Part shown: piece by piece, positions 1 through 64,000 of the stretch
Position numbering within the stretch: position 1 is the stretch's first letter
Layout of the letters: every line of letters begins with the position of its first letter
Source: Octopus sinensis
Lineage: Eukaryota
DNA: 64,000 nt
NCBI RefSeq assembly: GCF_006345805.1
Contig: NC_042997.1
Coordinates: 89,218,001 to 89,282,000, forward strand
Direction: 5' to 3'
Made by a program: the position numbers and the translations under genes
Notes under the pieces: generated by a model
What the model saw: only the letters and a program-made list of their open reading frames with translations
The model's database searches: none
Told to the model about the DNA's origin: nothing

Positions 1-3000
1 TCTAGTTTAGAGGAAATTTTCAGTTCATTAAGAATCTATTTTCATACATCATTCAGTACAGTCACACTTACATAAGTAAAAACCTCTATTTATTAAGTAG
101 GTTCATATTGTCTATTCTTCAGAGACTGTCACTGTCTTTAAGAATGATCAGATTTTCCTCTTAAGCATGACAATCAAATTAATTTAATGAAATTATCTCA
201 CCTCTTCTAACAAAACAAGCAGGTTTTTGTTTCCTTTCTTCAACTAAATGTAAAATTGCATTTTACTAAAAATGTTTGAGTGTATTTCATTCAGCAAATT
301 CATTCAAATCCCATATTTCCATAAAAGAAGCAGATCAATGGTGCTAATTAAGTAAAATCAGTGAATTGATTATGTAGTTGTACTTGTTTAGCAAATCACT
401 TGATCTGATATCAGATGTTTAAACAAAAACTAACTGTGGAACAATCATACTACCCATTTAAAACTATTTATGGTTATATTCATTTTTGGTCTTTTTTTGT
501 GATAATCTTTGGTATATTTTGTTATCATAATGTACTATAAAGCGTCATAAATTAGTCGCTAAAGCAATTCCATTGCATGTTTTATTGTATTAAATCATTA
601 TAACAATAGATATGCTACTGGTAAACTTCTTACAAGAGAGTGTTACATTTGATAAAGTAATTATCTAGAAAAGATAAACAACAGACTATGGCTATGTAGT
701 TAAGTTCAATTAGAAACCACATGGTTCCAGATTTGATCCTACTGAGCAGCACTTTGGGGAGGTTAAGCAGTCTTGAGAATTATATTTTAGTAGAAGAGTA
801 ACTGTGAAGAATGCATATACAAAAATCATCAGATGTACATACACACTTTATTTTTTAATCAACAAAGCTACCAATGGTTTCATGTGGAAAGGGTATCAAC
901 AATTCTTCAAGCTGTCCTTTAAAAACACTGATAATTGTCTCCATTCAAAAATGGAGACGATTACCAGTATTTTTAAATAGATTGCTTGAAGAAATGTGGA
1001 TACCTTTTCCACATGAAACTATTGGTAGCTTTGTTAATTCACAAATAACGAATGCACCAAATGCAGTGTTGAATACTGATTATTATTGTTCAATAACATT
1101 GCGTGTTTGAGTGAGTATGTGTGTCTGTACACACACTGGCATGGGATGGTCAATCAAAATCAGCATGTGGCATTTAGTCACATTATGCCAAGGTTGATTT
1201 TACCTTTCATCTCTTACATCATCAATAAAATAAGTGTCAAATAAAGTACTAGGTTTAATACAAGCAGTTAAAACTCTAGGAGGTGAAACCAGAGCATGAA
1301 TCAATAAAAGAAAAAGTTGATATTTACAATAGCAACGAGATATAAATGAAATTAGAAAACTGATAAAAGATGGCATAAATTCTTGTAAAAGAGAGACTAA
1401 ATAAAAAGCCTTTGACAAAGAAATTATAGCTTCACAAAAGAATGTGCTATGAATGGGAATATTATAATGTAGAGAAGTTCTTGTTTTGCAGCTACTGATA
1501 ATTCAAATAATTCTTTCACATTAATATTCACAAAAACCTTTTAGTGTCAGCTGTTGCAGATATGTTACTGTCAGGTTTGCAGAGAGATCTCATTTGATGA
1601 TAGACTGCTATCATTATCACAGAAACACTATTTGATGACACTGGCAATCCACTAGGAACATTGCACAGCCTAAAGCCATTGAATTTGAGCTTGAATTATA
1701 GTTCAAATTCTTGTCATACCTGGATACCTGGCTACTGTCTTTCATCTTCAGTAAGGAGAGGGAGAGATTGTAGCAAAAAATATACCTGATCAGTTGTCAG
1801 CAGAATTACAACAGCTTTTAAGGTATTGCAAGGAAAGAGAAATATATGGAAGATTTGTAGCGCCTGAGTGTCTTGAAGATGAAAAATATTGATTTCTGAC
1901 ATAGGTACAAAATATAACTTTGATGTATAGAGATTTTCAGTGACAGCTGTGTACTTCCTCTAAATCTGAGTTTTAAGATAATGTCCCTTTACAGTAAGCT
2001 AAATATATTGTAATGAGGTATAAGAACACTGAAAGGAACAATAAGAGAAGAATTTAAATTCATATTCAGCATGTGAAATAGCAGCTGTAGACAATATTAA
2101 GACAATATAATGTATTAGATGCCAAGGAATAATGGAAGGAGAGACAATATGATGGTAATTGTGAATTAAAAATTGACTAGTTCACACATCTATTACCTTC
2201 ATTTTTCTGGGTTTAAACTTGACTTAAAAAATAGCCACTTAATTGATAATAATGATGATAATAATAATGATCATGATGATATCAGTGTTTATTCACTGCA
2301 TTAATTACCTTCAGCTGCCAGTGAAAATAAGTGACTAAGAGAAACAAGAGTAGTAAATGCATAATTGAGCCAATGTCCTTGCAACTTGAAAAAGCATTTT
2401 GATTTTTGATGACTGACTCCAAAATCAAGTTCATATAAAGTGAAAATAGTTATAAAATAAATGGTTTCTAATGTAACTTCACTAAACTAATCCCAGCATA
2501 AATGATTTCAGATTCCCTTCAAGGAAAGACACATAAATGCTAGGGCCTTTTACATTTTTAACAGTTATATATAGTAAAAACAACCAATGAAGGAAAAAAA
2601 TTGGATCAGAACAGAGATATTTCTGGTAGTGAGAAATGAAATAATCTACTAAAAACAAAGAAAAGTGGTTTCATGTGAATAATTCAATTTAAGGAGACAA
2701 AACTTTTACTTAAATCCTGATTCCTGACAAATATATATGTATGAAAAGAAGCTAAAATACGAAGAAAATAAAAAAAAAAAACTCTGGTCAGATTACATTT
2801 CAAATAGAGAGGAATAACTGAACCATATCCACACCAATTTTTAGAGCAAGAGACACTACTTAAAATCTAACAAAATGACTACCTGCTATAAAGTATCTCA
2901 CATGATACTGTTTTGAACAATGCAAACTTTTTTCTTCAAATATCTGAGTCACAATTTATATTGTGCTTGGGGGCTATAAGAATAAAATCAAATGTATCTA

Positions 3001-4191
3001 TTAAAGAGATTACACACACACACACACACACACACTATGTATGCTTGCATATGAAGGAGTTAGCCCACCATAAACCATAAAATATATCTGCTTTGAAAAT
3101 TCAACCATAATCTTGGATTTCCTCTTTAGTTGAGAATTTTAAATTAACAAGAATTACATATGAATCTGAAAATATTGATCAGTGTGTGTATGTGTGCGTG
3201 CGCACGCACAATACACAACAACTGATATATGAGAAATAAATTATTAAAAGGCTATCATCACTTTACTCCAATTTTAGCTAATTTCACTTTAACCATGATA
3301 GCTTAGGAATGGGAAACTAACCATGTGTGTATATGTAATGTCAACATCCAAATATTTAAATGAGGCAGTAATAGAAGAATATGGAATGGGCAAGGAGTAC
3401 TTGCCTCCCTTGGTTATCACAATTTTTCACCCACTTATTCTGTATATATATAAATGAGAGCACACAGAATTAGATGAGCTAGGAGGAAGTGGTGGCTGGA
3501 TTAACAATTGTGCTTCATCCTCCGACTGCAAATGCTTTCATTTTAAGTTCCATGTAAAAGTCCAGAGTTATAATGAAGTTTATCAAAAACAAACATCTGT
3601 CCCTCTTCAGTCAGCGGAAGGCTAGCTACACAACATCAACACATTTCTAATTGAAGTGATGCAGTGTAAATGTAAATGCAATAAAAAAATAACATATAAG
3701 ATACAGTGTAATTAGTTGCTGGATTTTGAGATAACAAACAGTTCTATGCAAACAATTGACAACTATAGTGCAAGATACTGGAAAGTGTAAAGAGATTTTT
3801 TTTAAAGATGACATGTAGGAAGTTCCTCAAAAGTAGACCCCCCCCCACCCACAAAAATAAGAAAAACATTGAGGACGCCATATAGTTCAATCACACTTCA
3901 AACAACTATGGCTAAGACAGACAGAAATGGGTAGTGTTTTTGTGGAAGATCAGATTGATAGTTGAGTGCAGTAATGGAAAAATGACCAAGTCATTGACTC
4001 AATATTACTTTTCTTCAAATGACATTCAAGTTAAAGTTGGTGGTGGGTGAAAGAAAGAGAATGTGTGTGGGTGTGAAAGAGAGAGGGAGAGAGAAACAAT
4101 TGGCTACAAGCATTAAAATTGAAAACAACAGAGTAATCTTAAGTGCATTGATAGCATAAATTAACAAACATCTGTAAACAAAGGACTAGTA

Positions 4192-4269
4192 TCAGAGGTC
4201 TAATCCTGACACATTTCCTACAGGGACAGCTGATTCAAGCCTCAACTTTCCTCTTGATTTGATGGATTC
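4192..4269 (-). CDS. DGCR8: DGCR8 terminal coding exon
   Basis: ttgcag|[28 protein letters not shown]; phase 0 matches exon 15. Confidence 0.85.
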   Translation of the reverse strand, partial: ESIKSRGKLRLESAVPVGNVSGLDL

Positions 4270-7200
4270 CTGCAAAAAGTAAAAATATAATTAAATTTCA
4301 TTACACAAAATTATGCAAATTCTTTTATTTTTAGAATTAACGAAATCATTTTTAGTAATGTATGTAATGTATTCAGGTTTTTAAACAACAAAAAGTTGTT
4401 CTGAATGGTTTAGACAACTATCGATTGTTACATCATATTTGCAGACGTCTGCGACACAGATTTTCTGCTCAAATAACAAAACACTCATCTTGCATGTTTT
4501 TGTTATTGAATTTTAACAGGCCCACATAAAGTTTCATTTAACTACAACTTACAGTTATAGTATATAACAGAAAAGTTATTATACAACTGGAATGATACTC
4601 TTGAATATTATACAAGATAGTTACAATATATTTCATGCCAACGGCTCCAAACAGATCCAAAAGTAGCCACTCATATAACTAGAAGAATTCTATTAAATAG
4701 CTATTAGTTACCAATAAAGGTCAAGCATAATTAACCATATAATATATGGATGTCAATGAGTCTTTTGTAGTTGTAGTAAGTTAACAGCAATATAATAAAC
4801 ATCTATGCACCAATTAAACATAAATCCACAGCAGTTGCCAACTATCAATGTACCAACCAAAATCAAAACTGTACTACAAAACTGCCTCACAAACAAAATT
4901 CATTTTAATACAGATATATACAGACATGTAGATACACAAATGTATGTAGATCCATGTGTGTGCACGTATACACACACACTAAAAGTTGGTAGATCCAACA
5001 GTATTGTGGCTGAGATATATTAGTGAAGTCTATGATATGGGAATGTCGTGGGGGAGTGGTGATATCGGAATGTTGTGGGGAAGTGAAAAAGCTGAATAAG
5101 TTGCAGAGATCAACATTTTGAACATACAATACAAATGGTAATAATGGTAACAATACTAAGAAACTAAGTATTAGTGATAGTGGTGGGAGTAGAAAATTGT
5201 TACTTTGTAAGGAATATAAACAAAAATTAGGAATAATATAGATTATCTTCAAAAAGGAACATGCCCCACTCTTCTTAAGTCCACAGGTTCCTTCCACTAT
5301 TAGAGATCAGCACTTCTTTATGCAGCTGTTTTTGTCCATATGCATCATAAGACAATACCAACGCAGTCTTCTCTCCTGCACACTATATCTGATGTCTCTT
5401 GCACATCCAGCAGAGAATGCTAACTTCATTTCTTTTAAGCATTTGCATATCCTCTGCAGCCACAGGCATCAATCTGCCCTTACTCTAAAGAAGAGACCCT
5501 TTGTTACCAACATCATCATCATCATTAACAACATCATCGTTTAATGTCTGCTTTCTAAGCTGGCATGGGTTGGACGGTTTGACTGAGGACTGGCAAGCCA
5601 GAAAGTTGTACCAGACTCCAATCTGATCTGGCAAGGTTTCTACAGCTGGATGCCCTTCCTAATGTCAACCATTCTGAAAGTGTAGTGGGTGCTTTTTACA
5701 TGCTACCGGCATGACAGCCAGTCAGGTGGTACTGGCACTGACCATGCTTGAATGGTGCTTTTTACATGCCACCAGCACAGGAGCCAGTCAAGCAGCACTG
5801 GCAATGACCGCACTCAAATGATGCTTTTTATGTGCCACTTAGGCGGTACTGGCATCGGCCATGACAATGACTCAACAGGTCTTTGCAAGCACAGTTTATT
5901 GCCCAATGATTGAAGTGTACTTTTACATGGCTGGTTATGCTACACTGGCATAGGCCACAGTTATCTCCAAAGGTCTCATTCACTCGTCATCGCCTCCATG
6001 AGGCCCAATATTTGAAAGTCGTGCTTCACCACCTCATCCCAGGTATTCCTCTTCCAGAGGTTCCCACTACTGCTAGGATTTGACACTTTTTCACACAGCT
6101 GTCCTCATCCATACACAACATATGACCATACCAGCACAGTCGTCTCTCTAGCACACCTCATCTGATGCTTCTTATGTCCAACTTTTCTCTCAGGGTACTT
6201 ACACTCTGTCATGTATGCACACTGACATTAATCATCCAGCAGAACATACTAGCTTCATTTCTTGCAAGCTTACACATGTCCTCAGCAGACACAGCCCATG
6301 TTTCACTGCCATGTAGCTAAGCTGTTCACATACATGCATTATACAGTCTACCTTTGTCACCAGCAGAGAGGCCCTTTATCACCAGCAAAGGTAGGAGCTC
6401 TCTGAACTTTGCCCAGGCTATTCTTATTCTAGCAGCTACACTCTCAGAGCATCTACCCCCACTACTGACTTAGTCACCTAGGTAACAGAAGCTATCAACT
6501 ACTTCTAGTTTTTCCCCGACATGTGATGGAAGCTGGGAAGCTGTTTTCTGCACATTTTCAGTGATTATTGCCTCTGAGCATTTGCCACACAAACTATCTT
6601 CCCAGTTAGCCTTCCTTTGAAATTGCTGCACCTTTTATGTGTCCATAGTTTACACCAGGTACATCTTATGGAGTTTCTACTGACACCTTTTCTACAGATT
6701 GAGCAGGGCCATCTATCTGAAGGGATTTGTGATTTTTATGCCTTCCTACTTTTTAAGACTTTGGTTTTTGCAAGATTGACTCTAGACCTTGCTTCCACAC
6801 CTGAAATTTTCCTCAAGTTCTGATAGTGACTCAGCTATTAGAGCAAGGTCATCAGCATACAGAAGCTCCCCAGAGGCATCCTGTTTTGAATTCCTCCATT
6901 ATTGCCTGGAGGACTATGATGAATAAGAGGGGACTGAGGATCCTTGTTGGACCCCTACCCGAAATTCTTCACTATACTCATTGCCAACCCTCACTTTCCT
7001 GACAGCATCCCTGTACATGGCTTGTACAGCTCTCACTAACCACTCATTTATCCCTAGTTTCCACATTGACCACCTGATAAGGAATCAGGGGAGACCCTTT
7101 CAAAGGCTTTCTCCATGTCAACCAGCACCAGGTACAGAGGTTTATCTTTGGCTAGATATTTCTCCTGCAGCTGTCTTACCAGAAATATAGCATCAGTGGT

Positions 7201-10200
7201 ACTTCTCCCTGGCACAAACCCACACTGCCTCTCATCTAAACTAACTCTCTCCCTAATTAGTTGGGCTATGACCCTCTCCATGACTTTCTTTACCTGATCC
7301 AACAATTTGATACCTTTGTAATTATTCGTATCTAATGCATCACCTTTACTTTTTTAGTAGTTGACTATGGTGCTGCTACACCAGTCATTGGGTATGACTC
7401 CTTCATGTATCATCTGATTGACTATACAGGTGACTAGACTATAGCTGACACTGCCAGATATTTTAAGCATCTCTGCAGTGATTCCTGATGGGCCGGGGGA
7501 TTTCCCTGTCTTCATATCCTTAATTACTTTATCTACCAAGGTACTGTCAATTCGGATAGCTGGGCCCTCAGTTGGGTCAACATTCGGCACACTCTCTTTC
7601 TCCCATTCTTTCTCTTCATTTAGCAACCTTTCATAGTGGTGTCTCCAAGTCTCTCTCTTTGCAGTCTTATTAAATGCAAGTGAGCCATCATCCATGCAGA
7701 CATTCTCTCCTATGACATCATGATTCTCTCTCACACACTGTCTTGCAACATGAAACATTGACAAGTTTTAGTGCATCTGAGCACTATACACAATAATTTC
7801 ATTATTATAACTGGGACATATTTCATTAACCCTGAAAGGATGAAAGGCAAAGTTGACCTCAGCAGAATTTGAACTCAGACATAAAGATAGACAAAATGTC
7901 ACTAAGCATTTTGTCCTGCGGACTAACAATTCCGCCAGCTCACTGCCTTATCAATGTATGTAATAATAAAAATGTCATTAGACTATATATAGTAATGAGT
8001 CTAAAATTTAAAAAATCAATTACATCAAAGAACCAGATATTTCCAGAATTGCAAAATACTGACCCTCTGTAATTTAATCTTGCGCATTTCTTCTCTGAGT
8101 TTCTCTAACACTGCTGTATTGGGTTTGTTGGACTTGGCCTGAGACTGTAATTCAGTAATGCTCTGCTCTTCTTCCTGAAAGAGAATAATGCAGAAAAAAA
8201 TCCTTTAGTAAACTAAAGTGCTGACAGAAATGAAATAATAAATACAAGACAACTCAAACTTCTGACAGTTTATTATCCCAGGGAGGAATCCTAAATGGGA
8301 GTCTATACAATATCAAAACAAGACATCTATGGAAATTCTTTATAATTTTCTTATAATTCATTTTGCCGAGTTTGATTTTTTAAAAATTAAATTATAGATA
8401 TAATTTGAAAAATATAATTTTCATAAGTAACAAGAGTCTGATAATGAAATAAATACTTTGTATATGTTGTCTCTGTAATTTCTTTTACTAATAAATCTGA
8501 AAGAATTTTATTAATTAGAATATGTAATAAAATCGATTATAGTAAATGGCATACAGCTGAATGTTGTTTCCAACATCAATTGTTTAAGTTTGATATGAGA
8601 AGAGTGAAAATATTATCATAAATGTAAGATGGGATAAGTGATCATGAAATACCATTGGAATGGTTGGGACTAAGACATATTATTGAGTCAATCAAAACCA
8701 TGTGAGTGAATCTGATAAACATAAATTGAAAGAAGTGGTGTGTGTGTGTGTGTGAGAGAGATTTCCAGTCTTCCATGAAAACATGCCCAAAAGACAAGGG
8801 GAGTTATTACCTTACTTGGAAACATTTGAAGGTTGATGACAGGAAGGGCATCTAGCCATAGAAAATTTATCTCAACAAATTATGCTTGACCCAAGCAAAC
8901 ACAGAAAAATGGATGTTAAATGAACGGGGATGATGACATTCCAATTTAGATCCTTTTAATTTACTAGCTCAGCCAAAGGTAACTTGTTCCAGAGATCAAT
9001 TTGATAACTAACAATGTACTCATGCTAAAACATAAACATTATATACCATCCAATTTTAGATATATGCAGTTGCTTATAAAAAAAATAAAATTTGCATGGC
9101 AAGCTTTTTTTATTTAAAGTTTCTTTTTTTCTTCTAATCCTCAATACTTGTTTATTTATTAGTCCTGCTGATAAATGAATGAGTGTTTACAATAAGGAAT
9201 AAAAGTGGTAGAAAAAATAGCACTGGTTCAGACTACCTAGTTGTCTAATTTTCTAAATAATTATAGTAAAAAGTTTTTTCTAGTTACTGATATCTTAATT
9301 TATTTTATATTCTTAACTTATTAATTATTGCCATTGAATAATTATTATATAAAAATAGATGTTCAAGTTAACTCTTCCTCTATTATTTGAAGTAGTCTAT
9401 ATTCAGTAACAGAAATGTTTAATTATTTATGGTAAGATCTAATAATGCTAATGACCTATTTATAACATGCTATTTGTTGAGGGCAAACGGATGTAAATAG
9501 TTCAACTGACAGGAATTATGAGGCTGTTGGAGTTGATGCCAACAAAGTATGGCTTGTCTAGAAATGATTTCTTTCGTATGACAAAAAAATATAAGACAAT
9601 GAAGAAAATGTATTTAATGGAATAATACATAAAACTTGAAACATCAAGAAGGAAAAATATCTTACTTTCTTTTCACGGATTATTTTGAATGAAATTCGAC
9701 CATACAGCCGTAATAAAGAACCCCAACTGGTAATATGTGGATGGAGACGCTGGAAAAATATTTTAAAAATTTAGTATTCTTCTTTGTGATTAAATAAGCA
9801 TAAAATAACAAGTACATAGTACAAATAATTGTATTATAGTTTCCAAAGTCAACTGAATATATGAGGACTTGAGTTTTACTATACACATAAAGCTACTCGC
9901 TCAAAAAACACTAAAATATTAACCCATTAGCATTTAAACTGGCCATATCCGGCCAAAATATTCTGTCTGTTTATGTTCAAACTGACTTTTCACACCAACC
10001 CAACAATATCATTCTAAAAATTAATAGTTCCCTTATCAAAATCTGATAGCTACAAGATAATTCATAATTCAAAACAATGTGAATAAAAAAGCATTACTTT
10101 TGATAAGATAATGTGAATGCTGAAGGGTTAATCCTTTTTTAAGAGGTATAAGTAAGAGTTGAAAATGTATTATAGAGATGTAGAAGTATTTATTTTGTAT

Positions 10201-13200
10201 TGGAAATTTATACAATGAACATGTTCATAAAAAAGTTTATGAATTATCTTATATATAAAGTTGTATCAAATTTCCTTAATGAAATAAACACAAACAATTT
10301 TTATCCTTCAGAAAAAGGAAAATTAAGTCTAATTTCTAAATAAATTGTCAACACCGTAAAACGTACCTGCAATATAGCCTGTGCAGCTTGTTGTTTTCCT
10401 TCTCTTTTATTTTTACACACAACCTGAAAGTAAAAATATACCAGGTAGTTAAATTACTGGGAAATTTAAAGAGTTAAACAAAACAAAAGGAGACCCAATA
10501 AGATTTTATGTACAATGAATCGATCATATTTCTACCATGTGCAAAATATTTTAATATTTTATACAGTTCCTAATAATATTTAGTTATAAAAATACAATAG
10601 GATTTTTTTTATATACAACAAATGGCTATGGAGGTCCAGTAGAGTGAAAAAAGTATCAAAGGGGTCCATAAGTACAAAATGGTTGAGAACGATTGATTTA
10701 GAGCATTTACCAAAAATAACCTTTAATTATAGAAGACAAAAATTGAAATTGTATGTGGAAAAGTTAGAGGGACAATAAATTGTACTAGAGAACAACTTTA
10801 AGCAAAACTGATAAATAGTAACATGAGGAAAGTCAAGATTATATTTCAATTATTATAAAAATTTCATCAAAGGTTCCTAATAATTTTTATCATTTATCCG
10901 TTACTTGTTTCAGTCACTGGAATGCAGGCATGCTGGGGCACCATTTTAAAGGATTTAGTTGAACAGATCAACCCCAGTACTTATTTTTAAGTTTGGTACT
11001 TATTCTATCAGTCTCTTTTGTCAAACCACTAAATTACAGGGATGTAAACAAACCAACACCAGTTGACAAGTGGTGATGAGGGGATAAAAGAACTTACTGA
11101 TGCTTTATGCTTCCCAACAGTCATAGTAAATTCACTCTTTTGGTGCTTGAGAGTCTTCATTTCCATTTGACACTGAGTGTCTCCCATACCATAATTCCTA
11201 CAAAAAAAATTCAAAAAATTATATTTAAATCAAAGAGTTTAATCACCCAAAGTTTAGGAGTAAATTTTGTGTTTAAAAGCTATCTTACTTTTTACTCATA
11301 ATCTTTGGTGCAATCAATCTCAAAAACAGGGAAAGGATTATTGTTGTGGATCTGTTCAATTTGGATCACAGATTTTTTTATTAATTTTTTTTAACTAAAC
11401 AGTTTTAAACTTTGAATACTGGTGGAATTTCTTGCCCAGAACAAGGTTTACTTTGCACATTTTTGACAAAATTTCATATTTTAGAAGTTATTTCATGTTA
11501 AAGTTGTCATATTTGGGTAATTTTAGCCAATCAATGATGTGTATTCAGTTGAAGAAAGCTACTGTTGTTTGCAATAGTAATCAAAGAGGAACAGCTTCCA
11601 GGTCATCTCTACTAAATGTCACTACTCTGTTCTATTTGTATGTCAAGTGAAGAAGGTGCCACCTTTATCCTTTCTAGTCAGGACCCTGCATTCCTTACTC
11701 TTTCCCTCCCTACAGGTAGACAGCCACATCTACACTATCAACTAGCAACCAAACTGTCACTGCCACTACAATTACCATATTTTCCTGTGTATAAACTGCT
11801 ATTTTTTACTTGGGAAATTTAGTGAGGCTTATAGAAAAGTGCGCTTAATATGTGTACTTTTTTTATAAGTTTCAGGAGGAAAATAATTTGTGTATGGAGA
11901 TTGACCGATTCCACTGATTTTTTTCAGAGGAAAGATCGGTTGGTGAACAATGTGAAAGACTATAGCAACAGTACATTGGTGCCTGGAAGAAAACAAAGCA
12001 TACTTGTTTTACCTTCATATTTTGATAATGTTATTTTTAATCTAATAAAGACTTTTATAATGACAAAATGTGTTTGTTGTTGATTATAGTAAGATAAAAT
12101 TATAACAATAACAATACATCTCATAGTTAAAAAAGCATGTAATATGCAACCCAGGCAGTAAACAAAAAATAAAATAGAACAGAGTGGTGACATTTAGTTG
12201 AGATGACCAGGAAGCTTTTCCTCTTCGATTACTATCACAAACAGCAGTAGCTTTCTTCAACTGAATACACATCATTGATTGGCTAAAATTACCCAAATAC
12301 AACAACTTCAACACAAAATAACTTCTAAAATACGAAATTTTGTCAAAAATGTTCAAAGTAAACTGTGTTCTGGGTGAGAAATTCCAAAGTTTGAAATTGT
12401 TTAGTTAAAAAAAAATTAATTAAAAAAATCTGTGCCAAACTGAACAGATCCATTGTTGTAGTCATTTAGCCCCAAGTTGACCCTGATTAAGCAGACATAT
12501 GAGCAAAAGCATGCCAGCATTAATCATCCCATCTTTAAGACACCATGTATCTAATACTACAATATCCAACATAGTCTTAAATATCATCTTAGACAGCAGT
12601 CTGTGATCGAAGGAAAATTTGTGTTATTCCTGGCAGGTCAATTAGACATGTAGAGGCTCAGAGGCTCTTTTTTTGGCTCAGGAAAGAGTACATTGTATAT
12701 GTGCATGGTGACTGAATGGCAATGTGGAGTGGCACAAAATTTTGGTGAGTGAATAAATCACTAAAACTTGAAGAGTTATACTGAGAGAATTAATTTACTC
12801 ATGCTCAAACAAATCAGAGTATGAGTTACATTAAAAAACAAACAAAATATCGCTTACAGAAACTTATAGAAAAATTAGATTTAAAATTACATATTCCAAA
12901 CAGGCAAGGAGATCTGAGTAAGATCTAATAATGCTAATGACCTATATTCTTTTACTATCTTAAAAGCCACATTCCATGCGGACTTTTAAGCTAGCTCCTG
13001 TTACAGTAGGAAAATTTATTGGATAAAAAATAAGAAAAACAAAACACAATGATGCCATTCATAAAATCCAATTTGTACACAATTGCCCTAAATGTTATCA
13101 TTCTTACTTTATATCAATCCAGGCAACTTGCATATATATCAGATTTATAGAAAAGCACTGGAAACTGTTGAATTTATATGCAATATAATTAGGGAGATTG

Positions 13201-16200
13201 AGAATTGTTCCTTCTAAAACTATAACAACTAATCATTTCCACTATTTACTAATTTCCCAACAACTTCAATGAAATATTATCCTTAATGAAGGAAATATCT
13301 CTCATCCTCAGAAGAATGACCTCACATAAAAACAAAAAAATGAGAAAGCTTTCCTTGTTGAAACCCAATGCTTACCTGCGGAGACATTCTAATAAGATCT
13401 GATAGGGTGTTGGCTGTCCAGCTTTATTACAAAGTTCATAGACACGGGGGTCTTCTATTTTAATTTCATCAAAAAACTGAAACAAATGAACATTATTCTG
13501 TTAAATGATTTCAGAAAATTTAACATTAGGACAAACTGCATAAACTGATTCTAGGATAACACAAGCTGAAGAAAAAGAATATGCTTTAATGAAAACAAAC
13601 TTAGGATTACAATAGATACAACACTAACTTCAATACATTTCAAACAGACTTAAATTTAGATTTGACAAATCAATAATTTGATTTAGGAAAAAAAAAAAAA
13701 CCATTCCTTTAGGCACTTCTGAAATTACAATTCTATAATATTCAATTACCATTTTTTCCAGAACACACTTTTTCCTCCCATCTCCATTTCAACACAGTTG
13801 TTTTGTTCACATGCACCAACAGTACTACTAAAATCCCAGCAACATTCACAGATTATTCATCACATGTACTTAACTTGTCTATATTAATAGATCATCTGTA
13901 CTTTACTAGTATTAAAGAGTGACTGACTGAGTCGTTAATAACAACAACAGTTCATTAAATTTCTTATACATTTGTTTTAGTTATTCTCAGTTAAGTATAT
14001 ATAGTCTTGTATTAAGCCATTATAATAACATGATAAAATTTACTTACAGACAGATCTTCAGATTCATAACTCTTGTTGTCTTCTGTCATCTTATTCATTT
14101 CAGGAATTAACACTTTAAGTGTTGCTTTCGCTAAAATGAGAAATAAAAAAGCCAAAAATAATGAGCTTTCATGTAAACAATAGAGAGATTGAAACAATGT
14201 TTCACAGTTTGGTTCAACCCAAACCAATATATATATATATATAAAAAAAAGAAACATTTAACTGAACATTGTTTCATGATGTAATAAAGCTGAAATCTTC
14301 ATACACAAATATCAATTACAAGTCAATGGAGAATCTTTAACCTGTTAGCTTTCACATTATTCTGCCAAATGTGATGCTTATTTATTCACATTACTTCAAA
14401 TTCATCATAAATTATCTCATAGCTTTGAAATGTTGATGGTATGATCTGACCAGCTTAAATCCTAAAGGGTTAATAAAATTTACTTAATAAGCCAATATAC
14501 ACTAATAAACTAAATATAATTTCTAAGTGTTCAGGCCATAATCTATACAATAAGATACACCTTAAAGACTAGATAGCAAAGTTCAGTAAGCTACTTGAAT
14601 AATATATTTTGAACACACTCAACACTGCTTGAGAATGCAAGATGGCTCAATCACTAGGGTACTGGATAACTAGCTGAGAGGATTGCACTGTATATCCAGT
14701 CGCCAGTATTGTGTTGTATCTGTGTTTAAGACAAATTGTAATGGTTAAGTTCACCTAACAGTAAAAAGGTATCATAAATGTTAATAATTCTTTGTTGTAA
14801 ACAGATTCAGCACTGTGTAAGTGAAGAGAGCAGAGTTCAGTTGCACTTTTCAAGAAAAGCTGTGACAAACATTCTTTACAAGGGAATATTTTTTCTCTCA
14901 ACTCGACACTCCAGGAACCAGAGAGAGAGGCACCACCTCTATATATCTTTGTGATTCAGAAAGAAGAATTAGCATTACAGCTTAATGATAGTTAAATGTA
15001 CTCTGCAACAAAAAGTCTAAGGATGACTCAAGCAGAAATAAGCTTGTTTTTAATATTTGTCTCAATCATCATCATCTAACATCCATTTTCCATGCTGGTA
15101 TGGGCTGGACAGTTGGCAGGAGCAGGCCAGCTGAAAAGCTGCCCAGGCTCCCAATATTAAATATATTTTAAAGCAAAATCTAAATGAACAGTAAATGAAT
15201 AAATGTAAATTAATTCACCTGCTTCCATCTTAGCAGCTTTTTTGCTTCCAGCAAATCCCGTACCATATTCCACATCATTTATCACAATAGTTGCACTGTA
15301 AGGAGTTTGAGCATTTTCTACAAAATTAAAGAAAATAGTTTTATGGATTTTCAAAATTAAAACAACAGTAGAAAATCACAAAAATTAAGCAATGTTTTTT
15401 TTTCATAGCTTTAAAAATTGCAAAGAAAAATAGGAACGTAAAAAAAACAAAAAAAAAAACTTACCGACTTCTCTAAAAATATATCGTGGTTGTACCCGCA
15501 TTGTATGCTGGACGTATTCATGTAGTATACACACATAAGACTTGCCACTAGGGTTTAGAACAAATTCTGAAATAAAAAGTTGTACATCAACTCTCAAGCT
15601 AATCTATATGAGTAGAACTGACAGTATCATACCTATGAGTTTTATTTGGGGAATAAACCACCTTAACCCTTTCGTTACTATATTTCTGACCAAATTACTC
15701 CCCTTATGTGTTTCAATTAATTTCTAACGTAATCATAAATTTAGTCTGGTTTCATTAAACAACTATAACTTTTTTATTTATCGATATATTAATCTGATTT
15801 TTGGAAGATAATTTAATGAAATATTCTCAACCAATTCTATACTATAATTTTTGTCACAGTCACTCTAATTGCAGGTAGATACAGGTAAATTCCACAAAAT
15901 ATAAAATTATTAAAATTTTGTTCAAACATCGCTATAGAAAATGGGTTATTAGCTAATATTCAATTGGGTATACAACAAAATTTTACGATAGAATTTGTTA
16001 TTCTGGGTAACTTTCTGATACCCATAATAATATTTATGGCAAAATAGGCCTTAATTTCATTTAAGGTTGTGGGAAATAACAAACTATCCTTTCTTTCGCT
16101 TTGTTTACGTTTAGCGTAACGGTTCGTTTCTGCCGTAATGATTTCAAATAGGCTCATTCGAAAAAGTAAATAGAAATAGTCTAAGGCTTTACCCTTCTGG

Positions 16201-19200
16201 GAAAGTCTGTGGCTTGGTCCAGTTTCTTCAGAAAAATCACCGAAAGAAAGTTTTTAAATTTTCACTCCATTCAGGTGCCAATTCGTTTTCTTTATTGCTA
16301 TCGGAGATCTCAGATTCAATGTTTTCACTTTCGGAAAATGAAACATCAGATTCATTATCAAATACCACATGCTTTTTTTTTTCAGTCATAGAGTTAGATT
16401 TATGAAGGTCTTCAGTAGAAAATCCTTCGAATTCTGACTCGCTGCTTGATATAATGAAATTCGTATCCATTTTTTGTCAGAATTACAAATTTTGAAAACA
16501 CAATGGGAACAAATTTCGGAAAAAAATCTCCCAAAATTCACGGAATTAAAATTACACTTCGATTATTGTACAAAACTGTAGTTGAACTGTTTACGAAGTA
16601 TAATACGTGTTTTCACGAATGTACTGAAGAGATTTGCTCTGATATTCTCATTTAAATATGAATAGGTAAATTCGGGCGGCTTTGGGCGGTTTGGTAACGA
16701 AAGGGTTAATGCTACATTTATGAAGCAGCGAAAAGAGTGTAGTTAATGAGAGGACAGTAAATCTCACCCTATCACACTATTTCTTGCAAATTCATGCAAT
16801 TTTATATATGTTGGAACAAGTAATTCAGAGATAAACTTTGGACTGCTTACCTGTAAAGTAGGAGTGTGGGACTAATTTCACCTTCTGATTACCCATTATC
16901 TGATCTATCTACAAGTTTATTCTACTGCCATTCTCCATACTTCTGGTATTGCCACTTATCACCTTTTCTGAACTAGACCCATTTCTTTTACCTTCCCTCT
17001 CATACTATTATTTACCATCAACTACACTTACGCCTTGTTCTAGTTCCTAGAGTCACCTCTGAACCTGCCCATGACTACCTGTCACTCTACTCTCACACTC
17101 TAATGAACTTATCCATTCACCCTTCCCAATTTTATATCCATATTCTCTAATATACTCACCTTCTTGTATCTTGAGAGGACTCTTTAACACCTTGTCACCA
17201 TCAATATTGTCTTCTTTCCAGCTCTTCCTATCAACTCTTATATAATGTAGGGCAGCCTTGTATCTCCTCTTTAGTAAGACATCTGTGCAAATTTCTGTCA
17301 TACTTTAGCCTCTAAACATCTGGCATACAGTCACCTCCCACACTAAGTGTAGGGGTTTCTTTTTCTTTGTCTTGCAAGTTACTTGGCAATCTCACTAATG
17401 CCAGTATCATGTAAAAAAGCCCCCAGTACACTTACAAAAGTGATTAACACTAGGAAGGGCATCCAACCTTAGAAATCATGCCAAAACAGTTCTCCAGCTC
17501 ATTGGACCCTGTCAAACTGTCCAATCCAACCCAGTATGGCAGAAGAAGATTCAATGATGATGATGAAACCAAAGAAAACCTTTGTGGCAGTACTTCCTCA
17601 AAAATACCATTCACATAAAAAACAATAGATGAGTTTGCGTTAGCATTTAATATAATTAACTTTAAAAAGTCTAATTAGAAATATGCCTGGAGTGAAGACA
17701 ATATTAGTCAATGACAGAAGACCGCAATCTGTGGCAAGGGTGACAGCTGTGTTCAAGACTCACAACTTCCAGCCGTGAGGATGGCCCTGTTCATTCATTC
17801 AACATTATTTTAATTATTCTGGCATGTATGGGAGATGACTTCTGACATGTTTCACTCTTCCTAGATCTCAGAGTTAATCAAAACTTCACTATACATGCAC
17901 AACAAAATAGTGATGAGATAGTTACTAACTAAAAAAATACATTACACATTAATTGGCATATTTTAGAGAATAAATGACTCAGGGGTCACACTAGAAGAAA
18001 TATTGTAAGGTTTAACCTTTTAACCTCATGAATTTGTGGTGTGTAATCAATCCATCATTGGAACAATCCTAATGTTTTAATATTTAGTAATTACCTCGCC
18101 GTCGATTCACTTTATCATCACCCTTGCTTGAAGGAACAGGGCAAGTTATTAGTTTGGTATTTGAGGGCTGTAAGTAAAAAAAAAAAAATATACCAAAACA
18201 GTATTCAAAATTTTGATAAAAAGACTGTTTTTCCCCTCAAAAAGACTCATATGAATTAATCTATGTATGGTTGTGTAGTGATGAAGTTTTCTTTGCAACC
18301 ATGTAGGCTCAGGTTCAATCCCACTGCACAGCACCATAACCTCAGATCAACTAAAGCAAGGGTTCTCGACCATTTTGATTACTATTTTATTCTGGTGAAC
18401 TCCCATAGCCATTCAATATTTAAAAACTAGTCTTATAGAAATTTCTTTCAAAATTCTATTTTGTTTTTCACATTAACTTGTGTAGGTTGAACTATGTAAA
18501 ACGTTAAAGAAAGAAATCTAGGTGTTTCTTCCAATACATATTGATACATACATCTAAAGTAAAAAATTTTTCAGGGGCTCTTGAAATACTATTGTGGATC
18601 CCCAATTTACAATTTGGTTGCATGGACCCCAAAAATCTTATATGGTAGATGGAAATGGTATGGAAGACCACTTGAAACAGAATTCACTACATTGCAAGAA
18701 TTCAGATAACTTCCTCCTACCACCACCACCACCACCACCACTCTCAAAGATTTTGAAAAGGACCATGGCCAATACCCTTCTCTGACAAACCAATTAAAAA
18801 GGACAGCATGAAATAGGAATGAAAAAGTCACATTTTCATCTACTTTTACTTGACCTTCTTTCTGTTGACTCTCAAGATGTTTCAAATTTTTTCATTATTA
18901 ATTCAAAAGGACTTTAATTCATATAAATTGTGATTGGGGAAATACTTTTAACAGAAAAATAAACTTAGGTATGTATGTGTGTGTATACGCATATATATAA
19001 ACACACTGATGAAAAATGCACTTGTATTTAAAAAGAATATCCTCTAACCAAAAAAACTCATTTTAAGTGCATGTGTGTGTACACAAATAAAGAAAAATTG
19101 ACTTTTTTTGGTTAAAGGATATTCCTTTTAAATATAACTGCATTTTTCATCAAGTGTGTTATTTTTCAACATTTTAGAAATAGCGAAGTATTTATGTTGC

Positions 19201-22200
19201 AAATTTGCTGCAAGCTTTTAAAATTTGCAGAATTATCTCAAACAATTTTGATATGCTATATGAGAGGATGAAGAAAATTTTGTATTAATGCATGACAATA
19301 TAAATTGCATGTTATTCAGTAGATCATTATCTACTTGAATTATTTAAAATCACGCAATTGCCCCACTTGAGTTACTTTCATAGGTAACTTTTTGTAATTA
19401 ATGAAAAGAATGTTACTCAAATGTGAAAATTGATATAGAGAAATATCAAATACATCAAATTCAATCCATGGAAAAACAGATGTATAATGATGGTAATGCT
19501 GATGATGAAGTTTGCCACAAACAAACTTCCATGACAAAAGGCATAATATAAATTTACTTACTAAAGCTGGCCGTGATTGCTTTTTCATTAAACTCATGTG
19601 ACGTCTTCTTTCCTTCCATGTTCTGCAAAAGATAATCATGATTACACAAAGGAGTGGCAATAATGAAATAAATTTAAAAGAATCAAGAGTTTTCAACCTA
19701 CATCCTATGATGTTCCCAGTTTTTAATTATTCTACTTAGGTAGCAAGAAATTAGTGGCTTGGAAAAATACTGATTCAATTGACTGACAATAAACCCCTTG
19801 AATCCTGCCAAGATACTCAATAGATGGATAAGGTATGAAATGACAAGTGAAGTGTCAGTTCTGTCTTTTATGTGGTCACTGTTTATGTATAAAAGATATT
19901 CTGCATAAATCACTAACAAATGGGCACAGAGAAATGATTGTTGTTGTTTAGCCTCAAGTAAACCATAATCAAACCAACTTACCATAAAAGGCGTCCTACA
20001 TATGACTATTATACCATTTTGTATATCTAAGACTGTTATCCAATGTTTTTATTTTTTAAGATGATAGGATGCAATTTAAAGAAGGTTGCTATTTGTAGCA
20101 GGTACAGCAACAACATAGAGACTCCTGAAACACCAACAGGCGATTCTCAGTCAAACATAGATACAAGACAAGTTAAGTACCATCTTTTATGTAGACAAGT
20201 CAACCAATTCCTTAAATGTTTTGTTTACAAATCCATATTGGTTGTTTGCAGAAGAACGTATTTCTCTTTGATAAAAACACAAAGCAACACAAGTTTTAAA
20301 ACATAATGCTGGGAACCAAACTCAAACAAACACAAAGGACTAGCACAACACTATTACTTGAATTTCAATAGTTCAGAAGCTGTCCGTTGTGTATTGAAAT
20401 CTTAATCAGTATCAAACAAAATGCTATACATTTGTTTAAATAATTAAAAACCACCAGTCACATGGCATGCATGAGTTTTATATGAACTTATCTACTTTTT
20501 TTTGTATACATTACAATCAAAATAAACAGGGACATATAGTTGATTCCATTTCTACAGGATTATGGTTGATATTGCTACTCCTTTTCATATGTTCTGTTGG
20601 TTGTTCTTCCACTACGGCAAGATAGGAATTCACAAACAACAAAACTTGGCAATGTCATCGCTGATAGAGCAAGGAAAATCTCTTGATGACATAAACTTAC
20701 AGTCAATCAAAGACATCTCAACCTGGTTCATGGCATTCAAAGCAAAAGTTTATGCAGACGAATTAAAGGATAACCTACAAAGTAATGACCAAAGTCCTAT
20801 GGCTATGAAATTCATTTCTTTGGTAGAAATTCCGTAATTAAAAATTATCCAAGATATTAATATCTTGAAGAATATTATGAAAATGACTTACAATGATCTA
20901 AAAAATTCAATTCTATATCACATTATTCATTCAAAGAAACTGATACTAGCCAAAAGAACAAAATTCTTCTCCACTATTCAACAACCCAATGAATCAATTT
21001 CTCAATTTCTTTCAAATCTGTGACATGCCAGTGAATACTGCGATTTTGAAAGTCTGAAAACATCTAAAATGCCAGTGAGTGAAAAACTTACACTGTCTTG
21101 GCTGTCAGTCAAAGCAGCACCAAGGAAAGAGAGAAAGTTCTTCAAGCTAATGATGTTAACAAACTCAGTTTAGAAGCTACAGTACAATTTTTACAACATG
21201 CTTTGCAAATATCTGAATTTTGCAACAACACTTCAAAAGGAGAAGTCAATGCCTATTCCAAAACAAATGTGCAAAATAAAAGAAAAAATTTGAGAGACCA
21301 ATCCTGTTACTGCTGTGGAAAACTTTAGTTTCCACACCATAAATGCCCTGCAATAAAAGCTATCTGCAAAAACTGTGGCAAGAAAGGCCACTATACAAAA
21401 GTTTGCTAAAGCGCCAAGAATGATCGCAGGATGAGTCATCAGGATGAAATCATGACTTTTATCAGTCACGCATTGGAAAAGCCCAAGTTTGAATCTGCCT
21501 CATTTAATGGGCACATGATAGACATGATGTATGATAAAGGTGCTCCCTGCAGCATTACCTCATCTGTAATAGCAAAGGATAATAGCATGACAATTACATG
21601 GCAACATACTTCAAACTAATCGTATGATGTACACCACATGGAATGCATTGGGGACGCTTGCCTTAGTGTGAAACAAGGAGGTTGGTAATTCCTCCATACT
21701 TTTAAAATAATTAAAGGTAACCACAGATATGGTCTACTAGGTTGTGACCTGCTCAATTTTGAAAAAATTTGCAGTATTGTGTCATTTCTGCCAATGATAA
21801 AAGGAGAGCAAGCTTCTGTCAAATTAATACTTAATGCCTCTGATAGATACTGTGCTGCTAGAAGCATATCTATTACTCTCAAGGAAGATGTAGCAAAGAA
21901 AATAGATGCACTGGAAGCCAAAGGTGTAATTAAAAACTGTGCTCTGGGTGGTATACTCAAAACTTCTCCAGTCATGTGGATTAGAAAGAAAAATGGACGA
22001 CTGCACATGTGTCCCAATTAAATGAAAAAATATGCACGGAAGCTTATCCTTTGTCACAAATAGAAACCATGTTCAGCAAGCTTAGTGGTGCAAGATTCTT
22101 CACTAAGATTGACTTAATCAATGCATACTAGCAGATCGAACTCAATGAAAAGAGTCAAAAACTCTGCACCATCAATACTACAAGAGGAGTATACTTGGTT

Positions 22201-25200
22201 ATGTGAATACAGATGGGGATGAAAAATAGTTCTGCAATTTTTCAGCATGCTATAGAGAATGTAATGCTCAAGCGACTAAAAAATTTCATTGCCTACCAAG
22301 ACGATATAATTGTCTTTGTTAAGACAGAAGAGAGCCTGAATAAACTTTTAAATGCCATCCTCGGAAGACTACATGAGAAACAAGGCTGTGTCAACAAAAG
22401 AAAAATGTGTTCAAAATACTATAAGCATCACATTTTTAGGCCACGGGATATTGGCAGAAGGAATTAAACCTGCAAAGGAACTCACTCACAGAATCATAGC
22501 ATTAAATCAGCCAAAAACACTGAGGAACTGCAATCTTTTCTTGGGTTAATCGGATACTTTCGGCAATTCATTTCAAATATCAATGAGAAAACAATTAGCA
22601 TGCAGAAACTAGCTACTGCCAATTGTTTTCAGTGGACAAACAAGTGTTAATTTAGATTCAAGAATATTAAAGATGAGCTATGCAAAGAACCAGTGTTGAA
22701 GCCATTTGATCTATACCAAGCTCATGATGGATGCATCAATGAACAACATTGCTGCAATACTTTCACAAAATGGTCACCATGTGTGTTAAGAAAATTGACA
22801 CCTGCTGAATCTAATTGGTCAAATATCAAATGTGAATTTGCCATCGTATGGGCCATTACCCATCTCAAACAATTTCTGCTAGGTAAAAGGTTCAAACTCA
22901 ATATGGATCATAGACCCTTAAAATATATCTTCCACCCAAAAAAGCTGATCCCAATGAATGTTTCTGCTAAAATCAGACAATGAGCTATTCAATTAATGGC
23001 ATTTGCTTTTGATATATCCCATATCTCTGGCTCTAAAATTCCTCATGTTGATGCAATGTTGAGATTGAAAGTAGAGGACGAGGGAATTGTCTTTGCAGTT
23101 GAGCCATGTACATTGATCATGTGAAAAATATCACTGAATGCAACAGACACATTCAGCAAATCAATCGCATGCTCAAATCCAGAAAATGAACTTCGCAAAA
23201 CAACTGCAACCTCCCTTTGAAATGTGTGCGTGATCAACTAACAATAGAAGACAGAATTCTATATTTGCAAACGCAAATGTTTGTTCCCTACCAACTATGT
23301 GACAGTGTGCTTCGCGACAGTCATGATACACATTTGGCTGTTCAGCAAATGCTCAATAAAATTTCTCTTGAGCTCTGGTGGCCAAATATGTCTCAAGATG
23401 CGACTACCTTCATTTCCAATTGCACTACTTGGCAGCAGAATCAAAGTATGAAAGACAATTTGATAGTGACATGGAACAAAGACGGTCCTTGGGAACATAT
23501 TTACATGGATTGGGCTTTCATGAACTGAATTGGCAATTTACTTATTGTCGTCGATTCATATTTCAACGACACTGATGCTATCCTTTGCACCTCATGCAAA
23601 AAGTAAAACATAAAAAAGTGCTTGACGTGTCTCTTCACTCTGTTTGGACTGCCAAAAGTTACTGTATCAGACTGTATGTACTGAATTTACAACATTGAAA
23701 TTTTGGCTATCATCTCTTGGCATAAAGAGCATATATACACCTCCTTATCATCCACATTCAAATGAGCAGGCCAAGCAAGTTGTCCAAACCATTGAATGCC
23801 CCTTATCTGCATGGAATCCTGTCATCGATTGGTATCCCTATTTACAGCAAGTTCTACTCAATCGCCAATCTTCACCAGGTGGAAAGCTGCTTCTCCTGGG
23901 GAAAGGTTATTCGGAAGATCATTACATACCAGCTGCAACCCACTGAATCAACTTTCTTATTGTGGTGGCATGTATTGTGTACTGAACTCTTAATCAATAT
24001 ATAACAAATGCTGTGCATTTGTTTAAATAATTAAAAACTGCCAGTCACATGCACAAATTTTATGTGAACTTGTCGGTTTTTTTTCTATATATTGCAATCA
24101 AAATAAACAGGGACACATAGTTGATTCCATCCCTACAAGATTACGGTTGATGTTGTTACTCCTTCTCATATGTTCTGCTGTTGGTTGTTCTTCTGCTAGG
24201 GCAAGACAGAAATTCGCAGTTTATGGCTATTTGATCCTTGTTTCTATACTTGTGCTTATGAAATAAGCAAATAACAAAACTTGAGACTGTCTATAGACTC
24301 ACTGAACTTGTATCAATCATTACCATTTGAACATGATTGTACAAGGTAGTATAGGTTGGACAAGTTTACATTGTTACACATTTTGCTGCACTCTTAATAC
24401 CAAGGTTTTTAGGTTGAAACCAATACTTCACATGTAGTTTGGTGATCCCTGCTCTAGGCTAACAGATGTGCTTTCCCTTCATTCTTCTTTACAACCATTA
24501 CTAATTGAAACTAGCTGGATCTGTGTCACTTTTACTGAGGTCCTCCCAACTCATTCATCTCTCCTGTCTTCATCACCCATATTGTGTCCATTTTTTCCCC
24601 TCAGGTCCCATGCTAAACAGTTTGTCCAGACATTTTCTCCCAGAATATCATTCCTCTGGAATTCACTCCCAACCATATCTTTCTGTACCCAGTGGTTAAT
24701 GTTCAAAAACATTAACCCCATCAATTCTCTGGACATTAGCACAGCTCCTTCAACCTGTCAAACTAGGCCTTAACCCTTTCGTTACTATATTTCTGACCAA
24801 AATACACCCCTCATGAGTTTCAATTAAATTCTAAAATAATCATGAATCTAGGCTTGTTTCATTAAATAACTGTAACTTTTTTACTTATCAACATATTAAT
24901 GTGATATTTGGAACATAATTAAAGAAAGGGTTCTTAATCAATTCTATTGCATAACTTTTGTCTCAAAGTAACTTTAATTACAGGTAAATCCAGGTAAATT
25001 GAGTAAAAGGTAAAAAATATTAAAATTTTGTTTAAACATCACCATAGAAAATGAATCATCAGCTAATATTCAAATGAATATGCAACAAAATTTTGATAAA
25101 GAAGAATTGTGCACATCACTGGATCATCAGTTGAATTTAATGCACAACAGGTGTACCATAAAGGTGGAATAAACTGAAATACTGGAATCCACCGCAAGTT

Positions 25201-28200
25201 TGACCGAACTAAAGAAATCGGTCAAAAAATAATATACGGCCCTGGTTATGGTATGGAAGTGATAAATTCCAGACCACATCGTTCCCTAGGCCATGCTGAC
25301 TAACATTATTTTCCCTGTATAAAAACTAAATCCACGCAGTACCCAGTATTTGCTTCACAAATTTTCCAAAATTTGATCCCCCATTTTGTGTTTGTTTACA
25401 ATCTGCGTAAATTTGTTTCCGCATTGATCGCTTCAAACAATAACTTCCAGACCACATCATACCCTAAGCCATGCTGACTAACATTAGTTTCCCTGTATAA
25501 AAAACTAAATCCACAACAGTACCCAGTATTTGCTTCACAAATTTTCCAAACTTTGATCCCCCATTTTGTGTTTGTTTACAATCTGCGTAATTTTGTTTCC
25601 GCGTTGATCGCTTCAAACTAGCATACTGAAAAAAATAAAAGTCTAATGGTTTTGCTTCCTAAGAAAGACTATAGATAAACTATCTCCTCAGAAAAATTGC
25701 TAATAAAAACATTTTTAAAATTTTTTACTACATTCCGATGTAAAATCGTCTTTGCTGTCGCCATTGCCGCTTTCGGTTTCGGATAAAAAAATATCCTATT
25801 CATTATTTTGTACATCACGTGCTTTTGTACCTATTTCATTCTTTTTCTCGATATCTCCCTATTTTCCGTTGAAAAAGCTTTAAATTTGGAATCAATGCTT
25901 GATAACATGAAACTCCTATCCATTTTCAAAGTTGAAGAAAAATCGATGCCGAAAAAAATGTGGAAAAAAATATCCCAAAATTCACTGAGTTGAGATATTA
26001 CTTGAAGCAATGTCAGATACTATAACTCAACTATTTAGAAAGTGAAATCACATGTTTTAATGAATGTACCAATGAGATTTGGGTTCAAATTTACATTTAA
26101 ATAACAATAGGTTCTCTCGGCCGGGTTGGTATTATGAACCAAAAATTTTTTGGCCGGGTTAGTAACAAAAGAGTTAAAGCAGTTTTGAACTAGACCCTCT
26201 GAGTAATTGCTTTCAAAATACTAATATTATACACACTTCTGCTTCCAACACTCACTGAGATTTTAAAGAGTTTGTAATACTTACTTAAATTTTTTAACTG
26301 TAATTTTTTTGAATTCAAATCTCTTTTCACAATACTTCCTCAATTCTAATGGATCTGAAAACAAAAATATTTAATCATTTTAAATTATAACATACCAAAG
26401 TACAAAATTATGATCCCTTAATCCTTTAGCATTCAGATTACTCTATCAAATACAAAGCTTATCTTTTTCACATTGTTTTGAATTAATTATATATTACCTT
26501 GTAGCTTTGAAATTTCAGTGTGATCATTTTTAGAATGACATTGTAAGGTAGTTGTGAGAGGCCAGCTTTGGCTTGTTTGAACACAACATGTGCAATATTT
26601 GAGCCAGATGTGGCTGGTTTAAATACTAAAGCGTTAATTTTAGTTAGATCACAAGATACCTAAATATTCAAGTTAGGAAAATAAATTATTAACCAAAGTT
26701 TGAAAGAAAAACAGAATTCATTGAACAAGAACCCTGAATTCATTGAAACAGAGTAATAACAGGAAGTTTATTAAACAAGCAAGAGTTTTAATTGACAGAG
26801 TTTATTAATCAAGTACTAGACTACTAAGAATCACTTGACTAGTTTTCGCTTAAGTTCCACTGATACTTGTTGCAATAGTTCAGATCTAACTGAGAGTAAA
26901 AACTTGGTACCTCATGCAGTTCTCTCTGCAGCTAATTCTTCTAAAAGTTGTCAGAGTCTACATTTATAGTATTTTGTGACATCAGACTTTTTTTTTTGTC
27001 TTCTTTATGAGCCACTGTATGAGCTAGTTAAGCTGAAAATTATCACAATTTCCAGCACATCATATAACTGAAAAACAACTTTCACTAGTTGCTAATAATT
27101 GTTTTCTATCATCATTTTTTTAACATACACTTTTCCACGTGTTACTGGAATTCATTGAGGCAGACTTTCTATGGCCAGACACCCTTTCTAGTGCCAATTC
27201 TCATGTTTCTAAAGTAAATTTCCCCCATGGCTGGACATGTTTTCATGGAAGACAGTGATGCTCATAACTATCACATGATGTCCAGACAAGGAAACACAAA
27301 CACACACACAGGGTGGGCTTCTTCAGTTTCCATCAGCAAGGCTTTGTTAACCCAAGGTTAAAGTAGAAGACTTTCCAACCACATAGTTGGAAAGCAAATT
27401 TTCTTAATCACACAGCCATGTCTACACACACACACACACCACCACCACCACCTTCTTCTTCTGTATATCCACTTTATCCATACTAACATGATTTGAACAA
27501 GACATATTTAGACAGTTTTTTTATGAATGCATACCCTTCCTATCACCATTCTGTATTTGTAGCTGAAGTGAGGTATTTGGATTCGACTTGTCTTTGCATA
27601 TCTAAAACAAAAGCACCAAACTGTGGGACATAGCTACAGGTGACATAAACAAGCATCACTATTTTTACTTAAATGATGACAATATGAAAATACATGGATG
27701 TGTATGTATATATATATGTACGTGAGTCATCTAAGAGACCACAAGTGAGGGAGAAGATGCACTCATATAACTGTTAGTAGAGTGGGTATATTATCTGAAT
27801 TTTGTAGCATTAAGTATCCATCATGGCTGGTCTCACCAATCGGTTTCGGGCATAATACAATGGAGTGTTAGGTAACAATCCAATTATATAATTACATTCA
27901 TTAGAAGTAGCCAATATGGAAGGGAATATGGTGTCTGCTCTCTATTGTCAGAGATGGATTAGCACAAGCAGTCAGTGGCTGCTGCGAAAAAAGTGCTGGA
28001 ACAAAAAAAAGGGCCTGGGGATTTGGCTAAAGTTTGACTTAGACACACACCAATGCACCTATGTACACATACGCACACCCCTATAAGGCAGGCATCCTGC
28101 ATATAACTATCCCCCACTACCCCCAGTACAAACCCCCTCATGCAGATTGTACCCCCACACACACCATTATACATTACACATCGCACGCTAATATAAGAAC

Positions 28201-30499
28201 CCCACAACTTTACCCATTACAGAAAAAACAGACTAACAAACACAGCACTATACATACCTACACCCACAAAAAAATTATACATATGACACTGCTACACATA
28301 CCACACACCCCATCCACGCAGGGACACCACGTTAATAAACACTTCAAGATAACTCTTGCTGGCTTCACACCATATTTAACCAAGGGACATAACTCTTAGC
28401 TAAATCTCCTGGCTCATTTTTGTTCCACATTTTTTGCAGCAGCCACTGACCGGTTGAGTAGTCACCATATTCCCTTCCATATCAACTATCTCTGATGAGC
28501 GTAATTATTTAATTGGATTGTTACCTAACACTCCACTGTATTTTGTGTGAAACCGATTGGCTTGGAAAAACCAGAAAAATGGAAGCAGTAAAGAACTATA
28601 TCAGTTAGGCAACAGGTTTATTTAGCAAGGGCAGAAGGAAGGAAGCTTGCCAATGTTACGGCATGAGGATCGAGGTGCTCCAGATGGCAAGACAGTATAT
28701 CAAAGGGAGTCAAGATGTATGGATAGACAGCAGTATGCTTGCACTTAATGATTCTGAAAAGAAATAGACATGAAACTGCTACTATGAAAGGTTATTAAAA
28801 TGCGGAAAATGCATAGGAGAAGGAGAGCCTTCCAAACATGAACCGCACAGAGGGACTAACTATCCCAGTTGACAGCAGTATGATAGATAAAGCAATTAAG
28901 GATATGAAGACAAGGAAATCCCCTGATCCATCAGGAATTACTACTGAGATGCTTAAAATATCTGGCAGACAAGGATACAGCCTACTCATATAATCAGGTT
29001 ATATAGGAAGGTGTCATACCAATTGACTGGTGTAGCAGCATCACAATCAACTGTTACAAGGGTAAAGGAGAAGCAAGAAAGGAGTAATTACATAGGTATT
29101 AAACTGCTGATTTAGGTCACAAAAGTTAGAGAGAGAGAGAGAGAGTTATAGCCCAATTGATTAGGAACAGAATTTGATTAAAATAAGCTGCAACTTGGCA
29201 CATCTTAGAAAGACAATGGCAGAAGTATTTAGCTGAAAGTAAAGCATTGTACTTGGCATTCATTGACCTGGAGATAGCTGTCAACAGAGTTCCTCGCTCT
29301 GTGATCTGATGGTCTCTGAGGAAGATAGGGGTAAATGAACAGCAAAAACGAGGTCCTAAAAAATGCTATTTATGCTTGTGTATGCCAGGTTCTACCCCTA
29401 CGCCCATGCTGACCTGTTAAGCATTCCCCACATCTCATGCCCTTCTAACTTCCATCCTTCTATTATTTCTCTACTTATGGCACTATTCAGCAGAAGTCAC
29501 TCTCCACTCACATTGTTATGAAACTATCCACCCTAACCGCCCTCACTGATCCACTGTTCATATCTTCTTATGCTCACCTTATTACAGATCTTGAAGGCTT
29601 GCTCTGGCACCCCATCACTACCATTTTGTCTTCCTAGCAACGCTCACCCTTATTTAATGCAGAGCTGTCATGTAGCTTCTCTATAGCAACATATGTGGAC
29701 ATGTCCTCTTCAATGCCTAGCATTAAGCCTCTCTCAAATACTGAACCCCACTTGGTTGGGGGAGTTTTTTCTTTTTCCATTCATGCAATTACTTGGCAGA
29801 TGATGTGGCATGAAACAAGCACCCAATACACAGTGTAGAGTGGTTTGTGTTAGGAGGGGCATCCAGCCATAGAAACCAAGCCAAAGCTGCCATTGGAGCT
29901 CAATGCAGCCCTGCAGCAGCTTGATCCTGTCAAACTGTCCAACACATGCCAGCATAGAAAACGGACATTTAATGATGATGATGATGATGATGGTGTGTGT
30001 ACATGTAGTAGGTGCAGGTGTTGTAAGAAGTTTGCTTCCCAACAAATGGTCTCCGGTTTAGTCCCACTCTGTGACAACTTGAGTATATATGTATGTGCTA
30101 TTTGTCTTCTTGCTTTGACTTCATATGACCTGTAAACCATCATACTAATGGTTGACCTTTGTTTCCAGTCTAACATGCAAATATGTTCATGGAGAAATTA
30201 TTAACCTTACCATCTGACCCATGCAAGCATAAAAAAGTTAATGTGAAATGATATATTAGATACAGATATGTGTGTGTACACATGCACACATTCACACACA
30301 TATATGCATGGATGTGATTGCATATGTGTGCATGTGCAGGTATGGCTGTGAGGTTAAGAAGCTGGTTTTCCATGTAGTTTTGGGTTCAGTTCGAGTGTGG
30401 CACTGTGTGCAAGCGTCATCTACTACAGCTCTTAGCCAACCAATGCCTCAATGAGTGGATTTGGTAAACAGAAACTGTGTGGAACCCTGTATGCATGTA

Positions 30500-30533
<34 letters not shown>

Positions 30534-33500
30534 ATATATATATATATAATGTGTATGTGTGCGTATGTCAGTACTTGTCCCCCTACAACCACTTAAAAAT
30601 CAGTGTCCGTTTGATTATATATACTGTGAGAACATGTCTGGCTATGGTGAACTATTATTTTGCTTGGAAAGAGAAGTGAATTGGCAACAGGAAGGGCATC
30701 TGGCCATAGAAAATCTGCCTCAATAAATTCCATCCAATCCTTGCTAGTATAGAAAAGTGGACATGCAAAATGATAATATGTGTGTTTATGTACGAATGTA
30801 TGTATGTATAGTATGATGGTCACTCCCATTGATTTTCATGTATGTGTTTGAAGGAAAGAATTAAAAAATAACAAAAGGGGGATTAGAAAAAAAAGAAGCT
30901 GCAATCATTTAGATGCATTATGACACATTTTATGCCAGAGATTAACCTAAACAATAACTTTCCTAAGATGTTAAATTAAGCTGTAGGGATTTTAGTAGTC
31001 GTTTCAACTTATCTTTATACTATATCTGTGTGTATGTATGCATACACATACATACATATATTTCTTTTATTCTTCTGTGTTTCAGCCTAAAGGCTGTGGC
31101 CATGCTAGGGCACCACCAGTATCATCAGCTTTTCAATAACCATTCCTATCTGGTTGGCTTCTGGTGAATGAGCAAGTTGATAATAATGCTGCCCTTGCTT
31201 GAATTTTTTGCTGTGATACAGGTTCATCTGGGAATTTGGATAGCAGGTCAAGGTGCCCCTAAAAAACATCTACTCTCACTCCATGTAGATCTTTCAAGTT
31301 TTTTGGCAAAATATTAAATAGCTGTGGGCCTTTGAATCGCATGTTTTTGGCAGTACCTGTCTCTTACTCTAGATGGGATGGGTGGGAACTTGGGAACAGA
31401 ACAGTTGCATCCTGTTCAAAGAATGGTATAATTCTCAGTACCAGCCCCTCTAGGATCTTCTATATCACCACATATCTCTCTCACCTTCACTCAAGAGAGA
31501 AGAGTCTCAATTCTTTCAGTCTCCCCTAATAGCTCAAGAGTTTCATTGATGCAATTCTCGAGGTAGCACTGCAAAATTGCCCTGAGTATTGAATTGACAC
31601 TGTGTATTGACCATTATGGAGAACAATAGTCCAGACAGCTGAAGATAAATGCCCTCCATAGAACCAACATAGTTTCCTAGTCCCTTATCCTGCAGTTCTC
31701 AGAATGCATCCAGCTGTTTGCCTGCACACTGTCATCATCTTGATGATATGTACATTAAACAATGCATTGTTGGTCATATCAATCCACAGTCTCACACTAT
31801 GTTTATCTCTCCTTTTGGACTAAAGCATTTTTGATGCAGTATGTTAGCACAAGTTGGCTGATAGCAGAGGGTTTGGAATTTTCCTACATTAAATTGCATG
31901 TTGTTTTCTTCAACCTATTTGTACATGGCATATAACTCCTTCTGTAGAAGATCTAGATGCCAGGTACAAGCATCAAGATGACCCTTAACTGTTTGTGCTA
32001 CTTTTGTGTCATCAGCATTGCTAGTAAGAGTGGCTACCTGTATAACTGATGGCATTTCTGAGAGGGCTACTACAAACAACAGCAACCCCAAAGACAGTTC
32101 CCCAAGGCATTCTATTTGCTATTAATGTCTCTTGGAGAGAACTCCATTGGCTGCTACAGCCTGGCTTCTGGCTTTTAAGAATTCATGTAAACTACTCTCC
32201 AAGTTTTCTAACTGTGCTGAATCTTTGCAGCCATGACCAACCTTATCAAAGGCCTTTCCAAAATTAAGATATCTATAATTGAGTGATAAGTTATCCATGT
32301 TTGAGTAATAAGTTGTTTCAACACCCAGTCATAATGCTGCAGAAAATTTGTAAGGCTGCTTTTTCCTGAGCAGAAGCCATGCTGGGTTTAGAGAGCAAGT
32401 TATTATCTTTAAGGAATGTGATCAGCTTTCTCCTGACAATTTGTTCCATTATTTTTGTGTATACACATGTGTATATCTTTATATGTGTGTATTCATATGT
32501 CTGTGTGCCAATATATGTCTATTTCCCTGCATGTATATAACCATTGGTGCATAGTATGCATGTGTATGTATATGTGTGGGTGTATATGGATATATGCATC
32601 TATCTACATACACAAACACAAAGTGAGTATTTGAGTACATGCATGCATATATATCTATATATATATATATATAGATAGATAGATAATACATGTTTCTCAA
32701 TATATATACATATATATCTATGCATGTGAATGTGTGTGTGAATTTACAAGGATGCTGCAGAAGGAGGGAGCTGTCAACAATTTTATAACCTCCATCACAT
32801 CTCAACATATCTCATGGCATAGGCTGTTTTGTTTTTCCCTAATTTCCTTAATTTTTTCCTTACCTGCATATAAAGCCATCACATCAAAAGTAGAAAATAA
32901 CATTTTCATGAGAATTAGATACTTTGACTCTGTATTCTAAATGTGTCTGTTAGTTAATCTGCCTCTATAGGCTTATATTTTGTCTGGATTTTTATCATTG
33001 CACAGATGTCCAGGTGCAGGTGTGGCTGTGTGGTAAGAAGCTTGCTTTCCAACCACATGGTTCTGGGTTCAGTCTCACTGCATGGCACCCTGGGCAAGTG
33101 TCTTCTACTATAGCCTCAGGCTGACCAAAGCATTGTGAGTGGATTTGATAGATGGAAACTGAAAGAAGCCTATTGTGTGTGTGTGTGTGTTTGTTTATCT
33201 TCCATCACCACTTGACAACTGGTGTTGGTGCATTTACATCCCCATAACTTAGCAGTTCAGCAAAAGTAACAGATAGAATAAGTACTAGGCTTAATAACAA
33301 AAAGTTTTGAGGTTGATTTGTTCTACTAAAACCATTCAAGGCGGTGACCTAACATGGCTGCAGTCAAATGACTGAAACAAGTAAAAAAAAAAAGTCCAGT
33401 TATCTAACTCATATTTTTTGTCTACTCATGTGTACCTATGTACCTGTTTAAATGTTTAACATATATTTGTATGTGTATGAATAGTTATATGTAAGTTCAC

Positions 33501-36500
33501 AATGCATTTATGTGAATACATGTATTTATCTAAATTTTGCATATTTCTGAGAGTGGTTTCCCATCTTCAAACCATATTGCATTATTTATGTACATATCAT
33601 CATCATCATTTAACATCGGTTTTCAATGCTGGCATGAGTTGGATGGTTTGACCACAGCTAGCAAGCTGGAGAATTGTATCAGGTTCTAGCCCAATTTGAC
33701 CCTGATTTCTATGGCTGGATGCCCTTCCTAATACCAACCACTTTACAAAGTGTGCTGGGTGCTTTTTATGTAGATCAGCACACAAGTATAACAAGATAAA
33801 AATAAGTGAACTTCATGAAGGCTTTGAAGGACACCTATAAACTCAGATTTTGTTATTAGCAACTATGAAAGTGTTATATTTGTGGCACCCATTAAGTGCC
33901 TTACAGTATGGCACTGAAATGAAATCTAATTTGTCAATTCAAATTTGTTTATACACATTACTAATAATAATTACCAAGTGAATTTTCCTTTTTTCTTTCT
34001 TCAGCACACTCAATCTTAACTGCTGGAGTTTTTGAACTGCCATCAACATCTACCATAGGGCAAGTATTACATTCCAGGTTGTTGTTCAATTGATCAGTGT
34101 CATTCTCACTAATGGCTGGGAATTCTGAAAAAAAAAAAAAAAAAAAAAAAAAAAATTCAATGATAAATACTGCTTGGGTACCAGAAACAGTAACAATAAT
34201 AAGAAAACCTACATTAAAAGAGCTAAACAAAATCATTCAAACTATTTCTTAAGAAATTTCGTAACTCATGTTAGTGTGGCACAATATACTAAGCATGTTT
34301 AGTTTGTGGGTCATTATTAACTCTTTAGCTTTCAGATTATTCTGTCAAATGTTATGCTTATTGACATTGTTTTGAATTAATCATCCATTATCTTGTAGCT
34401 TTAAGATTTAAATGATGTGATTGTTTAGGGTTACTCTAGTGGTTAACTAATCATGTGGAACACATTTATTACTCCACATTATTATATAAAATTAAAAAAA
34501 CAACTCAATATAAGTATTATACAGAATGAGAGAAAAATGCAACTGTTTTATAAGCTATCTGCCACAGACTTTCCTTAGTCACATGTTATCTAATTTCCCA
34601 AAACTGACAGTTTAATGTTGTCTTGTTTAAACATCAAAAATCATGCTATCACATTACTGTTAACATGAGATTTTAATAGATAAACATTTATTGTATAAAA
34701 TTTACCAATATTACAATGTATACTTTTTGTTCTTTAACATGCTTTGTTCACTATTTCTCCACATCTATATTCCACTTAGCTAATGCAAAAAAAGCCTCAA
34801 CATGGTCACCCAACCTGCTGGAAATAGCAACCAAATCTACCTTTAATTACACCCTTTGTCTTTACATACTACATAATGTAATCCTAGATATACAAGACAG
34901 GATGGTCATGAGTGGAATGCTTTTGATCATAGGCTTCCATATTCAATTGATCCAGTGCTAATCAAAGCGTTTTGACAATATTCCACTCACCTAAGACAGA
35001 TAGTAGCTTTAATTTTGGTAGCTATGACTCTTAGTTTGAAAAAATTTCAAGAGAATAATTTGTTGCAACAAATGAAAAACTTAAGACGTATATCCTTGTG
35101 GTTGATTTTGATAGTAATAGTGATTGTACAGCAGTACCAATTTTAATAATAGAACAGGACATTTTACAAAAAATGCTTTCACCGTGTGTGCGTGGTCATG
35201 TGTTTACACATCTACTTACACACACATATAGCCCATCTATGTTATGTGTGTGTCATCAGTCTATAATGCAAATGGCAGTGGAATATGAAAACAGCTACAT
35301 AATAATAAACAAGAAGACACGTCAAGCTAAGTGAAATCATGGCCATTAATGCATACAGGCTTGTTCTCTATGTCTCTCTCTCAGCTGAGAGATCCTAGTT
35401 TTGCAGACTCATGGGTGCTGGTGCAATGTAAAATCACCTGTGCTAGTGCTGTGTAAAAGTACCTGTGCCAGTTCCACTTAAAAGGACCATGGCTGGCGTC
35501 AGGTTAAAAGCATCCAGTACACTCTGTAAAGTGGCCAATGCTAGGAAGGGCATCCATCCACAGAAACCAATCAAAAACAAACACATAGAACCTGGGCAGC
35601 TCTTCAGCTGGCCAACTATTGTCAAACCATCCAACCCTTGCCAGTATAGAGAACAGACATTAAATAATGATGATGGCGGTAGTGGTGGTGGTTGCTGTCA
35701 TTGTCATTGTTATGGCATCACAGCACAGTGCTACGTTGACCAGATCCTAAGACCTCACATCGTGCCCTTTTCTGCATGTCACCAAAGCCATGTGTTTCAG
35801 CAGGACAATGCTCTTTCCCATACGGCCAGGGTCACCATGGACTTCCTACATCAGCACATCAGAACCATGTTGTGGCCAGCTCTCAGCCTGCCAATTGAAC
35901 ACCTGTGGGATGAAATTCAGAGATAGCTGAACCAGGTGGTCCCAAGGCTGACAACTCGTGTGGAACTGGAGGCAGCTTTCCTCAGGGTGTGGGCATAGGT
36001 AGCAATGGCTTTTATGAACCAACCCATGCACTCCATGTACCAATGGTGTATGGCCGTTTTGAACACCCAGGGAAGGCATACACAGTATTAAACATGTCAT
36101 GCCCTACAATCTTGATGTGCTGGATCCGCCCACTACCAGAACACATGACAACAACCTATAGACTGTGGTCAAAGTGCATCCAAGAAATTGACTTTATCAG
36201 ATTTATCAAAATTTATCTCTGACCTAATGAAATTAAAACATATTTCAGTCACACACATCTCGCATTTCTTTTACAGTTCAGTGTACATATGGTGCTGGTG
36301 CCACATAAAACACACCCAATACATTCTGTGAAGTGGCTGGCATTAGGAAGGGCATTCAACTGTAGAAACCATACCAAATCAGACAGTAGAGCTTGGCAAA
36401 CTCCTCAAGTTTGTCAGCTCCTGTGAAACTGTCCAACCCATACCAGTATGGAAGACAGATGTTAAATGATTCTGATGATATATGATAAGCTTCTGCACAG

Positions 36501-39500
36501 TTCCCATCTACCAAACTGCATTCACAAAGTATTGGTAAGCCCAAGGTTGTGCAGAGGATAAAATCCAGAACCACAGATTGTGAAGTGAATTCCTTAACTA
36601 TATAGCCATGACTAACCTTTAATATGAGAATCCTATTTTTCTACCAGCATCATGTCAAAAAATGTTGATTTGTTATACATATCACCTATCTGTGTGTTGT
36701 TAGTTTAGATTTTGGGTTTTCAAATAAATTTTCTTTTTTTTTTTCTGCTTGGCTCTTTCCATTGTTGTGTCTGAAAAGTGGTAAAATTTATTCAAATTTC
36801 AAAAACGATAAATATATGCTGATAAATATATGCCATGCTTGAGAAGACCAGTCAACCCAAGAGAAATCATGGTTGTGGCGGTTGTTGGCATCATGTAACT
36901 GGCACCCATGCCAGTGGAACGTAAAAAGCACCTTTTGGGCATTGGGCCTCACACAGGCTACATGGTTGATGCTGGTGCCATGTAACTAGCATCTGTGCTG
37001 GAGGCACATAAAAACACCTTCCGAGCATTGGGCCTCACAGAGGCTATGACAAATAACAGAGACTTTTGGCAATATACTGTGCTTGAGAAGAAGCTCCATC
37101 AAACCAAGAGAAATTGTAGTCGTGGCAGATACTGGTGTCATGTAATTGGTACCCATGTTGGTGGCAGACAAAAGCACCCATTACACTCTCAGAGTTGTTG
37201 GCATTAGAAAAGGGATCCAACTGTAGAAACCATGTCAGATCAGACTGGGGCCTGGTGCAGCCCCTCAACTTACCAGCCCTGGTCAAACTATCCAACCCAA
37301 GCCAGCATGGACAATGGATGTTAAATGATGATGACGATATGAAACAAGCATGTGGTATTGTGGATTAAGCTGAGAGCAAAGAACAAATCAAACTCAGCCA
37401 ATTATTTCTTTTTTGAATCATACATTTTGTGAATGAAGTTCACTCTGTTGGAATCCTTCATCCCAGCAGGAATTATCATTACTTCATGAGACACCAATAG
37501 CCTTTTCAATTCTCTAGATGTCAGAGATAAAAATGAACTCTCAAGACATTTCACCTTAACATCTGTAGATACTAAGCCAGCATAGATCCACATATCACCT
37601 CTTACCACCATGCAAACTACACATCATACTCCTCTTCAAGACACAAATACCTCAACCTTTCTCTATATCTCTGGATCAAGGATGCGTTCAGTCTATAATT
37701 GGTGCTACTTTAACATGCAATCTATCTGGTAATTTACACTTTAGCATGCAGTCTAACCCTAACCTAGCTTGGATCATTTCACAGCACAGACTACAGATAC
37801 TGCAATAGACCACATGTTAAAGTAACACCCTATAATCTGTATTCAGACTTCACTCTGAAAGGTGGTGTTTACACATATGTAATCTGGATATCAGTAACAA
37901 AACCTTCCATGAACTCTGGTTCAAAGTGTCTCCCTCCACCACATCTCCAAATACATTTGCTTCCTCTAGTGCTCTCTAAACTCCTTCAGCTACCAATTTC
38001 TTGACTATATTTTCTTGTATCAAGGACATCTATCTAACCTCACCCTCTCTCTCAAGTCATCATCTTTAACATTCACAATTCTTGACTCTCCTCCCACACT
38101 AATGCTGCCAGGGCAGAAACTCAATTCACTTATATTAACTTGTAGCATTCTCAACTCACATTTTCCACTGAAGAAACTGACATATCAAACACTCTTGATC
38201 TCTTTCTCATCTCCAAAATAACTTCTATCAACTCATCATCATTTCTGCATTTACTAAGTTGTCCGAGTAATGCTATATTGTGATTACCAACCACACACAC
38301 ACACACACACACAACATACACCCTGCCCTAACAAACTTTATGGTATTTCATGTCAGCTGATTGGTTAATGCTCTGCCAGTTCTATACTAACTAGCCTTGA
38401 TAGCCCACATGCTTTACCCATGATTCATCAAAAACAGCTAGGTAAGTGACTGAAACCAACCTCTCAGGAATGCCCCACACACAATCAAAATCAAAATTCA
38501 CAACCTCAAATACTACACTAAGTAGTTCACTCAATGCAGTGCTATATAGTTCAGATTAAGAATGTAACCAACAATACTTAAACTACCCACCACTATGAAC
38601 TAGACAACTTATACCCTCCAGCAACACCATCACCCAAACTACAAAGGAAGTCTCTATGCAGTATACAACCAGCAATCTCTCCCATCTACCCAACTACAAT
38701 AATTATTTTAGGTCCCTTACCAAGAGATCTTTAATGATTTTGTAGAATCTGTTCTTCTACTTTTCAGTCATGATAGTTCTATAAACAGTATTCCAGTGGA
38801 GAAAGCCTCAACATTTACTGTCTACAATACATGTAACTCCAGATTGCACACACGAGGTAAATCTTTTTGAAAACTACCCCTTTCCACTTTTACAGACTCA
38901 CTACCACATAGACGTACACTAAATATGAAAGCATTTGTGGTTGCACAAACTAAGGTTATAAATATTGGTCCTAACAATGTCTTTTCCACTCCAATCAAAC
39001 GATTCCTTCAGATCTCCTAATATGAAACATACAACAGCGTTATGTTCTCAAGATAATAATTCCTCTGACCCTGCCAACTGTTGTCCTATCACAGTTACTT
39101 CCAATATTTCAATGGTGATAAAGAAAATCATAAACAATAACATTCACCCCCACTTGGAATCTTTTCCCTCCTTAATCACCACCAGTATAGCTTTCATAAA
39201 GCCAGCTCTACTAAAAGAAATTTGATAAAAACAACATTGCTACCCTTGGCATCAAATCTTTTGACAGTGTCTAGCATACAAATCTCCAGGTAAAACTGTC
39301 CATCTGTAACTCATTCTTCAATCAGTAGCTTCCTGCCAGTTCACACTATGTGCTGATGGAACTCTCTGATCCACACATTAACAATTCTGCTGTGCTCCAG
39401 GGTTCAGCTTTGTCTCCCTCACTCTTCTTCCTATATATCAATGCCTGAATGTTGTCAACAATGCAGATGATACCACCCTTCATTCTTCCCAAACTTCTTG

Positions 39501-42500
39501 CATTCAAGCATTGCCTACATGCAACTTCATACCAAATCTGCACTAATTCCCTAAATAGACCTCAAAAACGGCCTCTTATGAGAGTCATGTATCCTTCAAC
39601 AACACAAATAATCAAGAAATTATTACTATCTATAACCTGAGAGTGACAGGTGTGAAGAGAATTCATTGAATGAAATACCATGACTGAAGGCATGCAGATT
39701 GATATTCTAAGAGAGATGTGGAATGTTGTAGAGGATAAGGCTTAACATGAAACTCGTTGGAAGTTACGGACAGATCAAGCTGTTGGTGATGTGTATATAG
39801 ATGGACAAGAGGAACACCAAGACACTTGGAAATAGGGGGATTGAAGAAGGAAATTGAAAAGAGGAGTGGTGAATGAGACAAAGTAGTGAGAAAGGATCAT
39901 TGGACACTAGGCCTCACTGAGGAAATGACAGGTGTAGCGATTTGCTGTACTTGATAAGACATGTCAAGTTAAGATCACTGTCTTCCACACATAAAGGCTT
40001 GTCCTTTCAGGTGCCGGTGCAACATAAAAAGCACCTGTGCCAGTGCTGCCTAAATGCACCCATGCTGGTGACATGTAATAAGCACCCAGCAAACACTGTT
40101 CAGTGGTTGGCATTAGGAAGGGCATCCAGTACAGAGACCATGCCGAAACGAACAACTGGAGTTTGGACAGCTGGCTGGCTCCATGTCAACCTATCCAACC
40201 TATTCCAGCATGGAAAGCAGACTTCAAACGATGATGATGATGAAAAAAATTACAGAGGGTAAGGAGTATGATAGCAAAAGAGGCAGCAATGGAAGTTCCA
40301 AGCCAGCCTATATGGTTGTAAACAAAGTGGGGAGCAAGCGCACAGACAGAATGTACACAGGAGAATGTTCAGAAACTATATAGATTCAGAGGAGAATCAA
40401 TAAGAGATGTTTAAGATTGCAAAGCAATTAACAAAGGAGATGTGATATGAAAGAAGTGAGTTGCTTAAAGGATGAACTTCAAATAAATTGTTGTGGATCC
40501 AAACTGAATTAAAGGAAGATGGTAGAGATATAGAGAGGTTGTTAAATGTAGAGAATAAATGAGATAGTAACATAGAGAGCAGTCTGGTTCTAAGGGCCAG
40601 CAAAGGTGATAACTGAGAAAGATGAAGAAGCAATAAAAAAATGTAGGTTTGTAAAGCAAGAGAGCCAACAAAAGTTGAAGAGATATATATATTAATCTTT
40701 TAGCATTCAGATTATTCTGCCAAATGTGATGGTTATTTATTCACATTGTTTTGAATTAATCACAAATTATCTCATAGCTTTGAAATTTTGAAGATGTGAT
40801 TGTATATTTTTAGTATGACATTGTAAAGTAGATGTGAGAGGCCAAATCTGGCCAGTTTGAGCATAAACATGTAGAATATTTGGGCTGGATATAGCCAGTT
40901 TAAATGCTAGAGGGTTAAAAGTAATAGAAAGGAAAGGTGTCAAGAAAATAACAGGGAGCTTTAGGCTGGTGGTGAATGAACACAGTATTGCAGTGTATTG
41001 AGAGTTAAGTATTTTCATTCCACTGCACAAGGGGGGAAATGATTCTCTGGACTGTGGTTTGTAGAGAATAATTATATTACTGAAGCATGGAATGAAGGAA
41101 TTCTAAAGTGTGTTTGAGAAGAGGACATGGAAGAAGTTAAGATGCAGCTTGGATTTATGACATAAAGACGAACAACTATAATTTTCTACTGTAAGACAGT
41201 TGCAGGAGAAGTACGAGAGAAACAGGAAAAAATTGTTTATTGAGTTTGTTGATAAAGAGAAAACTCTCAATAAGATTTCTCATGAAGTGACAAGATGGAC
41301 TCTGAGAAAGAGTGGAAGAATAGTTAGAGTATTGGTGATGATGTATTAGAGAGCTTGTACAACTGTAAAGATGGTGGACAGCAGTATTAAGCCCACTACT
41401 ATTTATAATTGCAATGTAAGTTCTGGCAAGAAATGTAAAGGAAAGTTTTTCATGGAGGTTGCTGTACACTGATGATTTGATGTTAACAAAGGAGAGTGTG
41501 GGTAGACTGAAGAAGTAAGTGAATAGATAAAGGCAAATGAAAGATGAAGCTGATAGAGAAAGGCAAAGCATATGGTTAGGTGAAAATAACAGGAAAGGTG
41601 CCATGTACAAGAAGCATGTCAGAGTAAGCTGTTTTAAATGTACAACATGCACTAGCTGGGTTCATAAAAAATGTGGTGTGAAAGTGTTATTTACTTATGT
41701 GGCAGTTACATAAGTTGGTACATTAAGGAATGTATGCAAGCAGCTGCAAATGGAGAGCATGTTGAACTAGGTCTTAGAAACAGCATGAAGATGAAAGGTA
41801 GGATACCATTTAGTTACCTAGGAGACACTGAATGGAGAAAGTAGACTGAACTTAGCAATGGTAGCTAGAGTTGAGTAACATACTAATGAGGGGAGTATTG
41901 CTGAAACTGATGGGAGAGATATACACTGCCTGAGTGAAAAATGCTTTAATTTATAGGAGTGAGAGATGGGTGTTGTGAAGTGAAACAGGATAAAATGGCT
42001 GGGTTACGTACTGAGGAAGGATGAAGGTGACTTAGCGAGAAGAGTGATGGAAATACATGTGGAAAGAAGTAAAGGAAAGAAATGACCAAGAAAAATATAG
42101 CTAATGATAGCAGAGGAAATTAGGGTAAGGTGTTTGGTGGTGGGAGGATGTAGAAGATATAGCAAAATAAAGAAGAACATCATGGGATTCACAAAGCTAA
42201 CATATTTTAGTAGAAAAAAGTGGTCTTAAAATAATGCTTGTTGTATTGGGTTATCCCATAAATAATGTGTTTTTTATCAATTGCATGAACTAAAAGTCAG
42301 AGGGAGATGGGGTAAACTACCTGCATCAACTTGCTATAAAAGCAGGTAGTAATTTTACCTTGTACTTTTTCTTAGTGCAAGTTTTGAAGAGTGCAGTTCG
42401 ATTTTAACAGTTATTTTTTCAAAGCTAAAATGGAAGTGACAAAGGAGCATATTCAGCATATTTTGCTCATAAGAATTCAATAAAGGTAACAACAAAATGG

Positions 42501-45500
42501 AAAGTGCAAGGAATATTAATGTAACATATGGAGATTGGACAATAAGCATAAGCCAATGTCAATGGTGGTTCCAGAAATTCCGAGCCGGACTACAGCCTAG
42601 AAGATGAACCTTGTCCTGGAAGATCTCTAGAACTCAGAAAGGACATCCTGCAAATACAGTGGCACAAAATTCAATCGTAACTATTGAGGAACTAGCAGAG
42701 ATGCTTGGATCTGGTCATTCAACCATTCATTGACACCTGTGTACTATTGGAAAAGTCACCAAATAGGGTCAACGGGTTCCTCACAAACTTTACAAGTCTA
42801 ATCGCATGTAGAGAGTGAATGTATGCTCTTTTTGCTGTCACATCTCACGAATGAACCTTTTTTGGACCAAATAGTGACTGGTGATGAGAAATGGGTTCTC
42901 TATAAAAATGTCAAGCACCAAAGACAGTGGGTAGAGAAAGAAACACTGACACTCCATGCTAAAGAAAGTCTTCACCCATGTAAAGTATTGTTATCTATTT
43001 GGTGGGATATGAAAGGTTTAGTCCATGTTGAACTTTAAACCCAAACCAAACATCAACAAGGGAGATCTACTTTGTTTATCTTAATTTTCAATAATAAAAG
43101 AAGTATAAAAAAACCGCATTATTTATGGGATGACCCAAAACTTCACCCACCCTACCCTTCATATATGCGGTATCAAACTAGAGCACTGATGATAACAAAT
43201 GCTATACCCCTCTATCATTGTGGCTTGTTTTCTTTTTGACAAATGCACTTATTAACTTCCTACTCATTCATATCCACCTCTCATTAACCATATTGTGAAA
43301 CACCAAACTGAACAGTACACCTAGTCTTTCCACCTCAGAAAGTCATACTTTTAGAATTTTATGGGACAGGTTTCCTCTTTTGCCATGAAGATTTTTTATT
43401 TTATTTTTTATTTGTTTGCATAACATTTTACTAAAAATGTCATTAAAAAATTAATATATTCAAGAAAAAATTTCACATTATTTTAAAAAGTTTTCATTAG
43501 GTGTATGAAGGTGTTATAGGTGAATGCCCTAATTTGCTTTGGACAGAGAAGTTGAAGATTGCTTGTTCTGTTATCTGGGTTTGTGGAACTGGAAAGAAAA
43601 ATGTGGTAGGAGCTAAAAGAGTAAAAAAAAAAAACGTCAGATATGTAAGATACACAGCTGAGCCAGTGTTCTGAATTGAAGAGAAAAGCTCACCTGATTC
43701 ATCATTATTTTCAGCTGGTTCAGAATTTTGGTTATCTGTACATTCAAGTTCTTCAGTGATAGTTAAGGGTTCAAGATCTTTAAGATTACCTCGCTGACAT
43801 TCTTTCTCCAATTCACGGGAATAATGAAGACAAGGAATTGCACTTACAGGAATGTCATGTTTCTAGCAAAATAGAAACAAAATACAAAAGTGAAGAAATT
43901 TTGATCTTGTGATTGTTTATTTTTAGAATAACACTGGCAGGTTTGAACATAAAACAGGTAGAATATTTGAGTCAGTTATGGATGGTTTAAATGCTAAAGG
44001 GTTAAACAATCAACTGAAATGATTGCCAGTAACTATTCTAGGATCATTACACTGTTTTCTTTTAAAGATTCATTTTCCACAGGGTATCAAGGCTTTTTGA
44101 TGTTGCAGTATACAACAATATATCTGGTATATTGTTGCATACTGTAACAGCATAAGCTTTTATAATTTAATGTGTTTCTAAACACTTGAATAGCAATATA
44201 ACCTTTTTTTCAGTTCCAGGGGCTGAAACAAGTAGATATATGTTTTGCTAAGTTAGGCTAAAGGATTAAATAGGAGCCATTCAGATATGTGACCAAAATG
44301 ACTGAACCCTTTTCACAATAACATCATTTGTAAATACTAACCCACTGACAAGGTGGAAACATTGAAACAAGTAGTACCATCTACTCTGACCAAGAACAAA
44401 GCCCAAGTCCTGCAGTATGTTTTCAAATATACAATTAGTCTTTTTTAATGTGTAATTATCACAAAAAATGTAGATAGATACATGGCAGTAAGTGCATGAG
44501 TTCAAACTCTTTGTGCTCTAAACAAAATTATTTGCTGAAAGTTGCTCATGAATAGCTACAACACTAACACCTATTTTGAAAGCCTTATGATTTTAGCACT
44601 GTCAAAACAGTTCTGTGTTGTCTCCACGACCTTTTGTCCTTATACTAGCCAATATTATTCCATTCCTATCATACAGCATAACATCTTTTTAGCATCAAAT
44701 TTTTTAAGATTTCTTTTTATCCATAGTACCTCATCCATATAAATAACATAAAAACATTTTACAATTCCTCTACACCTTTTCTTTCCAAGAGAACCCCAAA
44801 AGTAAACAGTAATTGCCTTATGTCTTAGACAACTTGCTACATAAAAAGTCAAAACCAGTGTACTAACCATACTTAGAAGAGTACAGTATTGGTTTCAAAT
44901 TTTGGCACAAGGCTAGCAACTGCAGGGCAGGGAGTAAGCCAACTGCATCGAATCCAGTACTCAACTGGTACTATTTTACTGACCTCAAGAGGAATTTGAA
45001 CTCGGAATGTATAGACAGACGAAATGCGACTTAGACATTTTGCTTGGCATGCTTACAATTCTGCCAGTTCAGCACCTTTAAAAGAGTATAATATTAATAA
45101 ATTGAAATTTATATAAAAGTAATGCTATTTGCCTCTTACAAGAAAGTTTTGTTTTTATTTTAAAAAAAAAAACACAAAATTGTATGAAGCCAAATTAAGT
45201 AATAAGCCATAAAAGGCTGCAAAAATAAAATGTATATATGTATGTATATATACTTACTCTGGCACTACCAGGTCCCAAGAAGTATGGTTTGGAGAGAGTA
45301 CATACTCTTGATTCTTTATGCAAATAAACTGGCATGCCACTATTATGAGTTACTATTATCCAGCCTTCTGGTAGAATGTCAAATGGATCATGGCCCCTCT
45401 CTGAAACAATATATTTTATTTATATAAAAGAAAAAGCATTGTTAAATAATATTGACATAAATCTGTTCAGTTTGATACAGGTATAAACTGAATAGATTCT

Positions 45501-46504
45501 AAAATTCAGTATAAAATCATTAACCAAATTTTGTTCTAAATACAATATAATATTAATGTTAATTTCACATGATATTTGTAATTAAAATAATTAACTATAG
45601 TTGTAGCTAGTAAATTCTGATTGTATTAATCAGAAGAAATTTTACACAACTTTTTTTTTAATCAGAGCAGGTTCTTTAAAAAGTAAATAGGTTTATACAT
45701 ATAAAAAGCAACCTTTTTAGTTCAATGATCTCATAATTAGGAATAATGATGAATAAAATTGTCTAAGTTTTTCATGTATCTGATATCATAGCAGATGTTG
45801 AAAGAAAGTTGTGTAATTCAAAAGGAAATGCAGTTATAAGATAATAGATAAGAAATAATAAAAATTATAAAATTTTCTTATGGGGATGAAAGACACTTCA
45901 AAGTAAAAAAAAGAAAAAGAAAAAAAAAGAATAATAATAGTTTACCTTTTAAAACAATCTTTTGTACTTCAATTGGCCCCTGCGATCCGTCATCTTTTGT
46001 TTCTCCATCTGATCCAGACTTGCGGGAGTCAACCCCCTCTTCCAGCCATGCATAGACCTCATTATCATCCAAGTATTCTTCATCATCATCGTCACTAGAA
46101 AGATCAAGTGATTCCCGGCCGTTTGAAATATAACTCCGAGCACTCAGATCAGTACCCAGTCCATCATCATCCAGTTCAATATCATCTATGATTTCAAACA
46201 CATGAGAAGTTTGTGCAGAATGTTCTCCACTAGGAAGTCTAGATTCTCGATCACAGTCTAAATAGGATTCAACACAGGTAATAACACTAGAAACAGGGGC
46301 CATAATTAGTGGACGTTTTTCAGGAGTGCAGCCATAGTCTATGTCGTTTTTTCTACCATCATCACTGTCAAAGTACAACCTTTTATTATTAGTTAGATTG
46401 GACGTTTGCGTTGATGGTGGCAGTATGTGGTTCTGACAGTTTTCATCATTGCTGTTTTGTGCTTCATCGTCATCTGCATTGCATGGAGATCCAGGGACTT
46501 CCAT
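4192..46504 (-). CDS. DGCR8: DGCR8/pasha (Microprocessor complex subunit), 16 coding exons, 679 aa
   Basis: Hand-spliced exons, all GT-AG, all phases compatible, 2040 nt total. Motifs: [48 protein letters not shown] (WW region), IPCLHY (heme Cys), dsRBD1 [13 protein letters not shown]...[14 protein letters not shown], dsRBD2 [18 protein letters not shown]...[33 protein letters not shown]. Confidence 0.97.
5512..7765 (-). mobile_element. RTE-clade LINE, 5'-truncated and decayed, with (GAT)n 3' tail
   Basis: RT fragments [47 protein letters not shown] and WELLYADDL (~6850); multiple stops and frameshifts; CAT repeats at the plus-strand left end. Confidence 0.9.
7790..7950 (-). mobile_element. 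tRNA-derived SINE (head and central domain)
   Basis: Similar copies at ~44890-45080 (-) and ~52760-52950 (+); gagttcaaattc B-box-like motif and shared ctttcatcctttc core. Confidence 0.7.
8064..8174 (-). CDS. DGCR8: DGCR8 coding exon 15 (C-terminal tail, Drosha-binding helix region)
   Basis: tttcag|[37 protein letters not shown]|gtcagt. Confidence 0.95.
9666..9749 (-). CDS. DGCR8: DGCR8 coding exon 14
   Basis: ttccag|[28 protein letters not shown]|gtaag. Confidence 0.96.
9919..10131. mobile_element. TTAA-flanked MITE (piggyBac-like ends), family of ~130-220 bp
   Basis: TTAA-ccc(t/a)ttagcatt ... aatgct(g/a)aaggg-TTAA; related copies at 14337-14473, 26418-26637, 34317-34446, 40692-40918 and a partial copy ending 44005. 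Confidence 0.8.
10367..10423 (-). CDS. DGCR8: DGCR8 coding exon 13 (dsRBD2)
   Basis: tttcag|[19 protein letters not shown]|gtacgt. Confidence 0.96.
10890..11090 (-). mobile_element. SINE 3' portion
   Basis: Reverse complement of the SINE tail at 33190-33390 (gatagaataagtac...tgactgaaacaagtaa). Confidence 0.7.
11098..11197 (-). CDS. DGCR8: DGCR8 coding exon 12 (dsRBD2)
   Basis: ttgtag|g [33 protein letters not shown]|gtaagt. Confidence 0.95.
11348..12451. mobile_element. Non-autonomous long-TIR (foldback-type) DNA element with 8-bp TSD
   Basis: Inverted arms 11348-11637 and 12172-12451 (~85-90% identical by eye), beginning GGATCTG; ATTGTTGT at 11340-11347 and 12452-12459. Confidence 0.88.
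13376..13476 (-). CDS. DGCR8: DGCR8 coding exon 11
   Basis: tttcag|[33 protein letters not shown] ag|gtaagc. Confidence 0.96.
14048..14130 (-). CDS. DGCR8: DGCR8 coding exon 10
   Basis: ttttag|[28 protein letters not shown]|gtaagt. Confidence 0.95.
15219..15317 (-). CDS. DGCR8: DGCR8 coding exon 9 (dsRBD1)
   Basis: ttgtag|[33 protein letters not shown] g|gtgaat. Confidence 0.96.
15465..15566 (-). CDS. DGCR8: DGCR8 coding exon 8 (dsRBD1 start)
   Basis: tttcag|[34 protein letters not shown] g|gtaagt. Confidence 0.96.
15667..16705 (-). mobile_element. piggyBac internal-deletion derivative
   Basis: TTAA|CCCTTTCGTTAC ... GTAACGAAAGGG|TTAA; acidic N-terminal transposase remnant and [13 protein letters not shown]...[22 protein letters not shown]. 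Confidence 0.92.
18095..18167 (-). CDS. DGCR8: DGCR8 coding exon 7
   Basis: ttacag|[24 protein letters not shown] g|gtaatt. Confidence 0.93.
19562..19622 (-). CDS. DGCR8: DGCR8 coding exon 6
   Basis: ttttgcag|a [20 protein letters not shown]|gtaagt. Confidence 0.95.
20381..24218 (+). mobile_element. Full-length but decayed Ty3/Gypsy LTR retrotransposon
   Basis: ~250-bp LTRs at 20381-20634 and 23971-24218 (TG...CA); gag Zn-knuckle remnant, protease DKGA, RT YQDD, RNase[17 protein letters not shown], integrase [15 protein letters not shown] and YHPHSNEQA, in PR-RT-RH-INT order. Confidence 0.93.
24774..26173 (-). mobile_element. Second piggyBac deletion derivative (same terminal family, different internal part)
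   Basis: TTAA|CCCTTTCGTTAC ... GTAACAAAAGAG|TTAA; internal [24 protein letters not shown] and [21 protein letters not shown] transposase-core remnants; ~178-bp internal tandem duplication. Confidence 0.88.
26285..26354 (-). CDS. DGCR8: DGCR8 coding exon 5
   Basis: ttttcag|[23 protein letters not shown] aa|gtaagt. Confidence 0.95.
27836..28560. repeat. Inverted-repeat element (~200-bp arms) carrying a hammerhead-like CTGATGA...GAAACCGATT motif; Penelope-like remnant
   Basis: 27836-~28030 is the reverse complement of ~28385-28560; CA-rich spacer; CTGATGA at 28492, GAAA at 28549. Confidence 0.65.
28590..29340 (+). mobile_element. RTE LINE fragment
   Basis: [26 protein letters not shown], homologous to the RTE at 7354-7764; decayed. 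Confidence 0.8.
31130..32450 (-). mobile_element. CR1/Jockey-group LINE RT remnant
   Basis: Decayed PQGTV-like motif, [17 protein letters not shown] and C-terminal [14 protein letters not shown]...KILEGL. Confidence 0.7.
33012..33390 (+). mobile_element. Near-complete tRNA-derived SINE
   Basis: ggtgcaggtgtggctgtgtggtaagaagcttgc...gggttcagtc head (A/B-box-like) plus shared tail; related partial copies at ~30330-30500, ~36480-36610, ~49520-49640, ~27320-27420. Confidence 0.8.
33975..34124 (-). CDS. DGCR8: DGCR8 coding exon 4
   Basis: long poly-T tract + cag|..[11 protein letters not shown]...[18 protein letters not shown] g|gtaatt; phase 1/1. Confidence 0.9.
35705..36283 (+). mobile_element. 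Tc1-like transposase C-terminal remnant with right end
   Basis: [13 protein letters not shown]...[13 protein letters not shown]...[17 protein letters not shown]; ends ...gttcagtg|TA. Confidence 0.85.
37600..39650 (+). mobile_element. CR1/L2-like LINE remnant
   Basis: Decayed RT motifs [19 protein letters not shown] and NADDTTL at ~39380-39480. Confidence 0.65.
40240..42200 (+). mobile_element. Old RTE LINE remnant (interrupted by a TTAA MITE)
   Basis: [23 protein letters not shown]... and [10 protein letters not shown] at ~41190-41490. Confidence 0.7.
42246..43138 (+). mobile_element. mariner element, internally deleted and decayed
   Basis: TIR ttgggt(t/c)atcccataaataatg at both ends, TA on the left; [15 protein letters not shown] and [17 protein letters not shown]...[16 protein letters not shown]. 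Confidence 0.9.
43694..43862 (-). CDS. DGCR8: DGCR8 coding exon 3 (heme-binding Cys)
   Basis: tag|[25 protein letters not shown]...NDES g|gtgagc. Confidence 0.93.
45258..45400 (-). CDS. DGCR8: DGCR8 coding exon 2 (WW motif)
   Basis: cag|..[47 protein letters not shown]|gtaagt. Confidence 0.97.
45946..46504 (-). CDS. DGCR8: DGCR8 coding exon 1 (acidic, low-complexity N-terminus to KIVLK)
   Basis: ATG at 46504 in gcaATGg context with an in-frame TAG just upstream; [16 protein letters not shown]...KIVLK; donor AAG|gtaaac (phase 1). Likely acceptor ctctttccag at 46682. Confidence 0.9.
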
Positions 46505-47941
46505 TGCAGTCTATCACTTTTGTTGAAGGTATGAGACAGCTTAAAGCCAGAGCTGTGGACCTGTGCTATAAAAGAGCCAAGCTTGACTATCAGCTTCTTT
46601 TCTAAAGAGCTGGACTGTTAACCGGACAGACCTGCTCAGCCACCTCTCTCTTGCTAACTAGTCAAAGAAATTAAGCCTCATCTGGAAAGAGAGATGCCCT
46701 TACATTAGCCTTACCACACATGAAACTACCTATAGAAAGCATGTGAAGGATTGATTACAATAAATAAAACTGTAAATTTCTTTTGGAAAAAATTATATCA
46801 AAATAATAAAAACAATTTTATTGAATACAAATACAAATGTTTTTAAAAATTAGGTGACAAAATAAAAAATTCAGTAGATATTTGTATTTTGAGCAGCAAT
46901 TCATGTGACAGCCTTAAAAGTTATTGTATAAATAGCAGAAAACCATTTTTACAAAAATAAATAAATGAATAAATGAAAAAGGTTTTGAAAAACAAGTTTC
47001 ATACTAACACTTCATTTCTAATAACAGGCTTCTTTAAGTAAATGACACCAACATCTTACATTATTAATACTGGAATTCAATGGAAGCCAATATTCAATAA
47101 AGGATGAACACATGATGGGAGACTCCAAAGCAATGAGAAAGTTAAGTCACTCAACACAACCAGGATCTGATATTTCTACTTAAAGGTTTAATTCTTGTAT
47201 TTTTGAGAATTAGGTGTATCAAAGGATATATAAAAAAAAATGAATGGTTTTGTGTGTGCACACAAATCCACTTCCACACACACACGCACAAGAGAGAGAG
47301 AAAGAGAGAGAGAGAGATTACCTTGAATATTTTTCCTAAGTCACTTTTGAAGACTTTATTTGAGAAAATTCTTAAAGAAATGAATATTAGGGTTCTAAAA
47401 TGAACCTTTAAGGCTTTTTTGCTCATCTCTTCATTTAACAAAAATTGTAAACTCTATCATCTATGTACGTATGCATATATACATATGACATACACACACA
47501 TACACAAACAAACAAACACAACAGCAAATGCTAGTAAATGTAGGAAGCATTAGTTTTTAAAAACAAGTAATTCTAAAAAAACAGGCCAAACCTTAAAAAG
47601 GTATAACAAGAACAACAACAATAAAGCTGCATGTGATCCTGTACTTATTTATCTTTATTTTTACCTTAATGTAAAGGTGAAGGTCAAGGTCCGTTAAGAA
47701 AAAATATTGAAACTGAGGAGAAAGGAAGGGGTTTCTTACTTTTCCAATTCTAACAAGATCTGAGGTGATGAGTCTATTAGCATTGCCTATTTCATGAATA
47801 CATTTAAAAGGAATAGGGAGCAACTAGTTAGATACGGACAAAAAGAAAGAAATTAATAAGTAGCAGAGTAAGAAAGAGATATTGTGAAAGATGGAGCAGT
47901 TAGTCAACCCATCCATCCTTGAGGACCACCTCAATACTTAC

Positions 47942-48022
47942 CTTGAGCAGGAACAAGGGTCAGGAGTTTTGGAATAGGGAGACTTCATAGCAGGTGACTC
48001 GCAGTCTATTATACTTTCAGTT
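47942..48022 (-). other. Candidate 81-nt leader exon
   Basis: Strong donor AAG|gtaagt at 47941; weaker acceptor ctgcag; locally GC-richer. Confidence 0.35.
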
Positions 48023-51000
48023 CTGCAGTTGTAAAGTACTGTTAAAACCTAAGAAGCCATTGCTTGGCATTTGTTAAATGTAACCAAGCCACCAGTCTCT
48101 GGGGTTTTAACAAATGGCAACTATTAAAAGTAGCCGCAATTATTATTCCACACTTTGTCCTGGTAACTAGGAGAAAGCTACATGCAATGTTGGTATCATT
48201 TCGCAAATATCTTAATTGGCTTTTCTTTTCCTCTGAGTTCATATGTTACTGGTCCACAGGAAGAAAACGGTTAAGAGAAATTTCTGCCTAAAAATTAAAG
48301 AGTAGCACTGTAGGATTAGAAGCACCTCAAATGCTGTAAAATTGAATGTGGAAAAGTAGAAACCGCAATGCAAGGGGGTAATAACAGCAAAATTTAGTTT
48401 GTGAAATGAAGTCAACACAGTGATGGTACTTATTACCAATTTTCAACCTAACAAGCTATAGCTCCTCCAAAATACCAGGTATAAGTTTTAAAAAATACTA
48501 TTACCTTACTAAATATTAAAAAAGCAAATTGTTAAACAGATATACCCTAACCTCAAAGTTAATATATTTCCCAGTTTTCCACCAAATTTCCAGAACATTC
48601 AGCTACCTTTGCATCTACTTCATATCAAAGAGTGAAAATTCTGTAAAATCTATACAATATTCAGGACTTTCACCAATCCAAATGGCAGCAATATATCTGA
48701 GTATCATTGCCTTTTTGGAAAGTAAATAACAAAACTGCACATCAATTGCAAAATCCACATGACACCTTGAGCAAGTGTATTTATTCTACTACAACCTCAA
48801 GCCAAGCAATAACCTTGTGAGGGAATTTGGTAAATGGTAACTGAAAGAAGCTTGTCAGTCATGTGTGTCTGTATGAACATTTACAAAACTATGCTGAGTT
48901 ATAACTTGTGATGTCACCATTTGTGGCTCAGCAACAACCAGTGACATCATTTCTGGTTGGGTTACAACTAGTGACATTTCCTGTCCACAAATTGTCCAGT
49001 AGCCATTTTCAAATGCTTCTTGAATAAAAGGTTGGCAACAGGAAAAGCATCCAGCCATTAAAGTTCTTCTACAATTTTCTTCTGATTAAGGCATGAAAAA
49101 CAGATATTAAACAGTACAAACTTATTAAATTCGATCAGTGAGATAAGATACCAAGCAAGAGCTTTCTCCATGCTTAAATAAAATAAACTGAAGGAATTTT
49201 AGCTTACATACTGATTTTCCCTTTTTAATCACAACCCTACATTAACAATGAACCAATGAGTAATGCTTAAAATGATTTTGTTTGTAAATTAAAGAAAAAC
49301 TTCTATTCTTCAGTTACAGTGTCATGATTAACATGACAGAGGATAAACATTTACTCATAAAGTTTATAGGCCCTTTTTTTCCAAGTAGACAATGGAAAAA
49401 TTTATAGCCAACTGCATACCTAGATATTGTGTAAACTTGATTCACCAAATAAAAAATTAAAACAGTCCCCTCCATAGCTAAACTCAAATACTAGGGTAAT
49501 TTTTTTCTATAAATCAGCTTTCTAAACTCTATTAATAGATGCAGGCATGACTGTGTGGTCCTAGAAGATTGCTTCGCAACCACATGAGTTCAGGTTGACC
49601 AAAACCTTGTGAGTGAAATTTGATAGACAAACTATATGGAAAATTGTCACATATATTGTGTGTGTATGCCTGCATACATGCATTTGTCCACCTGTATCTT
49701 TGCATTGACACCACTTCAACAGAGATGACATTTATCTCTCACAGGACTTAAGAGTCCAGTAACACTGATTCAACATGGGAAGATGTGAATCAAGTATCTT
49801 ATTTGTAAACAAGAAAGCTAAAAAGCTGGCATCAGGAAGAAAATTTGGCTGTAAGAAGACTCATTGGAGGAGTCCTCAAGAAGACTCATTCAAGTAGATG
49901 AAAGATGATGAAATTGAAAAGCACTTACTACAGCAAAATGTTACTTTGACAATCTACCAGCAATTTTGATAAAAATGTGGATCAAATATTGTACAGAAAT
50001 AATAATGATGTCACTAAATGTTATTATCTAAAAAAAAAAAATAATAATCGAAGTTGCATGAACAGACTATTTCAAACAGCAGTGTGACAGTGATATTTCA
50101 CTATAATCACTACTACCGTATGATATCACAAAAGTTGAGGTATCAAAAATACCCTTCTCTTGTAATCTATCAAAATCAATACTAGCAACATAATTTAACC
50201 CTTAAAACAGGCATGGGCAACATTTTCGAGAAGCAGGCTGCATGAAACATGGCTCATCATCTGGTAGGCCATACAACTAAAAAATTCAAGGTAAATTTTT
50301 ATTAGGCATGCCATTCAGAAACTCCTGCAGGCCACAAGTTGCACAAGATTGCCTTATCACTATAAAATAAAAATCTATAAAATGCTTCATTATCATCAAC
50401 GTCACCATCGTATATAAACATACCTAAAACATTTTCCTTATTCTACCTAACTGCAGGATTGTCTTTTCTATTGGTGGGGTAGTGAGTACTTAAAAAAAAA
50501 AAAACTGTAGATTTTGAAAATGAAAAACAAACTAAATAAAAAAAATTAAAAAAAGACATAATATCAATGAAAAGAGTAACTGAAGTAATCTACTAAAAAC
50601 TACCAATTTTATTTTACTGTAATTTAAGTTTTGCTAAATTGGAGATGCTACTGAATGTTATCAACCTGTAAATTTGATATATTATCCTTAATAACAAATG
50701 TAGAACTAGATTAAAAAATTTTTTTTGTTCTTTATTTAAATAACCTTAAATGAAATGTTATTCTGACAACTTCAGACTAAAGAAATAACTTTACAATACA
50801 TACAAATATTTTAATTGTTCAAAGACCTCACTAAGTTCTTTGTAAATTATCAATACAGATTTTTCAATGTTTATCACTGTGTATTAGGTTAATTTTAACA
50901 CTATGGTACAAAGTCCTGATATTTCGTTTAGAATAATTCAGCAAATATCCAGAGATTTTATTAATATTTTCTGCTTACCAACCACTTTACTGCGACACAA

Positions 51001-54000
51001 GCCTCTACAGAGTCACTTGACCAGCTAGAAATAACAGCTGACCCAGTAAGGGAACTGCTTGGCTACAGCAGCCAAATCTCCTTCAAATCTTATATGATGT
51101 CTAAAATAAAGGATAATGTGGACAATATAGTCCTTTATATAAAAACAGAAGATGGTCATGGCTGGAACACTTCATCATACATCTGCTCAATCAGACATAA
51201 CCTAATACAAAACAACTCATAAATAGCGTTCCTTACAAAGGTCAAATGTTCCTACTGTAGATGTTTACAATAGTCATATGATCTGAGTTAAGAATCTTAG
51301 CCATGATTGCTGCATGGCACTGATGACAGATGAACTGTTGACCCTTTCAAAGGGTAGTCTAACACCATATTAATTCAGACTTCTCTTTTACTATTAAATG
51401 TTTAAGCAGTCCTTTTTCAAAATTTACTTTGTGATTAGACCTACCTAAGCAGAAAAGTTACAAGTTAAAAGAGAACTATACACACTCAAATGGCCCTACA
51501 ATCATTTTTAATAATTTATTTTACTTTTTTATGTTCAGGAAAATTTGGTAATTAAAATATTTTTTAGAGTTGAATGCTGTATTTCATGCTAACCACCTAA
51601 TTACAAGGAGTGGGTGGCAACAATATCCAGCAAGGGCAGACTGAGGTAATTAAAACAATACACCTACCTCAACATGCAGAAAACTGGAAATCCTCTATCT
51701 AAAACTCTTATCTATTTTGTATTAAGTCTTCCATGACCTACTTTAACTAACTTGATGTTTATTGTAAGAATTAATCCAAGAATTGAAGAGTTTGCTTATT
51801 AACTTCAATCAAAGATGGACGTCTAAGCAATATTGCTCCATTACCAACACCAGTTCAACAATAGTGGTGGAGACTGCTTATGTTAGAATTTAATTCAATG
51901 CAAACACTGCAACTAATGAATGAATTACGTGTTGTGATATTTTTTTTATGAGTTGATGGTGAATGAAATGCAATGATGGACTTCTATTGTGCTGGCTTCT
52001 AGAAATAATAAAGATATAGAGGGGACTTCAAAAAACTTACTGACAATAGAGCGATATTCTTGCCATATAACTATGTCGTCAGAAGTATTATACCTAAGTG
52101 TAATGAAAATGGTGGCATGAAGTAAAAAGATGAGGTGAATACAATCCATGATATGAGCAAGGTGATCTTTGAGAGTTGTGTAAGGGACCTAAAAATGTGC
52201 CTGCAGATTAGAGGTTTCTGTTGATATAGATATGGGTTTAGAAAGGATGATATTAAGGCAATAAAGTAATTGGAGTTAAGGTAAGCACATTTATAACTAG
52301 AGTTAGGATAGTATGTGTAAGGGGGTTTTATGAGATAGCTATTATCTCATAAAATGAGAAGGAAAGAGGGAGCATTTTAAGCAAAATTAATCTAACTAAA
52401 ATAGGTCTTGTAGAGATTGATGTCACTTATATTTTGCTATGAACAATGTTTCTTACATGTCAAAATACATATTCCTGAAAGGGTCACTGGGAATAATTGA
52501 GCTTAAAAATGTGAAATAGTAAGTAATTTTATGATGTAATCGTTAGAGAATTTATTTCTGTGTCATGATATTACTAGAATGTTTAACCACAGGAAGCTAC
52601 TTGCAAAGTCTTTGTTGATAAAAGATGAGTCTGAAGCTTTAGACAAACTAGAGACAGTGTGGGTATTGCCTCCATAGAGGATTTTGAGGAACATCTCAGT
52701 AGGGTAGAAAAGCTTTGCTGACAACTAAAGGCCAACCTTAGTTATTAATATACTACACCATAAAGCAGTGAGTGAGCAGAATTGCTAGTATAGTGGACAA
52801 AATGCATAGCAGCATTTCTCCCAGCTCTTCACATTATCAGATCACATACCACCGAAGTCAACTCTGCCACTCATCCTTTCAGAGTCGATAACATAAAGTA
52901 TCAATCAAGTACTGGGATTGATGTAATCAACTAACCCTCTCTCTAAAACTACAGGGCTTTGAAATGGTATGTAACACCATAGTTATATCTAATGACTGGC
53001 AAAGTGATATTTAGATTTTAACAAATATTCTTAAAAATTTGTCTCTAACATTGATTAAGATTTTCAGTCTATGGAAGTCTTCCTAGGATTTACAAAAGAA
53101 CAAAGAATTTGAAGAAATGTTGGTTGATAATTGTGAATATTACAATGGAGACAAAGAAATAGAAAACAAATCATTAATTAGAAAATACTAAGAACTTGAT
53201 GGATACATATTGATGAAGAAAAATGCTTGGACAAGGCAGGAACAAGTGGAGAATATAGTTCTTAGATAACAAGTGCAATTAAAGACACTAGAATTGTATA
53301 CAAGTATATCTCACTCAATATCTATTTGCTAACATCACCGAAAGAGTTGAGAACAATCTGATCATATGTTAGCTCATCAAGTTCTGCAAATAAACAAATT
53401 TTACTTAAGGCATATTCATTTTACCCAATAATTTGTTATACAAATTATCAAAGAAATAACTTTGTTTTTTTTCGCTATTTGAAGGAAATATACTCCTGCC
53501 AAATATCTTGTGAACAAGAGACAACAAAGATTAAAGGGTATACAATAATATGGATACTGAGTAGCTATATGTGCTGTTTTTGAGTTTTTGTAGTAAAACA
53601 TTTGTGGTCTAGAATGTATGGTGCAATATTGACAAGGGAAACATAAAAATATTTGGAATGTCGATGTATTTATAAAGTTATACCAATAAAGTTTATATCC
53701 AAACAGGATTTGGTTATTTCGAAATATATCTACTAGCAGAAAACATCTGAAAACAGAGTAAATGAACTTTAACACCAGCAAAGTATTTAAATACGATATG
53801 TTAAACATTTACATAAACTCCTACATAGGTATTGCTCAAACTTTTGTATTTTCATTTTAAAATTCCATTTCAAAAATCCACCAGAAATTTGATTCTTTAA
53901 CCATATTATTTCAAACTAATATATTAACATTATTTCATTACAACTTTACAGCTACTACAGATTTTTGATATTAATACTTGTTAAATATTCTTATCCCGAG

Positions 54001-54754
54001 TGTTTTTCTTCAACAAGAAAAAAAAAAAGAAAAAAAAGTACTTCCATTCTGCAAGTATTTCATAATTATTGCTTGCATTTTAATCCACTATGCCCTTACA
54101 TCATTCACCAAAGATTTATCTTTGGCTCACAGCTTTAGTTTATAGATAATAGCAGAATAGCTAACCTTAACCCAAAACATTCATGCCCATCATTCTTCTA
54201 TAAAAATGTGAGATGTTATCACTGACTCTACTTTTTAGAAGATTTTAGCTTTGATTTTATTCTAAAAATTTTTTCTAAACAAACTGTCCACTAAAATTCA
54301 CAAACTACATGACCACTAATAATTTAAACATTCCCATCTTTCATGTTATAGCTAAATCAGAATATTCTCTGGTCATCCTCAGATGAGTAAGAACATTCTG
54401 ATTTTGTGAGATGCAATCAAATAATGATTTCAATCCAAAAGACATAAATATAAAATATATGCAGAAATGTAGAATTGTAACAGCTACAAGGCTTTTGTTC
54501 AATCTCTAACACATGTATTAACCAATTTAAGAGTAGCTCGACAAGATTTTAAGTTATTAACAAGCAAACATTTTACAGTGGAACTATTACATTTTCTGAA
54601 AAATACCAATGTAAAGTTTTCAAGTTTTGTAAATTTATTCTTTTTTTTTTTAGCTTTATAACCTTTTTGCATTATGCAAAGAGGGTTATCAAAATTATTA
54701 AGCAGTCTAATTAAATAAATTGACTATATTAAAAGTGTATAAATTCAAACTCAC

Positions 54755-54829
54755 TTGGTTTGACTGAAAAATCACCCAATTTTGGTGGTGAACCAATTAT
54801 GTCAATTTGCTAAAGTAACTCCTGAACTT
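54755..54829 (-). other. Candidate 75-nt non-coding leader exon
   Basis: tatttttgcag| acceptor, caa|gtgagt donor; stops in all three frames. Confidence 0.4.
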
Positions 54830-56009
54830 CTGCAAAAATAAAAATGAAAGACTTCTTATGCATTCCTGATCTAACAACTGTAATTCCTACTTTACAAATT
54901 CTTGGAAAGAATTATAAAGCAACTTTGAGGATGAAAATGATCTAAGCAAAACCCCAGTTTACCATGACAGAATATAAAGAAGTGTTATGTAATGCTAGTA
55001 CATAACAATATCAATATTTCTTGAACTTGCTTTAACTTTATAATGCAATATAGAAGAATTTATATATAATGATTAGCTTTACCTATGATTTTATAAAAAA
55101 AGGTAAAGTTTTTATAAAGGCTTGACTATTTCAAAAGACAAATATTCAAATGTGTACACGTGTATGCACAAGCACTTTTAATATTTAATAGCTATTTCAT
55201 TGTATTAGCCAGTGTTGGTTTGTCTTTAATAGCAATTAAACAATTCTAACATGTTTAAAACACCTCAAAATACTAAAATTACTTTTTTTCCTCAAAAGAG
55301 ATGTCAATCATTTTGTTGCAATCAGATCTGTTCTCAAATAGATCATTCCAATGTTTTGTTATAATATTCCTAATGAAATACACTGTCCATGTGTTTCAAT
55401 TAATTTTGAAAACAAATAAAAAAAATTTGAATGAGTTTAGTAAAATATCTAATTTCATTATTAAGATACTTAAAACCTAACTTAGGAAATTTTCTTAAAT
55501 GAAATTATGATGGAAGGTTCATATTAGTGAACCAGAGGCAGCTTGGAATCAAAATGGTTAATTTGAGATTAGAATGCCTGAAAATTAATCCTTTCAAATA
55601 CTGATAGTAAGCATTGATATTAAGTTAGTAAGTAAAGCTTAGTTAACTTCATTAGGTAACACAATTCACTAAACTAACCAGTTCAGCTAGCATCTCTATG
55701 ATTTTTCTCATAATTTGGAAGAGAGGTATTTAAAAATGCTTTCATGTTTTACTCATTATAAAATTAATTTTCTCTAAGAAGAATATTAAATGACAACTCA
55801 AACTAAATTTTTGAAGAAATTAAAATAAAACATTAAAATGACTTAAAATGAAAAAAAAAACTGAAGTAAAAATAAATAAAAATGTTTACAAAGATTTTTA
55901 CAGATACAGTGGGGTCGAGAATATTAAATCTGTTAACATTATATAAACATGATAGACCCCATGACATCTGCTCTAACTAAACATTGACTCACAAAGCATT
56001 TATACTTAC

Positions 56010-56457
56010 TCCAGTACAGGATCACAAGCAGTGCATCAAAATACTTGAAGTATTCCATGAAAAATGCTGATTCTGATGATCATACACAATGTAGATGTTC
56101 ACTAAACCAAGGCAGACACTCAGCAGTAAATGTTAGCAGTAGACAGAAACACAAGGCCACAACAAGTATGTAGTCAGAGATGCCACCAGGTCCAAGAATT
56201 GAGGTGTTGCGACCTCCTACATGACCAGAAAGTCAAGGGGTGGGTTATAACAGAATCTACCCGGCTCGACCATGGTCAAGAGGAGAGTGCAATGTGTGAC
56301 AGCCCTCGCCTCTGCCGGACCAGATGACAACAGTGAATGGCGATACGCACGCCAGTAAGTCTGAGAGCAGAGACAAAAAGTCATCAGTCTTACTAGCATA
56401 CTTCGCTATGCACTTCAAGCATAGAGTACCCTGGTCGTCAGATGCCGAAGTACAACC
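56010..56457 (-). other. Candidate non-coding 5' leader exon of DGCR8, GC-richer and highly structured
   Basis: Acceptor ttgttattcag| at 56458, donor gga|gtaagt at 56009; visibly GC/CpG-richer than the flanks; no long ORF; same strand as and ~9.3 kb upstream of the first coding exon. The link to DGCR8 is inferred. Confidence 0.6.
56332..56414 (-). ncRNA. pri-miRNA-like hairpin (candidate Microprocessor substrate)
   Basis: Hand fold gives 27 bp over a 31/33-nt stem with a 19-nt apical loop, a UG at the basal junction and a CAUC (CNNC) downstream. Confidence 0.55.
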
Positions 56458-56751
56458 CTGAATAACAATGATAATCAGTAAATAAGCATCGTGCTACATG
56501 ATCATCAATGAATTAAGAGTTACATTAATAGTTAGTGGAATTAACAGTGGCTATAGCTAATAGGGTAAGACTTCTGTAAGAAGGCAAATATCACAAATCA
56601 CTAAGATCAAACATGATTTGGCATGGCTCATCTTAATCTCAATAACTAGTTTAACAAAATAGTGTTTGCATGCATTTATATCAACATGTGCAAATAACAG
56701 AAACTGGAATGCAAAATTTTTTGAGATTTACATTATGTTTGTGTATATGTG

Positions 56752-56754
<3 letters not shown>

Positions 56755-56799
<45 letters not shown>

Positions 56800-56842
56800 T
56801 ATACATATATATATATATATACATATATATACATATATATAT
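56755..56842. repeat. (TA)n microsatellite
   Basis: Directly visible; other (TA)n tracts near 30515, 32650, 58470, 60550-60612, 61529-61552, 62086-62103, 62676-62728; (GA)n at 58920-58958. Confidence 0.95.
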
Positions 56843-58457
56843 GTTAGAGATTCAGTGAACAAAAAAAAAAGAGAGATTACTTCATTGATAATGATCCAAT
56901 TTAACCTGATGTAGATAAACAAGTTTGCACATGCGGCTGAACTATTTTCATCAAGAAACCATAAAATAGATAATTTGTGCATCTTCATCCATGTGAAACT
57001 TCAAAGAAATAATACTTCTGAATATATATTGAGTGGAATACATAATAGTAACAATCATACATATCCTAGAAACATTGAAATCAGTTTAAATATAATTCAT
57101 AAACTTGCATAATAATTTTTATTTTTTTAAATTAAGAAACATGAAAAGGTTGGTGTTATATTTTCAAACTATCAGCATCCCTAATTAACTTATTTAAGAA
57201 TTTATTACATAGAAATTTTTACTTCACACCAAATTTTCAAACAGCACAATAGAAAATTGAACAGACATATAGTTATTATGCTTTTAGTAATATCAAAGAT
57301 TTGAGAGTAAGGAGAAAGAAAAGTATAAAAATTAAATAGAGAGGTGAATGATTAAATTTCTACTTAGTAATGAGTTTTAATTTAGATAATTGACATAAAA
57401 GAAAACAAACCTTTAAAAAATACTTTATAATAGTTAATACTACACATTCTATTTTTATAAAATCTAATTCATGTTCATGCTGTTGTTTTCCTTCAAATTC
57501 AATAGAAATAAAAACTTTTTACCATGCTAACCGATGTTTCTACGAATTAAGATATTGGCACCAACTGAATACATTAATATCCAACTATGAAGTGGACATG
57601 GTACATATTTTCAGCTAGGTTTACAGAAGTAAATGCAATGAGGTCTAAGCAACAGAACATTCTGGACCCAAAGCCCAGTACCTTAACCACAGTCACTGAC
57701 TCACATGAATACTAAACCATATCAGATCTGAAAATTCTTCTCAGTATGCTCAAACAGGCAAGAAACTAATTTATAAAGACAAAAACCAAAGACTTAGCAA
57801 AAACTCTTAAACCACATAAATACAAAAATGTTATGAAGAAATAATTTTCTACACAAAGGATAACTGAAATTAAATTAAGTACTAAAATGGCCCTTAAGCA
57901 ATACATTGGCACTTCCTGATTAAAAAATAGCAATCAGAACTTCAAAAAATTTCCATTGAAAATAACCAGAAATTACATGGAATAAGATATCGTAAAAGTG
58001 TCTTCTTGGTTTATAAATAAAGCAATAAAAGATAATTAACATTTTGGGATTTAAAAAACAAGAGCTTGAGTTCAAACTTTGATTCATCCACCCAATCTTT
58101 AGATATACTTGCTTGCTTATAACCTCATAGTTCAGTAGTTAAAGTCTTACATATAAAGTTTTAAAATACTTCTAACATCTTACTGTTCATGAAAATCTAA
58201 GGTATAAAAACAGTATTTAAGATTTAGGCACTAACTGCTATAAATATGACATTTGATTATGTACTGCAAAATTAATGTGGCTCCAAGCAGAAATATTATC
58301 TAATCACATCTCTAGACTTAAAAACAGCTATAAAAATAATTACAGTATTCTAAGATGCTTCAAATAACCTTTAGAAAGGCAAACAGAAAACAATGTTCAA
58401 AGAGATTTCAATTTGGAATTACTGAAAACAAATCAAAATATAAAGACTTGCTGATAA

Positions 58458-58524
<67 letters not shown>

Positions 58525-58916
58525 TGTGTGTAGGAAAAAAATGGATCAACTAAAAGAAAAAAGCAAGCTACTTTGTTTTCATGAACTCCAGATGAAGTTA
58601 GTTAATTTAGAAATATGATCTACTTTAATTCATATGATTAATTTTAACAGTTGTTGATTTGCATATTAAAATAGATACAGGAGACAACTTAGTTAATTAG
58701 TGATTCTCAATACATTTTTGAAGTGCAAGAAATTTTAAAAGAAACATTTTATTATGCAAGGCCATAAGTATGAGGTTAAGTCCATCATGCAAGATAGCAT
58801 TTTAAGAAATGCAATAATACTACTAGAAATGTAAAATTAAATCCAGTAAAATTTATTGTTGGTTAACTTAGGATTAACATATCTGCATTTTAAACAAAAC
58901 GGAATATATATATAGA

Positions 58917-58960
<44 letters not shown>

Positions 58961-60546
58961 CCATATATGAGAGAGAATAAAACACCTACATTCAACATTT
59001 TGTGGCAGACTTTTGGAATGGCTATAACATTATGGGGGAGGAAAAGGGCAAAGAATTGGGAGACTACTTTTTCGTTTTTGTTTATTTTGTGTTCCATACA
59101 CTAAAAATTACAATTTTGAAAGGATTTTATCCCAAAAACATTTCAATTTCCTGTTTCCCATTTCCCTTCCATGTCTTTTTCCTTCCTCATGTGGTACTGA
59201 TAGCTATTCTGAAAGGCCACCCATTTATTATTTCTGCAGTTTATTTCACTGGCATGTTTTGATTTGACTTCCACTTGATTAGATCCTGAATTATTTTCCT
59301 AATATAAAGTAGAGACAGGTCATACAATTCTGTCAGACCATTTGAAAAGAAATCTGTTTGTAGTTTACTATATGATTTATTAGGTTCAATAGATTTATTT
59401 ATGGTGAGTCCATGAGTTCTCGTCCTACCGGGTTCTCTCATATATGTACTCCTTATAGTGCATGTTACATTTTGGTAATATTAAATTCAATATGTAGTCA
59501 ATCAATTCTAATTTTAAATGTGACTAGGCCTTCATAACATTGACAATTTGCTAAGCAGACAGTTGCTGCATTGTTCATGCTTGCAACTAAGAATAAATCA
59601 AAAGTGTTCAAGTTGCCAAAATTAATCCAAAGGTACTAGATTACAGACTGGATTTTTCTTTCTGACATAGAATGGGTGTTTTTTTTTTATTATTATTACA
59701 TGGAAAATAGTAGACTAAAGGTAAACAGCATAAATGAAGGCTCAAACGTATGTCTCAGTGAGAAACTTTTAATTAATTTGAATATATAAAAAATTTAAGA
59801 GTAATATATTCAACTAATTAGGTACATTGCAGCTTCATTTCTTTCTAGATATAACATTTGCCTCCATTTTGAAAAAAGTAAACAACTAACAACTAGAAAT
59901 TAAACTTTTCAACATACTCAGCTGACAAAGAGATTGGCACTACCTGAAAAACAGATAAACGATAACATTTTCAATGTTAGAATACAATGCTTTGGAAGCA
60001 TCTCTCATACTTTATCAAATATTAACAATTTATTTTCTTTTGACTATTAAGCGTTAAGGCACATTTAATTGAAGAAAATTTGTCAATTATATCAATCCTA
60101 GGACTTATTCACTTCAAAATTTAAAGCAGAATCAATTCCAACACGATTTTATCAGCAAACCAAATCAGACAAACATGAAATAACTAAAATATATTTATAG
60201 TATAATAGCACTGCATAGCTTTGAGTAGTTTGTGCAGTCATATCTCAAAAAAAAAAAAAAAAAAAGAAGTGGGGGCGAGTTTTGGTGATAGACCTGTAAT
60301 AGCATAAGCAGAAGTGGGGTCATGTCACCATATTTGTAAAATGTTTGAGGCATCACCATTTTTAGTACAATTAGCTATCTTATAAAATTTATTCATAAAA
60401 ATATTATGAAATATGAACAAAAGCAAATTTATGATTTTGAGAAGGTGAAAATTTGTTACCAATACACATTAAGTGTGTGTATATATATATATATCGGTGA
60501 GCGTATTAATTAATTAGGCGTTAAAACAGAATGACTCTCCCCAGAC

Positions 60547-60619
<73 letters not shown>

Positions 60620-60649
60620 TTGAGTTGTGGGGTATCGTACGAGTGGGAT

Positions 60650-61535
60650 TATATATGAAAAAAGGTTTGAAAATGCAATTTAAACGATGTTTATTTACTT
60701 AACCGGTTTCACTCTTTGGTAAAAGATTGTCAAAAGTAACATTGAATATTATGGGTTCAAAAAAAGTTTTTTACATAATTGTCACATTGAATATTATGAA
60801 TTCAAAAATGTTTTTTTATACATAATTGTCACATTACATGTATAAATATAGTATTGTTGTGGGTGTGTATATATGTGTGTGACAAACAGACGCTGTCTGA
60901 CCAGCAGGCACACGGACACATCTATTCACACCCGCATACTCACCTCCCAATAACCCCAAAATCACTGATGCTTGAAGGGGAAGTATAAACCAAACTGGGT
61001 ACACATCTTTTTTTCTCTCTCAATTCAACTTTTCTGCTGAAACAAACAGGTCAGTAAAAAACAAATTCTCGCCTTCGATTCAAAATATTCTGAGATGTCT
61101 AAAATATCCATTTTAATTTTCTCTGTCAATATTACAAGCTTTCTCACCAAACTATTACACTTCCTTATGTCTTTAACATGTCCTTTCTACCAAAGACTGT
61201 ATATATATACATGTAATGTGACAATTTGCGACAACCAATAATTAACGCAACCAAATTTCCAATAATATATTTGTTTTATTCTTTTCTGCCAATTTTTACA
61301 AATATTCTCATCACACTATTGAACTTTTTTATACTATATTTATACATGTAATGTGACAATTATGTATAAAAAAACATTTTTGAATTCATAATATTCAATG
61401 TGACAATTATGTAAAAAACTTTTTTTGAACCCATAATATTCAATGTTACTTTTGACAATCTTTTACCAAAGAGTGAAACCGGTTAAGTAAATAAACATCG
61501 TTTAAATTGCATTTTCAAACCTTTTTTCATATATA
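60650..61535. repeat. Perfect 205-bp inverted repeat with 476-bp spacer; each arm has a decayed hammerhead-like motif
   Basis: 60650-60854 is the exact reverse complement of 61331-61535 (checked by eye). Confidence 0.9.
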
Positions 61536-61552
61536 TATATATATATATATAT

Positions 61553-62014
61553 ACAATTTATAAGTAAGGGCAAAAGAAAAAAATTCTAATGCCAAAATAT
61601 GCCGAAAATAGAGACAATGTCAATAACCATGTAATTAATCACTACAAGCACGTGTTTCAAAGAAAGCCGACAGAAATTTCTAAAAAATTCCGTTATTACC
61701 ATATCGGACCCGATTTCAGAGTTAGTTCATAAGAACCTTCTCTTCATCAGTGATAAATGCAGTAAAGAAATAAGTGAAATACTTACTTATACCCAGGTAT
61801 AAGTAAGTATTTCACTTATTTCTTACTAAGGTTCTTATGAACCAACTCTGAAATCGGGTCCAATATGGTAATAACGGAATTTTTTAGAAATTTCTGTCGG
61901 CTTTCTTTGAAACACATGCTTGTAGTGATAAATTACATGGTTATTGACGTTATGTCTATTTTCGGCATATTTTGGCATTAGAAATTTTTTCTTTTGCCCT
62001 TACTTATAAATTGT
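61553..62014. repeat. ~460-bp near-perfect palindrome (hairpin element)
   Basis: Arms ~95% identical, centre tatacc-ca-ggtata at ~61795; a 21-nt segment (61740-61760) is present only in the left arm. Confidence 0.92.
61702..61755 (-). ncRNA. Minimal type I hammerhead ribozyme (Penelope-type)
   Basis: uauca-CUGAUGA-agag aag guuc uuau gaac uaa cucu-GAAA-ucgg-GUC/cgaua: intact core, 4+4-bp stem II, short stem III, GUC cleavage triplet, 4-bp stem I. Confidence 0.7.
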
Positions 62015-62672
62015 TTATAAATTTAACCTTTAAAGGTATTTTTTAATATGCTGGCCATTTCGAAAAATCCTATCCTATATTTTATATATATATATATATA
62101 TATAAAGGATGACAAAAGCACTTGAGATAGATTACACTCGGAATATTTTTGGTAATCTTTCGATAAAAGTCTATGACATCATGAGTGAGTGTGACATTGT
62201 CTTTCATCTGCTTGATAGAGCTCAAGTCAAACACACACTAGTACAGTCACTCATGACTGATGTAATGTACTAAATACCGAAACATTACTTCCCCAAAATA
62301 AAAATAAATAAATAAATAAAACAACTGCAATAGTAATGCTACCCTCCAGTACTCTTAGAATTGGTAATATGTAAGAGAAGGGAGAAAACAAACACTAGCG
62401 TAAGGTCTTAGAGTGGAAATCATACAAAGTGCTTGCAGGTTTGTTTTGAAAACAAAAATTTTAATGAAAACCTAGAATAGGATTTTACCACACACACACA
62501 CAGTTTAATTGTAATTAAAAAAAAACTTAGTTTGGAAAAGAGGGTGTTAATGTAGGAGTTTCGCATATATATTTAACCAAAAATGTTATCTAAAATATTA
62601 GTTTTATCCAACATTTGTTAACCGATTAGGTTAATTGAGGTAACAATAGGTACCAGCTTTGAATTTCACAGG

Positions 62673-62734
<62 letters not shown>

Positions 62735-64000
62735 GCACGCATGCAATTTAATTTGCTTGTGTATTTTCAAGCCTCTAAAATTATACATCAAATTCATTTG
62801 TAAAACAAAGATAAAAAGTAAAGGAAAAACATGTAAAAAAAAAAAAAACTGTCTGTATGCCACTGTCTTTGCATGGTCATTCGACCTGCTGAGAATGACA
62901 GTCAAATCTCAACTGGAACTCGTCTTTATAAGTAACAAAAACGACACATTAAATGTGTATCCCAAAAAAATCATTATTGAACTAATTAACTTTCATTACA
63001 TTTAGCTTCTAACTCAAGTCCATTAACCCAAAAATTTCATAAAAATCGGTAAACGTTTAAAAGTTTCTTTTGTTTTCAGATTGCCCTAGCATATTTAATA
63101 TTGTACATATCATTCTTTCAACCCTGATATAACGCTACTTATTATAAATAACTTGTAGGGCCTCATTTGGCCCTGCTTGGATTTGAAACCAAATCCACCC
63201 ACTTGTTGCTTGCAAAGACAGCAGGGAAACTTCTCTGTTCTGTCAAGAGGAAACAGTCTCCACCACCCCTCCAACCTTTCTTTTCTAGAAAAAAGTGGCT
63301 TGCAGCAGGTTTGGAGGTTAGATACACCTGAAAAAAAAATACTGTGGAAAAAAATTATTCCACACCGAGGTACAAAATATTTACCAAAAGAATAAAATCT
63401 TGTACCAATTATACCTGTATTTTAATTAATTCAAATTAATGTACCTCATCTTGAAAAGTGGCAAAAGTTTTGTCAAACAGGTAAGATCCAATAAGAATTT
63501 AAATTTTAGTGTTTATCCATAATGCTATTGTTTTTATACCTGTTAATTAAATTTACCTGCCCATAAGATCAACAAGATCAGCTAAAATCACAACTATAAA
63601 TCAGTGGTATATAAAGCACCCACTGACAAAATTTCAAATCTATGTAAAAAATTTAGTTACAAGCAAATATGACCCTGAATAATTCAAAATAACGTAAACA
63701 AATAAGCATTACATCTGACAGGTTAATATGAACACTATAGATGTTTTTTTTTCTTACACACACATAACACGGCCTCACTCGGTTGGGACTTCACGTGTGT
63801 TACTTTGACATCATCATTCCATAAAATTTGTTTATGGGAAGAATACTGAAAAATATCAATAGATGTGTAAATGATGAAGAAATTAGGAGGGAGATTTGGG
63901 GATGTGCTAGAAACAGCCAGATCTCCCTTAAATCACACATTTTCCTCTGAAATTATTAACAATTTGTTTTTTAAACCGAAAATGTTTCTCTCGCGGGTTT

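Follow-up and report, generated by a model that had tools for sequence, protein, structure and literature searches.

A pri-miRNA-like hairpin in a strongly constrained leader exon of octopus DGCR8 and its possible part in Microprocessor self-regulation

In Octopus sinensis, the minus-strand element at 56332..56414 (hairpin 1) appears to be a structured part of a 5' leader exon of DGCR8 that is non-coding and under strong constraint. Its likeliest mechanism is Microprocessor homeostasis, with Drosha presumably cutting the hairpin, a reading to which, judging from sequence, we assign a probability of about 0.5. Coordinates refer to the window, the whole 64,000-nt stretch of genomic DNA that was analysed (NC_042997.1, positions 89,218,001 to 89,282,000), and all features described here lie on its minus strand. 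In vertebrates and flies, Drosha sets the dosage of Microprocessor by cutting hairpins in the DGCR8 or pasha mRNA. The feedback involves two hairpins each in vertebrates and flies, with unrelated miRNA sequences (bioRxiv 10.1101/2025.09.09.675111; PMC5749182), and the vertebrate hairpins give rise to few mature miRNAs (bioRxiv 10.1101/2025.09.09.675111). The mammalian coding-region hairpin is a poor substrate that needs a better "helper" hairpin upstream of the ATG, and human mir-3618 helps mir-1306 (PMC13288104).

The initial annotation had placed hairpin 1 on the sense strand of DGCR8, inside an exon bounded by splice sites. Both statements hold: phmmer against the PDB chains 6v5b/6lxd identifies the host gene as DGCR8 (E 1e-76), and the claimed borders match the limits of a block with 92% identity between the window and a second species. 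The leader exon (56010..56457, 448 nt) is non-coding, with 8 AUGs and without a conserved ORF. It is flanked by CAG and GTAAGT, the acceptor reading TTGTTATTCAG/G at 56458/56457 and the donor GGA/GTAAGT at 56010/56009. From 56457-56010 it is presumably spliced onto exon 2, whose proposed acceptor reads TTTCCAG/A at 46682/46681. The 5'UTR part of exon 2 (46505..46681) was delimited from the sequence and a four-locus alignment, in which the four loci hardly differ over its first ~75 nt and over the ~40 nt of intron that precede the acceptor. Exon 2 opens with AUGAGGCUUAA...UAG, which places stops in all three frames. Its 5'UTR is not significantly structured (z +1.06, 192-nt context), and a hairpin picked up there by the scan (46581-46665) was dropped on account of this context value and of the loss of its closing stem in the second species.

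Coding begins at the ATG at 46504. The N-terminal coding part of exon 2 (45947..46504), defined by the ORF listing and by homologues P0001-P0005, is 71% identical to the second species in nucleotides and 63% in amino acids. The remaining coding exons (4192..45419) were traced as stop-free segments and with phmmer against the PDB DGCR8 chains. They hold the WW domain (45250-45406), the heme-binding IPCL (~43800-43862), the dsRBD exons (between 15603 and 9561) and, in the last exon, the C-terminal tail (4195-4269) followed by the stop TGA at 4194-4192.

The counterpart of the leader exon in the second species (L001:2723-3170) also measures 448 nt. As a neutral yardstick, ~40-55% of synonymous sites differ between the window and L001 in DGCR8 (17/31 four-fold sites and 32/83 third codon positions), and the introns do not align. 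The leader exon, by comparison, differs at 29 of 444 nt (Fisher p 5e-13 relative to the 32/83 third codon positions). Conservation starts ~55 nt before the acceptor, in the intron, and ends at most 10 nt past the donor, so that the edges of the block coincide with AG and GTAAGT on the DGCR8 strand. The exon and its upstream intron are thus conserved far above the neutral rate, as expected of a poison-type exon. Comparison of the two species demonstrates purifying selection on an exon-shaped leader block.

Several other origins for the block were considered. The leader exon and hairpin 1 are single-copy, both in the window and in L001, and therefore do not derive from a transposon or repeat. 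An exon on the plus strand is ruled out, that strand being without splice signals. A coding exon or conserved uORF is likewise ruled out: indels in the hairpin loop and downstream of it break every ORF, a 19-codon uORF is left without a stop in L001 and has changed non-synonymously, the substitutions follow no 3-nt periodicity, and exon 2 opens with stops in every frame, which counts against coding as well. Searches for the exon in further species, using its six-frame translation as a protein query, exact ORF look-ups and DNA-pattern scans of JGI metagenomes, returned none.

Hairpin 1 comprises 27 bp, arms of 31 and 33 nt and a 19-nt loop. Its stem, drawn by hand in the initial annotation, was returned identically by RNAfold, and the letters are as described there. 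It runs 4+2+4+13+4 bp, interrupted by three 1x1 mismatches and one 1x3 internal loop, and Drosha cuts are predicted at 56404/56403 and 56341/56340. The fold has a free energy of -32.0 kcal/mol (z -4.37), equalled by 0/200 shuffles. Pri-miRNAs typically have a ~35-bp stem closed by a terminal loop of 10 nt or more, and Drosha prefers their flanks single-stranded. The size of hairpin 1 (arms of 31/33 nt, or 33/35 nt in L001, and a 19-nt loop) fits a Microprocessor substrate. The core stem persists in folding contexts of 93, 111, 151 and 448 nt, and the flanks pair further in the 151- and 448-nt folds. The sense strand is more stable than the antisense (-32.0 vs -27.0 kcal/mol) because of three G·U pairs, and the advantage of 5 kcal/mol recurs in both species. 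Within the exon, 43 nt separate hairpin 1 from the acceptor and 322 nt separate it from the donor.

The sequence motifs that accompany many processed hairpins are present in part. The UG at 56417-56416 and the CAUC 15 nt past the predicted 3' cut, both pointed out in the initial annotation, are present in the window. In L001 the basal UG is a UA. The CAUC (CNNC) is conserved and begins at +15 from the cut at 56341/56340, one nucleotide short of the range +16 to +18, and the apical junction has no UGU. Hairpin 1 does not, then, display the full set of basal UG, apical UGU and 3' CNNC; these motifs aid processing and are neither family-defining nor universal outside vertebrates.

How unusual is such a hairpin? 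An 85-nt scan covering both strands of the window places it ~6th among 35 loci with a dG of at most -28 and at least 26 bp, and 4-9% of dinucleotide-shuffled leader exons hold an equally stable 85-nt window (p ~0.04-0.09). Two such non-overlapping hairpins in one exon were seen in 0/150 shuffles, and the entire 448-nt exon folds at -144.6 kcal/mol (z -2.95). As a bare hairpin it is not exceptional, and it exceeds chance only moderately. The weight of the case is in its genomic context.

The stem re-forms in the second species (L001:2767-2850; -28.7 kcal/mol, z -2.3) and, with two extra basal pairs, reaches -31.0 kcal/mol (z -2.9), 29 bp and arms of 33/35 nt. Across the two species the loop measures 19-20 nt. 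The two hairpins are 95% identical. A check for conservation and covariation had been proposed, and its outcome is mixed. The refolding stands, and 2/2 stem substitutions keep pairing (A-U to G·U and U-A to U·G); double compensatory change was not seen in hairpin 1 between these two species. Nor does the comparison extend to two more distant DGCR8 loci, L010 and L011: a covariance model built for hairpin 1 found no homologue in them, and no counterpart was detected within 10 kb upstream of exon 2. The arms carry changes at 2/64 positions and the loop at 2/19. Compared with the rest of the exon (27/380) the arms are not significantly better conserved (Fisher p 0.41), and the conservation of the exon is therefore not specific to the hairpin.

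Hairpin 2 (56207..56292) follows hairpin 1 within the leader exon, 40 nt further downstream, so that the pair recalls the two-hairpin arrangement of mammals and flies (bioRxiv 10.1101/2025.09.09.675111). It folds at -33.7 kcal/mol in the window (z -3.08) and at -34.6 in L001 (z -2.66), its sense strand being no more stable than the antisense. Relative to L001, pairing is kept at three of its substitutions and lost at one, and three more fall in loops. A further candidate in the exon, "hairpin 3" (56068-56179), is not significant (z -0.94); it has an 8-nt stretch in common with what we take to be the miR-3618 sequence, at roughly chance level (p ~0.1).

The third hairpin of the transcript (46353..46423) lies in the coding region, 81 nt after the ATG, over the codons for (L/P)PPSTQTSN...RLYFDSDDG. 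It folds in 6/6 loci (z -4.7 to -6.6). In the alignment 94.6% of cells are paired and 6 pairs have changed on both sides, a covariation that 0/500 shuffles reach and for which slid controls give 0-3. Synonymous change is frozen: 0/15 codons for identical residues differ (window vs L001; L001 vs L011), as against 22/47 third positions in the WW exon (p 5e-4). Comparative analysis thus establishes the coding-region hairpin as a conserved RNA structure.

This hairpin is probably homologous to vertebrate mir-1306 (DGCR8 hairpin B), judging from host gene, strand and reading frame. In-frame alignment puts it opposite human DGCR8 residues 36-58, as checked on 6lxd_B (PPPPLQTS...DVGSGGDG in the vertebrate, PPSTQTSN...LYFDSDDG in the octopus). 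The segment GCAAACGUCCA is common to both (11/11), and the human and L001 hairpins have 20/26 and 19/28 arm nucleotides in common. The distance to the ATG is similar too, 81 nt in octopus and ~120 nt in human (PMC13288104). Unlike in the vertebrate hairpin, the register of the octopus middle stem slips by one nucleotide, and the loop is unrelated. On the sense strand, the Rfam family RF01014 (mir-1306) scores 12.1 bits in the window, 27.7 in L001 (E 1.7e-4 for a 106-nt search) and 18.2 in L011, well below its gathering score of 70, and at this position the unrelated family mir-367 reaches 21-31 bits. Human DGCR8 was not detected at the protein level from the octopus 40-residue segment, so that the link to mir-1306 rests on nucleotides, reading frame and position. 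The initial annotation, which proposed a mollusc counterpart unrelated in sequence, missed this sequence-related one, and its interpretation is partly supported as a whole. The mir-1306-like hairpin provides independent evidence for a DGCR8 mRNA hairpin system in the octopus lineage.

How might such a system lower DGCR8 output? When Drosha/DGCR8 is abundant, it would bind and crop the near-canonical hairpin 1 (~33 bp, 19-nt loop) on the nascent or spliced transcript, and the weaker neighbouring hairpin 2 would probably be cropped as well. Cropping would detach the cap-proximal leader from the coding body, leaving less DGCR8 to be made. The leader hairpins may act jointly with the third hairpin in the coding region, the apparent mir-1306 homologue, and if the latter needs a "helper", hairpin 1 would be the best candidate for it here. 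We infer both the Drosha cleavage of the leader exon and the resulting drop in DGCR8 expression. If it is indeed cleaved, the leader hairpin would join the known autoregulatory hairpins of DGCR8/pasha, a reading given about even odds.

Several observations weigh against self-regulation, among them the pairing of the flanks in longer folds, the incomplete set of motifs, the marginal statistics of the single hairpin, the even conservation of the exon, the lack of double compensation and the missing counterparts in L010 and L011. In addition, hairpin 1 and the coding-region hairpin are separated by ~580 nt in the spliced RNA and by ~10 kb in the pre-mRNA, while both vertebrate DGCR8 hairpins lie in one exon. 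Moreover, hairpin 1 is weaker in L001 (z -2.3 to -2.9), and among the loci compared the exon occurs in only two species.

Among known systems, vertebrate mir-3618 (5'UTR hairpin A, the "helper" in Microprocessor feedback; Han 2009; Triboulet 2009; PMC13288104) resembles hairpin 1 in its near-canonical pri-miRNA shape, in its strong conservation within the clade, and in being accompanied by a weaker hairpin and by one just inside the coding region. Unlike mir-3618, to which no sequence similarity was detected, hairpin 1 sits in a separate upstream exon; in octopus, furthermore, constraint covers the whole 448-nt exon beyond the hairpin, and cleavage is putative. The 5'UTR of Drosophila pasha (Dmel_422 and Dmel_474; Kadener 2009; Smibert 2011; PMC5749182) is alike in layout, with two neighbouring hairpins in the leader of a DGCR8 orthologue, one of them deeply conserved in its clade, and with no sequence relation to the vertebrate hairpins. 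In flies, cleavage has been demonstrated by experiment and small RNAs arise from the hairpins; cleavage of the octopus hairpin is a prediction.

Beyond the hairpins, a 19-nt segment at the 3' end of the leader exon (56013..56031), which stops 3 nt before the donor, is complementary to a downstream intronic element. This intronic island, AGUACAGGAUCACAUGCAG at 47627..47645, matches the reverse complement of the exon end at 18/19 positions (blastn E 0.023 in the window and 0.002 in L001), and RNAduplex gives -32.0 kcal/mol for the duplex in the window and -35.7 in L001. The island is identical at L001:7909-7928, amid an otherwise unalignable intron. In the window, 8.4 kb separate it from the leader exon upstream and 0.9 kb from exon 2 downstream; in L001 these distances are 4.7 and 1.9 kb. 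Such an element is a candidate for a long-range RNA bridge or for an editing-complementary sequence. The first intron also holds a conserved hairpin (48040..48113) with the look of a miRNA precursor, its arms conserved and its loop diverged. It is 83% identical to L001:7342-7431 between unalignable flanks, and folds at -26.1 kcal/mol in the window (z -1.7) and at -31.9 in L001 (z -3.8). It has no match in Rfam and no seed match in the octopus miRNA supplement that was searched.

It is a familiar pattern that genes for RNA-binding proteins carry ultraconserved regulatory exons, and conservation of the octopus leader covers the whole 448 nt, predicted loops included, together with ~55 nt of the upstream intron. 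A rather unlikely alternative is a regulatory exon of the poison or riboswitch-like kind, working through alternative splicing and translation control instead of Drosha cleavage. Its hairpins would be structural or protein-binding, and its inclusion would be set by RNA structure, including pairing of the exon 3' end with the intronic element, whose perfectly conserved 19-mer favours the idea. Eight upstream AUGs in the exon make a cost to translation plausible, so that on this reading inclusion would silence it, and the stops in three frames at the conserved start of exon 2 fit as well. With the ultraconserved "poison" exons of splicing regulators the octopus exon has in common its extreme conservation, its non-coding nature, its place in a gene for an RNA-binding protein and a position that suits self-regulation. 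Unlike them it is in the 5'UTR, and would therefore act via upstream AUGs or cleavage rather than through a premature stop and nonsense-mediated decay. In a variant of this explanation, Microprocessor binds and only modulates splicing, as it reportedly does at the pre-miRNA-like exons of DROSHA and eIF4H (PMC5473138, PMC4006729). As in DROSHA exon 7 and eIF4H exon 5, a hairpin lies within an exon of an RNA-processing gene whose conserved intron flanks suggest regulated splicing; in those exons, however, the hairpin reportedly overlaps a splice site, while hairpin 1 is 43 and 322 nt away. A regulatory exon leaves unexplained the near-canonical hairpin 1 and the second hairpin, found in a gene whose mRNA is a Drosha substrate elsewhere. 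It is also compatible with cleavage and does not exclude it.

Could hairpin 1 instead be a lineage-specific miRNA gene hosted by the DGCR8 leader, targeting other mRNAs and affecting DGCR8 only as a by-product? Its uninterrupted 13-bp upper stem and a further 4 bp would give more than 16 paired nucleotides in the putative duplex, its arms are slightly better conserved than its loop (2/64 vs 2/19), and coleoids have many novel miRNA families (PMC9699675). This is nevertheless improbable. Rfam gives no match to hairpin 1 at the gathering score nor at E of at most 10; the flanks are conserved like the arms, which is atypical of a miRNA gene, and the vertebrate DGCR8 hairpins yield few mature miRNAs. 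Neither the arms and six candidate seed sites in the octopus supplements of PMC9699675 nor the arms and seeds in the bobtail-squid supplements of PMC8125070 have a match, negatives that are weak in that the supplements searched exclude the miRNA list itself. There is also a slim chance that the exon is conserved for a reason other than RNA structure, as a DNA enhancer or promoter or as an exon of an unannotated transcript, and that the hairpin arose by chance in a GC-richer segment. The exon has 47% GC against ~31% in its surroundings, 4-9% of shuffled exons are as stable, ~35 comparable loci occur in the window and no covariation was seen in the leader hairpin. Chance does not, however, account well for conservation edges that are splice signals on the DGCR8 strand, for a second species that retains the hairpin with only pairing-compatible changes, for a pair of hairpins found in 0/150 shuffles, or for a stem more stable on the sense strand. 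In coleoid cephalopods the sequence around editing sites is unusually conserved, and the region contains long double-stranded segments, with an exon paired to a distant intronic complement in the classic layout of an editing site. A-to-I editing is extensive in these animals (PMC9699675), and sense-strand substitutions are A<->G in 13 cases vs C<->U in 4 (p 0.049). A role of hairpin 1 and of the exon-intron duplex as substrates for ADAR editing is nonetheless highly improbable: editing in the 5'UTR has no recoding value, and the A<->G bias is marginal and expected anyway from A-U/G·U exchange in stems.

Microprocessor homeostasis, the reading preferred here, bears on the history of the circuit. 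Since the hairpin sequences differ between vertebrates and flies, it has been left unclear whether the feedback is ancient or convergent. A lophotrochozoan case would add a third major bilaterian branch to DGCR8/pasha feedback, and would show a leader hairpin in an exon constrained more strongly than the codons of the WW domain. Alongside it, the coding region would offer a hairpin alignable to human mir-1306 in sequence, frame and position, and the two together would point to a shared origin of the coding-region hairpin, with lineage-specific helpers. We tentatively suggest, with rather less confidence than in the homeostatic role itself, that hairpin self-regulation of DGCR8 is ancestral to bilaterians and did not arise independently in vertebrates and flies. 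The mir-1306 coding-region hairpin would have been kept from octopus-grade molluscs to humans, base by base even at synonymous sites, and octopods would have added the ultraconserved 448-nt leader with a canonical helper hairpin, a second hairpin and a long-range exon-intron bridge coupling cropping to splicing. If this is true, the coding-region hairpin is among the oldest Drosha substrates and has shaped the N-terminus of a protein. The miRNA repertoire is greatly expanded in coleoid cephalopods (PMC9699675), and how these animals set their Microprocessor levels is therefore of direct interest.

The hairpin singled out in the initial annotation (hairpin 1, 56332-56414, minus strand) lies, as proposed there, in a splice-site-bounded block on the DGCR8 strand. 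Minus-strand stop-free segments code for DGCR8's WW domain, heme-binding IPCL motif, two dsRBDs and C-terminal region, and PDB DGCR8 chains are matched at E 1e-76 (phmmer vs PDB). The ATG is at 46504 (-), in an exon 2 that starts at 46681 (-) after TTTCCAG, and the last exon (4192-4269, -) carries the stop TGA at 4194-4192. The block itself, a putative leader exon (56457-56010, -), has a CAG-type AG at its acceptor edge (TTGTTATTCAG followed by G, between 56458 and 56457) and GTAAGT at its donor edge (GGA followed by GTAAGT, between 56010 and 56009). It is single-copy and contains eight AUGs. A coding role was rejected, every ORF being broken by indels and a lost stop, without periodicity. A (TA)n/(TG)n microsatellite lies directly upstream (56736-56846) and produces spurious sub-threshold Rfam matches to mir-297, mir-466 and mir-1277.

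For hairpin 1, the minus-strand sequence is as originally quoted, and RNAfold reproduces the hand-drawn stem: 27 bp (4+2+4+13+4) closed by a 19-nt terminal loop and interrupted by the three 1x1 mismatches and one 1x3 loop that had been described. The basal UG is present at 56417-56416, and with predicted cuts between 56404 and 56403 (5') and between 56341 and 56340 (3') the CAUC does fall at +15. The energy is -32.0 kcal/mol (RNAfold; z -4.37 against shuffles), and the core stem is kept in folds of 93, 111, 151 and all 448 nt of the exon. Taken alone, hairpin 1 is not rare: scanning both strands in 85-nt steps of sequence gives 35 loci with dG <= -28 and at least 26 bp, and it comes about 6th of these. 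When the exon is dinucleotide-shuffled, 4%-9% of the shuffles contain a window of equal stability. Hairpin 2 (56207-56292, -), 40 nt downstream in the same exon, reaches -33.7 kcal/mol (z -3.1), and two non-overlapping windows as stable as hairpins 1 and 2 were found in 0 of 150 exon shuffles.

Relatives were obtained with the exon-2 ORF as query; among them, the 124-kb ENA contig L001 reaches far enough upstream. The leader exon is 448 nt long in both species and 92% identical (56457-56010 vs L001:2723-3170), with similarity starting about 55 nt before the AG and stopping less than 10 nt past GTAAGT. Between the same two loci, exon-2 coding sequence is 71% identical and the WW exon 82%, a single residue having changed in the latter. 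Where the peptides agree, 32/83 third codon positions and 17/31 four-fold sites differ, and introns do not align. The leader exon is thus several times slower-evolving than neutral sites (p 5e-13). Among the loci examined it was found in two species only, and no homologue was detected within 10 kb upstream in the more distant loci L010 and L011. Single-stem hairpins upstream of the ATG there (L011:9645-9729, L010:7285-7369 and L010:8830-8914; -26.6 to -33 kcal/mol) could be lineage-specific leader hairpins. On the sense strand of the leader exon (56010-56457, -), window and L001 differ by 13 A<->G against 4 C<->U changes, with 12 transversions (p 0.049), a bias compatible with A-U/G·U stem exchange or A-to-I editing.

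The hairpin 1 stem refolds in L001 (-28.7 kcal/mol, z -2.3; with two extra basal pairs from G>A and G>U changes, -31.0, z -2.9 and 33/35-nt arms), and the two stem substitutions in its 83 nt, A-U to G·U and U-A to U·G, keep the pairing. Two further changes fall in the loop. Three observations speak against a signal specific to the structure: no pair is altered on both sides, the basal UG is lost in L001, and conservation of the arms (2/64 changed) does not significantly exceed that of the remaining exon (27/380; p 0.41). The sense strand beats the antisense by 5 kcal/mol in both loci, and hairpin 2 is present in L001 at -34.6 kcal/mol (z -2.7).

The initial annotation had supposed a mollusc counterpart unrelated in sequence to the vertebrate hairpins. 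This leaves out a probable sequence-related counterpart, to which a hairpin scan of the related loci's sense strand drew attention and which lies within the coding region at 46353-46423 (-), starting 81 nt after the ATG (L001:10096-10170; L011:10141-10212; L010:10121-10194). Nothing else in exon 2 is aligned by blastn between the window and L011/L010, and the hairpin folds in 6/6 loci (z -4.7 to -6.6). In its arms, 0/15 identical-residue codons differ between window and L001, and the same is true of L001 and L011; in the synonymous control, the WW exon, third positions differ at 22/47 (p 5e-4). In a seven-row alignment 94.6% of cells are paired and six pairs are altered on both sides, which was matched by 0/500 shuffles (slid controls, 0-3); five of the six are independent of the human row. 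The human nucleotide row is consistent with both the PDB protein and the arms of the Rfam consensus. A G>U change in the window species replaces Asp by Tyr, creates a C·U mismatch and lowers the stability of the stem to -21.7 kcal/mol. Rfam RF01014 (mir-1306) matches this hairpin's sense strand with 12.1 bits in the window, 27.7 in L001 and 18.2 in L011, a score that proves nothing alone because none of the values reaches the gathering score of 70 and a family without any relation gives comparable ones. The hairpin shares GCAAACGUCCA with the mir-1306 consensus (11/11), and in frame the human PPPPLQTS...MDVGSGGDG (residues 35-60 of 6lxd_B) aligns with PPPSTQTS...LDFDTDDGG. Human mir-1306 lies some 120 nt past the ATG (PMC13288104). 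Shared sequence, frame and position make the coding-region hairpin a probable homologue of vertebrate mir-1306.

Could the leader exon act instead, or in addition, through splicing and translation? This explanation, which we consider rather unlikely, draws on the AUG load, a conserved intron flank, an exon-intron complement and the uniform constraint across the exon. At its 3' end the exon has a 19-nt segment (56013-56031, -; L001:3149-3167), ending 3 nt before the donor, that is complementary at 18/19 to an intronic island (47645-47627, -; L001:7909-7928), itself identical in L001 and surrounded by unalignable sequence. Duplexes of -32 and -36 kcal/mol are predicted, and the island is a candidate editing-complementary sequence or long-range RNA bridge. 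The window, L002, L001 and L004 are near-identical over a stretch (46607-46720, -) made up of ~75 nt at the start of exon 2 and the ~40 nt preceding its acceptor; exon 2 starts with stops in all three frames, and GGTAAGG in the conserved intron part is a possible alternative donor. The rest of the probability is shared by three readings: hairpin 1 as a genuine miRNA gene, as a chance hairpin within an exon that is conserved on other grounds, or as a substrate of ADAR.

A separate miRNA-like hairpin in the first intron (48040-48113, -; L001:7342-7431) keeps its arms while its loop has diverged and its flanks cannot be aligned, the pattern of an intronic miRNA; it has no Rfam match, and its candidate seeds are absent from the octopus supplementary data searched (PMC9699675). 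Downstream, AATCAAAA occurs at 2397-2404 (-), 1,788 nt past the inferred stop; PMC9699675 Data S3 lists a Mir-315 seed site close by, at alignment position 1813-1820 of the octopus DGCR8 3'UTR, which fits circumstantially with an Octopus origin of the window. Microsatellites aside, the three strongest inverted repeats of the window are at 61761-61845 (-46.5 kcal/mol per 85 nt), 906-990 (-42.6; presumed DGCR8 3'UTR) and 44081-44165 (-33.5; DGCR8 intron). Mobile-element fragments in DGCR8 introns (5300-7800, -; 21600-24000, +; 35465-35926, +; 42823-43038, +) include reverse-transcriptase ORFs, retroelement pol with integrase-like ORFs and Tc1/mariner-type transposase remnants.

In vertebrates, Drosha cuts two DGCR8 hairpins, one on either side of the start codon; the upstream mir-3618 is the better substrate and aids the coding-region mir-1306 (PMC2736397, PMC3814725, PMC13288104). 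Flies carry two hairpins in the pasha 5'UTR (PMC5749182), and a 2025 preprint describes the two-hairpin layout as common to mammals and flies, the miRNAs themselves not being conserved (bioRxiv 10.1101/2025.09.09.675111). No report of such DGCR8 hairpins in molluscs was found in the literature. Judged from sequence and predicted folding, the likeliest reading, with a probability of about 0.5, is that hairpin 1 is a near-canonical helper-type Microprocessor substrate of a candidate octopod DGCR8 feedback module, which would also contain hairpin 2 and, as an ancient component, the hairpin of the coding region.
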